Shown in pieces: positions 1-64,000 of a stretch of 64,000 nucleotides of DNA. The stretch's first letter is position 1. Every line of letters starts with the position of its first letter. The translations under genes were made by a program, and so were the position numbers. The stretch is taken from contig CAYNPS010000001.1 of the NCBI GenBank assembly GCA_964399125.1, positions 20,496-84,495 of the forward strand. Direction: 5' to 3'. The notes beneath the pieces were generated by a model, which worked only from the letters and a program-made list of their open reading frames with translations, made no database searches and was not told where the DNA came from. The DNA is from an uncultured Terriglobales bacterium (GTDB taxonomy: Bacteria; Acidobacteriota; Terriglobia; Terriglobales; Acidobacteriaceae).

Positions 1-319
1 TATGCGGCGGTAATTCGAGAACGCTAAAGGCCTTTAAAGAAACCTTGGAAACACGAAATGGGCGCAGATGCTCTTCCAAATGAATCACAACCTTGTTCTT
101 GTCAAGGAATATGACATCTATGGGAAACAGCATGCCAATGGTATGGACCCCACTTGATGGAACAATCCACAAGCCCGCACCATCCCGCGCCCATCGTTTT
201 GTCTTGCCAAGTAAACCGACCAACCGGGTGAAGTAGCTATCGGCCCGCTTGACGCTCGTTGCGACGAACGTCTCCTGCGTTTTGTTGTATGCGTAGTACG
301 GCTTGTGGTTATCACTCAT
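1..319 (-). CDS. DUF192 (COG1430-like) domain protein, C-terminus cut by window edge
   Basis: Absent from the ORF track because there is no stop inside the window. The minus-strand ATG at 319..317 reads MSDNHKPYYAYNKTQETFVATSVKRADSYFTRLVGLLGKTKRWARDGAGLWIVPSSGVHTIGMLFPIDVIFLDKNKVVIHLEEHLRPFRVSKVSLKAFSVLELPPH and stays open to base 1. The GLLG...W(I/F)xP..S(I/V)HTxGMxFPIDVIFLD pattern is the DUF192 signature. Confidence 0.7.
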   Translation of the reverse strand, partial: MSDNHKPYYAYNKTQETFVATSVKRADSYFTRLVGLLGKTKRWARDGAGLWIVPSSGVHTIGMLFPIDVIFLDKNKVVIHLEEHLRPFRVSKVSLKAFSVLELPPH

Positions 320-351
320 AAGGGATCCAGCAGACTCTGTTTGCGTTCAGC

Positions 352-447
352 TTAGTCCACAGCTTTGTTACGGCGCCGCATGATGATGATCGCGAGCACT
401 ATCACGAAAAGAACGCCCGCAATTACCCGAATCATAGTCGTATCCAT
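352..447 (-). CDS. 31-aa single-pass membrane peptide (unannotated small ORF)
   Basis: Below the ORF-track size cutoff. ATG at 447 is preceded by AAAGGAGATGCT, a GGAG Shine-Dalgarno with 5-nt spacer. It reads MDTTMIRVIAGVLFVIVLAIIIMRRRNKAVD then stop: one hydrophobic helix followed by a basic tail. It lies between tadC and DUF192 in the same orientation. Confidence 0.5.
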   Translation of the reverse strand: MDTTMIRVIAGVLFVIVLAIIIMRRRNKAVD

Positions 448-506
448 AGCATCTCCTTTTTTTTTCATGAACCTGATTGCAACTTAGCTACAAAACTCGA
501 ACGCAG

Positions 507-1427
507 CTATCGATGGAACGCTGGCCCCAGCTGTCGAATCAATGTAATGACGGCTGGCCCTAAAATAACAACCATTAACGCAGGAAATATGAACAGGACC
601 AGCGGTGGAACGATTTTCACCGTGGTTTTAGCTGCCATTTCTTCGGCGCGCTGTCGACGCTTAGTACGAAGATCATCCGAGTGCACACGGAGCGACTGAG
701 CCACGCTGGTTCCGAAGCGGTCTGTCTGCACAAGCATGGCGACCAAGGCTTTAATGTCCTCAACACCAGTACGTTGTCCCAAAGCTCGCAAAGCTTCAAG
801 GCGGCCCTTTCCAACTCGCATTTCGAGATTGACCAGTTGGAGTTCTTGACTCAGTTCGCGATGAGAAACGCTCAGCTCTTGTGCTACACGTAAAATGGCA
901 TGATCAAGAGCAAGTCCGGCCTCGATACAGATCACCATTAAGTCCAATGCGTCCGGCAACGCTTTCCGCAATCTACTCTGCCGGCGACTAATTTTGCGCG
1001 ACAAGAAGAATTCCGGTCCGAGGTAACCCACAATCAGGGTTCCCATTACTACGAACAAGGGATTCCATCGATAGAGCCCAGTGAAGTACACCACGACGAC
1101 AAGCAATACAGGAAACAGAATCTTGATTCCCCGCATGACCATTACACTGTCCGGATTGCGGTATCCGGCGCGGACCATCATCGTCTGGGTTCGGGAGGCT
1201 TGCGATGGTGATAATGGGAACACGCTTCCCAGCTTTGCGACAGAAGCCTCAATCAGATCAGCCTGGCTTTTCATTACGCTCTGCTTCGCGGCCGCGCCGG
1301 AACCCGATGTCCATAGGTTTCCAAGGCGATTCGCAACTTCACTGCGAGCGGGGACGAACACATAAGCGACTAAGAGCACTAGCGCCAAAGTCGCCAGAAA
1401 TGTTATGCCAGAAATTGCGAAGATCAC
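507..1427 (-). CDS. tadC: Tad pilus inner-membrane platform protein TadC (T2SS-F family)
   Basis: 306-aa polytopic ORF. It carries a GspF/T2SSF-type block (LPDALDLMVICIEAGLALDHAI). It sits directly after tadB in a tad operon. Confidence 0.9.
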   Translation of the reverse strand: MIFAISGITFLATLALVLLVAYVFVPARSEVANRLGNLWTSGSGAAAKQSVMKSQADLIEASVAKLGSVFPLSPSQASRTQTMMVRAGYRNPDSVMVMRGIKILFPVLLVVVVYFTGLYRWNPLFVVMGTLIVGYLGPEFFLSRKISRRQSRLRKALPDALDLMVICIEAGLALDHAILRVAQELSVSHRELSQELQLVNLEMRVGKGRLEALRALGQRTGVEDIKALVAMLVQTDRFGTSVAQSLRVHSDDLRTKRRQRAEEMAAKTTVKIVPPLVLFIFPALMVVILGPAVITLIRQLGPAFHR

Positions 1428-1444
1428 TTTTCTTCTCCAGCTTC

Positions 1445-2416
1445 TCAGACTTCGAAGTTCACAATTTTCCAGATCACAAAGCCGCCTATCACCTGTAACA
1501 CGAAACCAGTGATCAAAGCGTATGGCCCGTACGGATCCGTAAACAGAAGGCTCACATAGTGAGGATTGAGAGCTGACAATGCGATCAGCATCGCCGGCGG
1601 CATGGCAATCAGAATACCTGCCGACATACGACCTTGCGCGGTGCGGGTCTTGACTTCACGTTGGATCTTGAACCGCTCGCGAATCACTCGCGCTAGCGTG
1701 TCCAAGATTTCTGCTAAGTTACCGCCAGTCTCTTTCTGTATCAAAATGGCGGTAACAAAAAAACGGACGTCAAGGAGCGGAACGCGTTCCGTCAAGTTGA
1801 ACAACGCATCTCGGAACGGCAAACCAAAGTTCTGCTCGTCGAATGTGGCCTTGAACTCTCCCCCAACTGGATCGGAAACCTCCGCCGCGATCATCTCCAG
1901 TCCTGTAGTGAAAGCATGCCCAGCCCGAACAGCACGACTAAGCAAGTCGAGCGCTTCGGGGAATAGGCGTTCGAACGCACTGAACCGACGATGACGCATG
2001 AAGGCCACGACCAGAAACGGAATGCCCCCTGCTGCTATGGCAATCGGAAATGCAAGCAGACGATTATGCAAAAGATTTTCTGATACGAGATAGCCAGCGA
2101 GGACAGATACCCCAGAGATCAAAATGATTTTCCCGGGCTTTGCTTTTACACCAGCCTGGTATAGATATTTTCTGAATATCTCAACCGATGACCATCTCAT
2201 CAGTATTTTGTTGAGAGCGGGAACGTCGCTAAGAAGTTCATCACGAACGAGCTGCAATTCTGCAGACGCTCCGTCCCGCCGCTCTGCACGCTGCACAGCT
2301 TCTAATCGAGTCCTCACTATGTCATTTTGCGGGTTTCGATCTGCCAGCAATGTGATAGCAAGAAGAACAACAGTGACAATAATGAATGTCAAAATTGCAA
2401 GCAAAGCAGCGGTCAT
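1445..2416 (-). CDS. tadB: Tad pilus inner-membrane platform protein TadB (T2SS-F family)
   Basis: 323-aa ORF with a T2SSF block (FPEALDLLSRAVRAGHAFTTGLEMIA) and N- and C-terminal TM helices. It follows cpaF. Confidence 0.9.
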   Translation of the reverse strand: MTAALLAILTFIIVTVVLLAITLLADRNPQNDIVRTRLEAVQRAERRDGASAELQLVRDELLSDVPALNKILMRWSSVEIFRKYLYQAGVKAKPGKIILISGVSVLAGYLVSENLLHNRLLAFPIAIAAGGIPFLVVAFMRHRRFSAFERLFPEALDLLSRAVRAGHAFTTGLEMIAAEVSDPVGGEFKATFDEQNFGLPFRDALFNLTERVPLLDVRFFVTAILIQKETGGNLAEILDTLARVIRERFKIQREVKTRTAQGRMSAGILIAMPPAMLIALSALNPHYVSLLFTDPYGPYALITGFVLQVIGGFVIWKIVNFEV

Positions 2417-2425
2417 AAGAAACTC

Positions 2426-3721
2426 TCAATTGGTGCTTCTGTGTGTTTCAAACATGCTGGCCGGCAGCCGAATACCGGCAACAAGTAGTCGCTCAGCGAA
2501 TTTGGGTCGAATACCCGTCGGCAAGAAATCGCCGACCACCCGTCCCTGTGGGTCGATGCCCTTCTTTTTGAAGGCGAAGATGTCTTGCATCGTGACCACA
2601 TTTCCTTCCATTCCCACAATCTCGGAGACAGCGACAACTTTTCTAGTGCCGTCGCTTAGTCGGCTCACCTGAACCACGACATCAAGTGCAGAGGCGATGT
2701 TTCTGCGAACAGCAGTGTCGGGTATGTTCAAATTGGCCATTGCTACCATTGTTTCCAAACGCGTCAAGGCATCACGAGTGCTATTCGCGTGAATCGTTGT
2801 TAACGAACCGTCATGGCCCGTGTTCATGGCCTGCAGCATGTCAAGAGCTTCTTCGCCCCGGACCTCGCCGATGATGATTCGGTCCGGACGCATACGAAGT
2901 GCGTTGATTACGAGATGGCGCTGGCGAACGTAACCTTTGCCCTCGATGTTCGGAGGTCTAGTTTCCAGGCGCACGACGTGCTCTTGCCTTAATTGCAACT
3001 CAGCGGCATCCTCGATCGTCACGATGCGTTCGCGATCTGAAATGAAAGACGAAAGGACATTTAATAATGTGGTCTTGCCGGCGCCCGTACCGCCAGAAAT
3101 AAGGAGGTTCAGCCTCGCCTGAACACATCCTTGAAGTAAATCCAGCATTTCTCGTGTGAGAGAGTTGTTCTCGATCATGTCCTGATCGTCGACTCGGTCA
3201 ATTCCGAAGCGGCGGATCGAGAGTGCCGGGCCATCGATTGCGAGCGGAGGAATGATGGCGTTAACGCGAGATCCATCGGGCAGGCGCGCGTCCACCATCG
3301 GTGAAGACTCGTCGATTCGGCGACCCACTCTGGACACGATGCGATCGATAATGCTCATGAGATGAGTATCATCGCGAAATTGAATATTAGTCTTTTCCAG
3401 GATTCCAGCGCGTTCGACGAACACATTGCGGCTCGTATTTACCAGGATGTCGGACACGGACGGATCTGCCAGTAAAGGCTCCAAAGGACCCAACCCGAAC
3501 ACCTCGTCTAATACTTCCTGCGACAGTCGTTCCCGCTCCCTGAGAGTCATGGGAGTTGATTCTCCCATCACCAGGCCTTCCACTAGTTGCGAGACCTCGC
3601 GACGAACCGCTTCGCGGTCAGCCGCGGTCAGACTCTCAAGATTCAACTTCTGGATGAGCTTGCGATGAATCGCGGCTTTTAGAGATGCAAAGTCAGACAG
3701 CGTCGCTCGAGGGGTTGCCAT
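2426..3721 (-). CDS. cpaF: Tad pilus secretion ATPase CpaF/TadA
   Basis: 431 aa. Walker A is [12 protein letters not shown], with [10 protein letters not shown] (Asp box), IIIGEVRG (Walker B) and a [12 protein letters not shown] His box. This is a typical CpaF/VirB11-like hexameric ATPase. Confidence 0.95.
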
Positions 3722-3723
3722 TA

Positions 3724-4896
3724 CTACTTGCCTCCAAGACGAAATAGACTCGTGAATCCGTTGTTTTTAGAACCTGTTTCGAGTTCTAAACCGAGTGTTT
3801 CTGCCGCCAATTGTTTGAATTTGGCGGCAACAAGATTATTGTGGTTACCAGAAACCGGCACGCCGATATTAACTGCTTCACTAACTCGAGTGAAGTCGTT
3901 TGGTATATAAGCGGAGATCGGCCGCTTAATGTTCTTCTCGACCGACCTTAGCGTCGCCTCATCGGCCCGATGCCAACGGTTAACAACTATGCGAATTTGG
4001 TCGGAATTGATACCGAAACCAGCAAGCGCGAAGAGCCGTCGTTCTAATGCCCATAGCGATGGGACGTTGGCTTCGGTGATGAGCATAATTAGTGACTGTC
4101 TAAGTACTGGCGCCCACTCTCCAGAAAACTGCGCTCCATAATCAATTACCACATTTGCATGACTGGTGCGCGCAACGTTGACAACTCGCGTCAGTGAGTG
4201 AACTGGCATTGATTGCCATTGTTCGAGCTGTGTCGCGCCGGTCAAAACCTGCAAGCAGCTGCCGTGGTGAGTTAATAGTCCATTGAAAAAGTGGCTGTCG
4301 AGCCTTTCCAGGTTCTCCACCGCATCTCGGATCCCGAACGAAGGCTTCAGATCAAGCAGAAGCTGTACCGCTCCCAGCGGAGCTGCCAAATCGAGAAGCG
4401 CAACAGAGTTCTTGCTGCTGCGTGCCATCTGCACTGCTAGATTCACGGCAATGGTTGTGGCTCCGACTCCGCCCTTCGAGCCCATGACCACAGTTACTTC
4501 ACCAGGCGGTTTGGATGTTGATGCCTGGAGTTCTTCCGATAAACGCGACAGCACTTCTGTCAACGAATTAAGATCGATAGGCTTCGGCAATACATCCTGA
4601 ACACCTGCTCGCATCGCACGCAACAGCAACTGCGAATCCTGCTGCGTCGAAGTGCACGCCAAAAGTCGAACGTTTGGCCGTTGCCGACGCAACGCCGCCG
4701 CAAGGTTCCAGAACCGATCCGCATCCCGCGGCAAATCCAAAAGAACCAGATCTGGAACCGCCTTCTGCCCGTCAGCAAACGGCTCCCGATCCAAGTCCCA
4801 CTGTTCAACCGCAGACACGAGGCCCGTCTGCTGCAACCGAGCTTGAAGTTGCGCGCTGCTATTGACGTCCGGACTTACAACTGCTGCCGTTAGCAT
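3724..4896 (-). CDS. cpaE: CpaE/TadZ: pseudo-receiver plus ParA/MinD-like ATPase
   Basis: 390 aa. The N-terminal receiver-like domain shows DLVLLDL and LPKPID. It is followed by a deviant Walker [17 protein letters not shown]. Position is between the secretin and cpaF. Confidence 0.9.
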
Positions 4897-4917
4897 CCGT
4901 GATATCCGTTGAGCTTA

Positions 4918-6423
4918 TTAGTTGGTCGTTTGGTCCGGTTTCGCGTTGCTGGCATGTTCTGGTGCTGCTGGCGCCATGAATTTCTTCGGGAAATACGGTC
5001 CCGTAGGCTCGTGCCCTGGCTCGTTCGGAGTCACAATCCGCGGCGTGACTACCACCAGAAGCTCACTTTTGCTCTTCGTTGACGCACGACTCTGAAACAG
5101 CTTGCCAAGCAGCGGAATATCACCAAGTCCAGGGATCTTCTCCAGAGTTTGAATCACTCTGTTATCGTCGAGTCCCGCGATCGCAAAACTCTGCCCATCC
5201 TTTAGATCCATTTCAGATTCAACCTTCCGGGTGGAAAGTGCAGGAATCACAAATCCGGAGATAGTCACAGAGTTGCTGTAATCAAGTGAGCTTACTTCGG
5301 GGGCAACCTTAAGATGTATGACTCCTTCTGGCGAAAGTGTCGGAAGGAACCTAAGCCGAACTCCGTATTCGCGAAATTGGATGGTAACGGTCGGCGCGGT
5401 TCCAGATGTTCCCTGTACAACGGGGTACGGAAACTCACCGCCGGCAAGGAAGCTTGCTTCTTTGCCCGTTACGGTCAAGAGGTTGGGCTCTGCCAATATC
5501 TGCAGCAGATTGCTTTGCTGCCAGTCTTTGATTGTCAACGCAAGGTTGATATCAGGACGGAATACGAAAATGTTCAGAATATCCGATAAGGAGTAGCCGC
5601 CGGTCGTTCCTCCTATGCCCTGGCCCTGGAGTTGCGGTGCTCCAAATTGCTGTGTCGAACTTGCTCCTACAAACTTATTGCCTGGCAACCCGAGGATATT
5701 AGCCCCAAGAGCGCTCACCTTCGTGCGGTCCACTTCCGCAAAGCGCACCTGTAAAAGGATCTCTCCAGTCATTCCCAGCGGGACCTGCATCAGGTTCACC
5801 ACTTTCGGCGATGCGGTCTTGGCGACTTCAAGGATCTTGTCAGCTATCGGCCCGGACGAAACTCGTCCTGAGAGTACGATCGAATCCTTCGAGGCCTCGA
5901 CTTTAACCGGTTCGTTGGGAAACACTTCCTTAACTTTTTGGCTCAAGCCCAGAATGTCCAGGTCCACAATGAGCTCAAAGGTCTGACTCTGATCGCGCTC
6001 ATCCCAGAGCACCAGTGACACGCCACCCGGAGCCTTCCCGTTAACGAGAACTTGCGTCGGGTTAATCACGACTGCGTCAGCAATCCCCGGATCTGCGACG
6101 GATACTCGCTTGATGCGCGCAGGAGATGTGATAACCAGCGAGCGGCCCACCAGCAAGTGGAGCGTAGTCTGGGCCTCGTTGTCCGCTCCAGTGAGCGGTT
6201 GTTGCTCGGCACGCGATTCAGGCGCCGGAGCATTCTGAGGCTGGGCGCCGTTCACCGCAGGTAACGAGGGCGATGAGGGTTTTACTTGCTGCGAGATGCC
6301 TGCAGCCGCATGTGACTCGACGATGCCCTGGGCAAATGAACCAAGCGTGCAAAAGAGAACCGTGAGGGCGACTGCGACCCCCGTGAAATTAGTTGTTCTG
6401 CGTATGGCCGTTGCTTTGCTCAT
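4918..6423 (-). CDS. cpaC: Tad secretin CpaC/RcpA
   Basis: 501 aa. It has a signal peptide, a pilus-formation N-domain (RIKRVSVADPGIADAVVINPTQVLVNGKAPGGVSLVLWD) and a C-terminal secretin block (IPGLGDIPLLGKLFQS...ELLVVVTPRIV). Confidence 0.93.
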   Translation of the reverse strand: MSKATAIRRTTNFTGVAVALTVLFCTLGSFAQGIVESHAAAGISQQVKPSSPSLPAVNGAQPQNAPAPESRAEQQPLTGADNEAQTTLHLLVGRSLVITSPARIKRVSVADPGIADAVVINPTQVLVNGKAPGGVSLVLWDERDQSQTFELIVDLDILGLSQKVKEVFPNEPVKVEASKDSIVLSGRVSSGPIADKILEVAKTASPKVVNLMQVPLGMTGEILLQVRFAEVDRTKVSALGANILGLPGNKFVGASSTQQFGAPQLQGQGIGGTTGGYSLSDILNIFVFRPDINLALTIKDWQQSNLLQILAEPNLLTVTGKEASFLAGGEFPYPVVQGTSGTAPTVTIQFREYGVRLRFLPTLSPEGVIHLKVAPEVSSLDYSNSVTISGFVIPALSTRKVESEMDLKDGQSFAIAGLDDNRVIQTLEKIPGLGDIPLLGKLFQSRASTKSKSELLVVVTPRIVTPNEPGHEPTGPYFPKKFMAPAAPEHASNAKPDQTTN

Positions 6424-6434
6424 TTCCTCTCCGG

Positions 6435-7271
6435 TTACGGATTCGGGAACGACTTACTATCGCGTTTACTTCCCACTATGATTTCCACAACAAAAGGAGC
6501 CGGAGCAGAGGGAACCGTGCGATGAGGGCCAGCATGTTTTGCAGGCTCCGGAGCTCCGCCGCCGAATAAAACTGCCTGAACCACTGGCGGAGGATTTACC
6601 TTCTCAGTGTCGATCGTGTTGCGTAGAGCCAACTGGATTCGTCCTTGGGTGGCGGCCATGGTCAGCTTATTGGCGTCCGGAGGTGTGACCAGAAGCGTAA
6701 TCACAGGCACATTCTGGGGCTTGCCATCTTTATCCTGCTCGACCTTTTGACCAGCTGCTAGAACGCGAACATCTTCAAGAACCGTCTTCGTGATGCTCCC
6801 GCCCTGATTCTGACCCGGCCCAGTGCCAGTTACCAACACGTCCACCATGGTTCCGGGGACCACGAATCCCGCCACTCCGATCACATCATTCACGGCGACC
6901 GTAAGCGCCCGCATTCCGTCAGGAATCGTGGCTGGCAGGCCGGCGCCGGCCCCAGTCGGCGCCAGCTTCGATTCCAGGATCGGCTCATTTTCTGTAACGG
7001 ACGTGATGAGCGTGCGCCCCTGCACATCCGTAAGGCTTCCGAACATTCCCGTCATCGGTTGATCGGCAGGCCAGTTCACAAGTCGAAGCTGTTCGGGGGC
7101 TAAACGAGTTCCCAGCGCGATTCGATCCGCCGCAACCACAATCTTGCGGATAGGGATAGCAACAGGTCCGGCATTCTGCCGCTTCAACTGGCGGTACACA
7201 TACATGCTCGTGAGCAGGCCGATAATCACGGCCACTGCTAACGCGAATATGAGCCGATTACGATTCATCAA
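6435..7271 (-). CDS. cpaB: Flp pilus assembly protein CpaB/RcpC (SAF domain)
   Basis: 278 aa. It has an N-terminal TM anchor and a SAF-like segment (VVAADRIALGTRLAPEQLRLVNWP). Position is conserved upstream of the secretin. Confidence 0.9.
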   Translation of the reverse strand: MMNRNRLIFALAVAVIIGLLTSMYVYRQLKRQNAGPVAIPIRKIVVAADRIALGTRLAPEQLRLVNWPADQPMTGMFGSLTDVQGRTLITSVTENEPILESKLAPTGAGAGLPATIPDGMRALTVAVNDVIGVAGFVVPGTMVDVLVTGTGPGQNQGGSITKTVLEDVRVLAAGQKVEQDKDGKPQNVPVITLLVTPPDANKLTMAATQGRIQLALRNTIDTEKVNPPPVVQAVLFGGGAPEPAKHAGPHRTVPSAPAPFVVEIIVGSKRDSKSFPNP

Positions 7272-7286
7272 AATTTCTCCTGCACA

Positions 7287-7898
7287 TCAGAACCTTGCAT
7301 GAAAGCAAATAGCCGCTGTCAGAAAGCAAGCGAGAGTTGCACAAGCGGCGGCTACACCGAAAGGCAAACCGGTTGCGCCGGGACTGTCCAGTGTGACATG
7401 GGGGCGCTCCTTCCATCCAAGAACGGCCGCCACTTTGATCAGTATCCAGATATTGGAGAGGGTCTCCCGAATTCGTCGCTTCATCAGAACTTGAACGACT
7501 GCCATCGCACCGGCGATGAAGGTTGTCGCGAGCAATACAACCCAAGCCGGGGGTCCGAGAATTGCACCGAGCGCCCCCATTAGCTTCCAGTCCCCTGCCC
7601 CGAGACCGCGCAACAGCACGAAAGGCAGAAGAATGCCCAAGCACAGGCCCGCGCCCATCAAAGATAGTTTCAGACCTCGCCAGTGTCCAAATGTCGTATT
7701 AAGAGCGATTCCGAGAAATAGGCTGGACAGGGTCAGCCAGTTGGGAATTCGGCGTCCGCGAAGGTCCGTGATCCCGGCGATGAGTGCTACAACCAATGCA
7801 ATTGTCCAGATGATAAGCAACCGATCCCCTTGTGCCTGGCGTCCGTTCCTGCCGCGATAAACGAAGAGAATTCTGCGCGCGAAGCATAGCGCCAACAA
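7287..7898 (-). CDS. tadV: A24-family prepilin peptidase TadV/CpaA
   Basis: 203-aa polytopic ORF with two catalytic Asp contexts (ITDLRGRRIPN and GLGAGDWKLMGALG). It starts 4 nt after the flp-2 stop. Confidence 0.88.
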   Translation of the reverse strand: MLALCFARRILFVYRGRNGRQAQGDRLLIIWTIALVVALIAGITDLRGRRIPNWLTLSSLFLGIALNTTFGHWRGLKLSLMGAGLCLGILLPFVLLRGLGAGDWKLMGALGAILGPPAWVVLLATTFIAGAMAVVQVLMKRRIRETLSNIWILIKVAAVLGWKERPHVTLDSPGATGLPFGVAAACATLACFLTAAICFHARF

Positions 7899-7902
7899 AC
7901 GA

Positions 7903-8073
7903 CTACGAGCCCTTGATCTTGTCCGCGGCGGCGCTGAAAACAGTGTTGAACGAGATACCGAGGCTGGTCATCGTGGTCATAACCGCCAAAGCGATCAGCG
8001 CCATCAGCATCGCGTGCTCCACCAGGTCCTGACCTTCTTCTTCCCGCCACAGAACAGCCAAGATGTTCTTCAT
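7903..8073 (-). CDS. flp: Flp-family pilin, second paralog (56 aa)
   Basis: Below the ORF-track cutoff. ATG at 8073 has GGAG 8 nt upstream. It reads MKNILAVLWREEEGQDLVEHAMLMALIALAVMTTMTSLGISFNTVFSAAADKIKGS. It has a Flp leader and a G/xxxxE(H) processing motif followed by a hydrophobic helix. Confidence 0.8.
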   Translation of the reverse strand: MKNILAVLWREEEGQDLVEHAMLMALIALAVMTTMTSLGISFNTVFSAAADKIKGS

Positions 8074-8107
8074 GGACAACTCCGTTAGCGCGCGGCTTCT
8101 TGGTTAA

Positions 8108-8164
8108 GATTTGCGGATCACAACCAGTTGTGCTCCCCACACTTCTGGTTGTGATCCGCAAATC
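8108..8164 (-). promoter_or_regulatory. Perfect 20-bp inverted repeat (stem-loop, 17-nt loop) between flp-1 and flp-2
   Basis: 8108..8127 GATTTGCGGATCACAACCAG is the exact reverse complement of 8145..8164. No U-tract follows on the transcribed (minus) strand, so it is not a canonical intrinsic terminator. It is more likely an attenuator, processing or stabiliser hairpin. Confidence 0.75.
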
Positions 8165-8180
8165 GGGTGGTTCAACGTTT

Positions 8181-8369
8181 CTATGTGGCGGCGTTGGCAA
8201 TATCCGAGTTGAGTGTATTTCCCACGGTGCCAAAGGCGTCATTGATCTGTTTAGCGAGGTTACCCATTCCGACAACGGCAGCCAGAGCCACCAATGCCAC
8301 GAGCAGGGCGTATTCGACGAGGTCCTGGCCTTCTTCTTCATGCCACAGACGTATCAAGATGTTCTTCAT
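8181..8369 (-). CDS. flp: Flp-family pilin, first paralog (62 aa), probable major pilin
   Basis: MKNILIRLWHEEEGQDLVEYALLVALVALAAVVGMGNLAKQINDAFGTVGNTLNSDIANAAT. It has the canonical Flp motif G/QDLVEY plus a hydrophobic helix. An AAGGAG Shine-Dalgarno lies upstream. Confidence 0.92.
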   Translation of the reverse strand: MKNILIRLWHEEEGQDLVEYALLVALVALAAVVGMGNLAKQINDAFGTVGNTLNSDIANAAT

Positions 8370-8423
8370 TTGAAGCTCCTTCTTAATTGTTTGTCCTGGA
8401 TTTGCGGATCACGCTTCCCTATT

Positions 8424-8439
8424 AGCACCTAGCGGACCA
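8424..8439 (-). promoter_or_regulatory. Candidate sigma-54 (-24/-12) promoter upstream of flp-1
   Basis: The minus strand reads TGGTCCGCTAGGTGCT against consensus TGGCACG-N4-TTGCW. GG and GC have the exact 10-nt spacing and 9 of 12 specified positions match. It lies 55-70 nt upstream of the flp-1 ATG. A sigma-54 EBP is encoded in the same locus (18737..20140). Confidence 0.3.
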
Positions 8440-8677
8440 AAGTACCTCACAAGAAGCCGGGCCCCACTAACTGGCCTGTTTTCAATGATAAGAATCTGGA
8501 ATGAATCGATGAATGCTGGAATCGGGAAGAGAGTGTTCACTTTCGGTGACAGCCGTTCGCGGAGGCTGACCACCACCGTATACGTGAGAAAATGGAGAGG
8601 GAAACACTTTCCCAAAGGAACGGAAACAGATTCGCCATCGAGAGTGCACGATGATGAACACTGAGATCGTCCCTACA

Positions 8678-10339
8678 CTAACTGGAAGGACAAGACAGAT
8701 CTTTTCTGACCATGAAGTAATAAACCGAAGGCTGGGGGTTCAGGAGCTTACAGAGTCGATAATTGCGGAGGATGTAATCACTTACCGGATCGGACGTTAC
8801 CGCTTCAAGGGGAGTTGAAGGCCAATTGCGAGCTACTCTCTCCGGGAAATTTGGGTCAATGAGTACGAACGGCGTTCGATCACTAGCCAATTCATGAACC
8901 ACCCATCTGTATTGCTCCGGTGTGTTCATACCTGGGAATAAGAACTGGTAAGACGTCGGGTTTGCAGTACCTGTGATGTAGGAATAGAACGGCTGGTATG
9001 GGTGAACGTAGACGTGCTCACCCTTTCCAAGCGCGGAACTGAGATACGCTGTGACTTGATCTTCTTGAGGGATCCGAACGTTTCCTCTGTACGTGTGGAG
9101 TTGGGGTAGCTTAAGCGGTGCGAGGAACGGCACCAACCCAAAACCACAAAATGAAAGCAGCAGGAAACCGCCAACAAGCGGCCTAATACTATCGAGAAAT
9201 TGTGTTTGGGGCGCCGGGAAATCGAAAATCGAAGGAAGCAGATACACGAATAACGGCGCTAAATACATCATGTGGCTTACATCCGCCCTTCCTGTCGCGA
9301 TTGCGGAAAGCCAGACCCCAAAGAAAATACAGCCCCCGAGTACCTGGTGATTAAACTCACATGACGTTTTCCAGAGGGCTCCGATCCGATAAGCGGTCGT
9401 AACAAGTACCATTACCGCCAAGGCAGGAATCAGCAGATAAGGCAATCTCAAAAACCCGAGCAGCAGCTTTTGCAGCGAAGGTCCCGACGCAAACATTGCG
9501 TGAATGCCAGTTCCAATCTGCGGTGCGAACCCATAGGGCACTCGATTGACAGAGGAATAGTGGTGGATAGGCCAGAACCACGCGGCCAGCATCGCGGAGA
9601 GTGCATGTTGAGAGGTGAAGTAGGCGAAGGTGAAGATCAATGGAAGGGCAGAGCCCGCCAGAACCCAACTGAGCTGAGCAAAAGAGAAGGAGCGGCGCCC
9701 CCGGTTTCGTAACAGCAAAGCAAGAACGGCAATCATTAACCCCAGCAGCAGTCCTGCGCCTTTTGATTGCTCAGTCAGGAACGTCAAGGACGCGGCAATA
9801 CCTAGGAGGAAGGCCCAACTGCGCTTAGGGGTATCCAGCAACCTGTGCGCACTGTAAACGGCAAACAGGGCATACAAAGAACTGTACCAATTGTGCAGTG
9901 AAAGGAATGCCGGAACTGCGCACTCAAGTACCAGCACGCACGCGGTTATCGATCCTGATCTCCCGGACATGCAACGTGCCAGTGAATACGTGATCGCTCC
10001 AAAGAGACCATATGTCACTAGGAGCACGCTTCGTGCGACCACAAGAGAATTACCGAACAATTTGAATGAGAGCGCAAGCAGGTAGTAGGATCCTGGTGTG
10101 AAGAACAGAAAAAAATCACGATAGGGCACCTGACCGTTCAAGATGCGCTGAGCACCGTCCAAGGTCATACCCTCATCGGCATCCAACGATGCGACGGGCA
10201 ATAGCGGAAAAAGGCAGATCACTATGGTGACGAAGACCATTATCGCGATCAGCAAATCGCGTCGAGATGGTTCGGAACGCGTTGGACGCGTTCCTGCGGC
10301 CTCTCTAGCCTGTTCGGACCTTGTTGCGCATTCAACCAT
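8678..10339 (-). CDS. Polytopic GT-C-type glycosyltransferase (family 39 / ArnT-PMT-like)
   Basis: 553 aa with many TM helices. The first extracytoplasmic loop carries SLDADEGMTLDGAQRILNGQVPYRDFFLFFTPGSYY, typical of PMT_2/ArnT-like enzymes. Confidence 0.7.
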   Translation of the reverse strand: MVECATRSEQAREAAGTRPTRSEPSRRDLLIAIMVFVTIVICLFPLLPVASLDADEGMTLDGAQRILNGQVPYRDFFLFFTPGSYYLLALSFKLFGNSLVVARSVLLVTYGLFGAITYSLARCMSGRSGSITACVLVLECAVPAFLSLHNWYSSLYALFAVYSAHRLLDTPKRSWAFLLGIAASLTFLTEQSKGAGLLLGLMIAVLALLLRNRGRRSFSFAQLSWVLAGSALPLIFTFAYFTSQHALSAMLAAWFWPIHHYSSVNRVPYGFAPQIGTGIHAMFASGPSLQKLLLGFLRLPYLLIPALAVMVLVTTAYRIGALWKTSCEFNHQVLGGCIFFGVWLSAIATGRADVSHMMYLAPLFVYLLPSIFDFPAPQTQFLDSIRPLVGGFLLLSFCGFGLVPFLAPLKLPQLHTYRGNVRIPQEDQVTAYLSSALGKGEHVYVHPYQPFYSYITGTANPTSYQFLFPGMNTPEQYRWVVHELASDRTPFVLIDPNFPERVARNWPSTPLEAVTSDPVSDYILRNYRLCKLLNPQPSVYYFMVRKDLSCPSS

Positions 10340-10345
10340 GGCGTC

Positions 10346-11050
10346 CTAAGGTTTATTAGCGGTTGTCGCGTGCTGTGCGCCTGCTGGACACCACTTGAGA
10401 ACTGGTTCAAACCGCCGCAACCACGAGAGCCAGCGTGGAAAAAACACGATGTAATCTGTCTTGGGTCGTGATCCTAGCGCTTGGAGACACAGTGAACGCA
10501 CCTCGCTTGAATGCAGCAGTACGACGCCTTCGTCGAACGGGCAATGTGATACTGCCCACCTGGTCACGGGATTCAAAGGATTATGTTCGAAAATCATGAT
10601 TCTTCCGCCGGGCGACAGTCGCGATGCGGCCTCCGCAACTACGGAGCGCCGCTCTTCTGGCGCAATGTGGTGTAGCACATTGGCGAGAACTACAACTTCG
10701 TAATTGGTTCCGAGTTCAGCGAGATCCGAGGTAAACACCCCTTGGGATCGCAACTCGGGATCAATCCGTTCGAGGCTGTTCGCCGATACATCGAAGCCGT
10801 CAACTTGCATTTTGGGGACGCGCCGCCTCAGGTAACGGGCCAAAATCCCGACGCCGCAGCCATAGTCGAGAATTCTGCCGTTGGCCCGCACTGTTGAGAG
10901 AACCCGCGCGAGGTATTTTGCCTTGTAATCCGCAAAATATTCGGAGTTTTCGCCAGTGATCTGAACGTTTTCATCTACCAGCTGGCGATAACCTTCGGCT
11001 ACTGAGTCAAACTGTGCCTCTTGCCGGCGAGTTGTCGTCTCACATGACAT
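10346..11050 (-). CDS. Class I SAM-dependent methyltransferase
   Basis: 234 aa. Motif I is ILDYGCGVGILARYL. A post-I acidic residue is present, along with VVLANVLHHI and GGRIMIFE blocks. Confidence 0.85.
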   Translation of the reverse strand: MSCETTTRRQEAQFDSVAEGYRQLVDENVQITGENSEYFADYKAKYLARVLSTVRANGRILDYGCGVGILARYLRRRVPKMQVDGFDVSANSLERIDPELRSQGVFTSDLAELGTNYEVVVLANVLHHIAPEERRSVVAEAASRLSPGGRIMIFEHNPLNPVTRWAVSHCPFDEGVVLLHSSEVRSLCLQALGSRPKTDYIVFFPRWLSWLRRFEPVLKWCPAGAQHATTANKP

Positions 11051-11097
11051 GGGCCTTCAGCTCCATTGGTACTTCCCTGGATCATCTTGCGTGACCG

Positions 11098-12081
11098 TTA
11101 TTTCTCCTGGCCGGCGGCACGAGCGAGAACAAGCGGCCGCTGCACGCTGTCAAAGCCGATCCGCTCACGAACCACATACAATGGGCGACGCTTCGATTCA
11201 CCGTAAATCCTGCCAATGTACTCTCCGATGATCCCCATGCAGATCAGTTGAACGCCACCGATGAACAGAACCGTGACCAGGATGCTAGCCCAACCTTTTA
11301 CCAGTCCGGGCATGCCGATCAGGTGCTCGATGACTGTAACCAGTATTCCCATTATTGCAAGCCCCGATGCGGCGAAACCAAGCCATGTAGCGATACGCAA
11401 CGGGATAATGGAAAATGAAAAGATTCCGTCGGCCGCGAACTTCAGCATCTTGAACAACGGATACTTGGTTACTCCCGCCGCTCGTGCAGCTCTGCGATAA
11501 GGAACTGCAACTGTTGAAAAGCCTAACCAGCTCACCATGCCGCGCATGAAACGATCACGCTCCGGCATGGCCAACAGCGCATCCACCACACGGCGGTCCA
11601 TCAAGCGGAAATCACCGGTGTCCAGCGGAATGTTTGTCTCCGAGAGCCTGTTGATGGAGTGATAGAACAGCTTGGCAGTCCAAAGCTTGAAAGGCGTCTC
11701 CCCGTCGCGTTCCGTCCGGAGCCCATACACGACGTCAAAGCCTTCCATCCATTTCGCGACGAAATCGGTGATGACCTCAGGCGGATCCTGCAAATCAGCA
11801 TCGATCACCACCACAGCGTCGCCCGCAGCGTTTTCGAGGCCTGCAGTGATGGCCATTTGGTGTCCAAAATTCCGCGAAAAACGAACCACCCGAATGCGAT
11901 GGTCCGCCTGTTGAAACTCCCGTAATATTTCCGGAGTTCTGTCCGTACTGCCATCGTCAACGTAGACGATTTCGAATTTGTACGGCAGCATCTCCAAGAG
12001 AGAAACGAGCCTGCGATTGCTACTGAGCAGCACGTCCTGTTCGTTAAAGCATGGCACAACCACGGAGATCAGTTCCGCCAT
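11098..12081 (-). CDS. GT2 polyprenyl-phosphate sugar synthase (Dpm1/ArnC/GtrB-like)
   Basis: 327 aa. Motifs seen: ISVVVPCFNE, VYVDDGSTDRT, NFGHQMAITAGL and VVIDADLQDPPE, plus two C-terminal TM helices. This is the architecture of ArnC/GtrB-type enzymes. Confidence 0.85.
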   Translation of the reverse strand: MAELISVVVPCFNEQDVLLSSNRRLVSLLEMLPYKFEIVYVDDGSTDRTPEILREFQQADHRIRVVRFSRNFGHQMAITAGLENAAGDAVVVIDADLQDPPEVITDFVAKWMEGFDVVYGLRTERDGETPFKLWTAKLFYHSINRLSETNIPLDTGDFRLMDRRVVDALLAMPERDRFMRGMVSWLGFSTVAVPYRRAARAAGVTKYPLFKMLKFAADGIFSFSIIPLRIATWLGFAASGLAIMGILVTVIEHLIGMPGLVKGWASILVTVLFIGGVQLICMGIIGEYIGRIYGESKRRPLYVVRERIGFDSVQRPLVLARAAGQEK

Positions 12082-12083
12082 GA

Positions 12084-13748
12084 CTACCTCCCCTGTGCAC
12101 GAAGATTGTTATCCTGCGGAATGAGCGCATTCGCCATGGGAGCCCCGCTCAAGCCGGCGTGTTGCCCACCGTCCCTCCTCACAAACAAGGAACTGATATC
12201 ATCCGAATAAACTCGCTCCCAGTTTGGAAGCGAAGCAAGAACTACTGAAAGCGGCTCGTTGCGGTGAACCATGCAGGTACGAATTTGATATGCATTTAGT
12301 ACCTGCACCGCCCCGGTTTCCAGCCTCGTGATCCGCATGTAATCGGGAAATACGCCGACTTCCTCGAACATCTCTCCACGTCCATCGACAAACGTTTTAT
12401 ATCCCGAACCAATCAGGTAACCGCCGAAAGTGTAGGTATTGAAGAGGGGTCCGGGAAGTGGATGCTGGCGCATGTAATTCAAAGCATGTACCGGAAAGTG
12501 TTTCGCCACCTTCTCTTGTAAAGCGGCCTTCGACGGAAAGTAGTGAACCATTCCGAACAGGATTGCTGTCATCAGGACAAAGTTGAGCAGGTATTTGTCT
12601 TTGGACCTGTTGTACAAAGGTATCCACGGTGCGGCGACCGCGGCCAGGAGTGGCGCAAAAAACGGCACAAACAGGAGCAAGAAACGTACGTGCAAGCATG
12701 CCATACCGATGCCGCCGAACAAGAGCATCGCCTCCGCAAGATGCAGTTGAAATCGAAATGCCATTTGCGCTAGGAAAAACCCCAGCACGAAAAAAAGAAA
12801 GATCTTGCCGAAGCACTCATTGAACGACATTGGAAGCCATTCGATGACGCTTGCAATTGCCACTGGATACTTCGAGGCAACTTTGAACGGATATGCGGCG
12901 AGTTCACTTCCGTATGGCGTAATCGGAATCGCAGCGAGAGAGAGCATCAAAACGGTTTCGAGTTGTAACCGCTGGGAACTCATCCAGCGTCGGGCCTCCA
13001 GGCTTCCCGACTGGAACTCAAACAGGCCGCAGACGAGGTACGCGGCAATTACGCCAAGCCCGATGACCCACGATCCGTGCGTATTGATCCAGATCAGCAG
13101 CAGTGGTGGAAGGAACCATATAGCGCGTTGCTTTCCTTGCCGGAAGCGCTCGAGCGCGATGAGCGTCAGGACGAGAAAGAGGTAGCCGAGCATTTGCGGT
13201 CGCAGATTGAACGACACCCACGTGATCGGGAGCAGTGTAGCCGCCGCGACAAATCCTGCCTTTGAGTTCCGCGAACGCAGCGTCGCGAATGCGTAGATCG
13301 CCAGGACCACTGCGCTGGCCATCGCAAGATTGACTGCATGCAGACCTTGCAGTCCCTTCCACCGATAAATAGCAGCAAGGAAGACATCACCAAGCCATTC
13401 GCACGCGATCCATGGCGCGTGAAAGGATGTGTACGAGTACGGATCCGTCGTTGGCCATTTATGAGTCGAGAGGATCAGTTCTCCGGTTCTAAGGTGCCAC
13501 CAGAGATCTGGATCAACCTTGAACGCTAGCAAGGCCCTGGAAAGAACTGCCACCAACAGCGCGCCGAGCAGCACTGGAAACGAGACCGCCTGCTTTGCGA
13601 GTTCCCACAACAATTTTCCAGTCGCAGCAGTAGCTTCTAGCTCGCCTGAACCCGGTGCCTCGGCGGTTATAACCCCCACTCCATCGCTACTTCGCACCGG
13701 CAAACACCCCGATGTCGCCGTCGCATCTATTGTATTGGCGTTACTCAT
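12084..13748 (-). CDS. Polytopic membrane protein, GT-C-like putative glycosyltransferase
   Basis: 554 aa with more than 10 predicted TM helices. An acidic first-loop motif, KVDPDLWWHLRTGELILSTHKWPTTDPYSY, is present. The gene is separated by 2 nt from the GT2 gene. The family assignment is an inference. Confidence 0.55.
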   Translation of the reverse strand: MSNANTIDATATSGCLPVRSSDGVGVITAEAPGSGELEATAATGKLLWELAKQAVSFPVLLGALLVAVLSRALLAFKVDPDLWWHLRTGELILSTHKWPTTDPYSYTSFHAPWIACEWLGDVFLAAIYRWKGLQGLHAVNLAMASAVVLAIYAFATLRSRNSKAGFVAAATLLPITWVSFNLRPQMLGYLFLVLTLIALERFRQGKQRAIWFLPPLLLIWINTHGSWVIGLGVIAAYLVCGLFEFQSGSLEARRWMSSQRLQLETVLMLSLAAIPITPYGSELAAYPFKVASKYPVAIASVIEWLPMSFNECFGKIFLFFVLGFFLAQMAFRFQLHLAEAMLLFGGIGMACLHVRFLLLFVPFFAPLLAAVAAPWIPLYNRSKDKYLLNFVLMTAILFGMVHYFPSKAALQEKVAKHFPVHALNYMRQHPLPGPLFNTYTFGGYLIGSGYKTFVDGRGEMFEEVGVFPDYMRITRLETGAVQVLNAYQIRTCMVHRNEPLSVVLASLPNWERVYSDDISSLFVRRDGGQHAGLSGAPMANALIPQDNNLRAQGR

Positions 13749-13802
13749 CCCTGGAGGTCTCCTCCCTGGTAACTCCCTTTTGATGTTCCCAAATGGTTAC
13801 AC

Positions 13803-14258
13803 TTGCAGGTATCCATGCGCGTCGAATTCAAGCCTTCGTTCCTGATCGCGTTCGTCGTCCTGTCGGCCACTGTCGCAGTCTCCTTCGGACTGGAGCGCGG
13901 TTTGCTTGCCGGCGCTGTCCTAACTGCCTGTCTTTACTTACACGAGGCAGGCCATGCCATGATGTCGCTTCGCCGCAGCGTGCGAGTTACTGCCATTGGC
14001 CTCTCCGTGAAAGGCGGTTATACCGTCCGCGCCGACTCCGGCGATTGGGTCACAGAGGCTCAATCTGCAATTTCCGGTCCACTTGTGAATTTGCTGCTGG
14101 CCTGGATGTTCACCAGGATTGGGGGAGTCTACTGGCGCTGGCTCGGCACTGCCAATTTGGTGCTTGGCGTGAGCAACCTGATTCCCTTCCGCGGATCGGA
14201 TGGATGGCGCCTGTGGAGGGCGCTGCTTAGCCCGGTCACCCGTCCGAAGGAAAGTTAA
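13803..14258 (+). CDS. Small M50 (site-2 protease-like) membrane metalloprotease
   Basis: 151 aa. HEAGH sits in a TM helix, with NLIPFRGSDGWRL as the third-ligand motif (NxxPxxxxDG). It is the only plus-strand gene in the first 23 kb. Confidence 0.7.
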   Translation: MQVSMRVEFKPSFLIAFVVLSATVAVSFGLERGLLAGAVLTACLYLHEAGHAMMSLRRSVRVTAIGLSVKGGYTVRADSGDWVTEAQSAISGPLVNLLLAWMFTRIGGVYWRWLGTANLVLGVSNLIPFRGSDGWRLWRALLSPVTRPKES

Positions 14259-14300
14259 TTCCTTTCCTCACGGCCAACAGGACAACAGAGAGCTCGTTTC

Positions 14301-14837
14301 CTAGTGAGCAATGATCATGTCGGAAGTGCTCGATAGGGTGATGCCATTCCTCGAGACGAATGGGAACAGAAACTGGAAGTCATAGCTTACCTGCACGTGG
14401 ACGGTACAGCCGGGATAGTTGTAAGTTGTGCCGCAGAGAGTCGGGCTCGTCGACTGAACAGGCCAGGTCACGCTGGTGCTGAGGCAGCCTGATCCACCGC
14501 ATCCCGTACTGCTGCTGTTAATACCATTAGGCGCGATGCTACTTACGTAACTGCCTATGCAGGCGGAGGTGGCGTAATCAGCGCAATGGCTGTCATTCCA
14601 GCAACTCGCAATACCATCAGTATCATTCTTGCATGTTGAACCGCGAACTGCCGCATACCGACTGGCTTCACGCGCTGCGTTAGAGACGAAGTGATATGCA
14701 TAGACTGCGCGACTGAACTCGGTAATGCCTAACATCATGGTTAGCAACAGGAAACTCACTAGCGCAAATTCCACAAGCGTGCTGCCGGTTTGCTGGCTGT
14801 TCTGAGAATCTTTCCGGGATAATGATGTGATCGTCAT
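14301..14837 (-). CDS. tadE: TadE/TadF-like pseudopilin
   Basis: 178 aa. The N-terminus QQTGSTLVEFALVSFLLLTMMLGITEFSRAVYAYH is a TadE-like domain with a G/xxxxE processing motif. It overlaps the upstream tadE-like gene by 4 nt. Confidence 0.85.
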   Translation of the reverse strand: MTITSLSRKDSQNSQQTGSTLVEFALVSFLLLTMMLGITEFSRAVYAYHFVSNAAREASRYAAVRGSTCKNDTDGIASCWNDSHCADYATSACIGSYVSSIAPNGINSSSTGCGGSGCLSTSVTWPVQSTSPTLCGTTYNYPGCTVHVQVSYDFQFLFPFVSRNGITLSSTSDMIIAH

Positions 14838-15370
14838 TGCTGAATCACTCTCATAGTGGAACTTCTGGAGATAGTGATGGTTCTGGGTACGCCCGGGAAT
14901 CTGAACAATGAGTCAAACGTGCCGGACGCATTCACCGTCAACATAACTACCCAGTTCGCCCCTCCGGTGCAGGTGCCGGCCGTTGTGGTTCCGTTACAAA
15001 CTTGCGAAGTTATGGTGCCGCCACTGTCGCATCCGCAGGACGCAGAAGAGGTAACCGTGATTTGCCCACCTGCCGTACATGCGTTCGTGTCTCCCTCGAA
15101 ATCGAGGCTCGCGGCATCACAAATGCCAGTCGTGTTAACTGAAAGCGGAAGACTCTGACTACCGTAAGCAGCCCCTGCGCGCGCGGCATTTCCAACCTTA
15201 ATCCCTAGGTACGCGAAACGGCCCATCTCGACCGCCCCAATTGCGAGTGCGAGTAATAACGGCGCAACGAGGGCAACTTCAACCAAGCTCTGACCCGACT
15301 GTGAAAAGCGTTTTGCAACGGTCCTGGCGCTGCCCTGACGAAGGCTGAACGTAAAGTTTGTTGCTCTCAT
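14834..15370 (-). CDS. tadE: TadE/TadF-like pseudopilin
   Basis: 178 aa. SQSGQSLVEVALVAPLLLALAIGAVEMGRFAY is a TadE-like N-terminus. Confidence 0.85.
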   Translation of the reverse strand: MRATNFTFSLRQGSARTVAKRFSQSGQSLVEVALVAPLLLALAIGAVEMGRFAYLGIKVGNAARAGAAYGSQSLPLSVNTTGICDAASLDFEGDTNACTAGGQITVTSSASCGCDSGGTITSQVCNGTTTAGTCTGGANWVVMLTVNASGTFDSLFRFPGVPRTITISRSSTMRVIQQ

Positions 15371-15373
15371 CGA

Positions 15374-16696
15374 TTACTCCACCAAGATCGCATTCGAGAA
15401 CAAGGAAACACCGGCTGGCAACCCCGCCGAGCCTTGCAGGTTGACAGTCGGATTGCCACTCAGTGCGAGCGATTGCGCGACCACGACGGCAACACTGAAG
15501 CTGGTATTGTTCCCAAAAAAGGTAATCTGGTCACTTGGGAAGTATAAGGCGCCGTCATAGAAGCTCGCGCTATCCCCTCCCATGGTGGGGCCGTTCGGAT
15601 TGGGACCAACGTTAGTATCTGCAGGATCCTGGTACATTAGGATGCCAGCGTACGTTCCGGAACTCGGCGCTGTCAGTTTAACGTCAGGCGTGCCCGTCAT
15701 ATTCACTGTGGCTGTGCCGGTGAAATAGAAAGTGACGCCTGTCCCAGAAATGCTTGAAGTGCCGTCAACGTTTAAACCACCAGAACCGCTGATGTAGTAC
15801 AGGCCAGGGGCAAACGTCACATTTGAATTCTTACCGACATTTATCGAGTCATAAGCGCCCGGTTGCAGTGTCTGAGCCCCTTTTGCTGTCGAAACATTGC
15901 ACGCCCCATTAGCGGGACAACTTGAGGAAGCAGCAGGCTTGCTCGGAGGTGTCACTTTGGCGAGGGGGTCGCCGGAGGACGGCATTCCAGTGGCGGGGCA
16001 TGGACCAATTTGATCGGTACACGTAACCGTACCTCCGGGTCCGCTGGAAACCACTGATCCTGCGGTGCCAAAAGTCGCGGTATTCACGATGAGCTTGTTT
16101 CCCTTCGTGTTGAAATTCCCGTTATCGACAATTCCGCACGTCGTGGCATTCAGAACTGCACTGCCATTAATGTTAACGCCCTCGATGCTATCGGTCGGTT
16201 GCCCCAGTGTGTATAAACACCCGCTGTTCGGTCCACCACCGGTCACGTTCGTTGCAACGGCACGTGCAGTGAAGGTCGTCTTGTTGATACCAAGTACCTT
16301 CATGAAGTACGTGGTATTGACCTTCGCTACGAGGGCCTCCACGTACTTGCTCTTACCCGCGTGCGGTCCACTAGTGGGGGGATTGTTTACCTGCACACAT
16401 ACAGTTCCGACCGATGCAGAGGTCGTACAGTTTGAAATCGCATTGCCGCCGCTATCGCTGAATCCATTCGACGCGGCCGCATTGTATCCAGACGCCTGAA
16501 CACCGCTGCCAAATGCGAGGTCCTGCGCCGCGGCAGTAGCTGCGGAATCCGCTGCGGTCTGCTGCAGACGCTTTTCATAACGCATTACACCGGCATCAAT
16601 CGCCAAACCTACAACGGCCGTGAGAGCGACCAGTCCAGTCGCAGTAAGCACCAAAGCTTGGCCTGCTTCTTTTCTGTTTCGAATTCTGCGTATCAT
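15374..16696 (-). CDS. tadG: TadG-like pilus-associated protein
   Basis: The ORF track gives 15374..16774. I prefer the ATG at 16696, which has GGAGG 5 nt upstream. The N-terminus MIRRIRNRKEAGQALVLTATGLVALTAVVGLAIDAGVMRYEKRLQ is a TadG-type domain. The rest is rich in G/T/S/N and looks beta-helix-like. Confidence 0.8.
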   Translation of the reverse strand: MIRRIRNRKEAGQALVLTATGLVALTAVVGLAIDAGVMRYEKRLQQTAADSAATAAAQDLAFGSGVQASGYNAAASNGFSDSGGNAISNCTTSASVGTVCVQVNNPPTSGPHAGKSKYVEALVAKVNTTYFMKVLGINKTTFTARAVATNVTGGGPNSGCLYTLGQPTDSIEGVNINGSAVLNATTCGIVDNGNFNTKGNKLIVNTATFGTAGSVVSSGPGGTVTCTDQIGPCPATGMPSSGDPLAKVTPPSKPAASSSCPANGACNVSTAKGAQTLQPGAYDSINVGKNSNVTFAPGLYYISGSGGLNVDGTSSISGTGVTFYFTGTATVNMTGTPDVKLTAPSSGTYAGILMYQDPADTNVGPNPNGPTMGGDSASFYDGALYFPSDQITFFGNNTSFSVAVVVAQSLALSGNPTVNLQGSAGLPAGVSLFSNAILVE

Positions 16697-16867
16697 CGCG
16701 ACCTCCACCTCTTCTGGGGCCCTAATAGAACATCTAACCTGTAGGGGGACGGGAGCTCCGAGCCGAAAGTCCAACGAGAGTTCCGGTAATTTAGCTGGAT
16801 TCTGAACACCTTACAAGCCCTACTTCAAGTTAATCGTTAACCAAACATCACCCGAACTGCCCTACGC

Positions 16868-17776
16868 CTATGCTCTCAACCCGGCAAACTCCGGTAAAAC
16901 CTCGAACTGAGCTCTAACCGATGGCAAGCTTTCGCCGATCTGCTGAATCTTGCTCTCCGCCACATGACCCAGTAGATAAGCGGCTTTGCGCAAATACTTG
17001 ATTCGCTCCGGAACCAACCCCATCAGTCGTGTGCAGGTTGCATCCACGGCAACCGGATCCCTGCCGAACACTAGCACGCCGCAGTGGCGCGGAGTTCCCT
17101 GCGACGGGCCATTCCCTTCCATGCCGACGATGCCGTCCACAATTGCGAAATCGGGTCCGACCGTGCTGTTCAGGTCGAGAATCGCCTCATCAATGCCGGC
17201 CCAGTGCAGCACGTTCTTTGGCCATCCATAGCAACCGCCCGGTACTACGCCGAACATGTTTTTGAGTGACAATGTGACTCCGGCCCAGTGATGCGTTTTC
17301 AGCTTGGCGATTGAAACGACAAAATCTGCCCTCAATAATGTCTTCGGGAAACAAAGTTCACGCAGCCGCGACGCATGTGTTTTCAGCTGCACCTTTTGAA
17401 CGTCATCGAGGTTCAAATCGGCAAAGAACTTTGATGGATCGCCAAGAAAATTGCGGAACCGAACCGATTCCAACACCGCTTGTGCGTCGCGCTCGAGAGC
17501 CGGTCCGTCCCCTATCATGACTGACTTTGCACCCAGTCGTCGAAACGCTTCGCGCGCGCCTTCTATGACCACAGGATGCGTATTGATGAAGCCGCCAGGA
17601 TCAAAAGCGACAAGGTTCGGCTTCAGCAAAACATCCTTGTCGCGGACGTCCAGTTTGAACTGTTGCAGCGTCTCGAAGATGAGCGAGGCCATGTCCTCGG
17701 CGTAGCTGGCCACCTTTCGAATAGCGACCGGCGAAGCTGGGCGCGAAAAACTCGGCTGTAAGTTTGCGCTCCTCAT
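16868..17776 (-). CDS. DUF362 domain protein
   Basis: The track ORF is 16868..17845. The ATG at 17776 overlaps the upstream stop in an ATGA arrangement. Motifs VLLKPNLV...THP, KLKTHHWAGVTLSLKNMFGVVPG and VDGIVGMEGNGP match DUF362. Confidence 0.75.
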   Translation of the reverse strand: MRSANLQPSFSRPASPVAIRKVASYAEDMASLIFETLQQFKLDVRDKDVLLKPNLVAFDPGGFINTHPVVIEGAREAFRRLGAKSVMIGDGPALERDAQAVLESVRFRNFLGDPSKFFADLNLDDVQKVQLKTHASRLRELCFPKTLLRADFVVSIAKLKTHHWAGVTLSLKNMFGVVPGGCYGWPKNVLHWAGIDEAILDLNSTVGPDFAIVDGIVGMEGNGPSQGTPRHCGVLVFGRDPVAVDATCTRLMGLVPERIKYLRKAAYLLGHVAESKIQQIGESLPSVRAQFEVLPEFAGLRA

Positions 17777-18747
17777 AGCAACATCTTCCCGGCTTGCAGT
17801 GATGGCAACCAGTTCACACCGGGCCTCGCCGCCATGATCCTCCACACGCTTACCAGTGTCTCCTGTCCCGCCTGCTCTTTCCGGTCGACTTCACTAACCA
17901 GATCCGAATAGGGCCAATCGTGCGCTGCTAGACAAAACTCCGCTATTGCTCTCGACTTTTCCCCGCGAATCCGGGCTGCCGAGGATGCTAGCCATCGCAA
18001 ACTTGCGTCACGTTCAGTGTCGGCCTGCGGACTCCACAGTAAGGCGAGGAGCGCCAGGCAAGTCATATCCACATTTGGATTGCCGGGCACTCCATAGACC
18101 ATTGGGTTACCGCTATTCCATCCACCACCCGAACACATGCGATCCTTCAACATCGCTTCTGCCAACCTGCGTCGTTTTGCAAAGCTCCTCGGCAACAAAC
18201 CCGATGGGAGATTGCGCAAAGCAATTAAGGCGCAGGCCGTAGGTTCTACCCAGCTACTCGTACCAGGTGTCCAAGTCCAACCCCGGTAAGCGCTATTCTG
18301 CTTTGAGACCGACGCTTTTCGTCGCAGCCTCTCGACAAACCGCCACCAGAATCCGCCAGCCTTCGGCCACGCGTCGCAAAGATATCCAGCAGCATGCCGA
18401 ATTAGGTGCGCCGGGCCGTTCGCCTGCTGAACCGCCAAACACGCTACGGCCGTGACCCATGCACCCTGCGTCTGCTGCGGTGCCGCCGGCCACGATCCAT
18501 CTTCAATCTGCGCGCTCACCAGATACTGCAACGCTCTCTCGCGCGCATTCACCACGTTGGGCGACCCCTGACATTGCAGGAGCGCGAGCAGTGCCCAACT
18601 GCTCGGTTCGACCCGGCTCTCCAAGCCTCCGTAATAGCCCCAGCCGCCATCTACGTTCTGCCGCCGCAACAGTAGCGCAACGTGACGCTCGGAGCTTCGA
18701 CTCTCGCTGGCTATACCATTATCTACAACTTCTTTCTCAAGCATCAT
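17773..18747 (-). CDS. Prenyltransferase / squalene-oxidase-repeat (alpha/alpha-barrel) protein
   Basis: The track ORF runs to 18786. ATG ATG at 18747/18744 overlaps the EBP stop. Repeated (D/E)GGWG / DGSW / GGGWN motifs are spaced about 50 aa apart, as in terpene-cyclase/prenyltransferase beta-subunit repeats. No signal peptide is present. Confidence 0.65.
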   Translation of the reverse strand: MMLEKEVVDNGIASESRSSERHVALLLRRQNVDGGWGYYGGLESRVEPSSWALLALLQCQGSPNVVNARERALQYLVSAQIEDGSWPAAPQQTQGAWVTAVACLAVQQANGPAHLIRHAAGYLCDAWPKAGGFWWRFVERLRRKASVSKQNSAYRGWTWTPGTSSWVEPTACALIALRNLPSGLLPRSFAKRRRLAEAMLKDRMCSGGGWNSGNPMVYGVPGNPNVDMTCLALLALLWSPQADTERDASLRWLASSAARIRGEKSRAIAEFCLAAHDWPYSDLVSEVDRKEQAGQETLVSVWRIMAARPGVNWLPSLQAGKMLL

Positions 18748-20140
18748 GAGCACTCGAGGCAGTACGGCTGTCCAACGGCTCATCAATCTCCAACTGATTG
18801 ATCAACCTGTGCAAGTATCCCCTTGCTACACCGAGACTGCGTGCACTCTTTGCCTTGCGCCAGCCGCACTCTTCGAGCGTACGCAGAATCAAGCGCCGTT
18901 TGAACCTCCTGACCTCTTCATCATAGGAGAGGCTCATCGCAGCCATTTCGTATGTGCCGCGTATCGTTTCAGGAAGGTCCCAAACGTCGATAGTGTTGGA
19001 ATCAGAAAGAACTACCAGACGGTGGACCACGTTCTCTAGTTCACGAACATTTCCTGGCCAGTTGTATTCCTCAAGCGCCTGCAGACACAGGCGCGAGAAG
19101 CGATCCACTTCCTTACCGTACTGTTTCGCGAAACGATCCAAGAACGAATAAGCTAGGATCGAAACGTCCTCGCGTCGTTCGCGCAAAGGCGGAAGATGGA
19201 TCTGAACCACATTAAGTCGGTAAAACAAGTCTTCGCGGAAACGCCCCTGCTGCATCATTTCCTCCAGATTGCGGTTGGTGGCACAGATCAGACGCAGATT
19301 CACTTTCAGAGGCGTGCTGCTGCCGAGACGCTCAAATGTACGTTCCTGCAACACCCGCAAGAATTTTGGTTGAATGCCAACACCGAGGTCGCCAACTTCG
19401 TCGAGAAAAAGAGTTCCTGAATCAGACAACTCAACACGACCACGCCGAAAAGCAACGGCGCCTGTGTACGCACCTTTTTCGTGTCCAAACAGCTCATCTT
19501 CGACCAGCGTCTCGGGCAGGTTTGCGCACGAGAAAGCCACAAACGGGTGTGAAGCGCGACCGCTATAGGCATGAATCGCACGTGCCAGCAATTCTTTGCC
19601 GGTGCCGGTTTCGCCGGTGATCAGCACACTGACATCGGATGGAGCAATCTTGCGGCACAACGAAAAGACGCGCTGCATGACGTCCGACTGCGCCAGCATC
19701 ACGTCAAACTGACCGGTGCTCTGCGGAACAGACCGAATCTGCGCCAATTCAGCTTCCAACTGACGGAGCCGGCTTGCACGCTTGAGCGTCAGTCGCAGTT
19801 CCATGATGTCCAGCGGACTGTTCAGAACATCAAACGCTCCGGATTCAATCATGCGCAGCGTGAACATCCGATCTTCACCGGGAAGAAACAGGACGATCGG
19901 AGGCACTGGATGCGTGCAGCGTGCCTTGATCTTCTGTATGAATTTGAACTGCTCTTCGGGCGGCTGCGTTATAGCTGCACTGGGAACCTGCATGAGAATG
20001 ACATCTGCAGGAGATTCTGATTCCCCTTTGGCGCCTTCTAGAGTCCTCGTCTCAAACTCAGTACCTAGAGCATTGAAAAGCACTTTCGAGAACTCAGTTT
20101 CGGAACCGGCAAAAGACACTCGAATCTTGCTTTCGGGCAT
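18737..20140 (-). CDS. Sigma-54-dependent transcriptional activator (EBP) with degenerate receiver domain
   Basis: 467 aa. Seen: Walker A GETGTGKELLARAIH, a GAYTGA loop (GAFTGA variant), Walker B LFLDEVGDL and a C-terminal Fis-type HTH (ARSLGVARGYLHRLINQL). The N-terminal REC-like fold lacks the acidic pocket. Confidence 0.9.
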   Translation of the reverse strand: MPESKIRVSFAGSETEFSKVLFNALGTEFETRTLEGAKGESESPADVILMQVPSAAITQPPEEQFKFIQKIKARCTHPVPPIVLFLPGEDRMFTLRMIESGAFDVLNSPLDIMELRLTLKRASRLRQLEAELAQIRSVPQSTGQFDVMLAQSDVMQRVFSLCRKIAPSDVSVLITGETGTGKELLARAIHAYSGRASHPFVAFSCANLPETLVEDELFGHEKGAYTGAVAFRRGRVELSDSGTLFLDEVGDLGVGIQPKFLRVLQERTFERLGSSTPLKVNLRLICATNRNLEEMMQQGRFREDLFYRLNVVQIHLPPLRERREDVSILAYSFLDRFAKQYGKEVDRFSRLCLQALEEYNWPGNVRELENVVHRLVVLSDSNTIDVWDLPETIRGTYEMAAMSLSYDEEVRRFKRRLILRTLEECGWRKAKSARSLGVARGYLHRLINQLEIDEPLDSRTASSAHDA

Positions 20141-20423
20141 CGGCGTTCCTTGCCAAAACAGGCCACGAGCTGGAGCTGGCCTGCCCTTTCACAACGGGGG
20201 GAAGTATTACTAGGTACTGCAGTTTATCTACCAGTGCCTATGGGGTGGAAATCTTATTCCTAAGTACCTGAAATGGCAACAGATTCCTGTGACCACACGA
20301 CAATTTTGCGGGGCGGATATACAGCTATGAGAAAGAAACTATGCAAGAGTTTGCACAACTAAATGGCAATCTTCTCCCCGCGTGGGGACGGAATGCTGGG
20401 GGCCGGTTGCAGTCGAAGCGGAC

Positions 20424-21683
20424 TCACGACATTGGTGGCGCTGGGCGTTCATCTACAAAGTAGTTATCGCAGGCCTGCACCAGTGCATCCCAGTTCAATT
20501 CCGGTTCTTTCCCATCGAATCGCGCCGCCCAGCGTATCTGATTCACGATATCAACCGGATAACACGCACGCAGAGCCCGGCCGTTTTGAAGAATCCACTT
20601 CCCCAGCTTGTCCACCAGGATGAAATCATAGACGATCTTATCGTCGCAGACCCGCTGGAAGATCTCGTGGAACTGCTCGGAGGTGATCGTATCCAGTTTG
20701 ATCTTGGTATGTAAACGACGCAGGAATGCCTCATCTACGAGGTCCGAAGGGGTTAGATTTGTTGCGAATATCACGAACATATCAAACGGAACTTCAATCT
20801 TCTTCCCGCCCACAATCGTCAGAAAATCAATTCGTCGGTCAAGAGGCACCACCCAGCGATTCAACAGCTCGACCGGTCTGATCCTTTGCCTGCCTAAATC
20901 ATCAACGATCAGGAGGCCGTTATTGGCTTTCATCTGAATTGGGGCCGAGAAGAATTTCGTGGTGGGGTTAAAGTCCAGATCGAGCATGTCAAAGCTCAGT
21001 TCCCCGCCCACCAACATGCGAGGACGACGGCAGCAAACCCATCGTGCATCCACCACCTCCTCTTCCTGATCCGCGACTTCTTCGTGAACGCCGGCATCGA
21101 ACACAGTAATAATCTGGCCGTCTACTTCCACGGCATAAGGGATATAGATCTTGTCACCAGCAAAAGCCCAACCGAGGCTCTCGGCGACGCTGCTTTTTCC
21201 CGATCCAGTCGAACCGTACAGGAAAATCGATCTGCCCGAAGCCATCGCGGTTCCCAGCTTCCGTACAGTGGCTTTCTCCAGAACGAGATGCTGTAGCGCT
21301 TTCTCAATCTTCCCAGCATCGATGTCGAGGTTAGTGACGGTTTGTAGTCGCACGCGATTGTTGTACTCCCGCAACGACACCGGTGCCGGCCCTACGAATT
21401 GATTCTGCGAGAGGTATTCGATTGCGCGTTCGCGCCCCTGGGTGGTGAGCGTAATTCTGTGCAATGGGCCCGACATTCCGGTGACTTCACAAAGCTGATC
21501 TTTGCGAAAACGCAAGAAAAGGTGCTCGATGATGGCCTCATCGACATGCATCTTTGTGGCGAGATCTAGAACATTGCACTCCCCGGCATAGTAAAGCGTT
21601 TTTAGCGCCAGCTCCTCGACTACCCGCCGGTTAATCCCCAACTCGTCGATTGTGGTTGGCTTTGGAAGGGTTGCGGTGTCCAT
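20424..21683 (-). CDS. P-loop/AAA+-type ATPase with N-terminal helical (wHTH-like) domain
   Basis: 419 aa. Seen: Walker A LYGSTGSGKSS, Walker B GLLIVDDLGRQ and a C-terminal block FVIFATNLTPSDLVDEAFLRRLHTKIKL. It lies 40 nt downstream of the PilZ-TonB gene. Confidence 0.75.
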   Translation of the reverse strand: MDTATLPKPTTIDELGINRRVVEELALKTLYYAGECNVLDLATKMHVDEAIIEHLFLRFRKDQLCEVTGMSGPLHRITLTTQGRERAIEYLSQNQFVGPAPVSLREYNNRVRLQTVTNLDIDAGKIEKALQHLVLEKATVRKLGTAMASGRSIFLYGSTGSGKSSVAESLGWAFAGDKIYIPYAVEVDGQIITVFDAGVHEEVADQEEEVVDARWVCCRRPRMLVGGELSFDMLDLDFNPTTKFFSAPIQMKANNGLLIVDDLGRQRIRPVELLNRWVVPLDRRIDFLTIVGGKKIEVPFDMFVIFATNLTPSDLVDEAFLRRLHTKIKLDTITSEQFHEIFQRVCDDKIVYDFILVDKLGKWILQNGRALRACYPVDIVNQIRWAARFDGKEPELNWDALVQACDNYFVDERPAPPMS

Positions 21684-21723
21684 CGTTCTGACCTCCAGTC
21701 CTAAATTTCCCCAACGTCCAACA

Positions 21724-23100
21724 TTAATGCGGCAAGATGTTGAACGTAACCTTAATCCGGATATCGCCTGCGACCGGTTTCCCGTTTTCTACGTAGGGCT
21801 TATACCTCCAGTGCCGTACCGCGTCCATAACCGCGGCGGCAAGTACGGAGTTCCCGCTCAGGAGATTCAACCCGCTGACCGCACCGTCCTTATCTATATT
21901 TGCCAATACCACTACAGAGCCATCAATCTCACTCTGAAGCGCTACTGGCGGATAAGCCGGAGTTTGATAAATTTCCGGGGCGCGGCCGGACAACTCAGAG
22001 GAAAGCGTCCCTGACGAATCGGCGGTGCGCAGGAGGCGAAGCGAAGTATCCGGAGTTGCCCATTGGAACGGAATGGGGCGGGTCGGATTGGCTCGCACGA
22101 TGAGGGTCTGTCGATTGCCTTGAATCCGAAAACGCCACATCGCCAAAGGTGGCGCACTCGGAACCAGCACCTGCTCCAATGCCGGTGTCGCGGGGGCCCG
22201 GGTCAGGGTGGTTTTTTCCGTCTTGTCCTTGCTCCTAGTGCTTGCACCCGCGACTTTCTTGTTATCTGCAGGCGGGGATAGCTTCGTTTGTTCGGCGCTA
22301 GAGTCGTTGTTACTCAAAGCTCTTCTAACCCAAGCCGGAACGGTTCCATCCTCAAGAGCGTTCTTTTTAAACTGTCCCAGTGAAGCTTCGATTCTCTGCT
22401 GTGCCACTTGAAACGCGCTATGGCGTCCGTAAGAATATAGCCCAGCTAAAAGAATTAAGAAAACCAGGCTCACGCCCCCAGCAACTGCAGTGATCTTCTC
22501 GCGTTTGCTCAACTTTCCGAGTTGAGTCCTCGCTGCAGAAACCCAAGTCCGCGTTTCGGTTTCAATCGTCTTAAATTGAAATGCAGAACGCAGCTCTCCA
22601 ACTTCATCTGCCTTACCTGCCTCGATGGGAACTTCGTCCTGCACCGCGGCATTTTCCGAATCCGCAGGCACCGCTTTGGGTTCTGAATCTGCTTTTGCTG
22701 TTTTTGGCAAAGCTGCTGATTTCTGGCTTGATGCTTGGTTTACCTTTTCAGACGCCAGCCAATTTCTTAAAAGGGTCCGTCCTTCCGGTGAAAAATTCAG
22801 AAGACGTGCACCAGCAATTTCACCCGATTCGTCCGTCCAAGCGACTTGTCCCTCGGATGTGATCGGCACCTTTGAACCGGGCAGTTCCATTCGCAGCTGT
22901 ATCTTCTGGCCTACTTGGACAGGAGAAATGGCCTGGAATGCCAGGCCACCATCACTGAGGTTGACCAAAATTCCCCCATTCTCGGTATCGAGACTGAGAT
23001 ACGTAAACGGACAGGCATAACGCGGCATGGCACGGCGGTCGCGGATCACGGTTCGTCCTTTCCGCCACTGTGATTCTCCAAAACACAGATCAAGTGGCAA
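21724..23100 (-). CDS. PilZ domain - TM helix - TonB C-terminal domain fusion protein
   Basis: 458 aa. The N-terminus carries RRAMPR (RxxxR) and NLSDGG ((D/N)xSxxG), the c-di-GMP-binding PilZ motifs. A central TM helix is ITAVAGGVSLVFLILLAGLYSY. The C-terminus YPPVALQSEIDGSVVVLANIDKDGAVSGLNLLSGNSVLAAAVMDAVRHWRYKPY is a TonB_C fold signature. Confidence 0.85.
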   Translation of the reverse strand: MPLDLCFGESQWRKGRTVIRDRRAMPRYACPFTYLSLDTENGGILVNLSDGGLAFQAISPVQVGQKIQLRMELPGSKVPITSEGQVAWTDESGEIAGARLLNFSPEGRTLLRNWLASEKVNQASSQKSAALPKTAKADSEPKAVPADSENAAVQDEVPIEAGKADEVGELRSAFQFKTIETETRTWVSAARTQLGKLSKREKITAVAGGVSLVFLILLAGLYSYGRHSAFQVAQQRIEASLGQFKKNALEDGTVPAWVRRALSNNDSSAEQTKLSPPADNKKVAGASTRSKDKTEKTTLTRAPATPALEQVLVPSAPPLAMWRFRIQGNRQTLIVRANPTRPIPFQWATPDTSLRLLRTADSSGTLSSELSGRAPEIYQTPAYPPVALQSEIDGSVVVLANIDKDGAVSGLNLLSGNSVLAAAVMDAVRHWRYKPYVENGKPVAGDIRIKVTFNILPH

Positions 23101-23268
23101 TACTCGTCGTTAGCGCTCGTTCACTTCAAACCGCGATAGAATGGCAACCTATTTCCCCCGGTTGCAAACTGTTGCGCAACCAAATTTCCGATAACCACCT
23201 ATTGCACCTAGCTATTTTGTACAAAAATCTCCCGCGCCCGATTGGCAAACGCCAGAACGTAACTCTTG

Positions 23269-23463
23269 TCAGCTGATCGTTTGTCTGTGCTGCCGTGCAT
23301 CCTTGAGCATGTGCCTTTGCGCCTTTCTGGTTGCTTTCGCACGCTGTTGCGCAGCTCTAGCCTGGGCAGGGACTGGATATTTGTGCGGCTGTTTCGGGTA
23401 CTTGACGCGTGCGCATAGTGGCAAACTTGCGATCAAGAACAGGAAAACTAGAAGACGTTTCAA
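23269..23463 (-). CDS. Small secreted basic protein (hypothetical)
   Basis: 64 aa with a TTG start preceded by GGGAGG. The signal-peptide-like N-terminus is KRLLVFLFLIASLPLCA, followed by a Lys/Arg/Gln-rich tail. Confidence 0.4.
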   Translation of the reverse strand: MKRLLVFLFLIASLPLCARVKYPKQPHKYPVPAQARAAQQRAKATRKAQRHMLKDARQHRQTIS

Positions 23464-24129
23464 AGGGCAAGCCTCCCTCTACATCGGAAAAGGCAGGATT
23501 TCCAACTGGGTACAAGCAAGTGGCATGCCATTTAAATACATTAGCCGGTGGTCCCGAAATCCAGTGTCTAGGATTGGCTGTGCTCCAGCCATGTAAGCTA
23601 ATGAACGCGGCGGTAAGGTTGCTTTGTACTCTTTTGGATACAGTGCCGTCCCGAGTCACGAGCGGCGAGTGTTTGCCGAGATGCCTGCCTAGAACCAGCT
23701 AAGATTATGATTGCAGAGAGTTCAACCCTACTCTAAATCATGCTAAATGCTATCTGAAATAAAGAGAAAACGGCCGGTTCATTATTCTCGGCAAGTAACT
23801 TGCAACTTTGTTTATTGACTGGATCTGAAGCAATGGCGCTGCCTGGAGCAGAAAACTTTCCGACAGAAACGCGATAGGTTGCAATCGAAGATGGTCTGGA
23901 CAAGCCCAGGAACACGTCATCCGAACGGTTGAGTGCGGCGACGGCTCGAAGCTTCGTCGTTTCAGCCGCTCTTGCGAACCTGCATGGGGCCGGTTGCAAT
24001 CGGATGTCGGGTTTTAATCAGCTGTACGGCGAGACTGGTCCGGATGTTTTTTGTTTTGCATTGCTATAGACAGCTCGCCCGATGACCCTAGTCCACTTTG
24101 GTGATCCTGAACAGAAGGAGTGCTTTCGA

Positions 24130-24417
24130 ATGCCTTTCAGGTCTGCATTCTTGATCGTTGCCGCTGGACTGGCTTTGCATGTTCCATTTCTGTGGACGTG
24201 CCTTGCATTAACCGGGTATCTCGGGTGCGCTGCACTCGACAAGTGGTTGGCGAAGCTCGCCAAAGACAAACTGTACGAAGACGAATTGGTTGGATGGAAC
24301 ACAGATAAGGGCAACACCGAATACGAAGGAAATGGTCGTTATCATCGCAGGCGACTCCCCGAAACAGATGAAATTGTGGTCACAAGGATCGCAGACCTGC
24401 TGAGAAAGATGCTATGA
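24130..24417 (+). CDS. Hypothetical small membrane protein
   Basis: The track ORF starts at 24082. The ATG at 24130 has an AAGGAG Shine-Dalgarno. It encodes two hydrophobic helices and then a charged tail. No family was recognised. Confidence 0.4.
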   Translation: MPFRSAFLIVAAGLALHVPFLWTCLALTGYLGCAALDKWLAKLAKDKLYEDELVGWNTDKGNTEYEGNGRYHRRRLPETDEIVVTRIADLLRKML

Positions 24418-24630
24418 CTGCGTCACTACACAGCCGATGGCGCCGCCTCTCTGAAACAATGCGACAGTTCCGGCAATGTTCACTCAGAACACGGGTAGTC
24501 AATAGAGATACACTCTCGCGTGCATCTTTTGGCCCCGGAAGGCTTCCCAGTTGCCTACCGATGTGAAATTGGTTCGGAGTGCGGGGTGTGAGCGCGATGA
24601 GGTCTGCAGTATGTCCGTTTTGGTTATTTG

Positions 24631-24954
24631 CTAGTTCTTCGGATCCTGGGAAGGCTTTGCGGGAGGTACCCGAACTGTTCTTTTGTGTGGAAGCTTAGGT
24701 GCCTTCTGTGCCACTGCTTTGGTCTGTGGCACTGCGGATTGGGGTGCTGTTTCAATTGGGGAGTAGCCCCGAAGTGCCCAATAGGCACCGCAAGTGGCCA
24801 GGACCCCCATAACCAGAAAGAGCAAGAAACGGCCGAGATTTCCGAAAATGGATAGTCTAATGAATTGCCAGAGCGGTACGTAAATCTCTAAGGAGAAAAA
24901 AAGAATGAAGAAAGTCGCGAGTGCCGCCAGAGCCCAAAGCGCGTTGGTTTCCAT
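24631..24954 (-). CDS. Hypothetical membrane protein
   Basis: 107 aa with GAGGTGG upstream of the ATG. It has three hydrophobic segments and a Pro/Lys-rich C-terminus. Confidence 0.5.
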   Translation of the reverse strand: METNALWALAALATFFILFFSLEIYVPLWQFIRLSIFGNLGRFLLFLVMGVLATCGAYWALRGYSPIETAPQSAVPQTKAVAQKAPKLPHKRTVRVPPAKPSQDPKN

Positions 24955-25164
24955 ACAACCACCTCGCGTGTGTGGCCCGACATCCCTGCGATACTAACGC
25001 CTATTGCAGCGGGTCGCAATTCGGACCTTAGGCGTCTTTTACAGTTTTGATTCCTCCGGAGGGTGGATCCGCCACACACAAAGCTTCAGACTTTGGCCGT
25101 TAGTTCGAACTTTAAGCTCTTGATTGGAAGGTGGCGAGTGGTCTTGAGCGACCTTCAATGCGGC

Positions 25165-26016
25165 CTATCGGCTTACATTCTTTCTGGCGTACATTGCCTT
25201 ATCAGCTTCATCGAGGACCTCGTCCAGGGTCATGCCATCTTGCCATTGTGCGATGCCGATACTGAAGGAGAACTTAGAGTCGCGCAAGACTCCTGAACAA
25301 TTCCATCCTTCAATTGCAGAGTTTATGCGCTCTTCCACTGCCCGCGCACCCTCGAGTCCCGTTCCGGGCAAGATCAGCAAAAACTCATCTCCCCCATAGC
25401 GAACGATCGCATCACTGCCGCGAACGGCTCCTTTCATCAAGGCTGCGAACTCAGCTAGAACCAAGTCTCCCGTAAGATGGCCGAACAGTGTGTTGATCTG
25501 CTTGAATCGATCCAGATCCATGAGCATAAACAGTAGACGCGTGTTGAAACGCCGTGCCTGACTGATGTACCGGCCCGCCATTTCCTCGAGCGAACGGCGG
25601 TTATATACCTCGGTTAGCGGATCAGTAAAAGACTGGAGACGTGTCAGCTCACTCTGGATGGTTTGCGAGATTAACTGTTGGCGTGTGTTCCTCAACTCGA
25701 AGCGCCTCGCGGCCAGATACGTATTTATTACGATTATCAATGCAAGCAAGCCGAAGAAGACGTTTTTGCTTACCTGCAACTCGAAATGAAAGTTCCCCTC
25801 TGTCAGAAAAGCCGCCGGGAACAACACAACTAACATTCCGAGACCGATCAGCGTCCCGCTCAGTAAGGTAAAAACCCAGACGTCTGTGTCCCGCTTCTGG
25901 ATGGAGGAAAGTTGCTCGCTCAGTTTCGTTACGAAGTTGTTCGTTCGGCAGGCCTGAACCGTGGGAGAGGATGTCGTCGATCCGAATTGTCTTGCTGCCT
26001 GCGATTGCGGCAGCAA
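25165..26016 (-). CDS. Membrane-anchored diguanylate cyclase (GGDEF) with intact I-site
   Basis: 283 aa with two N-terminal TM helices. Seen: DPLTEVYNRRSLEE, active site RYGGDEFLLIL, and RGSD (RxxD) five residues before GGDEF. Confidence 0.9.
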   Translation of the reverse strand: MLPQSQAARQFGSTTSSPTVQACRTNNFVTKLSEQLSSIQKRDTDVWVFTLLSGTLIGLGMLVVLFPAAFLTEGNFHFELQVSKNVFFGLLALIIVINTYLAARRFELRNTRQQLISQTIQSELTRLQSFTDPLTEVYNRRSLEEMAGRYISQARRFNTRLLFMLMDLDRFKQINTLFGHLTGDLVLAEFAALMKGAVRGSDAIVRYGGDEFLLILPGTGLEGARAVEERINSAIEGWNCSGVLRDSKFSFSIGIAQWQDGMTLDEVLDEADKAMYARKNVSR

Positions 26017-26628
26017 CTACGCGGAAATCATGATTGCACTCGATCGTATGTGCGCGAGTCGCCTTGCAGCTTAAAGTCGTCATTCGTCCCCAGCAACTTA
26101 CGAAAGGCTATGAGGCGGGTGTAACCAGTACTTTTTTTTCGCGGCACGGTAGGGAATGTACTTTGGCAGTGACAAACGGTCGCGTTCGAGTGTCACGGAT
26201 CAGACACAGGTTTTTCCGGAATAGGGCGACGGTTGCAGTTCTGTCTTAACCTTGAGCTGCGGTACTCCGAAAGCATCCGGCTTGTCCTGAAAAGTGCGCG
26301 TAATCAAGCAAAACAGTAGGGATTGAGCGAAACTCGTCGTGTGAGCAAGCGCAAGTGGCAACATACGAGAAGAGTGTGGCACTGGACATGCTTTATGCCA
26401 AGTTGCCAATTTTTTTCCAGCGCGCTTCATCATTGCCACCGGAAGCCCCCCAGCTTCCAGTGTGACATGCAATTGAGGCTAAGCTAACTCTCCCGGAACC
26501 AAAATTGGCGAGCTGAGGAGCTATTCGCCCTGCGAGTAATCCTTCTAGGCGACGCTCCCGGCAGAGCGCGGCAATCTGTTCGCCGAAGCTCGATTTAATC
26601 CTGAATCACGGCAGCTGGAGGGTCGCTG

Positions 26629-28398
26629 ATGAAGCGTACGGGCAAAGTGTATTCAATCGCTGTCGTCATTCTGTTTTTAATTGCAGTCACCCGAGCATTT
26701 GCTCAGGCTCCAGTCAAAGACGATGCCTACATTACATCCGCCAGTGCCGGAAGCAATTTCGGCGGCAACGCTTCACTAGTCGTACAAACAGGCACTGCCT
26801 CGGGCAGCAACATCTGCAACCTAGGCAGTTGCAGTTATATCCGGTTTGATCTCAGTCGTCTTCCAAGTGGCCTGACAAAGGATCTGGTCTCGAAGGCCAC
26901 CGTAAAACTGTATCTCACCGCGGTGACTGCAAGTGGAAGTTTTGATGTCATTGAGGTCGGCGGCACTTCGCAGAACTGGTCGGAATCCACGCTCACTTAT
27001 AGCGCGCAGCCGAGCTCCGTGGTCCAGGTCCTCCAAACAGGTATTTCCGTCCCCAGCACAAGTTCGAAGTACCAGTATATTGAAGTCGACATCACAGCTG
27101 CGGTGAAAGACTGGCTTTCCGGCACTGTCTACAACAACGGTATCGTGATTCGGCCCTCCAGTGGATCTTCAATCTCCGCAACCTTCAGCTCGAAGGAAGA
27201 CTCAACCTACAGCCATGATCCCGAGCTGAACATTGTTTTCAGTCAAGCGGCATCACAGATTGTCGGAACCATTGCTCCCAGCCAGATTGGTCCCGGTACT
27301 GCAAACATCAATATCAGCGGGAACGCTGCCACCGCAACTTTAGCCACTGGCCTGAGCAACCCGTTGCCTGGGCAGTGTCCAATGGGGCAATTCGCCGGTG
27401 GCATTACGAACACGGGCAATGTTGCGAGTTGCGGGGCACCATCCGCAACGAGTCTTTCCGGTGTGGTTCCGATCACGTCTGGCGGCACCGGCGCAACCAC
27501 AGCCCCAGGAGCTCTCTTGAACCTCGGTGGATTGACCAGCTCCGCCCTCGCCACCAAGGCCGACATCACCGCTCCGGTGAAAGTCGACCAGACCGCACAG
27601 GCCAATGGCGCCTGTGCGACCGCGAACGCGGTCGTGCTGAACCCTACCCAGCCCGCCGGACAGCAGGTCTTTGTCTGCCACCAGAATCAAGATCAATCCC
27701 TGACCTGGATATCGGTGAACGACGAGACTTCCCTGCAGCAGCAGATCGCGGCACTGACGACCAACTCAGCAACCGCCGCCGCGGCTCTCAATGCTGAGAT
27801 TCAGCGCGCCGAAGCAGCCGAGGCCACATTGACGACCAATCTCAACAAGGAGGTCACTCGCGCAACCGGTGCCGAGCAGACACTGACCACGAATCTCAAT
27901 GCCGAAGTGACCCGCGCGACGACCGCAGAGTCGGCGAATTTGGCCACAGCAAAGAGCTATACCGACATTTCCGTGAGCGCCGAGACGAACCGCGCCCAGG
28001 CAGCCGAATCGAGCTTGAGTAATGGTATCGGTTCCGTTACTTCGAGCCTCACGAGTGAAGTCGCCCGAGCGACCACAGCCGAGGCTGGTTTGCAAACGGG
28101 CTTCACCAACGGGCTGGCAACGAAGGCCGATATTAACGCTCCCATACAGGTCGACATGACCGTAACCGCCGGAACGGCTTGTACATCGGTGAATGCCATC
28201 CGGCTGAACCCGTCGCAGGCTGCTGGCCAGCAGGTGTTCGTTTGCCAGGACAATGGCAGCACAAAAATTTGGGGATCACTTAATGACGAGGCTGCGTTGC
28301 AAGCACAGGTGAACACGCTGCAGAGCAATAGTGGAACGCAACAAAGCGCGCTTAGCGCCGAAACTGCGGCTCGCATCGCCGGAGACAACAAGCTCTAA
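26629..28398 (+). CDS. Segment 1/3 of a large repetitive secreted fibre/adhesin-like protein (signal peptide plus DNRLRE/CBM-like beta-sandwich plus coiled-coil repeats)
   Basis: 589 aa with a GGAGG Shine-Dalgarno and signal peptide IAVVILFLIAVTRAFA/QAP. The N-domain pattern is D.AYI......NFGG...L.V...IRFDLS.LP...ATVKLYL...W.ES.LTY..QP...DIT.AVKDW..G...NNGIVI. Repeats of the form L(T/S)xE(V/T)xRAxxAE follow. The frame ends at TAA 28396..28398, while the same motif continues in the -1 frame. Confidence 0.75.
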   Translation: MKRTGKVYSIAVVILFLIAVTRAFAQAPVKDDAYITSASAGSNFGGNASLVVQTGTASGSNICNLGSCSYIRFDLSRLPSGLTKDLVSKATVKLYLTAVTASGSFDVIEVGGTSQNWSESTLTYSAQPSSVVQVLQTGISVPSTSSKYQYIEVDITAAVKDWLSGTVYNNGIVIRPSSGSSISATFSSKEDSTYSHDPELNIVFSQAASQIVGTIAPSQIGPGTANINISGNAATATLATGLSNPLPGQCPMGQFAGGITNTGNVASCGAPSATSLSGVVPITSGGTGATTAPGALLNLGGLTSSALATKADITAPVKVDQTAQANGACATANAVVLNPTQPAGQQVFVCHQNQDQSLTWISVNDETSLQQQIAALTTNSATAAAALNAEIQRAEAAEATLTTNLNKEVTRATGAEQTLTTNLNAEVTRATTAESANLATAKSYTDISVSAETNRAQAAESSLSNGIGSVTSSLTSEVARATTAEAGLQTGFTNGLATKADINAPIQVDMTVTAGTACTSVNAIRLNPSQAAGQQVFVCQDNGSTKIWGSLNDEAALQAQVNTLQSNSGTQQSALSAETAARIAGDNKL

Positions 28399-28406
28399 CT
28401 ACCAAC

Positions 28407-30083
28407 TTGAGCAATGAGGTCACTCGTGCAACCAGTGCCGAAACAAGCCTGACTACTAACATCGCTGCCGAAGCATCACGTGCCCAGGCTGCAGAGACAA
28501 CCGTCGCCGCCAACGTGGTGACGGAATCGAACCGTGCGCAGAATGCCGAATCCACACTGACGCAGAGTGTCAGTGCAGAAACGACTCGCGCCATGACCGC
28601 CGAAGCCACCAAGGCCGACATCATCGCTCCGGTGAAAGTCGACCAGGCCGCACAGGCCAATGGCACCTGTGCGACCGCGAACACGGTCGTGCTGAACCCG
28701 ACCCAGCCCGCCGGACAGCAGGTCTTTGTCTGCCACCAGAATCAAGATCAATCCCTGACCTGGATATCGGTCAACGACGAGACCTCCCTGCAGCAGCAGA
28801 TCGCGGCACTGGCGACCAACTCAGCAACCGCCGCCGCCGCTCTCAATGCTGAGATTCAGCGCGCCGAAGCAGCCGAGGCCACATTGACGACGAATCTCAA
28901 CAACGAGGTCACTCGCGCAACCGGTGCCGAGCAGACACTGACCACGAATCTCCATGCCGAAGTGACCCGCGCGACCACCGCTGAGTCGGCGAATTTGGCC
29001 ACAGCAAAGAGCTACACCGACGCTTCCGTCAACACCGAAGCCACTCGTGCTCAGGGCGCCGAAACGACACTGACTACCAACATCGCTGCCGAAGCATCAC
29101 GTGCCCAGGCTGCAGAGACAACCGTCGCCGCCAACGTGGTGACGGAATCGAACCGTGCGCAGAATGCCGAATCCACACTGACGCAGAGTGTCAGTGCAGA
29201 AACGACTCGCGCCATGACCGCCGAAGCCACCAAGGCCGACATCATCGCTCCGGTGAAAGTCGACCAGGCCGCACAGGCCAATGGCACCTGTGCGACCGCG
29301 AACACGGTCGTGCTGAACCCGACCCAGCCCGCCGGACAGCAGGTCTTTGTCTGCCACCAGAATCAAGATCAATCCCTGACCTGGGTATCGGTGAACGACG
29401 AGACCTCCCTGCAGCAGCAGATCGCGGCACTGACGACCAACTCAGCAACTGCCGCCGCGGCTCTCAATGCTGAGATTCAACGCGCCGAAGCAGCCGAGGC
29501 CACACTGACGACGAATCTCAACAACGAGGTCACTCGCGCAACCGGTGCCGAGCAGACACTGACCACGAATCTCCATGCCGAAGTGACCCGCGCCACGACC
29601 GCTGAAGCCAGCACATTAAGCTCAGCTAAGAGTTACACCGATGCTTCCGTCAATACCGAAGCCACTCGTGCGCAAAGCGCGGAAGCCGCTTTGAACAGTA
29701 CGATCGGCAGTGTTAGCACGAGCCTCAGCTCTGAAGTCAGCCGAGCTACAACTGCTGAAGCAGCACTGCAGGCTTCGGAGGCGACAAAAGCGGATGCGAA
29801 GACTCCCATCCTCGCGGTGAGCACTTTGGTTTCAACTGATTGCGTTCCATCGAATGCCAATCGCGTAGTCCTGCTCAGCTCTTCGCAGCAGATTTACATC
29901 TGCAAGGACAATGGAGACAACACCGCGTCGTGGGTCCTCGCGAATAACATCGATTCGGGATCTATTACCAACAGCCAATTACAACATAATTCCTTGACCG
30001 TGGCCGCGGGCAGCGGATTGGCGGGTGGCGGTTCAGTTGCGCTGGAGGAGCGACCACCCTCTCGGTTGCCCCCGGAGGCATAA
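28407..30083 (+). CDS. Segment 2/3 of the same repetitive protein
   Basis: 558 aa. It continues ...ALTTNLSNEVTRATSAE in phase with the segment-1 repeats. It contains two 207-aa near-identical tandem units. Confidence 0.75.
   Translation: MSNEVTRATSAETSLTTNIAAEASRAQAAETTVAANVVTESNRAQNAESTLTQSVSAETTRAMTAEATKADIIAPVKVDQAAQANGTCATANTVVLNPTQPAGQQVFVCHQNQDQSLTWISVNDETSLQQQIAALATNSATAAAALNAEIQRAEAAEATLTTNLNNEVTRATGAEQTLTTNLHAEVTRATTAESANLATAKSYTDASVNTEATRAQGAETTLTTNIAAEASRAQAAETTVAANVVTESNRAQNAESTLTQSVSAETTRAMTAEATKADIIAPVKVDQAAQANGTCATANTVVLNPTQPAGQQVFVCHQNQDQSLTWVSVNDETSLQQQIAALTTNSATAAAALNAEIQRAEAAEATLTTNLNNEVTRATGAEQTLTTNLHAEVTRATTAEASTLSSAKSYTDASVNTEATRAQSAEAALNSTIGSVSTSLSSEVSRATTAEAALQASEATKADAKTPILAVSTLVSTDCVPSNANRVVLLSSSQQIYICKDNGDNTASWVLANNIDSGSITNSQLQHNSLTVAAGSGLAGGGSVALEERPPSRLPPEA
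28437..29678 (+). repeat. Two tandem 621-bp coding repeats, near-identical
   Basis: Unit 1 is about 28437..29057 and unit 2 about 29058..29678. 28458..28763 shows no mismatch by eye against 29079..29384. The track shows identical antisense ORFs at 28476..28751 and 29097..29372, offset by 621. A third, roughly 410-bp partial copy lies at 27556..27965. Confidence 0.9.
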
Positions 30084-30091
30084 CGCCTTCG

Positions 30092-30454
30092 ATGGTCAGC
30101 ACCGGCACCTACAACATTGAGATCTCCGGTAATGCCGGAACGGTGAGCAATGGTGTTTACACAACCGGTTCCTACGTCAACCCGAACTGGATCGCTTACC
30201 TGGACGGCAGCAAAGTGACAGGGGTCGTGGCCAATGCAACGAATGCCGCCAACGCAGCCTTCGCGACGACAGCCGCCACATCAGCTAATTTTAGTGGCTC
30301 TCTCAATGGCGACATCACTGGCGCGCAGGGCGCAACGGTTGTAACCAGCATCGGCGGTATTGCCGCGACCAACTTCGCGCGTACCGATGTTGGAAACATT
30401 TTCGCTGCGGGCACTCATTCAAATACCTCGCTCGAAAGAGCTTTTGTTGAATAG
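30092..30454 (+). CDS. Segment 3/3 of the same repetitive protein (C-terminal region)
   Basis: 120 aa. Upstream, the frame reads GGATTLSVAPGGITPSMVSTGTYNIEISGNAGT, which continues ...SGLAGGGSVAL of segment 2 after a 1-nt shift near 30044. Confidence 0.65.
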   Translation: MVSTGTYNIEISGNAGTVSNGVYTTGSYVNPNWIAYLDGSKVTGVVANATNAANAAFATTAATSANFSGSLNGDITGAQGATVVTSIGGIAATNFARTDVGNIFAAGTHSNTSLERAFVE

Positions 30455-30632
30455 GTCCGATGCAGTGCGGCAGATTGAGAGTTGCTCCGCCATCATCCAA
30501 CTCTGGCAGAAGAATGAGACAAATCAAAGCAGACCTCACCCTAAGCAATCTCGGGTTGTGGTCCGATTGTCAGAAGCTTATCCAACGAAACCGTGAGTTC
30601 GTTAAGCATCGCTCGTGGAACGGTAGTTCTCT

Positions 30633-30958
30633 TTAAGCTGCCGCTGAACCTTTTGCGATCGACCGCTCGGGCGATGCCGGCCGGTTCACCCTCGCCACAG
30701 CGAGCAGCACTTGGCACAGCTCCTGTCTGTTCACTGGTTTTGCAGGATAGATGTCAGCATAAGGTTCGCCTCCACGCAGTGCCTGCGGCAGGGAGCGACA
30801 CGCAACTTAATGGGGATGCCAGGGATTTTCGCCTCTGCAACAATCTCAGCAACGAATTTCAGATCCCAATCCAGCACGATTACACTGTACTGATTTTTGC
30901 TGACTCCTTCGAACGAGTTCGGTCCTTCGCATCGGACCAGCTCTAATTCTCGATAACA
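30633..30958 (-). pseudogene. Decayed response-regulator receiver domain
   Basis: Minus-strand fragments are ...ELELVRCEGPNSFEGVSKNQYSVIVLDWDLKFVAEIVAEAKIPGIPIKL and, in another frame, SLPQALRGGEPYADIYPAKPVNRQELCQVLLAVARV. There is no usable start and at least one frameshift. It abuts the terminator of the neighbouring gene. Confidence 0.55.
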
Positions 30959-31011
30959 GGATGGTGCCGTAGAACGCCTCTCACATGCAGAACACGGATG
31001 GAAAGAAAAAA

Positions 31012-31031
31012 GCCGCCCGGAGGCGGCTTCG
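31012..31031 (-). terminator. Rho-independent terminator of the 31055..31804 gene
   Basis: The minus strand reads AAGCCGCC-TCCG-GGCGGCTT followed by TTTTTCTTTCC. Confidence 0.75.
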
Positions 31032-31054
31032 CTTGGAATAACGGAAAGGCTGTA

Positions 31055-31804
31055 TCAGCCGCGCAGCTTCCGGTACATATTTCTCATTACCCCGACAGCG
31101 CCTAAACCCGCGCCGATCAACTGGAAGGTGGCCGGTTCTGGCACTGGTGTAGTCGGAACACCGGGGACATCAACACCGGGAGTGGTACTAAACGAGAACG
31201 TAGCACTGGTAATCCTCGTATCGCTGTTGATCGCAGAGTCGGTGATCGTGAAAGTCGCCGTCTGGTTCAAGAATGGATTGTGAGGACCGTTGCCGTCAAT
31301 CGATCCATTTGCATTGGAATAGGTGGCTCCGCCGGGAGGACCGATGATGGTCTCGGACGGATTTGCAGTGACTGGATCGTAGAAGCTGGCGGAAGAACAG
31401 ATCACACACAGGATATATGACTTCGCGCCCGTGCTGCCAAAACCCCAGCCGGTACTAGCGGCGGTGCTTGCGAGCGTGAAGCTTCCATTCGTGTTGACAG
31501 TAACCTGCTGCGCGGAGCTGGTAAATCCGGGGGTACCGGTGAGGCCGAGATTGAGCGTGAACTGTAGGTCACTAAGCAGTTGCCCAGCATCCTTCGGATT
31601 AGCGAGCAAATCTTGCAGTGTAATCTGCAACTGGCCCGCGCTGACGGTGAAGGTCGCATCTGCGCTCACCGGTCCAGCGGAGGTCGAGCTGCCGCTTGGG
31701 GTTGAATAGGTGATAGTGGAAGCGGAAAGGCTCGCGGTAAGAGAGAGAAAAAAAGCAACTCCCACACCAACCAGCCGTCGTTTGAGATCTAGCTTGCTAA
31801 TCAT
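31055..31804 (-). CDS. PEP-CTERM sorting-domain protein
   Basis: 249 aa with a signal peptide. The C-terminus is TPVPEPATFQLIGAGLGAVGVMRNMYRKLRG: a PEP motif, a TM helix and a basic tail. Confidence 0.88.
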   Translation of the reverse strand: MISKLDLKRRLVGVGVAFFLSLTASLSASTITYSTPSGSSTSAGPVSADATFTVSAGQLQITLQDLLANPKDAGQLLSDLQFTLNLGLTGTPGFTSSAQQVTVNTNGSFTLASTAASTGWGFGSTGAKSYILCVICSSASFYDPVTANPSETIIGPPGGATYSNANGSIDGNGPHNPFLNQTATFTITDSAINSDTRITSATFSFSTTPGVDVPGVPTTPVPEPATFQLIGAGLGAVGVMRNMYRKLRG

Positions 31805-32514
31805 GCTGCTCCTTACATACCCGTGGTCGTGGTAGAAGAGGCAATTACGCGGCCATAGGCGGGATCTTGCGCGAGCTGGGTAAGTTGCTCAAAAACAGGG
31901 GCAAGTCTCGACCAATTTTTGCTTTGGTGCCCAACCGTTCCGATGAAGGCATGCAATGTGTTGCACTTTGAAGGAAGGCTTCTTCCGAACTCGCTTCTTA
32001 TCAAAGAAGTAAACTCTAGCAGCCTTGCTAATACCGCCTCGGTAATGGGCTAACCTGTTAGCATAGTTGAGTTAGTAATCAAGTCGCGCCTCGAAGTGCA
32101 TGGTTCGGTTGACCTAAAGTAACCACAATTCTTGGTTACTTACTGGATAAGAAACATCGTCTATAAGGAAAAGATTTTCCCGACGAGTTTGCAACTATTT
32201 TCACCGTCGAATCTGCACGGGCTGTAAACACAAGAAGGAGCGCCTTTGCCGAGTGGCGCCATAAATGCACTACTCACGTTGCCAAGCAACAGCGGACCGA
32301 GATCGTCAGTAACTATCGACGGTAACTGTCAGAGCTTGAAAGCGAATGCAAGGCAGTGTAGCGAGGAGCAGCTGTGGTTACTCTCGTAATCTCGGCAGAC
32401 GGTCGATCATAAGTTGAGTTCGCATCGCGAAACAACACTGTCTTGCGATTCGGCATCAACTCTGGAGTTGTGCGTAGAACTTGGCATATTCGGTTCAACG
32501 TGGAAGGTGCTGAC

Positions 32515-33153
32515 GTGAAACGAACCCTGGCATTGGCTCTCGTAGGAACTATCGGACTGTTCTTCACCACGGCGGCATTTGCCGACAACATCATCGTTGC
32601 CAGTACGGGCTCGGCGGCCGATCCTGGCCAGACCAACTCCATGGGTGCCACTGTTGCCATCAGCGGGAATCCGGCGTGGGCGAAGGCACTCGGGACCTCT
32701 TCATGGGTGTCATACGTAGATAGCGGCAACCCGACTGACGCCGGCTATGTTCAGGTCGCCAATGGCACTGTAGTCAGTTTCTTTGATCGGTTCACGGTTA
32801 CCGGAACTCCCACTTCCGGGTGGATCGAAGTCATGGCCGACGATTCTACTTCGGTCTGGCTGAACGGCCATCTGTTGGTTGCGGAAGCCAGCACTACCAA
32901 CAACCACTACAACACCTGCTCCGATTTCGCGATTGGTTGCCGGGGAGCCTATCAGATCCAGTTTGACCAGACGGATCTAGTCACTGGCACAAACCTACTG
33001 CAGTTCGACGTAGCCCAGCGTGCAGGCGTCTCCTACGGGTTGGACTATTACGGGGAGATTGATCCGATAGCGTCGGTGCCTGAACCGTCCAGCCTTCTGC
33101 TGCTCACCTCTGCGGTCTGGGGCGTTGCCTTGCGTCGTCGCTGGAAACACTAA
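32515..33153 (+). CDS. PEP-CTERM sorting-domain protein
   Basis: The track ORF starts at 32443. The GTG at 32515 (GGAAGG upstream) gives the signal peptide VKRTLALALVGTIGLFFTTAAFA. The C-terminus is SVPEPSSLLLLTSAVWGVALRRRWKH. Confidence 0.85.
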   Translation: MKRTLALALVGTIGLFFTTAAFADNIIVASTGSAADPGQTNSMGATVAISGNPAWAKALGTSSWVSYVDSGNPTDAGYVQVANGTVVSFFDRFTVTGTPTSGWIEVMADDSTSVWLNGHLLVAEASTTNNHYNTCSDFAIGCRGAYQIQFDQTDLVTGTNLLQFDVAQRAGVSYGLDYYGEIDPIASVPEPSSLLLLTSAVWGVALRRRWKH

Positions 33154-33164
33154 ACGCGAACCCA

Positions 33165-33195
33165 GGAGCGCAGCAGCAATGCCCTGCTGTGCTCC
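33165..33195 (+). terminator. Candidate stem-loop terminator after 32515..33153
   Basis: GGAGCGCAGCAG-caatgcc-CTGCTGTGCTCC forms a 12-bp stem with one G-U pair. The downstream T-tract is weak. Confidence 0.35.
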
Positions 33196-33431
33196 TCGCT
33201 CGTACCGGCGCTCGACTCGCGCCAGCACGGCTTTACGCCGCTTGATCCTCCGACTTCTGGCTGAAAGAGCTTATCTCGTTCGACACCTCCAAGGCAGTCA
33301 CGTTTCGAAGCATCCTGTATGAAGTGCTCCCACTCCCATCCGCTGCACCAATCGGATTGAGAGTTCTCGGTTAATTCCTATTTCAGCGGGGGATGAGGTC
33401 TAGAGCAGGGACGGTGTCTGAGCCCCCTGCT

Positions 33432-33800
33432 CTAGGTCCCTGTAGCAGCCTTCTTAATGCTTGCGTCTCTCGTCTCTGCGCGAATGCTGCCGGCGGCCAA
33501 GTAGTCCAACGAAGTGTACGGACGTTGCTGTTTGTAATCGTGTCGCCAGCTCTCGATCTTCTGTCGCGCGTCCTTGAGCGTGACAGACCAGTTGGCACTC
33601 AAGCATTCGTCGCGCAGTCGTCAGTTGAAACTCTGCACCTTGGCGTTCTGCACGGGCTTGCTCCGTTGAGTGAACTTTAGCCGAACCCCTCGTTGTTCGC
33701 TCCAGGCACCCGGCGCTCGGCTGCGGAACTCTGGCCCATTTCCAATACGATCGCGTCTGGCAGTCCTTCAATTCCTGCCAATTTGCTCCAGAACACAACA
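33432..33800 (-). mobile_element. IS3-family transposase (OrfB/rve C-terminal part) relic
   Basis: The minus strand reads ...LAGIEGLPDAIVL, then a frameshift, then NGPEFRSRAPGAWSEQRGVRLKFTQRSKPVQNAKVQSFN*RLRDECLSANWSVTLKDARQKIESWRHDYKQQRPYTSLDYL. This matches the IS3 OrfB pattern DNGxEF...PGKPxQNxxxESFNGRLRDE...YNxxRPHSSL. There is an in-frame TGA in place of the Gly codon. The N-terminal part and the inverted repeats are not seen. Confidence 0.7.
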
Positions 33801-34217
33801 GACTCATAGACCAGCCAACGAAGGCGTCGGAAAATCAATATGCGAACATTCAGTTGCTTCATGACAAAGTTTGTTACCGTCTTCGCAATCAAAGCTCAAA
33901 TGTGTTTGGTTCAATTCCCATCCGCTACCTTGCAGTGACATGCCAAGGGCCAGCAGAAAAGGCTTGCGCAGTCGGGGCGAGTGGGAAAACGCAAGTACTC
34001 AAACTCCGCACTTTCTTGCACATTTAACAAGCTCCGGCGAGGCAAGTAGCTGAATTCTCGAGTGTCGCTTGTGGCGTTTCACGTGCAGAAGAACCACCAG
34101 AATCCGTTTACTCGGGTGGCGATAGGAATATCTGTCTATCTGTCACTGTAACGCCACTCGCATCGGAACGGAATACCTCTGGGGATCTCAAAAAAATTTG
34201 ATGTGAGGTGAGGAAGT

Positions 34218-35243
34218 ATGAAGGCGCACGTGTGCGTATTGCTGCTCGCTTTTGCTGCCACCATTTTGCTGGTGCAACCTGCACATGCAGATACGGCTGG
34301 CACCCTGTATTACACAACATTTGCCGGTGGAACGAACGTTTGGAGCGTTGCGTTCGACTTCAACGGAACATCACTTAACTTAACAAGCAATACCGGGCTT
34401 GCCCACACCAATGGGGCCGATGGAATTCTGTTTGACCCTGCCGGTAATCTCCTGGTCGCTGGTCAAGGCAATAACCTAAGCGAGGTGACAACAGGCGGGA
34501 CGATCGTGCGAACAGTAGCCCCAGGGAGCGATTCGTACCATATGGCGTTGTCTTCAAGCGCCAGCAACGCGCTGGTTTACAACGTCTGCAACGGGGGCTG
34601 TGGCTCGACGCCTCTGTCCGCAGTCACGCTTTCAGGAGGAAAACTCAGCTCTAACGGTGTTGCGTATTCCGTTCACAATGCCACAGGTGCACTGGTGGAT
34701 TTGCGTGGCATCATCTATGATCCACAAAATAACACTTGGTATTACGGAACGGCTGGCGATGGATCGACCAGTGGCGACTTTGGAACCATAGCGATCAATG
34801 ATGCAACCCACACTGCCATAGTGACGCCGCTTCTTCACAATGTTGCTGCTCATGGTCTCACGTATGATCCCTTCACCGGAAACATCATCTTCAACAGCGG
34901 AACCGAAATTGAGCAGTATAATCCCACGACAGGAACGATCGTCTCGACGCTGAATGTTGCGGGGATGCAATTCGATCAGGCAGCAGTTGACGGGAGCGGG
35001 CATTTGTTTGTCGCATCCAACAATGGCTTCCTTGAGTTCGTAGATTACTCCTCGTCTGACCTGATCGGTGCGGGAACAGATTTCCGCACTAATAAGTTCC
35101 TCAACTCCAACCTAGATGATATTGCGCCGCTTTCGGGGCTCGGCGGCGGGGGGCCGGTAGTTCCAGAACCATCGAGCTTAATTCTACTCGGGACAGGCAT
35201 CGTCGGGCTTGCGGGCGCCCTAAAGCGAAAATTGCAGATCTGA
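34218..35243 (+). CDS. PEP-CTERM sorting-domain protein (beta-propeller-like body)
   Basis: 341 aa with signal peptide LLLAFAATILLVQPAHA. The C-terminus is PVVPEPSSLILLGTGIVGLAGALKRKLQI. Confidence 0.88.
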   Translation: MKAHVCVLLLAFAATILLVQPAHADTAGTLYYTTFAGGTNVWSVAFDFNGTSLNLTSNTGLAHTNGADGILFDPAGNLLVAGQGNNLSEVTTGGTIVRTVAPGSDSYHMALSSSASNALVYNVCNGGCGSTPLSAVTLSGGKLSSNGVAYSVHNATGALVDLRGIIYDPQNNTWYYGTAGDGSTSGDFGTIAINDATHTAIVTPLLHNVAAHGLTYDPFTGNIIFNSGTEIEQYNPTTGTIVSTLNVAGMQFDQAAVDGSGHLFVASNNGFLEFVDYSSSDLIGAGTDFRTNKFLNSNLDDIAPLSGLGGGGPVVPEPSSLILLGTGIVGLAGALKRKLQI

Positions 35244-35407
35244 ACTCTAAGCAGATGTGTTTTGTTCAAAGCCGCTTCATGAGCAGACTGTTACGAAGCT
35301 GTGATCTGATTAACAGACTGCATTAGGAGCGGCTTTTTCGCTTGAGTCGCCGTGACTTCTACAATGTGCCTGCCGCAGTAAGAGTCGGATCCGCTTCAAC
35401 AGCTGAA

Positions 35408-35435
35408 GGGAGCGTCGAAGGTGGCGCTCCCTTTT
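35408..35435 (+). terminator. Candidate intrinsic terminator between convergent genes
   Basis: GGGAGCG-10 nt-CGCTCCC followed by TTTT. Confidence 0.45.
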
Positions 35436-35449
35436 CGTTCATGTACAAA

Positions 35450-37702
35450 CTACTGTACCGTGAAGGTGGTGCTTGCGCTGGCGTTGTTGCTTGCCCCCAC
35501 CGCGTTCCAGGTGCCGGCCGGGTCTTGCTTCTTCAGCTTGTAGCTCAGTTTTGCGACTCCGTTCGAGCCTGTGGTACTGCTCAGACTTACGACCGAGCCG
35601 TTGGACTTGGTGATGGTCCCCGTGACACTGGCGCCTGCTACAGGTGTGGTGCCTTTCATAACGGCAACGCTGATTGCAATCGTCTGGCCTGGGAAATAGA
35701 TGGTGCCGTCCGTGCTAATGGAGACGTTCACTGACGACGCTGTGCTCGGAGCCGGTGCTGAATAGATGGTTTCGCTACCTGAGGCTGAAGTCGCGAACGT
35801 TGTCGCCGATGCATTGGTCGCGCTCGCAGTCACAGTGTAGGTTCCATCGGTGGCGGTACTCGGCGATGATACCGCGAGCGTCACTGGTGTGCTTGTGCCT
35901 GGAGCGAGAGTAAGCGAACTGGAGCTGTAAGCCGAACTCCAGCCCGAAGGAACCGTCGAACCAAGAATGAACGACGACGAACCGCAGGCCGAGCTGTCGT
36001 TATCGGTCACCGTGACAGTGAAATTAGCGGGGCTGCCGGGCGCAACCGAACTCGATGGACTGACTACCGAAAGCGACGGATTGGCAGGGGTGCAGGTCGG
36101 CGTGTTGCTCAACGTAACTTGTACGGACGCTCCTGTGCTGCTAACCGCGGTCGGCGTCAAGCTGATGCCGGCAGTGGAATCGGTATAGCTATTGGCAACA
36201 TCCAGTGCCGGCGAAGTCCAGTTGGTAACGCTCGGCAGCATATTCAGTAACTCGCTGCTGTTGGCGCTTCCGGCAACTCCCTGGTGCACGACTACGCCGT
36301 TCAGCACCTCGGTGTAGCCGCTGCTGAGGAAGTTGTCATAACCTTGCGCTTGCCGTAATTCGACGTAGTAATAGCTATTCGTACTGCCAGACTGAAGAAT
36401 CTTCAATGCCTTTACGCCGGAGTCCTGCGATTCGTAGGGGGCAAGCGTATAGGTCCCGCTGGAAGTTACTGTCTGGATGGGAGGTTGCGTCCCATAGTTG
36501 AGCCAGCCCAGTCGCTCTTTCTGAAAACCATTGAAGTCACCGCCCTGGACGTAATTGGCGTTGCCCATGAAGTCGAGCGTGTCGCCATATTCAACGGAAC
36601 TGCAACTGGTCGCAGCGTACGTAGTGCTGCCGCAGTTCAGGGCATGCGAATGATAAAGTCCGAAGCCGTGTCCCAACTCGTGCGACACATTCATTACCTG
36701 CAGCCCGGAAGTCGAGTTGCTGTAGTCGCGTATCCAAGACTGGCTAGGCGTGCCTCCGATGTAGCTGTATCCCCACCAGGTGCAGGCATTATTAGGAAAT
36801 ATGTACAAAAATCTCTGAAATCCGCTGAGATTGACCCCTGCCGCGGTGGCCGCCTGTTGGGCATAGGTGGCAATGGAACTGACATCGCATGTCGTGTACG
36901 AAACTGGAATGGTGTACCAGCCAAACACGTTTCCGGTAAGCCAGGTCTGTTGGAAGGAGTTTTCCAAATAGTAGCCGCTTGCGCTGTAGGCATCGCTGAA
37001 GATCACTCCCGACGCGTAGCTCGCGGTGAACGGCTGTATGCTTTCATCCTGAAAATTCACCAGAATCACAGCGGTGTTCTGTGCACCGAACGTGTTTGGC
37101 AGAATCGATGTGCTTGCGCTGGTGCTACTTGTGGTCGTTGTTGTCGTCATGCTGCCCGAGGTCGCCAGAGCTTCGCCCACCTGCACGCCCTCAACTTGCA
37201 CGGCCATGCCGGTCAGCAGATTGTTAGGAGCCTGATCGGCAAAATGCAAGGTGAGGCGCTTGCCTGCTACCAGCAGTCCGTAATGCATACGCGAGTAGTT
37301 GCGGCCGTCTTCGACGGCGACTTGCATCTTCCCTTTCAGGCGCACATGCTGCTCCACAAGGTTCTGCAATGCCGAGGGAAATGCGTTGCGCACATTGTCG
37401 GGAAGCGCGGAGGCGATTACCGATCCGGGATCGCTCTCCATCAATGCTGCGAGTTTGGCTTGCCTCTGCGCGGCCACATTCTGCAACGCCTGCAACGCGA
37501 AGGGGCCTGCTGTATCAGACGCGCTTTGCCATACATGCAACTCATGGAGCAGTTGTCCGCTCAGCGCCTGTGGCGATACATTCGAGGGTGACTGCGCCTC
37601 CGCTAACGACGACACGACTGATACTGAAAGAAAACCAATTAGAAGGATCTGCAACCACGTTGCAGCGAAGGAAACACGAGGAAACCGTTCTTTCTTTCTC
37701 AT
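35450..37702 (-). CDS. Secreted zinc metalloprotease (HExxH; gametolysin/M11-like context) with C-terminal Ig/NEW3-like repeats
   Basis: 750 aa with a signal peptide. The active-site block is NVSHELGHGFGLYHSH...EYGDTLDFMGN. The C-terminal third has repeated PGSPANFTVTVTDN / LAPGTSTPVTLAVS beta-sandwich-like modules. The peptidase family assignment is tentative. Confidence 0.7.
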   Translation of the reverse strand: MRKKERFPRVSFAATWLQILLIGFLSVSVVSSLAEAQSPSNVSPQALSGQLLHELHVWQSASDTAGPFALQALQNVAAQRQAKLAALMESDPGSVIASALPDNVRNAFPSALQNLVEQHVRLKGKMQVAVEDGRNYSRMHYGLLVAGKRLTLHFADQAPNNLLTGMAVQVEGVQVGEALATSGSMTTTTTTSSTSASTSILPNTFGAQNTAVILVNFQDESIQPFTASYASGVIFSDAYSASGYYLENSFQQTWLTGNVFGWYTIPVSYTTCDVSSIATYAQQAATAAGVNLSGFQRFLYIFPNNACTWWGYSYIGGTPSQSWIRDYSNSTSGLQVMNVSHELGHGFGLYHSHALNCGSTTYAATSCSSVEYGDTLDFMGNANYVQGGDFNGFQKERLGWLNYGTQPPIQTVTSSGTYTLAPYESQDSGVKALKILQSGSTNSYYYVELRQAQGYDNFLSSGYTEVLNGVVVHQGVAGSANSSELLNMLPSVTNWTSPALDVANSYTDSTAGISLTPTAVSSTGASVQVTLSNTPTCTPANPSLSVVSPSSSVAPGSPANFTVTVTDNDSSACGSSSFILGSTVPSGWSSAYSSSSLTLAPGTSTPVTLAVSSPSTATDGTYTVTASATNASATTFATSASGSETIYSAPAPSTASSVNVSISTDGTIYFPGQTIAISVAVMKGTTPVAGASVTGTITKSNGSVVSLSSTTGSNGVAKLSYKLKKQDPAGTWNAVGASNNASASTTFTVQ

Positions 37703-38054
37703 CTCTCCTGCTTTCTCATCTCTTCTGCAGAAACCCTAAGAAATTCGACGAAGTGAGCAGGGCTTTCGCTACGAGCCTTCAAAGACCCAAAAAGAAACTG
37801 ATTCGTAAACAGACAGCTACAGTGTCTGGCGAAACACAATCTGTTTTGCTTACAAATCCGCCGTTAATTGATAACGGCGTGTTAATAATAGAGTGCGTTA
37901 ACTGCCGTGCCATTTGCATTCTGGTTACCAACTCTTGTGCACACCTGTTACTAACTGGTTCTAATGCACTGTTTCTGGCTACTTAGCCCGGTCGCGAGCA
38001 AAACCCACACGCTGATGATTCCAGTACTGAAAGTTTCACCGTGCGTGTAATTTC

Positions 38055-38191
38055 TGCTTCAGTGCCTGTGGCGATGTATAGCTGCCTGCGCCTCCACAAA
38101 GACCAACACCACTGATAGTGAAAGAAAGCCAATTACAATGATCAGCAACCAGATTGCATGCGGCGGATTGCTGACCAAGGACGTTCTTCAT
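38055..38191 (-). pseudogene. Relic duplicate of the 5' end (signal-peptide region) of the metalloprotease gene
   Basis: 38055..38191 aligns by eye with 37561..37702. Shared strings include TCAG(C/T)GCCTGTGGCGAT, CTGCGCCTCC, ACTGATA(C/G)TGAAAGAAA(A/G)CCAATTA and GCAACCA..TTGCA. The reading frame is broken and ends after about 50 codons. Confidence 0.5.
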
Positions 38192-38632
38192 CTACTGTGT
38201 CCTCTGCTGGCGAGGCGCGATGGTGGAATGAAGTGCTTTCCGAACACCCTAATGCTGCCAGTGGAGACATCACAAGATTGCGGCAGTCCCTGAACCAGGG
38301 GAATCCTCACGGCAAAGCTTTAAGGAAATAGAACGATGACTCAGCAGGAATCCGGGCGAGTACTTTAGTCAGGGAGTCGGGGATTCAAGCGTTTGGATCG
38401 GCTGTGGGCGCTCCAAGGATCTAAAACCCTGTGCACTTCACCATGCTCTGATGGTCTGACAACGGAAACCCCTTTTTGCGAGAACTGCCCACGGTGACGG
38501 ATATCTTCACTGTCTAAGGCAACAAGGTTTTCAGGAAGTAAGACCAACACCCGATCCCATCGCGATCACGCCGGCGATTAACCTACCCTTACGCCACGCC
38601 CGTCTAGCTTCACTTTTGCCATATCGGGAGAA

Positions 38633-40444
38633 ATGATGAGCTGCAATCGGAAAGCAGGCGGGAAGACCGTTCTCGCCACCTCGCTGTTGTTGTTCTCTCT
38701 TTTATTCGTGAGAACATTATTCGCGCATGCCGCGACCACGGCAGCGTCTATCACTTCCCCAACTCCGGGCACCACGCTCGTCGCGAGCACTGAGACTTTT
38801 TCTTGGAGCGCGGGCACGAATATTGCTCAGTATCGTCTGCTGGTAGGATCCTCGGCGGGAGCGTCGAACTATTTCGCGGTCACGACCAGCGCACGCTCGG
38901 CGACTGTTACCACGCTTCCGGCGAACGGCAGCACGGTATATGTGCAACTATCATCAGAAACCAGCCGCGGCAAATGGCTGAGCAAGCAGTACACCTATAC
39001 CGCCTATGGGCAGACGCCTCCGACCCCGGTGCCGGCGGTGATCACCGCTCCGACTCCCGGCTCGAGTCTGAACGGCACCTCGGTCAACTTCAGCTGGAAC
39101 AATGGCACGGGAGTCTCCCAGTACTCGTTGAGCGTGGGTTCGAGCGCGGGCGCGACCGATATTTACAGCGCCAACCAAGGCTCGAATACGACAGCGACCG
39201 TCGGCAACATCCCCCAGGACGGACGCATTCTATACGTCACCCTGGGATCGCTGATCGGGGCTGCATGGACGAACCAGGCCTACACCTACTCGGCGCCGAA
39301 TGCGACCGCGAGCGATCCATGCAGCGGGATTAGCCTCGGCCAAGGTGCCAGTCTCAACGGATTTGTTCCCTTTCCCACCAGCAACGGCTGGAACCAGGAT
39401 ATTTCGGCGGCACCCGTGGATTCGAACTCGGCTGCCGTGATCAGCGCGATTGGCGCGACCGCAGGACTTCATGCGGATTTTGGCTCGGGCACTTGGAACG
39501 GCGCACCCATTGGCATCCCCTACATTGTGGTGGACTCCACCCAGCCGAAAAGCCTGGTAATCATCAACACCTACCCGGGAGAAAGCGATCTGCCGCCGAT
39601 GCCGATCCCCGCCAACGCTCCCATCGAGGGTTATCCGAACCCTGGGGATCAACACGTCATTGTTTTGGACAAGAGCAGCTGTTGGGAATATGACTTGGGT
39701 GGAGCATCAGTGAGCAACGGTGTTTGGAGCGCTGACGTTTCCGCTGTCTGGGATTTGCAGAACGGCGAGAACCGCCCCTACACCTGGACTTCAGCCGATG
39801 CGGCCGGGCTGCCCATCTTCCCCGGCCTGGTGCGCTATGACGAGGTCACAGCCGGTGCCATCAAGCACGCGCTTCGGGTTACGGTGCCCTCGACGAAGCC
39901 GGCTTTCGTGTTGCCGGCGACGCACTGGGCTTCAACCAACGCCAGCTCGCCGATCCCCATGGGAACGCGTCTCAGGCTGAAATCGTCCTACGATATTTCC
40001 AGCTTCTCCGCACCCAATCAGGTGATCTTGAATGCCATGAAGAAGTACGGATTGCTGGTCGCCGACAACGGGAGCGCCATGTTTTTCAGCGGCGTGCCTG
40101 ACAGCCGCTGGGATGACTCCGACCTGCACAACCTGGGAATTATCCCTGCCTCGGCGTTCGAGGTGGTGCAGATGGGAACTCAGTACAGCGCAAGCAACAT
40201 CCCTTCCGGCGCGGCTCCCGTCATTGGTAGCCTGACTGCCTCAGCGATGACGGTACCAGCTGGAACGCCGGTGACCTTGTACTGGGCGGTGACAGGCGCC
40301 TCGTATTCCTACATCAGCCCGCAACTCGGCACGGCGCGCGGCAGCAGCGCCGTTGTCGCTCCCACCGCTACCACGACCTACACCCTGACGGCGACCAATG
40401 CCTTCGGAAGAACGACGGCATCCATCACTATTACGGTTCAGTAG
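38633..40444 (+). CDS. Secreted protein of unknown function (two tandem ~90-aa N-terminal modules, conserved core, C-terminal Ig-like domain)
   Basis: 603 aa with signal peptide LLLFSLLFVRTLFAHA. Tandem modules are ITSPTPGTTLVASTETFSWSAG... and ITAPTPGSSLNGTSVNFSWNNG.... The core contains IKHALRVTVPSTKPAFVLPATHWAS...PMGTRLRLK...YGLLVADNGS. Confidence 0.8.
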   Translation: MMSCNRKAGGKTVLATSLLLFSLLFVRTLFAHAATTAASITSPTPGTTLVASTETFSWSAGTNIAQYRLLVGSSAGASNYFAVTTSARSATVTTLPANGSTVYVQLSSETSRGKWLSKQYTYTAYGQTPPTPVPAVITAPTPGSSLNGTSVNFSWNNGTGVSQYSLSVGSSAGATDIYSANQGSNTTATVGNIPQDGRILYVTLGSLIGAAWTNQAYTYSAPNATASDPCSGISLGQGASLNGFVPFPTSNGWNQDISAAPVDSNSAAVISAIGATAGLHADFGSGTWNGAPIGIPYIVVDSTQPKSLVIINTYPGESDLPPMPIPANAPIEGYPNPGDQHVIVLDKSSCWEYDLGGASVSNGVWSADVSAVWDLQNGENRPYTWTSADAAGLPIFPGLVRYDEVTAGAIKHALRVTVPSTKPAFVLPATHWASTNASSPIPMGTRLRLKSSYDISSFSAPNQVILNAMKKYGLLVADNGSAMFFSGVPDSRWDDSDLHNLGIIPASAFEVVQMGTQYSASNIPSGAAPVIGSLTASAMTVPAGTPVTLYWAVTGASYSYISPQLGTARGSSAVVAPTATTTYTLTATNAFGRTTASITITVQ

Positions 40445-40460
40445 CTACAGGAAACGACCA

Positions 40461-40485
40461 CGCCCGGAGTTTACAACTCCGGGCG
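40461..40485 (+). terminator. Intrinsic terminator after 38633..40444
   Basis: CGCCCGGAGTT-tac-AACTCCGGGCG is a perfect 11-bp stem, followed by CCGTTTCGTT. Confidence 0.6.
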
Positions 40486-40702
40486 CCGTTTCGTTACGCG
40501 GAGGCGTGACCTCGCCTTCTCTCGACCAAAACCGCTCCGCAACTTCAGGAATCTTTTCTTGAGATCAATCTGCTAAAGACACTCACACGTGTGAACAATC
40601 AGGTGACTGAAACGAGAATGCCACGTCACAGTTTTTGTTTCGAGCTTCGTTCTACCCTGTATTGAACTGCAATGATAAATAACCAGAAGGAAAGCTCATA
40701 GC

Positions 40703-41275
40703 CTAGCTGGTTTGTTCTGTGGCTCGAGTTCGTACTACCTTCGCGGGTATACCCACCGCTGTCACGCCGTCCGGCAGATCCGTCACTACAACGGCGTTTG
40801 CGCCGATGCGCACATGACTCCCGACTGTTACGGCTCCCAAAATCTTCGCGCCGGCACCGACAAACAAATCGTCGCGCAAGGTGGGAGACTCATTCCTCTC
40901 CGCTCCAATCGTAACTTGATGCTCGAGTCGCACATTCTCCCCTCCTCGCACCGCGCCGTTGATCACCACACCCAAGCTGTGAATCAGAACAAATCCGGGT
41001 CCGAAATTCGCGCCTCTTCCGATCACGCAATTTCCAAAAATTACATTCAGCTTGTTGAAGAACATTGCTAAAGGAGGAAGATGGAGTTTCTGCGATGCCT
41101 GCATGCAGCGATAGCAGACCATCGCAAAACTCCCATCGGCAACAATTGCTTTTAAGATATTCCGCCCAGAACTCGAGCCATAGACCCACTCCGCCTTGGC
41201 TCTGAAGTCAGCCTTTAGCAGGGCTAGGAGACCTGGCGAATTCGGGGTCGCAGTCGAAGTCTTTTGATCCATCAC
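40703..41275 (-). CDS. Hexapeptide-repeat O-acetyltransferase (serine acetyltransferase/CysE-EpsC-like)
   Basis: 190 aa with a left-handed beta-helix repeat: IGRGANFGPGFVLIHSLGVVINGAVRGGENVRLEHQVTIGA...VGAGAKILGAVTVGSHVRIGANAVV. Confidence 0.8.
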   Translation of the reverse strand: MMDQKTSTATPNSPGLLALLKADFRAKAEWVYGSSSGRNILKAIVADGSFAMVCYRCMQASQKLHLPPLAMFFNKLNVIFGNCVIGRGANFGPGFVLIHSLGVVINGAVRGGENVRLEHQVTIGAERNESPTLRDDLFVGAGAKILGAVTVGSHVRIGANAVVVTDLPDGVTAVGIPAKVVRTRATEQTS

Positions 41276-41307
41276 GAGTTCGAAAACACAGTTATGATGA
41301 AAAGAGT

Positions 41308-41994
41308 ATGCCCGAAACAGTGGAGAAACAATGTACTTCTGCGAGTCGCGCCGCGAACCAAAAGCGCGAGATTTTAGTGGTCCTGAAATTACTTAGCTTT
41401 CTACGATGGATTCTCGCGCTAATCGGTCTGTTCATTGTTCTCGTCACATTCACACCAATTGATCGCTGGTGGGCGCGCTCTTTAGTCGGCCCCTGGGAAG
41501 ACTTTCGTGGGGACACTCTCATCGTCCTTGGCGCCTCCGGCGCCCAGGACGGCATCATCCCTTACGACACCTACGTGCGCTGTGAGTATGCGGTGCGAGT
41601 CTATAGAGAGGGGTGGGTACAGCACCTGCTTGTCTCCGGCGGAGGAGGTCGGCAGCACCCTGTGGCTCTTGCCATGCGCGACTTCCTAATAGGTCAAGGT
41701 ATTCCGCCATCAGTGATTATCACTGAAGATCATTCGAATAGCACACGGGAAAATGCTCTGTTTCTGAAACCTATCTTGGAGCAACTCGGTGGGACTCCCG
41801 TGCTGTTGACGAGTGACTACCATGTATATCGCGCCCTGCGCGTTTTTCGACGGGCCAATGTTCGCTTGAAGGTTCGTCCTGTTCCAGATGTCCTAAAAAG
41901 AAGCTCTTCCGTGCTCGGACGCTGGCCTGCATTTCTGGTCCTCTGCGAGGAAGCGGCCAAGATCACCTACTACAAGGAACGCGGTTGGATGTAA
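41308..41994 (+). CDS. DUF218 / YdcF (ElyC-SanA-like) envelope protein
   Basis: 228 aa with an N-terminal TM helix. Seen: DTLIVLGASG, LLVSGGGG, HSNSTRENALF and LTSDYHVYRA. Confidence 0.8.
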   Translation: MPETVEKQCTSASRAANQKREILVVLKLLSFLRWILALIGLFIVLVTFTPIDRWWARSLVGPWEDFRGDTLIVLGASGAQDGIIPYDTYVRCEYAVRVYREGWVQHLLVSGGGGRQHPVALAMRDFLIGQGIPPSVIITEDHSNSTRENALFLKPILEQLGGTPVLLTSDYHVYRALRVFRRANVRLKVRPVPDVLKRSSSVLGRWPAFLVLCEEAAKITYYKERGWM

Positions 41995-42244
41995 GGAAAA
42001 CGCGCCATCGGACTTGAGGCATTCTTCCTAGAAGCCAACTCGACTGTTGTCTTTATTGGTTTATTTTCTTGGTTTTCCACAACAAATTTCGAACGGAAGG
42101 TATCGGCTTCTCACTTTTTCTGACACTTTAGTGCAGGAGCGTTTTCACCAACAGTCTCTGGCCACGTGGTACCTGTTCGCTTCCTATATCCCTACCTACA
42201 CTTGAAGCGCCTTTTCGTCGGAAAAAAAATAACGGGGTTAATTG

Positions 42245-45200
42245 ATGTCAATCTCTGGTACGCGTTCGTTTTTCCGGTTTTCTGGTGGTTCAAGTACTCG
42301 ATCGGTGACACAATCTTCTGATACTGAGCATCTGTCGAGGATCATATTGACGGGTTTTATTCTAAGCATTGTTTTGTCATTGTTTATCTCATGCGTGGGC
42401 GCAACCGGATCTTCAGCGCCTAAGCTAACAACCGCTTCAGCAACTCCATCATCGCCAACACCAACTCCTTCTCCAAGTCCAACGCCGTCTCCATCACCAG
42501 TTCCCGCTCCGATAAGCGCGACGAGCCCTGAGATTGGTGTGTTTCCAGGATCGATTGCAGTTGCGCCGGGAACGTATCAAACGGTCAGCGCGATGATCAG
42601 CAATGTGGATAACAAAAACGTGAGCTGGGCAACGGACGGAGGCACTCTAGTCGGCACAAATCCTTGTGCAGATGCTATGGCTGCTCCGTGCACAATCGCG
42701 CTTTACAGCACGACTCCTGGAACCTATCACGTAACCGCCACCAGCCTAGCGGATGGAACCGCCAAGGGGACGGCGACAATTACAGTCACCGCTCCTCCGA
42801 CTCCGGTTACGACGCATCCTCGTCTGTATTTCACGCAGGCAGATATCCCCAAGTTGCAGGCCAAGGCGGTTTCCAGCAATCAGGCTTGGACCACGTTACA
42901 AACCATGGCGAATAATTTCTATCCGCAATTCGATAATGGCTGGTCGACAGCTAACGGCGGTGGAGGTTATACGTGCGATGGCGGGAATGGCCAGCCCAGC
43001 GCTGCATTTGTTACATCAGATGAATCCGTGGCATGGGGAGGGCCAGAGCCCGGTCGAGCGGCTATGGTATTCGCACTGATGGCGAATGCTGATCCCAATG
43101 CCAGTAACCGCAGTCGTTGGCAATGCCGCGCGCACGACGTTTATATGTACTACATGACCGAATTGTTAAAGACCAGCTGCAACGCCGGGATTTGTAATCC
43201 GAATATCTTGAACGGCAACCAGGGTGGCGACTGGTCCGACGGAATTGGTCTAACGTACGACTGGATCTACAACTCGTTCTCTTCTTCCGACAAAGCAACT
43301 ATTTTGGCCGCATGGCGCAAGGCCGGTCAGATGATTGTGACACAGAATGGCATTTCCAGTAGTCACCCCATGCCGGTAGGTTCGGTCAACAACCCTGCGC
43401 TGGCTTCAGATTCCAGTTATCAGCCTTTAAGTACGAATGCGTATGGTTACCTCCGCACCACCGCCAATAACTATTACTCGCTGCATTTCACCCAATTGGC
43501 GTCGATGGGAGCAGCCATGGATCCGAGCGACGATGCGACACAAAGCTCGTGCTCGGGAGATCGTTTTACTGTTTGTCCGGACGGATCAGCAAATTCCATT
43601 CAAGCCTATCTTAAGTATGCTGTGGGGGCGTATCTCTACCTCTCTTGGTTGAATTTCGACGATCCTTCGGTCACCACCGGCGCTTACAACAATTCCTTCG
43701 GGAGTTCCTTACAAGCCAGCGCGCAGTGCAGCGCATCTACATATACCACGGTGCCGGCTCGCTGTTTCGGTAACGGTCGAGGTGGTTTAAGCCACGAAGG
43801 ATCGATGTATCTCGGAGCGCTAACAAAGGTTCGAGACACGTTTATCTATCTGCATACCGCCGGATTGGACAATCCCCTCAATTTTGTGGGAAGTGGTACG
43901 GCCATGCCGCAATTGTCATTTGCTAGCTCCGCTTGGTGGGACATGATGGTACAAGGCGCCATGCATCTGACCACTCCTGCTGGTTACAGCACTACTGGCT
44001 TTACCTATCCAACATTGTTCGGATACAACGAAATTAATGCCACCTACGATAATGCCGGTTTTGTCTCGATGATCTTCGCCCAGTTGCTACGATACGATCA
44101 AGTCACAGGTCGAAGTGACCGCAATCAGCAATTGGGGTGGTTATTCTCGTACATGCCCAGTGCTTTCAAGTACCCGCAATTCGCTAGCATTCAGGCAGAC
44201 ATCGTGGTTGACGGATTCTTCGCTGCACCCGCGACCTCAGACGTTTATTCTTCATTTAACTCGGGCGACCCACGTCCTTCGATGCCTAACAATGTTTGGT
44301 CATTAAACTCCGGCCAGTTGATTACCGGAACCGGCTGGGGACTGAGCGATACGATATTTACCGCAATGTGTTCCATCTATCCGACTCAGGACCACGAACT
44401 TGGAACCTGCGGCAGGTTTGCACTTTACCGTAACGGGGATTTCGTCACTAAAGGAGTGGACGGATACGCAGAGAACGACCAGAGTGGGAATCTCTCGGAA
44501 GAACAGCCCGACTATTCTAATATGGCAGCATACTCGAATAGTCCCAATACTTCGCCCTCAGGCTTATGGTATATCGATCCACTCTGGAAGCGCGGCGGAC
44601 AGACGAACCATGGGCAGGGCTCGGGTTTAAACATGATCGCTCACAATGAAATGTCCGCTTACGTATTTGCACATTTTGACCAAACCGGCGGGTACAACTT
44701 TGCTTATCCCACGAATCCGAAACTAGATGTGCAGCACGCTTCGCGCACATTTTTCTGGCTGAAGCGCGATTCAGGAGGCTCTCTGCCCGACTATCTCGCG
44801 ATTTACGATCGAGGTATCACCGGACAACAGGCATTTAAAAAGAACTGGTTTATCGCAACCGGGGCACCTAGCATAAACGGAAAAGATGTCTCCTGGAACA
44901 CCCCTCTAAGCAAGGCGACGGCTTATCTGCACAATTTGTTGCCGGCAGGTGCGGCCGTTTCAAACCAGCCGTTTGAGGCCTCACCTCTCTCTTCGCAAGC
45001 CGACAAAGACTACGCCCCCGCAACTCGTATTTTGATTGATGGAGGTACGCCCACGTCGGTCCGCTTCCTGAACGTGCTCGAAGCAGAGAATTTCGGCGTC
45101 AGCACGACCGGGGCCACACTCGTACAATCAACAGCTGGCACTGCATTTGACGGAGCTGTCATGGGAAACACATCCGTGATGTTCAAGCAGAATATGGGGG

Positions 45201-45388
45201 ATGTGTTCGCGACGACAACCTACTCCGTACCAACAACCGTAAAGCAGCAGTATGTTACCGGCCTGGATCCGAGTTCCGGTTACACCGTGGCAATCACTTC
45301 ATCAGGAACTGCTATGACTGTCACCGTAACAAAGGGCGGAACCAGCATCACGGATACTGCCGGCGTTCTCGCATTCACGGCGCAGTAA
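42245..45388 (+). CDS. Large lipoprotein-like polysaccharide lyase candidate (Pro/Thr/Ser linker, Big_2-like Ig domain, heparinase II/III-like body)
   Basis: About 1047 aa. The TTG at 42242 is immediately followed by the ATG at 42245. Seen: lipobox-like LFISC, linker TPSSPTPTPSPSPTPSPSPVPAP, and an Ig-like NVSWATDGGTL...YHVTATSLADGTAKGTATITV. HPRLYFTQADIPKLQAKA then starts the way heparinase II/III and alginate-lyase-type enzymes do. The function is tentative. Confidence 0.6.
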   Translation: MSISGTRSFFRFSGGSSTRSVTQSSDTEHLSRIILTGFILSIVLSLFISCVGATGSSAPKLTTASATPSSPTPTPSPSPTPSPSPVPAPISATSPEIGVFPGSIAVAPGTYQTVSAMISNVDNKNVSWATDGGTLVGTNPCADAMAAPCTIALYSTTPGTYHVTATSLADGTAKGTATITVTAPPTPVTTHPRLYFTQADIPKLQAKAVSSNQAWTTLQTMANNFYPQFDNGWSTANGGGGYTCDGGNGQPSAAFVTSDESVAWGGPEPGRAAMVFALMANADPNASNRSRWQCRAHDVYMYYMTELLKTSCNAGICNPNILNGNQGGDWSDGIGLTYDWIYNSFSSSDKATILAAWRKAGQMIVTQNGISSSHPMPVGSVNNPALASDSSYQPLSTNAYGYLRTTANNYYSLHFTQLASMGAAMDPSDDATQSSCSGDRFTVCPDGSANSIQAYLKYAVGAYLYLSWLNFDDPSVTTGAYNNSFGSSLQASAQCSASTYTTVPARCFGNGRGGLSHEGSMYLGALTKVRDTFIYLHTAGLDNPLNFVGSGTAMPQLSFASSAWWDMMVQGAMHLTTPAGYSTTGFTYPTLFGYNEINATYDNAGFVSMIFAQLLRYDQVTGRSDRNQQLGWLFSYMPSAFKYPQFASIQADIVVDGFFAAPATSDVYSSFNSGDPRPSMPNNVWSLNSGQLITGTGWGLSDTIFTAMCSIYPTQDHELGTCGRFALYRNGDFVTKGVDGYAENDQSGNLSEEQPDYSNMAAYSNSPNTSPSGLWYIDPLWKRGGQTNHGQGSGLNMIAHNEMSAYVFAHFDQTGGYNFAYPTNPKLDVQHASRTFFWLKRDSGGSLPDYLAIYDRGITGQQAFKKNWFIATGAPSINGKDVSWNTPLSKATAYLHNLLPAGAAVSNQPFEASPLSSQADKDYAPATRILIDGGTPTSVRFLNVLEAENFGVSTTGATLVQSTAGTAFDGAVMGNTSVMFKQNMGDVFATTTYSVPTTVKQQYVTGLDPSSGYTVAITSSGTAMTVTVTKGGTSITDTAGVLAFTAQ

Positions 45389-45412
45389 TCGTCAACTCTT
45401 TAAGGTAAAACA

Positions 45413-45440
45413 AGGCCCCTGGCCAATTGGTCGGGGGCCT
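45413..45440. terminator. Bidirectional stem-loop terminator between convergent genes
   Basis: AGGCCCCTGGCC-aatt-GGTCGGGGCCT, with T-rich runs on both strands (CTTTATTTC on plus, TTGTTTTACC on minus). Confidence 0.6.
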
Positions 45441-45454
45441 CTTTATTTCACAAT

Positions 45455-46645
45455 TCAGTTTTGAGTGATGAGTTCAGCGTATTGCTCGACCATGCCGTCA
45501 ATATCGAAGCCGGCGTGAGCTTTTCGCTTAGCTGCTCTTCCCATCGATTTTCGCAGCTCTCGGTCTTCAATCAACCGCAGAATGCGGAACGCGACAGCTT
45601 CTGGCTTCAGCTCTACAACGTATCCGCTTTGGCCGTCTTCAACGAGATCCGGCATCGAGCCTCTGTTCGAGGCGATTACAGGGATTCCGAACGACATGGC
45701 CTCCATGAGTGTAAGCCCAAACGCTTCATTCCATCTCGAGATCAGACAAGCGATATCGGAAGAGCTATATACTCCTTCCGTACATGGGTCATTGATTCTT
45801 CCTGTGAAACTGACATGCGAGGCTATTCCTAAAGAGGCGGCCAAAAGTTCATATTCGGATCGACCTGCTCCATCACCCACGAACACGAAGTGAACGGATT
45901 CTATTTTCGAGATCACAAGCTTCGCCGCATGTAACAGAATATCGATACCCTTCTCGGGAACCAGCCAGCTGACCTGCGTGACGATTAACCGGTCAGTTGG
46001 GATACCGAATCGTCTCAGGTAATCGGAACGACTCACCCGCGAACTTCGCGTCAGGTCAACTCCGTTCCAGATCACCCGATTCGGAGCTGAACAAACTTCC
46101 TGTGCAAGCAGCATGCGCCGTGGATACTCGCTGACGCTGATAACCTCCGTTACTGGCGCGGTCAGAACCTTTGCGAACCACTGCTTGGGGACTCTAAAAG
46201 GCTTCGAAATATAACCCTCCGGCCTGGAACTATGGTCGTTGTATATGATTTTCCTGCAGCCCGCGAGTTTTGCAGTCCAAGGGTAGAGACGGAGGATCCC
46301 GTTAAAAGCGTACATAAAGACTTGAGGACTATGCTTCTTTAGAAGCCGTCGCAAATCTGTCGCACTCTTAAGAGATAAGCCTGCCTGACTGGTAAGTACC
46401 TCCATCTGCACTCCAGCAACATTGAACAATTCTGCAGTAGCTGGCGTGGGTGGCCCCGAGAAACAGAAGACGCTCTGCCAGCTCAAACTAGCCAGTTTTC
46501 TCCCGAGTTTTGCGGAGAAAAGTTCAATGCCGCCCAACTTATTCGGTGATATATCCAGCACACTCAAGAAAGTCGGCAATTCATGTTCCCCATTGACAAG
46601 TCTTTGTTCACGAAGATGATTTCTTAGAGTGTGCACTCTGCACAT
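45455..46645 (-). CDS. GT4 (GT-B fold) glycosyltransferase
   Basis: 396 aa with the C-terminal block EAFGLTLMEAMSFGIPVIASNRGSMPDLVEDGQSGYVV. The true start may be a TTG/GTG near 46575, just before FLSVLDISPNKLGGIE. Confidence 0.85.
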   Translation of the reverse strand: MCRVHTLRNHLREQRLVNGEHELPTFLSVLDISPNKLGGIELFSAKLGRKLASLSWQSVFCFSGPPTPATAELFNVAGVQMEVLTSQAGLSLKSATDLRRLLKKHSPQVFMYAFNGILRLYPWTAKLAGCRKIIYNDHSSRPEGYISKPFRVPKQWFAKVLTAPVTEVISVSEYPRRMLLAQEVCSAPNRVIWNGVDLTRSSRVSRSDYLRRFGIPTDRLIVTQVSWLVPEKGIDILLHAAKLVISKIESVHFVFVGDGAGRSEYELLAASLGIASHVSFTGRINDPCTEGVYSSSDIACLISRWNEAFGLTLMEAMSFGIPVIASNRGSMPDLVEDGQSGYVVELKPEAVAFRILRLIEDRELRKSMGRAAKRKAHAGFDIDGMVEQYAELITQN

Positions 46646-46953
46646 CTCCGTTCACGTTCACCGCGGGGCAATCAACAATCACTCGGGCGTGAATCGCGCG
46701 ACAAAAACAGGAGCGAGTGTGGTGATTCAGCAATTGGCTGGTATTCAGCATCGTGATCATATATGGCTGCCCCAGCAAGCTGAGCAAAATTCCCAAGCTA
46801 GACTGCTTCAAGAACATCCCGCGGAGATCTAAAGCGATGCGCAAGGGAAAGCCGCCGAGATGGCGATGTATCAGAGTACGTTCGGCGCTCTCGCAAGTCC
46901 TGCTGCATCCCAAACTTGAGTTACAGTTGCATACGTTCGCGTTGCCGAGAGAG

Positions 46954-47871
46954 TCATGCGTCTGAATGCGTGGAAAACACCTGCCCCCTCGCCGCGAGCA
47001 TGAACTCCATTTGTGTCCCGAGCATGCCCGGCAACAAATCCACAATCTTTGTCGGAATCGAAAGAAGCCGCAATCGATTATCCATGGCCACTTCTCTCGC
47101 CGATGAACGGCGAAAACCGACAACATCGAAACCAGCTTTCACAAACATGTTTCGCGCAGTCAACGGCGTGAATTCCCAAGTGTGAAGCGGTATGTGGCAA
47201 GTCGACCAGATCCAGCCGCGTCTTAGCAAGCGGCTCAAATGCCAGAGATAAGTGGATTCGAAAGAGTCGATATCAGGAAAAGTGATGAGGGCATGCCCGC
47301 CCTCTTTCAAGAGCGTTCGCACCTTCCGCAGGCTCGCCAGAGGGTTCGGAGTGTGCTCCAGCACGTCCGTCAGGCTCACCAGATCGTATGCAGAGCCCTG
47401 CAGGGGCGCAGTATCGAGGCCGCCGCAGGTGAGCGCAACGCCGTAGTTCTTTTTTCCCCACTCCACGCTTTGCGCATTCATCTCAATGCCTTCGGCACAA
47501 TAACCTGCATCCTGCAAGAACTTCACCAGCAATCCCGTCGAACAACCTATATCCAATGTGCGTCCGCCCTTCGAAACAAACCTTCTGACCCAATCGGCAT
47601 AACGGCAATATTTTTCCCCGAATGCGGCTTCTGATACTCCATTGGAACGTAGTTCCCCGTGATAGTCTCCAGCGTAGAATCCTGCAATGTCGGAGCTGGT
47701 TGGAAAAGGTGCTGTAAAGTGCTGGGAGCAGTCGCCACATTTTTTGAGTTCCCATCTGCGGCCGTTCAGCTCGCGTTCATAAACCGAGCGCAGATTGTTG
47801 GACGAACACGCCGGACATCGCATCTGAAATGCTCCTGGGCTGCTCCGATATTCGGCTAGATTTTTTGCCAT
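46954..47871 (-). CDS. Class I SAM-dependent methyltransferase with N-terminal zinc-ribbon
   Basis: 305 aa. Seen: CPACSSNN...CGDCSQHF, motif I TLDIGCSTGLLVKFL, and LTDVLEH. Confidence 0.85.
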   Translation of the reverse strand: MAKNLAEYRSSPGAFQMRCPACSSNNLRSVYERELNGRRWELKKCGDCSQHFTAPFPTSSDIAGFYAGDYHGELRSNGVSEAAFGEKYCRYADWVRRFVSKGGRTLDIGCSTGLLVKFLQDAGYCAEGIEMNAQSVEWGKKNYGVALTCGGLDTAPLQGSAYDLVSLTDVLEHTPNPLASLRKVRTLLKEGGHALITFPDIDSFESTYLWHLSRLLRRGWIWSTCHIPLHTWEFTPLTARNMFVKAGFDVVGFRRSSAREVAMDNRLRLLSIPTKIVDLLPGMLGTQMEFMLAARGQVFSTHSDA

Positions 47872-48848
47872 GCTGCCGCTACCTTCGCCCCGTCGAGGTG
47901 GAGTTGTCTCGTAAGAAGTTCCTCATCCCTCCGCAACGTGGGTGTCAACTCAGACGCCATTCTGCCAAAAAAAGCGTAGCTTCGATGTGCCAGCAACTTC
48001 AGATCGGGAAAGTCCCGATTGATATCTTCCACTGAAATACCGTAACCACCGCTGTCGTGAATATCAGTAAAACACCACATCGCTTCGTCAGACATGGGTT
48101 TGATGATAACGCCCTGCCTTAGTAGGCTGTCGTTCACTTTCGCCAGATAGTTATTTCTTCCGAGGAGACGGTTGGTTCTCCACCGTATCTTAGTCATGAA
48201 AGAAATGTTGCCATTGCTTGGCATCGCTCTTTCCATGCGTTTTTTCAAGTCCGGACCACCAAGATAGTCGCCGTTTGGATCTTGAAGGTGGAGAAAAACA
48301 CCTCCCGAATTCAGATGTTGAACCACCTCACGCATAAAACTAGACAAATCCGGAATGTGGTGCAGAACCGAGCAAGTAAGGATGATGTCGAAACGCTGCT
48401 GGATGGAATCGATTTGACCCAAGTGGATTTCACATTTCCGTTTCCATCTTCGCGATCGTTTCTCTGTGCGCTCCAGCATCTCCTTGGAAGTGTCTAGCAG
48501 AGTAATCCGATCAATCTTGTTGCCCAACGGCGTTCTGAGCAGTAGTTCCGTGCTCAGTCCAGTTCCGCTACCGACATCAAGAAGATGTAAGCCGTCTGCC
48601 AGGCTGGCATTGTGCAAAATATCGCTCGCCAGAAGCTCGAATTGCCGCGGAAGGCTCTGCCACATGCACCGATGCATTGAGTCATAAACTTCAGACTCGA
48701 ATCGATGGAAAATCACATTGACTATCTGCTGGAACTGAAGCAGAGAACACGCGACACCATGTTCCTGCATAAGCGACTGAAGCTTGGCGTCGTCAAAGGA
48801 ACGCATTAGAAACTCCGATGCAGCGTTATACTTCCGCAATTCGAACAC
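47856..48848 (-). CDS. Class I SAM-dependent methyltransferase
   Basis: 330 aa. Seen: motif I HLLDVGSGTGLSTELL, ILTCSVLHHI and GGVFLHLQD. Confidence 0.85.
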   Translation of the reverse strand: MFELRKYNAASEFLMRSFDDAKLQSLMQEHGVACSLLQFQQIVNVIFHRFESEVYDSMHRCMWQSLPRQFELLASDILHNASLADGLHLLDVGSGTGLSTELLLRTPLGNKIDRITLLDTSKEMLERTEKRSRRWKRKCEIHLGQIDSIQQRFDIILTCSVLHHIPDLSSFMREVVQHLNSGGVFLHLQDPNGDYLGGPDLKKRMERAMPSNGNISFMTKIRWRTNRLLGRNNYLAKVNDSLLRQGVIIKPMSDEAMWCFTDIHDSGGYGISVEDINRDFPDLKLLAHRSYAFFGRMASELTPTLRRDEELLTRQLHLDGAKVAAAWQKI

Positions 48849-50400
48849 CAGAAATCAGGCTCAAGCCTTTCACGAAACCAGCCTGCACCCTGCCGGGAAC
48901 CAAGGTTCTGAACTGAAGCAACCGTACGATGTCCTCCTCGCGCAGAGTTCTCAGAAAACGAAGGCAAAAGAAAAATACCAGGGCACCCAGTGGAATTCCG
49001 ATAGTCAGCGTCAGAACGGAGCTGACAGCCCTATGCAGTAGCATGACCGAACTTCCCATCACGACGGCCGCGGCCGATATTTTCAATAGCGGTTCGTAAT
49101 CCAGGTGAATTCCAAATCGGCGCTTGACCTCGAACCAGGGGCCAAGAACGCCCAGCAACTGCGCCCCTCCATTACCTATGGCCGCTCCTAGCGCGCCCAT
49201 GTGGGGAATCAGCCACCAGTCGAGCCCGATGTTCAAGACGCCGCAGGCGATTCCCCACACTATCAAGAACTTCTGCTGCTCATTTGCCTGGAGCATCTGC
49301 TGTGCCGGCAACAGCAGCGGCTTCGGGACCGCCATCAGCGCCGCAATCGCTAGCACTGGAATAGCGGGAATATATTGCCAGCCATAAGCCACTCGAATGG
49401 CAGGAGAACTGATCGCTGCCAGTCCGAGCAGTATCGGAGCAGAAAACAGAAGAAGGTATCGCGCGGCAGATGATACCAGTGAATTCAAGCGGGAGCGATC
49501 GCGACCATATTGGGCGTTAATTGTGACGTTCACGCTCGCCGCAAAGGTCTGGGGAACAATCAGTGCCTTTTCGACAAGATTAAATCCGACAGCGAAGAAC
49601 GATATCTGGGCGATGTCCTTGCTCAGGAACTTCAGCATGACAACATCCGAGCGATCCCACACAATCAGGTTTAACACCATCAGCACGATGTTATTGCCTG
49701 AAAACCTGAACATGCGACTCTTGAGGTCGACCGGGAGTACGCCCTGCGGAAGGCTGCGGATCCAGGACCTGACCGGAATCACTCGGACGATTAGTTCGAC
49801 TGAACGAAAGACCAGAATACCGATCGAGATACCCAGCAATCCCCAGCCAACTACCAGACTTAGAATAACTGAGATTGTGAAGACCGCGTTCCCGGCAAGG
49901 CTCGCGATGGTGTTGGCCCTCAGGTTCTCTCGCGCTGCATTAGCCTGTGCAGGCACGAGAGTGAGCATCGCCGGTAACACGCTAGCAACCTGAAAGGCAG
50001 AAACAGTTCGATGGGCGGGATCGCCAAATGCATATAGGACCGCGAGCGCACCAAACGTTATGAGGGCCGCCATGCCCGCTTGCAGTTTCATGGTGAATGA
50101 AAAGATTGCGCGGGCTGTTGCCTTATCTCCCCGTCCGAGATACTCAGCCATGTACTTACTTGTAGTGGTGGGAACACCAAGGCTGCCGACCAGACCAGTC
50201 GTATTTGCAAGCCACATCACATAATTGAAATAGCCCAACTTTTCGGGTCCGATGACCCTGGCCATGGCGATCGAGGTGACGAGGCTTGTGACAAAGAGCA
50301 GTCCCGTCTCGGCACCGTACCAAAACGAGTTTCGCGCGATAGTGCGCGTATTAGTTGGAGGTGCTGATGAAGTCGTAGCGGTCATGCCCGTGTTCTTCAA
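48826..50400 (-). CDS. wzx: Wzx-type oligosaccharide flippase (MOP superfamily polysaccharide biosynthesis protein)
   Basis: 524 aa with about 14 TM helices. The N-terminus ARNSFWYGAETGLLFVTSLVTSIAMARVIGPEKLGYFNYV is typical of PST-family flippases. Confidence 0.85.
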   Translation of the reverse strand: MKNTGMTATTSSAPPTNTRTIARNSFWYGAETGLLFVTSLVTSIAMARVIGPEKLGYFNYVMWLANTTGLVGSLGVPTTTSKYMAEYLGRGDKATARAIFSFTMKLQAGMAALITFGALAVLYAFGDPAHRTVSAFQVASVLPAMLTLVPAQANAARENLRANTIASLAGNAVFTISVILSLVVGWGLLGISIGILVFRSVELIVRVIPVRSWIRSLPQGVLPVDLKSRMFRFSGNNIVLMVLNLIVWDRSDVVMLKFLSKDIAQISFFAVGFNLVEKALIVPQTFAASVNVTINAQYGRDRSRLNSLVSSAARYLLLFSAPILLGLAAISSPAIRVAYGWQYIPAIPVLAIAALMAVPKPLLLPAQQMLQANEQQKFLIVWGIACGVLNIGLDWWLIPHMGALGAAIGNGGAQLLGVLGPWFEVKRRFGIHLDYEPLLKISAAAVVMGSSVMLLHRAVSSVLTLTIGIPLGALVFFFCLRFLRTLREEDIVRLLQFRTLVPGRVQAGFVKGLSLISGVRIAEV

Positions 50401-51138
50401 TTACCGATGTGTGTTCGAGACTTCTTCTCCGAAGGTACGTGTGACAATTCTGCCAGGATTACCAACACAGAGCTGGTGGGGTGGAACACTCTTGGTGACA
50501 ACGGCGCCCGCGCCAATGATTGCACCTTCTCCGATCGTAACTCCCGGTAAGATTATTACTCGCCTACCGACCCACGCGTTACGACAAATCCGTACTGGGC
50601 GGACCTCCGAGGGATCGACCTGAACTCCAGCAATGCGCGCTTTCGGATCGGTCGGATGGCCAGAGTAGTCAGAGACGACACACTCACTCGAAATCAGTAC
50701 GTCATCCTCGATTACGACTTCTTTTGCTACCGAGCAAAGAAATCCAGAACCGATAAAGACTCGGTCACCAACCTTGAATGTGGGTTTCTCGAATACTCTG
50801 GCTCCGGCAATCGCGACTCTGCCCGATAATCGAACATTGGAACCAAGGTAGACCTCCACCCCACCACTGATTCCAGGAATAAACTCCAGCTCTAGCCCAG
50901 GGCCAATCTTCTTACAAAAGGCTTGGGTAACGGGGTAACGGTAAAGTACTACGGCCAATCGCTCGTGAAGCTCATACGATAAGCTGTCGAGCGCGGCAAG
51001 CGCGCGAAATAGCGATAGCGCGAAACGAGGTGCTCGGATCTGGAAGCCCAGAACGCCTTTGCCGATCCGCTTCAAGCGGGCGTAGAAAGGTGTCTCCGCT
51101 CGCCTGACATTGAGAATGAATTCATCGAAGGATGCCAT
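50401..51138 (-). CDS. Hexapeptide-repeat acyl/acetyltransferase (WbbJ/Mac-like)
   Basis: The track ORF runs to 51222. The ATG at 51138 avoids overlap with the upstream gene. The LbH repeats are ICRNAWVGRRVIILPGVTIGEGAIIGAGAVV. Confidence 0.8.
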   Translation of the reverse strand: MASFDEFILNVRRAETPFYARLKRIGKGVLGFQIRAPRFALSLFRALAALDSLSYELHERLAVVLYRYPVTQAFCKKIGPGLELEFIPGISGGVEVYLGSNVRLSGRVAIAGARVFEKPTFKVGDRVFIGSGFLCSVAKEVVIEDDVLISSECVVSDYSGHPTDPKARIAGVQVDPSEVRPVRICRNAWVGRRVIILPGVTIGEGAIIGAGAVVTKSVPPHQLCVGNPGRIVTRTFGEEVSNTHR

Positions 51139-51152
51139 ACGTCTTTTGCGTG

Positions 51153-52433
51153 CTACGGTTCGCGCGCTGCCGTAAACGCAGCTTCGTACACAGCCCGATA
51201 CTGCGTCGCGATAGTGAGCCAATTCTTCTTCCGAACGGCGCTATCTCTGCCCGCTGCCGCTAACTGTTGACGATACTCACGGTCGAGCAAGCGAGCAGCC
51301 TGTCGGCAGAAATCATCTTTGTCGCCGGGCTTAAAAAGCAATCCCGTCGATTCGTGCTGGACAAGCTCACGTAACCCTCCCACATTACTTGCAAGAACAG
51401 CTTTCTGCTGAGCCATAGCCTCAAGTGGCTTCAAGGGAGTGACTAGTTCAGTCAGCCGAATACTGACCCTCGGATATACCAGCACATCGATGACTGAATA
51501 GTAACTGCGAACTTGGTCTGCCGGAACTCTGCCAGTAAGAATAACCCAATCGGTTTCGGCGACTGCGGCTCTGATGGCTGGCGCATCCTCTCCCTCACCC
51601 ACGATGACGAGCTTAAAGTTGTGTCCCTGATTCTTCAGCTGGACGGCAGCATCAATCAGCCAACGAACCCCTTCAAAACGGAAGAGCGTGCCAATAAAAC
51701 CGAGCACTGGCTCGTCACCAATACCCAGTTTTGCGGCGAGAGCTTCGTCACGTGGACGTGGTTGAAACTTCTCCACGTCTACACCATTGGGGATGTGAAA
51801 CAGCTTCTGTTTAGGCAATCCGCGCGACTCTAGTTCGGTCAGCATACTTTGCGCGATACCAACCACCGCATCCGCCTTGGTTACAACGCGCTGCTCAAGA
51901 GCACGCGTAGCTCGATATCGAAGCGATCTTTCCGTGGTCTTTTTTTGATCTACGGCTGCATCCTCCCAGAATGCACGAATTTCGTAGACAAACGGCAACC
52001 GGCGTTGATGAGCAGCCTGAAGGGCCGCCAGCCCACAAAGCACAGGGGAGTGAGCGTGCACAACGTCGAATTGTTCTCTGTCAAGGATTTCGAGAATCCG
52101 TCGACTAAGGAGCCGAACCATGCTGACTTGACTCAGCACGGGCAACCTCTTCCTCACCAGCGTACCGCCTATACCGAGAAGCGGAGTTCGGTTATATCGG
52201 ATCCCGTCGATCTCGGTAGGCTCCGAAGTCGGATCGAGCAACTCGTGCAAGGGCCCGGTTACAATTGTGGGGAGAAAACCGATGGCACGTTGAGCGTTGA
52301 CAATATCGCGGCTACGAATCGTATAACCTGCCACTACGGGCAGCGAGCAATCAAGAACCTGCAACACTCGGTACGAGCGCAACCCTTTGGCGGATTCGGT
52401 GATAGACTCCGAGGTGGATGATTCTATGATCAT
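51153..52433 (-). CDS. GT4 (GT-B fold) glycosyltransferase
   Basis: 426 aa. Seen: VVHAHSPVLCGLAAL, IPNGVD and E...PLKPLEAMAQQKAVLASNVGGLRELV. Confidence 0.85.
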   Translation of the reverse strand: MIIESSTSESITESAKGLRSYRVLQVLDCSLPVVAGYTIRSRDIVNAQRAIGFLPTIVTGPLHELLDPTSEPTEIDGIRYNRTPLLGIGGTLVRKRLPVLSQVSMVRLLSRRILEILDREQFDVVHAHSPVLCGLAALQAAHQRRLPFVYEIRAFWEDAAVDQKKTTERSLRYRATRALEQRVVTKADAVVGIAQSMLTELESRGLPKQKLFHIPNGVDVEKFQPRPRDEALAAKLGIGDEPVLGFIGTLFRFEGVRWLIDAAVQLKNQGHNFKLVIVGEGEDAPAIRAAVAETDWVILTGRVPADQVRSYYSVIDVLVYPRVSIRLTELVTPLKPLEAMAQQKAVLASNVGGLRELVQHESTGLLFKPGDKDDFCRQAARLLDREYRQQLAAAGRDSAVRKKNWLTIATQYRAVYEAAFTAAREP

Positions 52434-53518
52434 GTTCGCACCCTTTGCGATTCATTCGTCTTAAGCGCCACGCTACCGAAAGCTGCTTCAATCGGATCAC
52501 AGCCTTGGCAAACGGCGCGGATTGCCAAATACATTTGCCATGCCGAAACGAAATAAACACTTACTTCTCGCCGCTCAGCCTCGTCATGCACAAAACTGTA
52601 TAAGCCCCTTAATCCGCGACTTAGCAGAGCAGCGGCATTCGCTTCCGTCGCGCCGTGGGTATAGAGTTTTATAAACTTATCTCCACCAATTTGTGGAGAC
52701 AGATCGAACCAACGACTCGCGCGATAGGCGGTGGGCAAGTCGTATGCCGCTACTTCGCCCGTTTCCAGTCTGGGCACCAGCCGTTCACGCCACCGCAACC
52801 CGAGCGGGCCATCCACGATCAGTAAGTCACCATTCTCCCACTCGCGGGGATGTGCCGGAATACCCCGGTCGTATGACTTTGGTTTCAGCGGGTCGTCTGT
52901 ACACCAGTAAATAGAGTTGACAATTTGGGACTGAGAGAAGGAATTACCAGAAGGCATTGTGAAATCGGCATAGCAACCGAGATCGCGAAGAATACTGATC
53001 TCGTCATTAAGCCCGCACCACAATCCGTTCGGAAGCGAGTTATCCAGTGCCCAATTTCCGTGGATGAAGCCGAAGCGAGTAACACCTTTCTCCTGCCGTA
53101 GCAATCCATGCACACGGAAGAGCTGGTCGCGAAAGCTACTCATACGCCGGATAAACTCATCGCGTCCTTCTCGATCATGGTGGATATGTATCTCCACATC
53201 CGCAACACCCAACCGCTTCATCTCCGCAAGTGCTTCGATAAACTCAAATCGGTAATCCTCTTCTGGATAAAAGAACGTATGCTGTGGCGGATTGCCATGC
53301 GAATCCCGGGCGCACGCGTGTGCCACTTCAGGCCACTTGTCCGACCAAAGCTTCACTCTCGCAGCCGCCTGCTCGAGTGATGGCCGATTCCAGAAAGGCT
53401 CGTAATGATCCATCACGGCAACCCAGACCCGCCTGATTTTCTTGCGCGCAAATCTATTTTGAATGCGGTCACGAATATAAGCGGGCAGCCATAGTTCAGC
53501 GTGGCGTGGTAGATGCAT
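52430..53518 (-). CDS. Conserved EPS-locus protein, possible metal-dependent polysaccharide deacetylase/hydrolase-like enzyme
   Basis: 362 aa and soluble. Seen: VWVAVMDHYEPFW, ADVEIHIHHD and FIHGNWALDN. These His/Asp clusters are reminiscent of CE4-like (beta/alpha)-barrel hydrolases. The function is a weak inference. Confidence 0.35.
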   Translation of the reverse strand: MHLPRHAELWLPAYIRDRIQNRFARKKIRRVWVAVMDHYEPFWNRPSLEQAAARVKLWSDKWPEVAHACARDSHGNPPQHTFFYPEEDYRFEFIEALAEMKRLGVADVEIHIHHDREGRDEFIRRMSSFRDQLFRVHGLLRQEKGVTRFGFIHGNWALDNSLPNGLWCGLNDEISILRDLGCYADFTMPSGNSFSQSQIVNSIYWCTDDPLKPKSYDRGIPAHPREWENGDLLIVDGPLGLRWRERLVPRLETGEVAAYDLPTAYRASRWFDLSPQIGGDKFIKLYTHGATEANAAALLSRGLRGLYSFVHDEAERREVSVYFVSAWQMYLAIRAVCQGCDPIEAAFGSVALKTNESQRVRT

Positions 53519-54698
53519 GCATCATCACTCCTGACTGCATCTCGGTCGGCTCACGATGAATGACCTCGGCACAAGCACGATAGAGTTCCTGGGCCGTATC
53601 ACTCCACGAACGTCGGCTTCTCCGTGCAATGAGTTCATAGTCCCAATCTGTCGAAAGGGCCTGGTCTATTGCTTTGGCAAGAGGAGCGACTTCTCGAGGC
53701 GGGACCAATATGGCACGAGCGTGGTCAACCAATTCTGGAATGCCTCCTACATTCGTCGCGACGATGGGCTTTCCGCAATTCAACGCCTCAACCACAACGT
53801 TCGGACATCCTTCGGCGTAACTGGGCAATGCAAAAACGTCTGCGGCATTCATCCATTCGGCCACCTTGCGAGATGCGCAAGGTGGCACGATCCGAAGCTT
53901 CTCCTTAAATCCGAGTTCAACGGCCAAAATGTTAAGAGCTTCCTTTGCCGGTCCTTCGCCAACCAGTGTCAAGCGCAGATTGGGCCTGCTATCTGACAGT
54001 TGAGCACAAGCTCGGACCAATTCCCGGAGACCCTTCAGAAGATCGAATCGCCCGACGTAGAGAACCGACTGCTCGCGCACTTCTATCCCGAGTTGTTGCC
54101 GAACCAGAGCTCTATCAACTGGGCAAAAGATATCGGTATCGCAGCCGTTCAAGATTGCCTTTACCTTCGAATTCGAAGCGCCCAGAGCAATTGCTCTCTC
54201 GGCAAGACCATTGCTGACCGTTACAACAAGATCCGAATGACGTAGTGTCCATTCGGTCATATGCCGAACGACGCCGGATAATGATCTATTCAGATCAGTA
54301 CCGATGGCAGTTGTGACGATTGGAATCCCCAAACTCTTGCCCACCTTGACCGCGGAATATCCGTCGGGATAGACCCAATAGTTCAAGATCAGATCCGGCC
54401 GATAACGACCGATCAGTCGTTCTAGCTTCATTGCGCAAACGTCGCCGTTGATGTAACGGCTCAGTACAGGAAACGCGGGATAGTCAAAGTAGGTTGTTTT
54501 GACCTCCGGTTGGAAGCTTAGATCCGTTTTTGCCCATGGCCGGCTTCGTGGCAGAAGCCAGTTTGGATACTTGGCTTGCGGTGCGAAAGCCTCAACGTCC
54601 ACGGCTTCACGCAGCCGCCGAATTGTCTGATAAGCCGAATGGCCGCGGTAAGGTTGCTCACGAACCGGCCAATACTGCGTTACGATCGCCCATCTCAT
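53496..54698 (-). CDS. GT4 (GT-B fold) glycosyltransferase
   Basis: 400 aa with the block PSYAEGCPNVVVEALNCGKPIVATNVGGIPELV. Confidence 0.87.
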   Translation of the reverse strand: MRWAIVTQYWPVREQPYRGHSAYQTIRRLREAVDVEAFAPQAKYPNWLLPRSRPWAKTDLSFQPEVKTTYFDYPAFPVLSRYINGDVCAMKLERLIGRYRPDLILNYWVYPDGYSAVKVGKSLGIPIVTTAIGTDLNRSLSGVVRHMTEWTLRHSDLVVTVSNGLAERAIALGASNSKVKAILNGCDTDIFCPVDRALVRQQLGIEVREQSVLYVGRFDLLKGLRELVRACAQLSDSRPNLRLTLVGEGPAKEALNILAVELGFKEKLRIVPPCASRKVAEWMNAADVFALPSYAEGCPNVVVEALNCGKPIVATNVGGIPELVDHARAILVPPREVAPLAKAIDQALSTDWDYELIARRSRRSWSDTAQELYRACAEVIHREPTEMQSGVMMHASTTPR

Positions 54699-54941
54699 TG
54701 ATTATTCAAACCACAGTCCGCATGCCCTTAACTGACTGGAAGAAATAGACTCGTAAGCGATGCAGAGACCCTTCGGCATCCTGATATTAGCATCGAAAAG
54801 CCGGCTGGAGCCTGGGGAAATCGTGCAAGTCGAGGTACCTAAGTAACAGAAATTAAATAACTTTCTCTGAGCCAGCCTCAAACAGAGTTATTTTTCTGCT
54901 ACCGGCATTGTAATATGCCTGTTGCCTATTTTCGTCACCAA

Positions 54942-55856
54942 ATGTCCACAAAAACATCGGTTAGCGTTGTAATTCCCTGCTATAACACCGCGCAGTTCTT
55001 ACCAGCCGCGGTCGACAGTGTTCTTGCACAAACGGAGCCTGTTGAGGAGATCCTTGTTGTCGATGACGGCTCTAGTGACAATACTCGTGAGGTCGCATCA
55101 CGGTACGGCTCAAAAATTAAGTATGTGTTCCAGAAGAACAAGGGCTTAGCTGCCGCCCGTAATACCGGCATCCGAGAATCGAACTCGGACTGGGTCGCCT
55201 TCCTGGATGCAGACGACTGGTGGATGCCAGAAAAAATATCACTGCAAAAGCGCCTTATTCAGCCCAACGTCGTGCTTATCTATACTGGCGTCCTTTTCGT
55301 AAATTCCAATGGAACCTCGACCGCATCCTCTCCGACCCCTCCCGCGTCGCTGTGGCCCAAGTTGAGGGCGATGAATCTAATTACGCCTTCGACAGTTATG
55401 GTCAAAAAAGACGCCCTGCTCGAGTTAGGAGGATTCAACGAATCGATACGAGCCTGCGAGGATTGGGAACTTTGGGTTCGACTGTTCCCCATAGGTTCGT
55501 TTGCAATGGTGCCAAAAGCGGTGACCGGCTATCGAGTCGTAAGCGGTAGCCTAAGCAGTAATCCCGATCGTATGCTCAACACCTTTTATGCGATTTTGGA
55601 TTCAACACTGTTGAGTGGCCTGACCGGCGTTGAACGCGCCATTTGGCGACGACGAGCCATAAGTTCCCAACTCTACTCAGCGGCGCTCATTGCAAGAGAA
55701 GGCAAAATGGTTTTCAACGAATTCGACCTGCTGTTGAAATCGCTTCTTACCTGGCCTTCTCCACTGTGGCAAGGCAGCCGGTTTGCTGCACTGGTGGTGT
55801 CGACAAGAAAAAGATTCTCTGGTGCGTTCAAGCTTCCCACGGGTTCTGTCCTTTGA
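54942..55856 (+). CDS. GT2 (GT-A fold) glycosyltransferase
   Basis: The track ORF starts at 54915. The ATG at 54942 gives MSTKTSVSVVIPCYNTAQFL. Seen: VVDDGSSDNT, GLAAARNTGI and FLDADDWW (DxD). Confidence 0.87.
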   Translation: MSTKTSVSVVIPCYNTAQFLPAAVDSVLAQTEPVEEILVVDDGSSDNTREVASRYGSKIKYVFQKNKGLAAARNTGIRESNSDWVAFLDADDWWMPEKISLQKRLIQPNVVLIYTGVLFVNSNGTSTASSPTPPASLWPKLRAMNLITPSTVMVKKDALLELGGFNESIRACEDWELWVRLFPIGSFAMVPKAVTGYRVVSGSLSSNPDRMLNTFYAILDSTLLSGLTGVERAIWRRRAISSQLYSAALIAREGKMVFNEFDLLLKSLLTWPSPLWQGSRFAALVVSTRKRFSGAFKLPTGSVL

Positions 55857-57129
55857 TCATCCGGTAACCGTTAAAAAGGTCACGCCAGGAGTATCCGCTC
55901 GCGATCTCCCTGGAAGATCGCACTCGATCCAGAAATGTTCCGCGACCCTGATGCCATTTTGCCCGGATTTCCATCAACACATCTGCAGCTGAGGCAATCG
56001 GTGAGAGTCTGTCCGGACAAGGAAGCAATTCTCGTCGCATGCCTTCCCGTGGCGAGCTCGCAAGTATCTGCTCGTACAGATTTCCTAATGGCGTCAACAT
56101 CGTGCCCCATTTCATGTTCACGACTCGCTGACGCGCGGCTTTTTGCATGGCAATGCAGTTCGTTGAACATGCTGCCTTTAAAACGGCCGCTGTCAGTCCT
56201 TGCGCGTCGCCAGGATCGGCGAAATAGCCAGTGATCTCATTCTGGACGACAGAGGGCACCAGCCCAACTTTAGTTGCCACCACCACTCTTTCGCACGCCA
56301 TAGCTTCTAATACGGTACAAGGCCCACCTTCGATCCGAGAGGTCATCAGATAAACGTCCATTAAGGCATATATCGATGGCAGCTCTGATCGCCGTAGGTG
56401 TCCCGTCGAGGTGACACGAACACCGCGTGCACGAAGATCCTGTACCTCACTATCCCAACCAGGTCCACATAACAAAACGTGCAAACGCGGCAGGTGTGTT
56501 GCCAAATTGTTGATTACCGCGTGCAGGGTATCGGTCCCTTTTCTACCTTGATCTCGATCACTGCCCTTGGTTCCGAGGAAGCCTAAGACAAATGCGTTTT
56601 TTTCAATACCCCAAGACCTACGATCGCAAGGGACGGCTCTGAAGAACTCAGCGTCAACGCCGTGCCTCACGACCTCAACTCGCGTTTGAACGGCATAACC
56701 TGCAACTTCCCTCTTCCACTCCTCAGTACAGGTAATCAACGCCTTGCTGACGTCGGCCGCCAATTGATGATCCTCAGACCAGCGGGTGATGTGATGGATC
56801 CAAGTTATGATGGGAGGAAGAACGACGCCGGACTTGGCTACCATTGGAACGCTCGATTCATTGAGGCAATGAACAATATCAACCCCACGCAAAAGGGAAC
56901 ATAAAAGATCGCCTCTTCTGATTAGCACACTTTCTGGCACGAAATAGAAATCGTATTCGCGGCCAAACCTTTCAATGATGTGCCGGCCCATCTCCCCGAT
57001 AATCCACCAAGCCACGTTGGGAATCAGGAGAATCCTCGGCTTTGCCTCGTCTCTTTGTGAACACGTCCAACCCGCCTTCAACACATACCAACCTAAGTAT
57101 CGAGGATTCCCTAACTCGCAGCTTCGCAC
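55828..57129 (-). CDS. GT4 (GT-B fold) glycosyltransferase
   Basis: 433 aa with the block SRIEGGPCTVLEAMACERVVVATKVGLVPSVV. Its 3' end overlaps the convergent GT2 gene by 29 nt. Confidence 0.82.
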   Translation of the reverse strand: MRSCELGNPRYLGWYVLKAGWTCSQRDEAKPRILLIPNVAWWIIGEMGRHIIERFGREYDFYFVPESVLIRRGDLLCSLLRGVDIVHCLNESSVPMVAKSGVVLPPIITWIHHITRWSEDHQLAADVSKALITCTEEWKREVAGYAVQTRVEVVRHGVDAEFFRAVPCDRRSWGIEKNAFVLGFLGTKGSDRDQGRKGTDTLHAVINNLATHLPRLHVLLCGPGWDSEVQDLRARGVRVTSTGHLRRSELPSIYALMDVYLMTSRIEGGPCTVLEAMACERVVVATKVGLVPSVVQNEITGYFADPGDAQGLTAAVLKAACSTNCIAMQKAARQRVVNMKWGTMLTPLGNLYEQILASSPREGMRRELLPCPDRLSPIASAADVLMEIRAKWHQGRGTFLDRVRSSREIASGYSWRDLFNGYRMIKGQNPWEA

Positions 57130-57213
57130 AAGCCGCCCAGCTTCCGATTACGTCCATGATATCGTGTGAGAAGCGCTACTGACGCTATCTTATACGGGAC
57201 AGCGCAGCCCTAG

Positions 57214-58587
57214 ATGGCAAAGTTTATAACCCTTTTGTTCATATTGGTCGCTTACCTCGGACCGGAGAAGGTTTTTGGTCCACTGGTTCAACTGCACGTT
57301 GAGATTATCATCGGAACCCTTGCGATTCTAATCTCCCTGCCCGGTTTGCTTCAGACTCTCCAGTCGGCTCCTGCGCAGGCTTATGCCCTGCTGGGACTCA
57401 TCACAGCCGTGTTCCTCTCCCTGATTGCAAATCATTGGTTCGGTGGGGCGATTAATGCGGTCGATTTGTTCTTACCTCAAGCCATTCCGTTTTTCCTGGT
57501 CATCTTTAACTTCAAAACCAAGAGAGACATGCAAATGCTAGTACTCGTTCTCTTGGTCGTTTCCTTTGTAGTAATTTATGCCGGCTACTCTGATCTGCGC
57601 GCAAACAACTTTCACAGCCCATATCTGATTGCGCAATCAAACGACGCGGGGCAAACGTTTTACCGTTTGAGGGGCGAGACCTTCATTGGTGATCCGAATG
57701 ACTTTGCCCAGCTTCTGGTATGCCTCATCCCACTTACCTTTCTCTTCTGGGTCCGAAAACACAGAATCCGCAATATCCTTCTTGTGTACGTTCCAATAGC
57801 AGGGCTGATTTTCGGGATGTTCCTGACACATTCGCGCGGAGGGGTAATAGCGCTACTTGCGGTGCTGTTGATGGCTGCACGAAAGCGGCTCGGGACGATA
57901 CCTTCATCCATTCTCGCCGGCTTGGCCTTTTTGGCGACAACAGCGCTTGGCTGGACGGGAGGCAGAGACATTTCGGTTGAACAAGGGGCCGGTCGCATGG
58001 ATGCCTGGGCCGAAGGCCTTCAGTTAGTTCAGACGAATCCTATCTTTGGGGTAGGGTACAACCGTTTTACCGAGTTCTATTACATTACCGCCCACAACAC
58101 CATTGTGGTCTGTGCTGCGGAGCTGGGAATTTTGGGATTCTTCTTTTGGGTGCTGTTTACTGTGCCCTGCTTTCTGAACTCCTGGCAGGTCGCAAGATGG
58201 CAACCGTCTCTCCAGGGAAAGGCGGCTTCGGCTAATGCGGATTCGATACCAGTTACATCTGTCGAGGCTTCGCCAATCATGGCGGGCACAAAAGAGACAT
58301 CAAGATATGAACTGAGTACCGCTGAAATCGCCAGGTTAGGCCGGATCATGCTTCTTACCATGACCGGGTTCTTAGTAGCTGGCTGGTTCCTTTCGCGAGC
58401 TTACGTAATGACCTTATTCGTTTTTGGCGGATTGTCAGAGATTGTATTCCGATTAGCAGCCAATTCCGGCATGATTGAAAAGAGATTATCACGGAACCAA
58501 CTGCTGCGGATCAGCAGCATCACGACCATTGCACTGCTGGTCTTGGTCTACATTATTTTGCGAATTTCTAATCTGACACGCTTTTAA
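57214..58587 (+). CDS. wzy: O-antigen ligase/Wzy-family polymerase
   Basis: 457 aa and polytopic. Wzy_C motifs are LTHSRGGVIALL and AHNTIVVCAAELGILGFFFW. Confidence 0.8.
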   Translation: MAKFITLLFILVAYLGPEKVFGPLVQLHVEIIIGTLAILISLPGLLQTLQSAPAQAYALLGLITAVFLSLIANHWFGGAINAVDLFLPQAIPFFLVIFNFKTKRDMQMLVLVLLVVSFVVIYAGYSDLRANNFHSPYLIAQSNDAGQTFYRLRGETFIGDPNDFAQLLVCLIPLTFLFWVRKHRIRNILLVYVPIAGLIFGMFLTHSRGGVIALLAVLLMAARKRLGTIPSSILAGLAFLATTALGWTGGRDISVEQGAGRMDAWAEGLQLVQTNPIFGVGYNRFTEFYYITAHNTIVVCAAELGILGFFFWVLFTVPCFLNSWQVARWQPSLQGKAASANADSIPVTSVEASPIMAGTKETSRYELSTAEIARLGRIMLLTMTGFLVAGWFLSRAYVMTLFVFGGLSEIVFRLAANSGMIEKRLSRNQLLRISSITTIALLVLVYIILRISNLTRF

Positions 58588-59686
58588 CCAAGAGTGCAGA
58601 GGATGTAGGTATCCGTGTCGCCTCCATTAGGCTCTTCAGCTTCAAAAATGGAGACTCGATCACATAGTAGGAGATCGCAGCAGCAGCAATCGCGCATAGC
58701 ACGTTAAGAGGAAGTGTGGTCGCCCAATAATCAACATCAGCTAGGAAGAAGGGATTTTGCCAAAGGTAGAGTGAGTAACTGAGCGTTCCGATCAAAATCA
58801 TGAAACGCGAGTTAAGCATTACGCCAATCCATGACTCATGATTCCGAATTGCCCAATCGATGCAGAACACGGTGCCAATATTCGCCATTGTTTGCCCGAT
58901 CACATAGAAATAACCTGGCCGAAATAGGTACAAGGCATTACCGAAGAAGACCAGCCCTATAGCAATAGAGAGAAAGCTAGCACTTGAACGCTGCAGCTGC
59001 CGGTAAAGAGACGAACCTCCTAGGCGATTGAAATACCCGGCTAGCAAACATCCCGTCGCTAAGGCGTCGGCGACCGACTGAAAATGCTTGGTCATGGCCG
59101 TGTCCGTTGCGCCCCACCAGTACCACATACAGGCCCTCATGAGAGGTGCAACAATAACCACGATCCATGCGCCGCGAAATGCTCTTCGCGCACCCAACGC
59201 GACTAAGATACCTGGCCATACGAGGTAAAACTGCTCTTCGACCGAGAGAGACCACAGATGGTCGACCCAGACCGACCTGATCTGTTTGTAATTCATCGTG
59301 TAACTTACCGCATGGATGAGATCGCCCGGCTTTAAGTCAATGACTTTCAACGCGCTCAACAGAGCCATGACTCCGATGAAAGTAAACGCGGCCGGGAAGA
59401 TCCGGAGCGCTCGACGGATATAGAAGCCTTTCAGTGAGATTTTCCCGTTCTTCGACCATTCCTTTAGCAACAGCGTCGTGATTAAGAAGCCGGAAATGAC
59501 GAAGAAGAAACGCACTCCAAAATTACCAAGGTGATGTAGCGGTGCCAAGGTTGGCGAGGTGCCGTGGCTCATGGATCCGTGTCCTAAGAAGACGAGCGCG
59601 ATAGAGATTGCCCGTAGTCCATCGAGAGAAGGCACTCGACCCGGTAGTTTAGGAACATCCAAATTGGAATATCTGTTAAACGTCAT
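58568..59686 (-). CDS. Acyltransferase-3 family membrane O-acyltransferase (OafA-like)
   Basis: 372 aa with about 10 TM helices. The N-terminal LDGLRAISIALVFLGH motif is present. Confidence 0.87.
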   Translation of the reverse strand: MTFNRYSNLDVPKLPGRVPSLDGLRAISIALVFLGHGSMSHGTSPTLAPLHHLGNFGVRFFFVISGFLITTLLLKEWSKNGKISLKGFYIRRALRIFPAAFTFIGVMALLSALKVIDLKPGDLIHAVSYTMNYKQIRSVWVDHLWSLSVEEQFYLVWPGILVALGARRAFRGAWIVVIVAPLMRACMWYWWGATDTAMTKHFQSVADALATGCLLAGYFNRLGGSSLYRQLQRSSASFLSIAIGLVFFGNALYLFRPGYFYVIGQTMANIGTVFCIDWAIRNHESWIGVMLNSRFMILIGTLSYSLYLWQNPFFLADVDYWATTLPLNVLCAIAAAAISYYVIESPFLKLKSLMEATRIPTSSALLVKSVSD

Positions 59687-59748
59687 CTATCATCAACCGA
59701 CATTTCGAAACTGCTCTCTAACTTGCAACTATCCTCCTCTGGCTGCAC

Positions 59749-61014
59749 TCAGGCCGAGCTTTCCGCCGCCACGGCACTCAGCGCTTTCACCGAAGATCTG
59801 GCCATCAGTTTCTTGCGGAACTCAAGAAATGGAAATTCCACAACGCAGAACGTCACCAGCGCAATGCTTGCGGAACATAATGCAAGAACTGCTACACCAA
59901 TCCACTCCGCGACGACACTCCCTTGCGTAATCCAAGGAGTCCGGGGAAGTAGTGCGTGCACAACCCAGGATTTCATGTATTCGTGATTCAGGTACATTCC
60001 GAAGGAAAGCCTTGAAAGCCAGTAAAATAGGCGCGAATTGAAAATCACGGTCGTACAGTTCAATCCGTACCAGACTAAGGCACCAAAGACGAGAGCGAGA
60101 CCAGTAAAGGAGAAGACTTCTTTTTGTACGGTATGCAGACCCACAAGTGCGATCAAAGCGATTGTGATTATCAGAACAGAGGTGAATCTATTGGTGCGCG
60201 GTCGATTTCCGCTAACCCATATGTGAGCGATAATGAGTCCTACGATCAGACCGTCGCAGTGGGTGTGAAAGTTATAGTAGATTGGCTCAAAGGCTTTTGG
60301 ATCGTGCGCAAAGAAATGCCCCGTCGCACGAACCCACAGCACTATGCGCATAAGTGGGACGAATGCCAATAATGCCCAGAGTCCATTACGAAATCGGCGC
60401 AAAGAAACTCGTGACGAAAGAAACAAAAGCGCCAAGGGAGTCAGGATATAAAACTGCTCCTCTGTACACAGTGACCAACTGCCAAGCACGATGCCACGGT
60501 TGTGATAGTTGGTGATGAACGCTAAATCTGACCAGCCATAGCCTTTGGCCGACGTCGCGCTACCGTAGTAGATGAGAACACAGGCAAAAGTGAACAAGTA
60601 GAGTGGCCAAATCCGGAGACCTCGACGGATTACAAAACGGGGAAAGGAGATCGTGCCGCGGCTTCGCAATTCCTTCCAAAGTTGGCCACCAATGAAAAAT
60701 CCGCTCAGTACAAAGAACAGGTCAACCCCAATCCAGCCATTTGCGACGAAAGGAATGCGAGAATACCAATTGGCGCCATGCACAGCCGCGAATTCGGCGT
60801 TCAAGTGTCCGTTAATAACTAAGATAACCGCGATGGCTCTGAGTCCGTCCAGGAAAGGAATTTGACTGGCGGGCGGGTGCCATAACTCATGTAGCGCAGC
60901 GCGCAATGAGCCAAGTATCGCGAGAATGAACTCTCCAACCGGTCCGAACTTCCTCAAGCAGCCTCCCACAAACTCCAACATCGTGCGCGACATTGCCCAA
61001 GCAACCGAGCGCAA
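59749..61014 (-). CDS. Acyltransferase-3 family membrane O-acyltransferase (OafA-like)
   Basis: 421 aa and polytopic. Seen: LDGLRAIAVILVINGH. The start may lie downstream of the first ATG. Confidence 0.85.
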   Translation of the reverse strand: MRSVAWAMSRTMLEFVGGCLRKFGPVGEFILAILGSLRAALHELWHPPASQIPFLDGLRAIAVILVINGHLNAEFAAVHGANWYSRIPFVANGWIGVDLFFVLSGFFIGGQLWKELRSRGTISFPRFVIRRGLRIWPLYLFTFACVLIYYGSATSAKGYGWSDLAFITNYHNRGIVLGSWSLCTEEQFYILTPLALLFLSSRVSLRRFRNGLWALLAFVPLMRIVLWVRATGHFFAHDPKAFEPIYYNFHTHCDGLIVGLIIAHIWVSGNRPRTNRFTSVLIITIALIALVGLHTVQKEVFSFTGLALVFGALVWYGLNCTTVIFNSRLFYWLSRLSFGMYLNHEYMKSWVVHALLPRTPWITQGSVVAEWIGVAVLALCSASIALVTFCVVEFPFLEFRKKLMARSSVKALSAVAAESSA

Positions 61015-61126
61015 CGATGTTCTGCCTCACCAAATCGATAAACTGAAACGCACACTCAGCCACACAGATCGATGCGCCTTATGTTGTACATTAATAATCG
61101 CAAGCACCTGCAGACATCCTTCTAAA

Positions 61127-62203
61127 ATGAGAATCGTACATATCGTGGACAGCATGGAGGTGGGCGGCGCGGAGACCATCGTTGCGCAACTGTGTCAGTG
61201 GCAACGAGAACGCGGTCATGAAGCGATTGTCCTCGCGCATCTGCGCTTGGGTGCGCTTGGGGAGCGGATGTTGTCGCAAGGCTTCCGCGTCCAAGTCCTT
61301 GGCCCGGCTCACTTGCCTCAAATTGCGTATCGCTTCCTTCGTGCCTTGCACACATTCAAGCCTGATGTTGTTCACTGCCATAATCCCACACCCACGATCT
61401 ATGCCGCCGTGCCCGCTCGGCTGGCGGGGGCGCAATCGGTTATATCCACCCGCCACAGCCTCGTCGAACCGCCCTACAGTCTCCCACAGGAATCCAAATA
61501 TGCGATTGCATCGCGGTGCTGCGATCACATTGTTGGAATCTGCGAGGCTACTTGCAACAACCTGCGTAACGCTCCCATGGCACGCCGGACGCGTATTGTG
61601 CGCATCTATAACGGGACGGCTGCGATCTCTCAGCCCAGTGCGGGGCGAAGCCAGAACGGCGCAACGGTTTTCCTCTACGTGGGACGTTTGGCTCCGGTGA
61701 AGGATCATGCCACTCTGCTTCAAGCTTTTCAGCATGCGTTGCAGAGCAACAATTCGCTCCACCTCCAACTGGTTGGGGATGGACCTTGCATGGCGAGGTT
61801 GCGGAATCTCGCCCAGGAGCTTGGCATCTCGAGTAAGGTTCATTTTGCTGGACAGCAAATCGATATAGCCCCTTTTCTCGCTGCGGCGGATACCTTCATC
61901 ATGTCTTCTGTATCGGAAGGTGTGCCCATGTCCTTGCTGCAAGCGATGTCGGTTGGACTGCCAGCGATTGTCACCGACGTTGGTGGCATGGCGGAAGTTG
62001 TTCGGCTGGCTAACTCTGGGTTGATCGTTCCCGTCTCGAATCCCGCGAAAATGGCTGACGCGATGCTTGCGATCGCTGAAGATAGGAATCAACGCCTCCG
62101 CTATTCCACGGCCGCTCTCGCCGCATTCGAACGTTGGTTTACGCTCGACCGGATGGCGGAGTCGTACATGGATCTCTACCGGCACGTAGCTTCCTTCGCT
62201 TAG
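61127..62203 (+). CDS. GT4 (GT-B fold) glycosyltransferase
   Basis: The track ORF starts at 60926, which would overlap the divergent gene. The ATG at 61127 gives MRIVHIVDSMEVGGAETIV. The C-terminus carries SVSEGVPMSLLQAMSVGLPAIVTDVGGMAEVV. Confidence 0.87.
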   Translation: MRIVHIVDSMEVGGAETIVAQLCQWQRERGHEAIVLAHLRLGALGERMLSQGFRVQVLGPAHLPQIAYRFLRALHTFKPDVVHCHNPTPTIYAAVPARLAGAQSVISTRHSLVEPPYSLPQESKYAIASRCCDHIVGICEATCNNLRNAPMARRTRIVRIYNGTAAISQPSAGRSQNGATVFLYVGRLAPVKDHATLLQAFQHALQSNNSLHLQLVGDGPCMARLRNLAQELGISSKVHFAGQQIDIAPFLAAADTFIMSSVSEGVPMSLLQAMSVGLPAIVTDVGGMAEVVRLANSGLIVPVSNPAKMADAMLAIAEDRNQRLRYSTAALAAFERWFTLDRMAESYMDLYRHVASFA

Positions 62204-62205
62204 AC

Positions 62206-63393
62206 TCATAGCTCTGCCGCCGCCGTTTGCCGCTCATGCTCCGTGACGCATTTCACCGCTTCCGAAGTTCGCCAAATCTTCCACAGCGGACCGCGCGTAA
62301 ATAGCACCTTGTAGAGTCCCACCACTGCAGCCGCATTCAGCGTCAGCAAAGCGAACAGGGGACCAGAGAGCCTCTTTATGCCCCCGAGATTGCACACCCG
62401 CGCGGCAAGCGCAAAGGCGAGCAAGCTTGCAACAAACAGCGTGAATAACAGAAAACTAGGACTCGATCTGGCAAGAAGCGCCGCGCTTACAAGCGCGCAT
62501 AAAGCAAGATAAGGGACGACAAGGCGTAATACCTTGTGGGACAGAAACTGCCACAGAAGCCGATTTCGCAGGCTAAGAATCCAGGGTGCTTGGCCGAGCA
62601 ACTGGAAGTTCCCCGCCAGAGTGCGAACCTTTCGTTCGAATTCGCCCTGGATAGTTTTCGGCCACACGTCGTACACCCGGGCTCGCGCGTCAATTACAGA
62701 GCGGTAGCCCTGGCGCACGATCGCCAGTGGCTGAAACATGTCATCCAGAATGATTCCCTTCGGAAAGGGACGTAATAGCTCGCGTCGCGCCGCGTAAAAT
62801 CCGCCATAGACGCCAACCGGAGAGTCAAAGCGCGCCTCAGAATTTCGGATCCACTGCTCGTAACGCCAGTAGAGTCCGCCGACGGCGGCACTCGACGCAT
62901 CATTCCCATCTGTATGAACAATCAACTCGCCAGCGACACACCCTACGGTGGGATCAACGAAATTGCTTACCAGTTCGCTGATTGCGCCTGGTGCGATCTG
63001 CGGTCGGATGTCGATAAAAAGTACGATTTCACCGGCAGCAATCTCGAGACCCGCATTCAGAGCCACGGCTTTTCCGCTGTGCTCGCTTAGCATGACCGGC
63101 TTGAGTCTGGGGTGCTTCGCCTCTGACAAGATTGAGGCGGTCTCGTCGGTTGAACCATCGGAAACGATGATCACTTCGCGCAGGTTCAGATACTCGAGGT
63201 TAAGCAGGTCGTTCAGCCTCTGGGGCAAAACCGTCGCACCATTTCGCACCGCCATGACGATGCTGAGAGTGGGGTCAATCGGCGTCCTCATCCAAGGCTT
63301 CGGTCGGAATCTGGCCAGCATCCAGATCAGTACCGGATATCCGACGTAGGTGTAAACAATGATTGCCGTCGAAATCCAAAACGCAATCCTCAT
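62206..63393 (-). CDS. Membrane-embedded GT2 glycosyltransferase (N- and C-terminal TM helices)
   Basis: 395 aa. Seen: LSIVMAVRNG, IIVSDGSTDET, GKAVALNAG and LFIDIRP, with three to four C-terminal TM helices. Confidence 0.85.
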   Translation of the reverse strand: MRIAFWISTAIIVYTYVGYPVLIWMLARFRPKPWMRTPIDPTLSIVMAVRNGATVLPQRLNDLLNLEYLNLREVIIVSDGSTDETASILSEAKHPRLKPVMLSEHSGKAVALNAGLEIAAGEIVLFIDIRPQIAPGAISELVSNFVDPTVGCVAGELIVHTDGNDASSAAVGGLYWRYEQWIRNSEARFDSPVGVYGGFYAARRELLRPFPKGIILDDMFQPLAIVRQGYRSVIDARARVYDVWPKTIQGEFERKVRTLAGNFQLLGQAPWILSLRNRLLWQFLSHKVLRLVVPYLALCALVSAALLARSSPSFLLFTLFVASLLAFALAARVCNLGGIKRLSGPLFALLTLNAAAVVGLYKVLFTRGPLWKIWRTSEAVKCVTEHERQTAAAEL

Positions 63394-63458
63394 TGCCAGC
63401 CCCGTTCAAGAGTTGCCTTTGCGTATGCAAACCCGATCGCTATCACGTGCTCTGTTTC

Positions 63459-64000
63459 CTATTGCGCACCGCGCCGGAGGAGAACCGTCTTGATGGTTTC
63501 GAACAGGATGTAGAGATCCAAAGACAAGGACATGTGCTTAATGTAGTAAAGGTCGTATTCGAGCTTCCGTTTCGTTTCCTCCAGCGAAGCCCCATACTGG
63601 TATTTGACCTGAGCCCAACCGGTCAGTCCAGGGCGGATGATGTGACGTAGTGCGTAATACGGAATTTGCTCCTCCAACCACTGCACAAATTCCGGTCTCT
63701 CCGGACGTGGCCCCACAAAACCCATGTCTCCCTTCAAAACGTTCCACAATTGTGGGATCTCATCGAGCCGTGTCTTGCGCATGAAACGACCGACGGAAGT
63801 AACGCGCGGATCGTTCTTGCCAGCCCAAACGGCGCCAGTTGTCGCCTCCGCATCAACCCGCATGGTTCTAAACTTGATAACCTTGAACGTCTCGCCTCTG
63901 CGTCCCACCCTTTCCTGTCGGAAGAAAATTGGACCGTGCGAACTCAATTTCACGGCCACAGCGAGTATCGGGATCAGCGGTAGGCATATGAGAAGCGTGG
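63459..64000 (-). CDS. Polyprenyl-phosphate glycosyl-1-phosphate (priming) sugar transferase, N-terminus beyond window
   Basis: The C-terminal domain reads LSSHGPIFFRQERVGRRGETFKVIKFRTMRVDAE...RLDEIPQLWNVLKGDMGFVGPRPERPEF...RPGLTGWAQV. The frame stays open upstream to base 64000 (…TLLICLPLIPILAVAVKL). Confidence 0.9.
   Translation of the reverse strand, partial: TLLICLPLIPILAVAVKLSSHGPIFFRQERVGRRGETFKVIKFRTMRVDAEATTGAVWAGKNDPRVTSVGRFMRKTRLDEIPQLWNVLKGDMGFVGPRPERPEFVQWLEEQIPYYALRHIIRPGLTGWAQVKYQYGASLEETKRKLEYDLYYIKHMSLSLDLYILFETIKTVLLRRGAQ

Follow-up and report, generated by a model that had tools for sequence, protein, structure and literature searches.

The window, by which we mean the whole 64,000-nucleotide stretch analysed here from an uncultured Terriglobales bacterium, contains a Tad pilus locus encoded on the minus strand. 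The core genes (rcpC, the rcpA secretin, tadZ with REC and ParA parts, the tadA ATPase, tadB and tadC) occupy positions 507..7271 and match the Pfam models RcpC, Secretin, CbiA/Response_reg, T2SSE and, twice, T2SSF. Next to these lie the tadV prepilin peptidase gene (7287..7898, Peptidase_A24, E 1e-16) and two Flp pilin genes, flp2 (7903..8079, Flp_Fap, E 1e-4, below the gathering score) and flp1 (8181..8369, Flp_Fap, E 2e-8), the products of which are 48–50% identical. A sigma-54-type promoter element, TGGTCCGCTAGGTGCT, read directly from the sequence, is located 70 nt upstream of flp1 (8424..8439, minus strand). In most related loci a TGG-N9-TGCW element is present about 50–120 nt (mostly 65–85 nt) upstream of the first flp gene; flp thus has its own sigma-54-type promoter and does not require co-transcription with the genes that precede it. 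At the far side are two tadE-like genes, tadE and tadE' (14301–14837 and 14834–15370, both Pfam TadE), and a tadG-like gene (15374–16774, Pfam Tad). Further upstream, Pfam matches identify a block (16868..20140) encoding a sigma-54 activator, a squalene-hopene-cyclase-like protein and a DUF362 protein, the order of which is kept in most related loci; the activator gene itself, at 18737–20140, is conserved.

Four minus-strand genes fill the interval from the pseudopilin genes to flp1 and flp2, directly upstream of the pilin genes. They encode a polytopic membrane protein of 554 residues, here called F1 (12084..13748), a GT2 glycosyltransferase of 327 residues (11098..12081), a soluble class I SAM-dependent methyltransferase of 234 residues (10346..11050) and a PMT_2-like membrane protein of 553 residues (8678..10339), with spacings of 2, 47 and 6 nt. 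An ORF check returned the same packed arrangement, coordinates and gaps as the original prediction, and the Pfam matches of the flanking genes agree with the placement it gave, from the pseudopilin module to flp-1, flp-2 and tadV. Each of the two large proteins has hundreds of homologues, and the ORFs of the cassette are genuine genes, not chance ORFs. A separate Wzx/GT4 polysaccharide cluster is located in the same window, at 45–63 kb.

The enzyme classes of the encoded proteins are those of the original prediction: a GtrB/ArnC-type donor synthase, a methyltransferase and two membrane proteins of GT-C type. The 327-residue protein matches PF00535 (E 2e-38) and, over its full length, the Synechocystis GtrB (PDB entry 5EKP, E 3e-91), with a cytoplasmic GT-A domain followed by a carboxy-terminal transmembrane hairpin; the IDADLQDPPE motif is identical in both. 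GtrB, at 309 bits, is a much closer match to it than ArnC, at about 165 bits. On the PgfS and ArnC models it reaches 298 and 176 bits, respectively, both below the equivalog cut-offs, the latter by far. By sequence, it is a predicted full-length GtrB-type polyprenyl-phosphate sugar synthase, as had been proposed from its Dpm1/ArnC/GtrB-like architecture. The methyltransferase matches Methyltransf_23/25/12/11, and a search for transmembrane segments in it returned none. Among related loci, its gene is found in 21 of the 42 that contain the GT2 gene and in 0 of the 27 that do not (Fisher p 2e-6, not corrected for phylogeny).

The PMT_2 match of the 553-residue protein is barely above threshold (28.2 versus 26.1 bits), and residues D55, E56 and G57, part of the acidic motif predicted in its first outside loop, are invariant or nearly so in the alignment. 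Its AF2 model is confident (pLDDT 80, pTM 0.82) and, in Foldseek searches, is most similar to ArnT (PDB entry 5f15, E 2e-6, TM 0.52), with STT3, AglB, DPY19, PglB and Pmt4 also matched. The model places it among the GT-C glycosyltransferases, in the ArnT/PMT/STT3 fold class. All four homologues looked up at 44–51% identity lie in Tad loci, while the gene is absent from the window's nearest relative. Source databases label homologues of the protein 'Ara4N transferase-like'.

F1 is more divergent. It does not match any Pfam or NCBIfam model, its structural model is poor (pLDDT 50) and the fold matches of this model are not significant. When profiles are compared with hhalign, F1 aligns with the PMT_2-like family over 389 columns, with a probability of 94% and an E-value of 1.4e-7, the loop-1 aspartate being aligned; control profiles gave probabilities of 0.7–24%. 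F1 therefore appears to be a remote GT-C homologue, a class derived from remote homology rather than from a family match. Of the two GT-C proteins originally predicted, one is borne out by its fold and the other by distant relationship. The motif predicted in its first loop is present, with D79, D81, W83, W84 and H85 invariant in the F1 alignment. Across 80 diverse members D81, N222 and H224 are invariant, and the polar loop residues R183, E117, D455 and R457 are kept, or nearly so, in members down to 25% identity, the pattern expected of a catalytic site. Distant relatives are found in envelope-glycan clusters without tad genes, next to an LtaS-like gene, LPG_synthase_TM, GT2 and GT87 in Thermincola and next to GT87, PMT_2 and AlgX-like genes in Anaerolineae, so the family is not intrinsically pilus-specific.

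Across 80 species-representative genomes of Acidobacteriota, the F1 gene is closely linked to flp: the two lie within 5.3 kb of each other in 69 of them, and in at least five of the remaining 11 the flank is too short to judge. Since all 80 loci belong to one phylum, part of this synteny may reflect shared ancestry. In many loci F1 is 215–460 nt from flp with nothing between them, while elsewhere the intervening content consists of GT2, GT2 and methyltransferase, GT87, PMT_2-like genes or F1 paralogues, and the adjacency outlasts orientation flips and swaps of these genes. F1 is thus a conserved component of the Tad locus, and the GT2, the methyltransferase and the second GT-C gene form a variable island. 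The original picture of an inserted cassette of four genes therefore has to be revised: F1 is a clade-wide resident next to flp and the other three are variable extras. In favour of the original prediction, the relatives' genes are located beside tad and flp, not beside LPS or lipid A genes. As a conserved flp-linked component, F1 is a putative pilin glycosyltransferase. About 27 loci have F1 without an adjacent GT2 gene, and there the donor must come from elsewhere.

The mature tail of Flp1 ends in ...NSDIANAAT and that of Flp2 in ...KIKGS. The 69 species-representative loci in which flp is near F1 yield 124 distinct mature Flp sequences, a count that leaves out the two of the window (which end in T and S). 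The carboxy-terminal residue is T or S in 109 (88%) of them, and Ser/Thr account for 33% of the last ten residues versus 15% elsewhere. Because these counts cover F1-linked loci only and there is no density for a glycan in the Tad pilus of Caulobacter, the Ser/Thr-rich tail is weak evidence for an acceptor. Flp1 of A. actinomycetemcomitans has been reported to be glycosylated (PMC6182317).

We consider it somewhat probable that these genes constitute a lipid-linked glycosylation system dedicated to the Tad pilus. From gene position only, we infer that Flp pilin would be the acceptor, glycosylated in the periplasm from a lipid-linked sugar. The GtrB-type GT2 would transfer a sugar from a nucleotide sugar to polyprenyl phosphate at the cytoplasmic face, and the methyltransferase, which occurs only with GT2, would probably methylate this sugar or its precursor. 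The lipid-linked sugar would then have to cross to the periplasmic face, for which the cassette encodes no flippase. There F1, with its putative catalytic aspartate in the first periplasmic loop, would transfer the sugar to the Ser/Thr-rich, surface-forming carboxy-terminal tail of Flp, before or during assembly. The PMT_2-like GT-C protein, or the GT87 enzyme in many relatives, may add a further sugar or serve a second site. F1 would be the conserved core, and the genes from F1 to flp a glycan-diversifying island. We infer both the order of these steps and the role of methylation.

In archaea, pilins and archaellins are N-glycosylated by AglB, a GT-C enzyme of the STT3 type. N-x-S/T is present in 64% of the Flp tails of the related loci, but it is absent from the tails of the window's Flp1 and Flp2, and in F1 no WWDYG motif was found. 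Unlike F1, AglB is not known to be linked to pilin genes in genomes. Tad pili themselves are thought to be derived from archaeal type IV pili (PMC10710030). The streptococcal GtrB plus PgtC2 system and the Pgf operon, which consists of PgfS (GT-A), PgfE (epimerase), PgfM1 and PgfM2 (both GT-C), O-glycosylate Ser/Thr-rich extracytoplasmic regions (PMC12041528). They share with the cassette a GtrB/PgfS-type synthase and GT-C transferases, which in these systems act outside the cytoplasm on Ser/Thr-rich exposed segments, as is proposed here; a single GT-A gene accompanied by a pair of GT-C genes is common to Pgf and the cassette, and the PgfS score of GT2 is a further likeness. In contrast to Pgf, the host is a Gram-negative acidobacterium, a methyltransferase takes the place of the epimerase and neither GT-C protein matches an NCBIfam model. 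Where the Pgf acceptors are disordered regions of membrane proteins, the cassette is embedded in a pilus locus, which implies a pilin of 42–48 residues as acceptor.

In Pseudomonas aeruginosa, the GT-C enzyme TfpW is encoded beside pilA and arabinosylates type IVa pilin (bioRxiv 10.1101/2020.04.19.049825). As with TfpW, the putative glycosyltransferase here is encoded directly next to the major pilin gene, has its loop 1 and a large carboxy-terminal domain in the periplasm and would use a lipid-linked donor; the pilus here, however, is of the Tad/type IVc kind and the donor synthase is GtrB-like instead of the DprE1/2 D-Araf pathway. The Thr or Ser at the end of most Flp sequences recalls the carboxy-terminal serine glycosylation by TfpO/PilO. 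TfpO is of the Wzy_C class, not GT-C. The two-step logic, in which a GT2 makes a polyprenyl-phosphate sugar and a periplasmic GT-C enzyme transfers it, is that of GtrA/GtrB/GtrV and ArnC/ArnT, with GtrB the nearest solved homologue of GT2. Unlike the sets for O-antigen glucosylation or lipid A modification, the cassette has neither a GtrA or ArnE/F flippase gene nor any arnA/B/D/E/F-like gene, and its genomic neighbours are flp/tad genes instead of those for O-antigen or lipid A.

It is unlikely that another Tad component (the TadE/TadG minor pilins, the secretin or RcpC) is the acceptor instead of the major pilin. Both in the window and in some relatives, F1 is preceded on its own strand, with short gaps, by tadG-tadE-tadE; TadG and TadE are Ser/Thr/Gly-rich, and the cassette is upstream of, hence outside, the flp promoter unit. 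Against this, only 19 of 75 related loci have pseudopilin genes in the 3 kb upstream of F1, whereas flp adjoins F1 in 69 of 80, in many loci with nothing in between. A somewhat fainter prospect is that the genes serve to make or decorate a glycolipid or polysaccharide adhesin associated with Tad, or to alter an envelope polymer in the vicinity of the pilus, without protein glycosylation. The glycan clusters of Thermincola and Anaerolineae fit this, and lipoglycans are known targets of GT87/Emb/PimE-type GT-C enzymes, but the cassette contains no polymerase, chain-length or export genes, its smallest conserved version consists of F1 by itself next to flp, and the window has a separate Wzx/GT4 polysaccharide cluster. 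We think it very improbable that F1, though of GT-C descent, is no enzyme but a membrane factor that assembles or anchors the Tad machine of Acidobacteriota, with only the accessory genes glycosylating: F1 alone beside flp without a donor synthase, its missing family and its low-confidence model would agree with this, while its conserved polar residues and its relatives in glycan clusters outside Tad loci would not. It is equally improbable that an ArnC/ArnT-like set for modifying lipid A or LPS has come to lie in the Tad locus by accident. The ArnC score of GT2, the ArnT fold match and the Ara4N database label speak for this; against it stand the closer relation to GtrB, the missing arn genes and a flp synteny preserved through many rearrangements.

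The original prediction knew of no defined glycosylation module for Tad/Flp pili, and our literature search likewise found no description of a Flp-dedicated glycosylation enzyme or glycosyltransferase. Given that one unannotated gene holds the flp-side position in 69 of 80 genomes, the Tad pili of related soil Acidobacteriota probably carry a sugar coat added by a dedicated and variable set of enzymes, one that is apparently undescribed so far.

Four genes lie tightly packed on the minus strand of the window, at exactly the positions of the original prediction, with intergenic gaps of 2, 47 and 6 nt in the ORF analysis. The first encodes F1, a polytopic membrane protein of 554 amino acids (12084–13748), and is followed by GT2 (11098–12081, 327 amino acids, PF00535), the methyltransferase MT (10346–11050, 234 amino acids, a soluble class I SAM methyltransferase) and a PMT_2-like, GT-C-type protein of 553 amino acids with a marginal match to Pfam PMT_2 (8678–10339). 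Downstream, also on the minus strand, are the Flp pilin genes flp1 (8181–8369) and flp2 (7903–8079), beyond which tadV, rcpC, the rcpA secretin gene, tadZ, tadA, tadB and tadC are found in this order. Upstream are two tadE-like genes and one tadG-like gene, and farther upstream a DUF362 gene, a squalene-hopene-cyclase-like gene and a sigma-54 activator gene. According to Pfam, the whole is a single complete Tad/Flp (type IVc) locus, with flp, tadV, rcpC, rcpA, tadZ, tadA–C and tadE/G.

Several other genes accompany this locus. An M50-like mini-metalloprotease ORF of 151 amino acids with an HEAGH motif (13803–14258, plus strand) separates tadE from F1; it has a 155-residue counterpart in the contig of the window's nearest relative and is absent from all 80 genome loci used for comparison. 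The DUF362 gene and the cyclase-like gene, the latter of the alpha/alpha toroid type (16868–17845 and 17773–18786, minus strand), form a pair that most related Tad loci share, with the sigma-54 activator gene on one side and F1 or pseudopilin genes on the other; a subset of loci is without it. Just past the Tad locus of the window are genes for a PilZ-TonB_C fusion protein (21724–23100) and a GGDEF diguanylate cyclase (25165–26016); PilZ/TonB_C genes near the Tad locus are also present in relatives (for example in L005, L-numbers denoting loci of other genomes that encode F1 relatives), a hint of control by c-di-GMP. Elsewhere in the window there are three PEP-CTERM proteins (31055–35243) and a separate polysaccharide cluster (45455–63393). 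The PEP-CTERM proteins, together with the names given to homologues, assign the window to Acidobacteriota (Terriglobia, 'Acidiferrales'). The polysaccharide cluster contains GT4 and GT2 enzymes, hexapeptide acyltransferases, two methyltransferases and a Wzx-type flippase, so the glycosylation genes embedded in the Tad locus are distinct from the main exopolysaccharide machinery.

The window proteins were mapped onto 80 loci encoding F1 relatives of 33–65% identity, with one genome taken per species. All but two of these loci (78/80) are labelled as Acidobacteriota or a subgroup of it; the exceptions, L013 and L064, come from metagenome-assembled genomes labelled Dormibacterota and Verrucomicrobiia, have the same F1-flp-tad synteny, and probably reflect mis-binning, not transfer. 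In 69 of the 80 loci flp is located at most 5.3 kb from F1, and in 67 of these 69 it lies downstream on the strand of F1 and is followed by tadV-rcpC-rcpA-tadZ-tadA-tadB-tadC. Among the 11 loci without flp near F1, at least five have too little flanking sequence. Four more distant loci, whose flanks are complete, carry large GT-C clusters by which flp has probably been displaced beyond this distance, as in L008. The constant neighbour of F1 is flp; only 19 of 75 loci have pseudopilin genes in the 3 kb that precede F1.

The content of the interval between F1 and flp is variable. It holds no recognised gene in 24 loci, F1 being 215–460 nt from flp in about 11 of them and an unrecognised gene of about 2 kb being present in about 10. 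GT2 alone occupies the interval in 13 loci, GT2 with a methyltransferase in 13, GT2 with GT87 in seven and a PMT_2-like gene in three, the remaining loci containing F1 paralogues or other combinations. A 623-residue polytopic protein without a Pfam match (L039, 8983–10854) and a 725-residue membrane protein with a spermidine-synthase-like domain (L053, 11613–13790) can fill the slot instead, so this hot-spot recruits further membrane enzymes too. Independent look-ups agree with these results: homologues of the PMT_2-like protein with 44–51% identity were located in Tad loci in all four cases checked, in two of them on the strand opposite to flp and the F1-like gene, and a divergent arrangement of F1 and flp is seen in L081, L083 and L091.

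The original prediction described a four-gene glycosylation cassette wedged into the Tad locus. Recurrence beside flp in related genomes is borne out for F1 by the 69 loci. A reading of the four genes as one mobile cassette was rejected: in the closest relative, whose F1 is 71% identical, the order is F1-GT2-MT-flp with no second GT-C, and the interval content differs between loci. None of the other sampled loci showed the exact gene combination found in the window. Because the interval varies while the F1-flp pair is constant, F1 is better described as a conserved resident beside flp, and GT2, MT and the second GT-C as a variable island.

F1 has no match in NCBIfam, none in PDB sequences (using single sequences or profiles) and, in Pfam scans of 80 family members, no meaningful match and no GT-C family. 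The family is very large: at a threshold of E <= 1e-10, a library of 50%-identity clusters yields 11,452 representatives. When a profile of 80 diverse members was aligned to the PMT_2-like family with hhalign, a probability of 94% was obtained (E 1.4e-7, 389 co-linear columns), compared with 0.7–24% for reversed and block-shuffled controls. Asp81 of F1, invariant across the 80 members down to 25% identity, aligns in this comparison with the conserved Asp55 in loop 1 of the PMT_2-like family. The AF2 model of F1 is poor (pLDDT 50, pTM 0.44), the alignment being shallow, with 30 sequences at least 55% identical. Its top Foldseek matches are STT3, Pmt1/2 and ArnT, all of them GT-C proteins, with non-significant E-values of 0.017–3; given the poor model, these matches are suggestive at most. 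F1 is probably a divergent GT-C enzyme: the earlier assignment to this class is supported by remote profile homology and the invariant loop-1 aspartate, and F1 falls in no Pfam or NCBIfam family.

Distant members of the family are found in glycan-gene surroundings, in keeping with a role of F1 in handling glycans. The Firmicute Thermincola ferriacetica (L089, 8520–16269) has a 27%-identical member and an F1 paralogue in one cluster with genes for an LPG_synthase_TM protein, a GT2, a GT87 and an LtaS-like enzyme (sulfatase). Tad genes are absent from this cluster, an uncharacterised one for envelope glycans that uses the same orphan family. An Anaerolineae member adjoins GT87 and PMT_2 genes, and a further distant family member is encoded divergently from two flp genes. 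The wider family is therefore not pilus-specific, which implies that one branch of it was recruited to Tad loci.

The PMT_2-like protein passes the Pfam PMT_2 threshold (PF13231) marginally, with 28.2 bits against a cut-off of 26.1, and most of its homologues carry a precomputed PF13231 match; searches of PDB chain sequences with the single sequence or a profile gave nothing meaningful. Its AF2 model is confident (pLDDT 80, pTM 0.82), and the top 26 Foldseek matches in the PDB are all GT-C proteins, ArnT being first (E 2e-6, TM 0.52–0.55) and the best matches comprising ArnT, STT3, AglB, DPY19, PglB, ALG12, AftA and Pmt4. The protein has about ten or more hydrophobic segments and a basic amino-terminus (six Lys/Arg in 28 residues), and in the first extracytoplasmic loop of its family Asp55 and Glu56 are nearly invariant and Gly57 is invariant. 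Judged from its predicted fold, it belongs to the GT-C superfamily, in agreement with the earlier description of a polytopic GT-C protein with an acidic motif in the first outside loop.

GT2 matches PF00535 with an E-value of 2e-38, and its residues 5–311 align to residues 28–333 of Synechocystis GtrB (PDB entry 5EKP; E 3e-91). The IDADLQDPPE motif is identical in the two proteins, and the carboxy-terminal membrane hairpin, seen in GT2 as two hydrophobic segments, lies within the alignment. By sequence, GT2 is a GtrB-type polyprenyl-phosphate glycosyltransferase; the full-length alignment, the DxD motif and the hairpin bear out its prediction as a polyprenyl-phosphate sugar synthase. In NCBIfam it scores 298 bits for PgfS (cut-off 500) and 176 bits for ArnC (cut-off 529), and since both values are under the equivalog cut-offs the sugar cannot be named from them. 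An Arn-type reading, in which GT2 and a GT-C would act as ArnC and ArnT in adding Ara4N to lipid A, could appeal to the ArnT fold match of the second GT-C. It was rejected: GT2 is closer to GtrB, ArnC being a clearly weaker match (E ~1e-47), no arnA/B/D/E/F or lipid A genes are present in the four-gene set or its flanks, and the synteny is with tad. In relatives, likewise, the neighbours are tad/flp genes instead of LPS or lipid-A genes.

MT, a soluble class I SAM methyltransferase of generic type, has homologues in 21 of 42 loci with GT2 and in none of 27 without it (Fisher p 2e-6, without phylogenetic correction). As it occurs only where GT2 does, MT is tied to the lipid-linked sugar pathway and not to pilin N-methylation, and a role as pilin N-terminal methylase was dropped.

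Thr or Ser is the final residue of 109 of the 124 distinct mature Flp sequences encoded beside F1, and these two residues make up 33% of the last ten positions versus 15% of the rest; in the window, flp1 ends in ...ANAAT and flp2 in ...KIKGS. The tail composition points weakly to Flp; a tblastn search of flp1 against plasmids for outgroup Flp tails gave no match. On a slight balance of probability, Flp is the acceptor. N-glycosylation as a general mode was rejected, the N-x-S/T sequon being present in 64% of tails only and in neither Flp of the window. Extra flp-like genes in L041 (3140–3301), L063 (458–616) and L064 (17277–17429) encode long Gly/Ser/Asn-rich carboxy-terminal extensions of up to about 60 residues, unlike the short pilins adjoining F1; in L041 and L063 they lie past the sigma-54 activator gene on the other strand, and in L064 the gene is a third tandem flp copy.

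A sigma-54-type promoter element, TGG-N9-TGCW, is located about 50–120 nt (mostly 65–85 nt) upstream of the first flp in most related loci (L001–L088), and in the window at 8439–8424 on the minus strand, with the sequence TGGTCCGCTAGGTGCT; second flp copies are usually without it. The element agrees with the presence of a conserved sigma-54 activator gene at the edge of the locus (18737–20140 in the window) and implies that the major pilin is served by a promoter of its own, situated after the glycosylation genes. A scan of the window with the strict sigma-54 consensus showed no enrichment (33 matches versus 36.8 expected), the informative test being the relaxed, position-anchored search across loci only.

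The genomes establish which classes of enzyme are present and that these are linked to flp. In the scheme that we infer for sugar, methylation target, acceptor and order of steps, GT2 would make a polyprenyl-phosphate sugar at the cytoplasmic face, MT may modify the sugar or its precursor, and a flippase would carry the lipid-linked sugar across the membrane. In the periplasm, F1 would then move the sugar onto the exposed, Ser/Thr-rich tail of Flp, and the second GT-C may lengthen the glycan or act on another site. In loci with F1 and no adjacent GT2, the donor must come from an unlinked synthase. The closest working analogues are the streptococcal GtrB plus PgtC2 system and the Pgf operon (one GT-A and two GT-C), which O-glycosylate Ser/Thr-rich extracytoplasmic regions (PMC12041528). 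There is also a likeness to TfpW/TfpO-type systems: the gene for TfpW, a GT-C of P. aeruginosa, is beside pilA (bioRxiv 10.1101/2020.04.19.049825), and here too a transferase gene, F1, is kept beside the major pilin gene in 69 of 80 genomes. Pilin-linked, lipid-donor glycosylation by GT-C enzymes is already known; its use on Tad/Flp pili, with an unannotated GT-C family, would be new.

Adhesion and biofilm formation are driven by Tad/Flp pili in many bacteria. Modification of Flp has been reported for years, although to our knowledge the enzyme is not known. Flp1 of A. actinomycetemcomitans was reported to be glycosylated (PMC6182317), and literature reports implicate RcpC in this; as had been anticipated, a dedicated Flp glycosyltransferase did not turn up in our literature searches, nor did any report on Acidobacteriota. 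The conserved pilin-linked GT-C gene is a concrete candidate for this enzyme. We tentatively propose, with slightly less than even confidence, that F1 founds an unannotated GT-C family acting as the core dedicated Flp-pilin glycosyltransferase in Acidobacteriota, beside a hypervariable slot for glycan diversification (GT2, methyltransferase, GT87, PMT_2-like proteins and F1 paralogues); as far as genomics reaches, the original interpretation is supported, refined to a conserved F1 with a variable island. F1 could serve as a genomic marker to predict glycosylated Tad pili, and a large uncharacterised membrane-protein family, with about 11,000 cluster representatives, would gain a likely role. 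The variable island suggests diversification of pilus surface glycans in soil Acidobacteriota, possibly driven by phage, predators or surface chemistry, and may parallel the islands for pilin and flagellin glycosylation in pathogens. If the proposal is true, enzymes would for the first time be defined for Flp glycosylation, which in A. actinomycetemcomitans has been reported with no transferase to account for it, and a dominant soil phylum would have Tad pili that are glycosylated filaments with lineage-specific sugar coats.

Follow-up and report, generated by a model that had tools for sequence, protein, structure and literature searches.

The protein encoded by the gene studied here begins with a PilZ domain that has both c-di-GMP motifs, crosses the membrane with one transmembrane (TM) helix, and continues over a disordered periplasmic spacer into a canonical TonB_C domain. 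We put the chances at about even that this fusion is an Alg44-like or GltJ-like c-di-GMP receptor that ties the second messenger to a surface machine, in this case the Tad pilus; its periplasmic partner and mechanism are what we infer from the analysis below. The PilZ-TM-TonB_C architecture had been proposed in a sequence-only reading of the window, i.e., of the whole 64-kb stretch of DNA that was analyzed, and was borne out by Pfam, NCBIfam, an AlphaFold model, and Foldseek. The interpretation that had been built on it is partly supported: the domains, the topology, the lack of exbBD, the operon with an ATPase gene, and the link to Tad and sigma-54 genes stand, whereas the fusion is not rare, the AAA+ ATPase is not a general partner, and the GGDEF neighbor is not conserved in a related locus. 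The parts of the gene are as follows.

21724..23049 (-), PilZ-TM-TonB_C coding sequence, 441 aa from GTG; maximal frame to TTG 23100
22753..23037 (-), PilZ domain on the cytoplasmic side, aa 5-99 in the 441-aa numbering; Pfam 38.8 bits
23020..23034 (-), RxxxR c-di-GMP-binding motif (by sequence), R6-A-M-P-R10, with R5 before it
22945..22962 (-), (D/N)xSxxG c-di-GMP-binding motif (by sequence), N30-L-S-D-G-G35
22429..22494 (-), single TM helix, N-in/C-out, aa 186-207; hydropathy 2.43
21964..22428 (-), periplasmic spacer, aa 208-362; a helix running on from the TM helix, then a disordered Ala/Ser/Thr/Lys-rich part
21736..21963 (-), periplasmic TonB_C domain, aa 363-438; Pfam 57.9 bits

The maximal frame, 21724..23100 (-), which had been taken as the gene, gives 458 aa from TTG 23100. 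From the sequence, GTG 23049 is more likely to be the true start, which gives the protein of 441 aa (P0001), because GGAAAGGA is located 6 nt 5' of this codon, public gene calls also choose it, and most of the 13 aligned relatives begin at the matching residue with M-I/V-R-D-R-R. The latter include P0017 and P0018, the two closest full-length relatives in the 13-sequence alignment. The RxxxR motif is still inside the protein when it is read from GTG 23049.

Both end domains score above the curated Pfam cut-offs: PilZ (PF07238) with 38.8 bits against 22.5, at aa 22-116 of the 458-aa ORF, and TonB_C (PF03544) with 57.9 bits against 24.6, at aa 380-455, in agreement with NCBIfam tonB_Cterm. The two c-di-GMP-binding motifs that had been read in the N-terminal region, RRAMPR and NLSDGG, were both found, and the residues that define them are invariant or nearly so among the 13 aligned relatives; i.e., R10, N30, and G35 are invariant, and R5, R6, and S32 are at least 90% conserved. 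NLSDGG starts 20 residues past R10 (the expected spacing to RxxxR is about 20-27), and most of the 78 fusions that we collected have both motifs, RxxxR included. In the AlphaFold model, the six-stranded PilZ barrel is predicted with confidence (pLDDT 75-88), with strands E17-84 and a C-terminal helix at residues 88-107. The best Foldseek match of this domain is Alg44 (4rt1, TM-score = 0.70), and the PilZ domains of MotI, YcgR, BcsA, and MapZ were also retrieved. A sequence search of the PDB returned Alg44 only (E = 0.07), with NLSDGG aligned to DLSAGG, so the closest solved PilZ domain is that of Alg44 by both sequence and fold. Alg44, the alginate co-polymerase of Pseudomonas aeruginosa, is the other PilZ-TM-periplasmic protein known to us and also resembles the window protein in its overall arrangement: its N-terminal PilZ domain carries RxxxR and DxSxxG and is linked by one TM helix to an output domain in the periplasm. 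The output domain is different, however: Alg44 has a periplasmic HlyD/MFP domain, whereas Pfam finds TonB_C only in the window protein. Moreover, Alg44 is encoded in a polysaccharide synthase operon, while the fusion gene heads a Tad regulatory block.

The TM helix (ITAVAGGVSLVFLILLAGLYSY), the only one in the protein, lies about 185 residues in from the N-terminus and is bordered on its cytoplasmic side by an invariant arginine (R183) and a KLSKREK stretch. The topology argued previously is borne out, and the sequence strongly supports an intact PilZ domain that faces the cytoplasm. The cytoplasmic linker between PilZ and the TM helix, formerly described as acidic/Lys-rich, is more correctly Ala/Glu/Lys-rich. 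On the other side of the membrane, the spacer forms a long and flexible tether of about 150 residues, which is enough to cross the periplasm, and it contains a short conserved β-hairpin segment, WRFRIQGNRQTLIV; the linkers are disordered in the AlphaFold model. The spacer had been called Pro/Ser-rich but is hardly Pro-rich: it is rich in Ala, Ser, Thr, and Lys and contains only 8% Pro, compared with 5-18% across the fusion family and a median of 17% in canonical TonBs.

The TonB_C domain has the canonical features of its family (the YP motif, SG, and W-x-Y-x-P) and is predicted with confidence (pLDDT 86-92). Its fold matches the C-terminal domain (CTD) of P. aeruginosa TonB in the complex with the transporter FoxA (6i97, chain 6i97_D; Foldseek TM-score = 0.85). 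When a profile of the 13 aligned relatives (A1) was compared with the PDB, Vibrio anguillarum TonB2 and Escherichia coli TonB were matched at 1e-15 and 1.5e-12, respectively, and the C-terminal domains of exbBD-linked acidobacterial TonBs are approximately 50% identical to that of the window protein. The TonB_C fold binds its partners by β-strand addition. The resemblance to the TonBs of E. coli and P. aeruginosa and to TonB2 of V. anguillarum covers the C-terminal domain, by sequence and fold, and the order of TM anchor, long spacer, and CTD with the N-terminus inside. These features all favor a genuine TonB paralog, in which ExbB-ExbD would be supplied in trans and PilZ and c-di-GMP would switch the delivery of energy to TonB-dependent transporters, for uptake or Oar-type secretion. 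We regard such a paralog as quite unlikely. The window protein differs from TonB in its cytoplasmic extension of about 185 residues with PilZ, in a spacer with less Pro than the canonical median, and in the two respects described below, namely the genomic linkage and the TM helix.

As a control, we used 80 metagenome loci that were matched via TonB_C only, none of them PilZ-fused, which represent canonical TonB loci from comparable metagenomes. An exbB gene is present in 68 of these 80 loci and exbD in 49 of 80. In contrast, neither exbB nor exbD was found at E < 0.1 in the window or at any fusion locus (approximately eight contexts). The statement that the 64-kb window has no exbBD is borne out by Pfam scans of non-nested ORFs of at least 150 aa and by tblastn searches with acidobacterial ExbB and ExbD. 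Among the small ORFs of the gaps 30083-31055, 33153-34218, and 37702-38633, none is a plausible exbD. A motor gene of the MotA_ExbB family or of the TolQR/AglRQS type was likewise not detected in the window, and a TonB-dependent transporter was found neither in the 64 kb nor beside the approximately eight fusion genes. The 1,048-aa ORF at 42242-45388 was rejected as a transporter candidate; its PDB sequence matches are weak and to heparinase II (E of approximately 0.01), with no transporter or β-barrel match. The TM helix separates the two groups in the same manner: the signature [QE]...P[LYM][LIV][FY][TS][EDQ], which was drawn post hoc from the control set itself, occurs in 68 of 69 exbBD-linked acidobacterial TonBs and in 0 of 78 fusions. 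A histidine of the E. coli H20 type was dropped as a TonB marker; canonical acidobacterial TonBs also do without it, and a TM histidine is not conserved in the fusions (16 of 78). Judged from sequence and gene context, the fusion does not look like a working TonB.

The surroundings of the gene point to the Tad pilus. The fusion gene is the 5' end of a 22-kb Tad cluster on the same strand, of which the following features, together with two from the region upstream, are relevant.

25165..26016 (-), GGDEF diguanylate cyclase anchored in the membrane; on the strand of the fusion, 2 kb upstream
23515..23530 (-), candidate sigma-54 promoter TGGCATGCCACTTGCT, 466 nt upstream of GTG
20424..21683 (-), AAA+ ATPase with an N-terminal winged-helix-like domain, downstream of the fusion after a 40-nt gap
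18737..20140 (-), sigma-54 enhancer-binding protein; its receiver domain is degenerate
14301..16774 (-), TadG, TadE, and TadE minor-pilin genes, a syntenic block in common with L092
507..8369 (-), core Tad genes: two flp pilins, prepilin peptidase, CpaB, CpaC secretin, CpaE, CpaF, TadB, and TadC

The fusion and the AAA+ ATPase are probably co-transcribed; the operon that had been suggested for them holds, with a 40-nt gap and a GGAGG ribosome-binding site for the ATPase gene. The connection with Tad and sigma-54 genes is also real, as the order fusion-ATPase-activator-TadG-TadE-TadE is kept in a related locus (L092/L093) in which the fusion is only 40% identical to that of the window. The ATPase and the activator of this locus are 79% and 75% identical, respectively, to their counterparts, and the fusion therefore diverges much faster than its neighbors. 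The cyclase has an intact GGDEF motif and I-site, and the fusion gene does lie between it and the Tad/sigma-54 genes in the window, as had been pointed out; the cyclase gene is, however, not conserved in the L092/L093 locus. TGGCATGCCACTTGCT matches a sigma-54 promoter at 10 of 11 positions, yet such matches occur in the window at the level of chance (33 found versus 36.8 expected) and this one is not conserved in L092; we list it only as a candidate. The 64-aa signal-peptide ORF at 23269-23463 has no sequence match in L092 and was rejected as a conserved partner. Rfam, which includes c-di-GMP riboswitches, gave no match in the whole window or in the gene-poor gap 23000-25300.

The fast divergence of the fusion relative to its neighbors could be taken as a sign of decay, i.e., of a neutral fusion that is being lost, or it could belong to a c-di-GMP-controlled decoy, in which an unpowered TonB_C would occupy Ton boxes and reduce TonB-dependent transport in sessile cells. 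A TonB_C close to genuine TonB C-terminal domains behind a TM helix that lacks the energy-coupling signature would suit such a decoy, and periplasmic C-terminal fragments of TonB inhibit transport in E. coli. Nevertheless, conservation of the c-di-GMP motifs and of the TonB_C core over at least 78 diverged clusters argues for selection, and a decoy leaves the siting in pilus and exopolysaccharide clusters unexplained; we consider both the decoy and the decaying fusion very improbable.

A second possibility is that the output of the protein is directed to the cytoplasm. In response to c-di-GMP, the anchored PilZ domain would sequester or recruit the AAA+ ATPase, the sigma-54 activator, or both, and thereby tune Tad transcription, and TonB_C would be an envelope anchor or localization device, or a periplasmic sensor that feeds inward like FecR-type regulators. 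This is possible, though in our estimate rather unlikely. It agrees with the gene spacing, which suggests tight operon coupling with the ATPase, and with the sequence of the activator, whose receiver domain has no phospho-accepting Asp, so that the activator needs another input. Promoter sequences of the sigma-54 type precede flp, orf554, and the activator gene, and two of these promoters are conserved in L092. Within the Tad-linked group, moreover, PilZ is better conserved than TonB_C (55% versus 38% identity). P0017 is the sole further Tad-linked relative with a full sequence, and its TonB_C scores only 20.7 bits, below the cut-off of 24.6, with the YP motif gone, while PilZ is retained. Periplasmic docking may not be essential in P0017, and the sub-threshold domain weakens the case for docking on an outer-membrane partner as the indispensable output of Tad-linked members; a decaying TonB_C in a Tad-linked member also counts against the energy-transducing paralog discussed above. 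On the other hand, the good conservation of TonB_C in the family at large (the 13 aligned relatives and the 78 fusions) argues for a specific partner of this domain, and the ATPase-activator pair of another locus, L097, works without a fusion.

In L097, the gene order is ATPase-activator-TadE-TadE-TadG-Flp-CpaA-CpaB-CpaC. Since the block exists there without the fusion, the latter appears from gene content to be a lineage-specific add-on, an accessory rather than a core part of the Tad system. The ATPase family itself is Tad-linked in L097 and L098 as well.

Fusions of this kind are not rare: the architecture PilZ(x1-3)-TM-TonB_C is shared by at least 78 sequence clusters among the top matches, and public annotations label the members either "TonB family protein" or "PilZ domain-containing protein." The few members with a named organism come from Acidobacteriota, and the design is common in soil Acidobacteriota and unstudied. 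Our literature search on PilZ with TonB_C, Acidobacteria included, found no paper that describes the fusion, and the PilZ survey of Galperin and Chou does not mention TonB. A scan of a genome collection with the alignment of the relatives gave three loci and no true PilZ-TonB_C fusion; two of them (L001 and L002) encode PilZ-TM proteins with another domain, and the third (L003) encodes a short PilZ protein.

The genomic contexts of the relatives vary. For P0002, which is 63% identical to the window protein, a gene starts 40 nt downstream, and the gene call of P0002 begins after RxxxR. The AAA+ neighbor is not a partner of the fusions in general: P0018, P0037, P0049, and P0109 are in unrelated contexts; these four of the approximately eight contexts examined have no surface-structure genes. 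P0047, which has two PilZ domains, is located inside a Wzz/Wzy/glycosyltransferase exopolysaccharide cluster, from which the role in surface structures that had been assigned to the fusion gains support at the level of the family. P0021 has a synthase-like GT2 gene and a TPR gene on the same short contig, about 6 kb away. Paralogous members of the family appear to serve exopolysaccharide export in a manner like that proposed for the Tad pilus.

TonB-CTD-like periplasmic domains combined with cytoplasmic signaling domains have been described for GltG and GltJ of the Agl-Glt gliding machinery of Myxococcus xanthus (PMC11761067; see also PMC11135422). The architecture is that of the window protein, i.e., one or more signaling domains in the cytoplasm are followed by a single TM helix, a long disordered stretch on the periplasmic side, and a TonB-CTD-like domain, which in the Glt proteins contacts partners of a surface machine in the periplasm or outer membrane. 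However, the inputs of GltJ and GltG are ZnR/GYF or FHA domains instead of PilZ, the sequence relationship is detectable only as the TonB_C fold, and the Glt proteins work with the TolQR-like AglRQS motor, none of which is encoded near the window gene. The TonB3/PocAB system of P. aeruginosa is needed for type IV pilus production and localization, and TonB3 has been suggested to contact the secretin at its N0 domain (PMC5285504). This contact parallels the link to the Tad secretin proposed here, whereas TonB3 has the ExbBD homologues PocA and PocB, has no PilZ domain, and acts on type IVa rather than Tad pili. LapD of Pseudomonas fluorescens is an inside-out c-di-GMP receptor whose periplasmic output controls a surface adhesin. 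It is similar in concept, as cytoplasmic c-di-GMP binding is relayed over the inner membrane to a periplasmic output, and different in its parts: a degenerate GGDEF-EAL input, a LapG-binding output, and two TM helices with a HAMP relay.

Taken with these systems, the preferred reading is that the protein would be a single-pass inner-membrane c-di-GMP receptor with the role of a signaling or tethering adaptor and not of an ExbBD-powered TonB. Binding of c-di-GMP to PilZ, which would probably be dimeric by analogy with Alg44, would alter the state of the protein or its partners at the membrane and would thereby couple a cell-surface machine to the level of the second messenger. In this genome, the protein may provide a lineage-specific c-di-GMP input to the production or assembly of the Tad pilus, as we read from its probable co-transcription with the ATPase and its place directly upstream of the activator and minor-pilin genes. 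The input could be passed on in the cytoplasm through the ATPase/activator pair, beyond the inner membrane through a partner in the periplasm or outer membrane (the CpaC secretin, for example), or by both routes. For the relay to an outer-membrane component that had been suggested earlier, CpaC and an exopolysaccharide or PEP-CTERM exporter are candidates.

A wider proposal, which is tentative and which we hold to be unlikely as it stands, is that the acidobacterial PilZ-TM-TonB_C proteins are widespread "inside-out" c-di-GMP receptors that use a motor-free TonB fold. At high c-di-GMP, TonB_C would dock on the periplasmic N-domains of export channels (CpaC or exopolysaccharide porins) and license the export of pili or polysaccharide; if true, docking on export channels would be a new output logic for both PilZ and the TonB fold. 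Should the protein instead turn out to be a TonB paralog of the ordinary type, capped by a regulatory domain, it would place TonB-dependent transport under the control of c-di-GMP, of which we found no description.

As a second messenger, c-di-GMP governs the switch to surface-attached life, and few of its receptors are known to us to signal across the inner membrane, the main ones being Alg44, BcsA-associated systems, and LapD. Acidobacteriota belong to the most abundant groups of bacteria in soil and, to our knowledge, their c-di-GMP effectors are essentially unstudied. The present family is large, as the top matches alone make up at least 78 diverged clusters, and it joins a canonical c-di-GMP sensor to an outer-membrane-docking fold; this combination, together with the siting in pilus and exopolysaccharide clusters, offers a testable way into how these bacteria regulate attachment and the export of matrix. 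The family is further evidence for a wider use of the TonB_C fold, namely as a general envelope-spanning adaptor in roles other than nutrient uptake, for which GltG/GltJ and TonB3 are the published cases. Proteins with the architectures REC-TM-TonB_C and M56-TonB_C were also observed, and they point to the same reuse of TonB_C.

The open reading frame of the PilZ-TM-TonB_C fusion (21724..23100, minus strand) encodes 458 amino acids when read maximally from a TTG codon, and the GTG at 23049, which gives 441 amino acids, is more likely the true start. The sequence GGAAAGGA lies 6 nt 5' of this GTG, which is also where P0001, an identical protein in public gene calls, begins. The equivalent M-(I/V)-R-D-R-R opens most of the 13 relatives in the alignment, among them P0017 and P0018, which are the closest of full length. 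Both domains exceed the curated Pfam cut-offs (PilZ, 38.8 bits against 22.5; TonB_C, 57.9 bits against 24.6), and NCBIfam tonB_Cterm concurs. The PilZ domain's motifs for c-di-GMP binding, RRAMPR and NLSDGG, are separated by 20 residues; across the 13 aligned one-PilZ relatives, R10, N30, and G35 never vary, and conservation of R5, R6, and S32 is 90% or higher. The AlphaFold model, for which this alignment served as input, confidently predicts the PilZ barrel and the helix at its C-terminus (pLDDT 75-88) and the TonB_C domain (pLDDT 86-92), with a single TM helix that runs on into a longer helix and two disordered linkers. The top Foldseek matches in the PDB include the C-terminal domain of Pseudomonas aeruginosa TonB with the transporter FoxA (6i97_D, TM 0.85) and the PilZ domain of Alg44 with c-di-GMP (4rt1/4rt0, TM ~0.70). 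In sequence comparison, the profile of the 13 relatives matches Vibrio anguillarum TonB2 (1e-15) and also Escherichia coli TonB, and the only PDB sequences similar to the window PilZ are those of Alg44, in which DLSAGG aligns with NLSDGG. Domain scores, motifs, structure prediction, and PDB matches thus confirm the architecture proposed in the sequence-only reading; the periplasmic spacer, described there as Pro/Ser-rich, is actually rich in Ala, Ser, Thr, and Lys with merely 8% proline. From sequence and model, the fusion is predicted to be a single-pass, N-in/C-out protein in which an invariant Arg and a Lys/Arg cluster precede the helix, with a canonical, cytoplasmic PilZ domain, a flexible periplasmic tether of ~150 residues, and a TonB_C domain of the type that binds partners via β-strand addition.

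As a control set, we used 80 metagenome loci with the TonB_C domains closest to that of the window (~50% identical), 0 of which are fused to PilZ; the control TonBs are ~245 amino acids long. Of the 80 loci, 68 contain a MotA_ExbB gene (Pfam, 116 bits) and 49 contain one for ExbD (Pfam, 90 bits), and the same queries found no exbB or exbD match at E<0.1 in the 64-kb window, as had been noted earlier, or in any PilZ-TonB_C locus. No TonB-dependent transporter is encoded within the 64-kb window. The membrane helix is strongly conserved among the control TonBs, e.g., SF(I/V)LQVxLIGxLVLIPLIFTE, and the resulting signature, which was derived post hoc from the controls themselves, picks out 68 of 69 controls, none of the 78 fusions, and 1 of the 86 other TonB_C proteins. 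The median proline content of the spacer is 17% in the controls versus 8% in the window protein. The C-terminal domain of the fusion is therefore a true TonB_C, but the remainder appears, by its sequence and by the tests applied (the TM signature among them being post hoc), to lie outside the ExbBD-coupled transducers, since exbB/exbD, the TM signature, and, within the window, a transporter are all missing. Beside these absences, it is improbable that the fusion, its true TonB_C domain notwithstanding, is a genuine TonB paralog energised in trans.

The control TonB genes (soil and peat metagenomes, L012-L091) often lie near exbB, exbD, secDF, yajC, and tgt. Their TM helix, which is nearly invariant, carries Gln or Glu at its middle and ends in PLI(F/Y)TE, whereas E. 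coli TonB has a His-containing TM motif instead.

The full-length fusion was queried against 1.84 billion representative proteins, and 165 proteins from that search and an earlier word-index search were classified by domain-specific phmmer and a hydropathy scan. At least 78 of them have PilZ, then a TM helix, then TonB_C, with one PilZ copy in 33 and two in tandem in 38, and in most, one or more PilZ domains retain RxxxR and (D/N)xSxxG; a word-index search using the alignment added 12 further clusters with Pfam PilZ and TonB_C. Where sources name the proteins, they use 'TonB family protein' or 'PilZ domain-containing protein'; those that give an organism list Candidatus Acidiferrum and Candidatus Acidiferrales, which belong to the Acidobacteriota. 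Given these numbers and organisms, the fusion is a widespread acidobacterial family, present in databases without a name, and not the rare oddity that the first description may have assumed. Our literature search found no paper mentioning PilZ-TonB_C fusions, and TonB goes unmentioned in Galperin and Chou's PilZ architecture survey (10.1101/814665). The domains and their general logic are known and the combination is catalogued, yet it is undescribed and uncharacterised in the literature searched. The fusions form a large putative receptor family, unstudied but testable, within a major soil phylum. Two descriptions fit equally well: a PilZ receptor whose output crosses the envelope, or a TonB-fold adaptor whose input is a second messenger.

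The fusion gene is the 5' end of a 22-kb minus-strand gene run, which continues in transcription order as follows.

20424-21683, minus: AAA+ ATPase, 419 aa, after a 40-nt gap, with a GGAGG ribosome-binding site
18737-20140, minus: sigma-54 activator
Minus, between activator and TadG: squalene-cyclase-like protein and DUF362 protein
Minus, after the DUF362 gene: TadG, TadE, TadE
8678-13748, minus, between the minor pilin and flp genes: orf554 (polytopic membrane protein, no Pfam match), GT2, methyltransferase, PMT_2 (GT-C) glycosyltransferase
7903-8079 and 8181-8369, minus, 5' of the prepilin peptidase gene: two tandem Flp-type pilins, 58 and 62 aa, motif EEGQDLVE(Y/H)A
Minus, last, after flp: prepilin peptidase, CpaB, CpaC secretin, CpaE, CpaF, TadB, TadC

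The fusion gene lies between these Tad/sigma-54 genes and a GGDEF cyclase gene 2 kb upstream, the order reported earlier, and the cyclase has an intact active site and I-site. A 184-aa open reading frame at 7787-8341, which overlaps both flp genes, was rejected as spurious.

The Tad context is conserved around P0017, which lies on a 618-kb metagenomic contig and, at 40% identity to the fusion, is the nearest representative from the full-length search with DNA available. The gene order is that of the window: fusion, ATPase (47-nt gap), sigma-54 activator, TadG, TadE, and TadE, followed by an M50-like gene on the opposite strand, an orf554 homologue, and PMT_2. The ATPases are 79% identical, the activators 75%, the M50-like proteins 68%, and TadG and orf554 52%; within the fusion, PilZ is 55% and TonB_C 38% identical. 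In P0017 the YP motif of TonB_C is gone and the domain, at 20.7 bits, falls short of the 24.6 cut-off, while PilZ still exceeds its own. In P0002 (63% identical), a gene begins 40 nt downstream of the fusion, where the contig stops. The proposed pairing with the AAA+ neighbour holds only within the fusion's own orthologous group and does not extend to P0018, P0037, P0049, and P0109, whose gene contexts are unrelated. On the short contig of P0021, ~6 kb away, lie a TPR gene and one for a synthase-like GT2, and the two-PilZ relative P0047 lies amid a Wzz/AAA_22 ATPase/epimerase/GT4/Wzy exopolysaccharide cluster, the same on three long contigs. In our reading, the family radiated into paralogous groups, of which the window's is a lineage-specific add-on to a conserved Tad regulatory module and at least one other is tied to exopolysaccharide synthesis.

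An inside-out mechanism is an attractive hypothesis. c-di-GMP would bind PilZ, probably in dimeric form, as it does in Alg44, and change the state of the protein; the signal could then reach Tad via the probably co-transcribed ATPase and the activator, whose receiver lacks the phospho-accepting Asp, or via a periplasmic or outer-membrane partner of TonB_C. Both halves of the design have precedents. Alg44 consists of PilZ, a TM helix, and a periplasmic domain. Myxococcus GltG and GltJ link signalling domains in the cytoplasm, through a TM helix and a disordered tether, to a TonB-CTD-like domain that touches parts of a surface machine in the periplasm and outer membrane (PMC11761067). P. aeruginosa TonB3 is required for type IV pili, and its contact with the secretin N0 domain has been proposed (PMC5285504). 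We hold with moderate confidence the combined reading that the fusion is a c-di-GMP adaptor for a surface machine; the three rivals are each a more specific wording of one reading. In the Tad setting, the cytoplasmic route is favoured by the higher conservation of PilZ relative to TonB_C between the two Tad-linked fusions and by the decay of TonB_C in P0017. In general, a specific periplasmic partner is favoured because TonB_C is strongly conserved across the wider family. A purely cytoplasm-facing regulator is unlikely, and a decoy or neutral fusion is very improbable.

The ATPase family is very large and highly conserved (>7000 clusters, typically 55-60% identical, ~415 aa), and no curated Pfam or NCBIfam family covers the window's 419-aa member. 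Four members are located as follows.

Window 20424-21683, minus
L092 (P0017 locus) 9278-10564
L097 (Terriglobales genome) 7001-8272
L098 7001-8272

L097 has the order ATPase-activator-TadE-TadE-TadG-Flp-peptidase-CpaB-CpaC without a fusion gene, L098 has the ATPase gene after TadA-TadB-TadC, and L099 has a solitary one ~6 kb upstream of rpoN. The protein comprises a winged-helix-like N-terminal domain and an AAA+ core; its closest folds are 8p49, an uncharacterised hexamer from Pyrococcus furiosus, and 4zpx, the ATPase domain of archaeal LonB. The family is recurrently linked to Tad loci and a sigma-54 activator, and it may represent a Tad ATPase, accessory or regulatory, that has so far gone undescribed. 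In the receiver-like N-terminal domain of the activator, Gln (His in L092) replaces the phospho-accepting Asp, so its signal is probably not phosphorylation; its score against the PEP-CTERM response-regulator model, 378 bits, is under the model cut-off of 502.6. Candidate sigma-54-type promoters (GG-N10-GC) are as follows.

8424-8439, minus: 55 nt 5' of flp
14066-14081, minus: ~318 nt 5' of orf554
20218-20233, minus: 78 nt 5' of the activator gene

The latter two are kept in position and sequence in L092 (14837-14852 and 10701-10716), and the L097 Tad locus has 18 such matches versus 8.2 expected. This pattern points to sigma-54 control of the Tad cluster as a regulon, with an activator that regulates its own gene. 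The orf554-to-PMT_2 arrangement, common to the window and L092 and preceded by the conserved sigma-54-like promoter, may be a pilin glycosylation module.

The 2-kb gap between the GGDEF and fusion genes (23100-25165) is gene-poor, with no Rfam match and only small open reading frames without Pfam matches.

23269-23463, minus: 64 aa, signal-peptide-like N-terminus
24082-24417, plus: 111 aa
24631-24954, minus: small membrane protein, 107 aa

A 64-aa gene is called at the equivalent position in the P0002 contig, and the window's 64-aa frame has no sequence match in L092.

Parts of the fusion recur in other proteins. The same search sets contain a REC-like domain-TM-TonB_C protein (P0309) and M56/BlaR1 peptidase-TonB_C proteins (P0005 and P0013). 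Two acidobacterial loci encode PilZ-TM with a periplasmic Cys-containing domain without an assigned family (L001, 4372-5712; L002, 7901-9241), and L041 and L044 (both 1142-2008) encode PilZ with two C-terminal TM helices. This reuse suggests that PilZ and TonB_C are shuffled as modules, as cytoplasmic input and periplasmic output, respectively.

The window also encodes three PEP-CTERM proteins and a complete Wzx/Wzy-type exopolysaccharide cluster (31055-35243 and 45455-63959), with a priming Bac_transf, several GT4 and GT2, a Wzx flippase, Wzy_C, and acyl- and methyltransferases, as well as a 1048-aa heparinase-like protein (42242-45388); the window is therefore a surface-structure island. Two adjacent large open reading frames on the plus strand (26629-30083; 589 and 558 aa), the first with a CBM96 domain, are full of long internal repeats that are almost identical and abound in T-R-A-x-x-A-E and 'NPTQPAGQQVFVC' units; the two may be one repetitive surface or fibre protein broken by a frameshift or stop codon.
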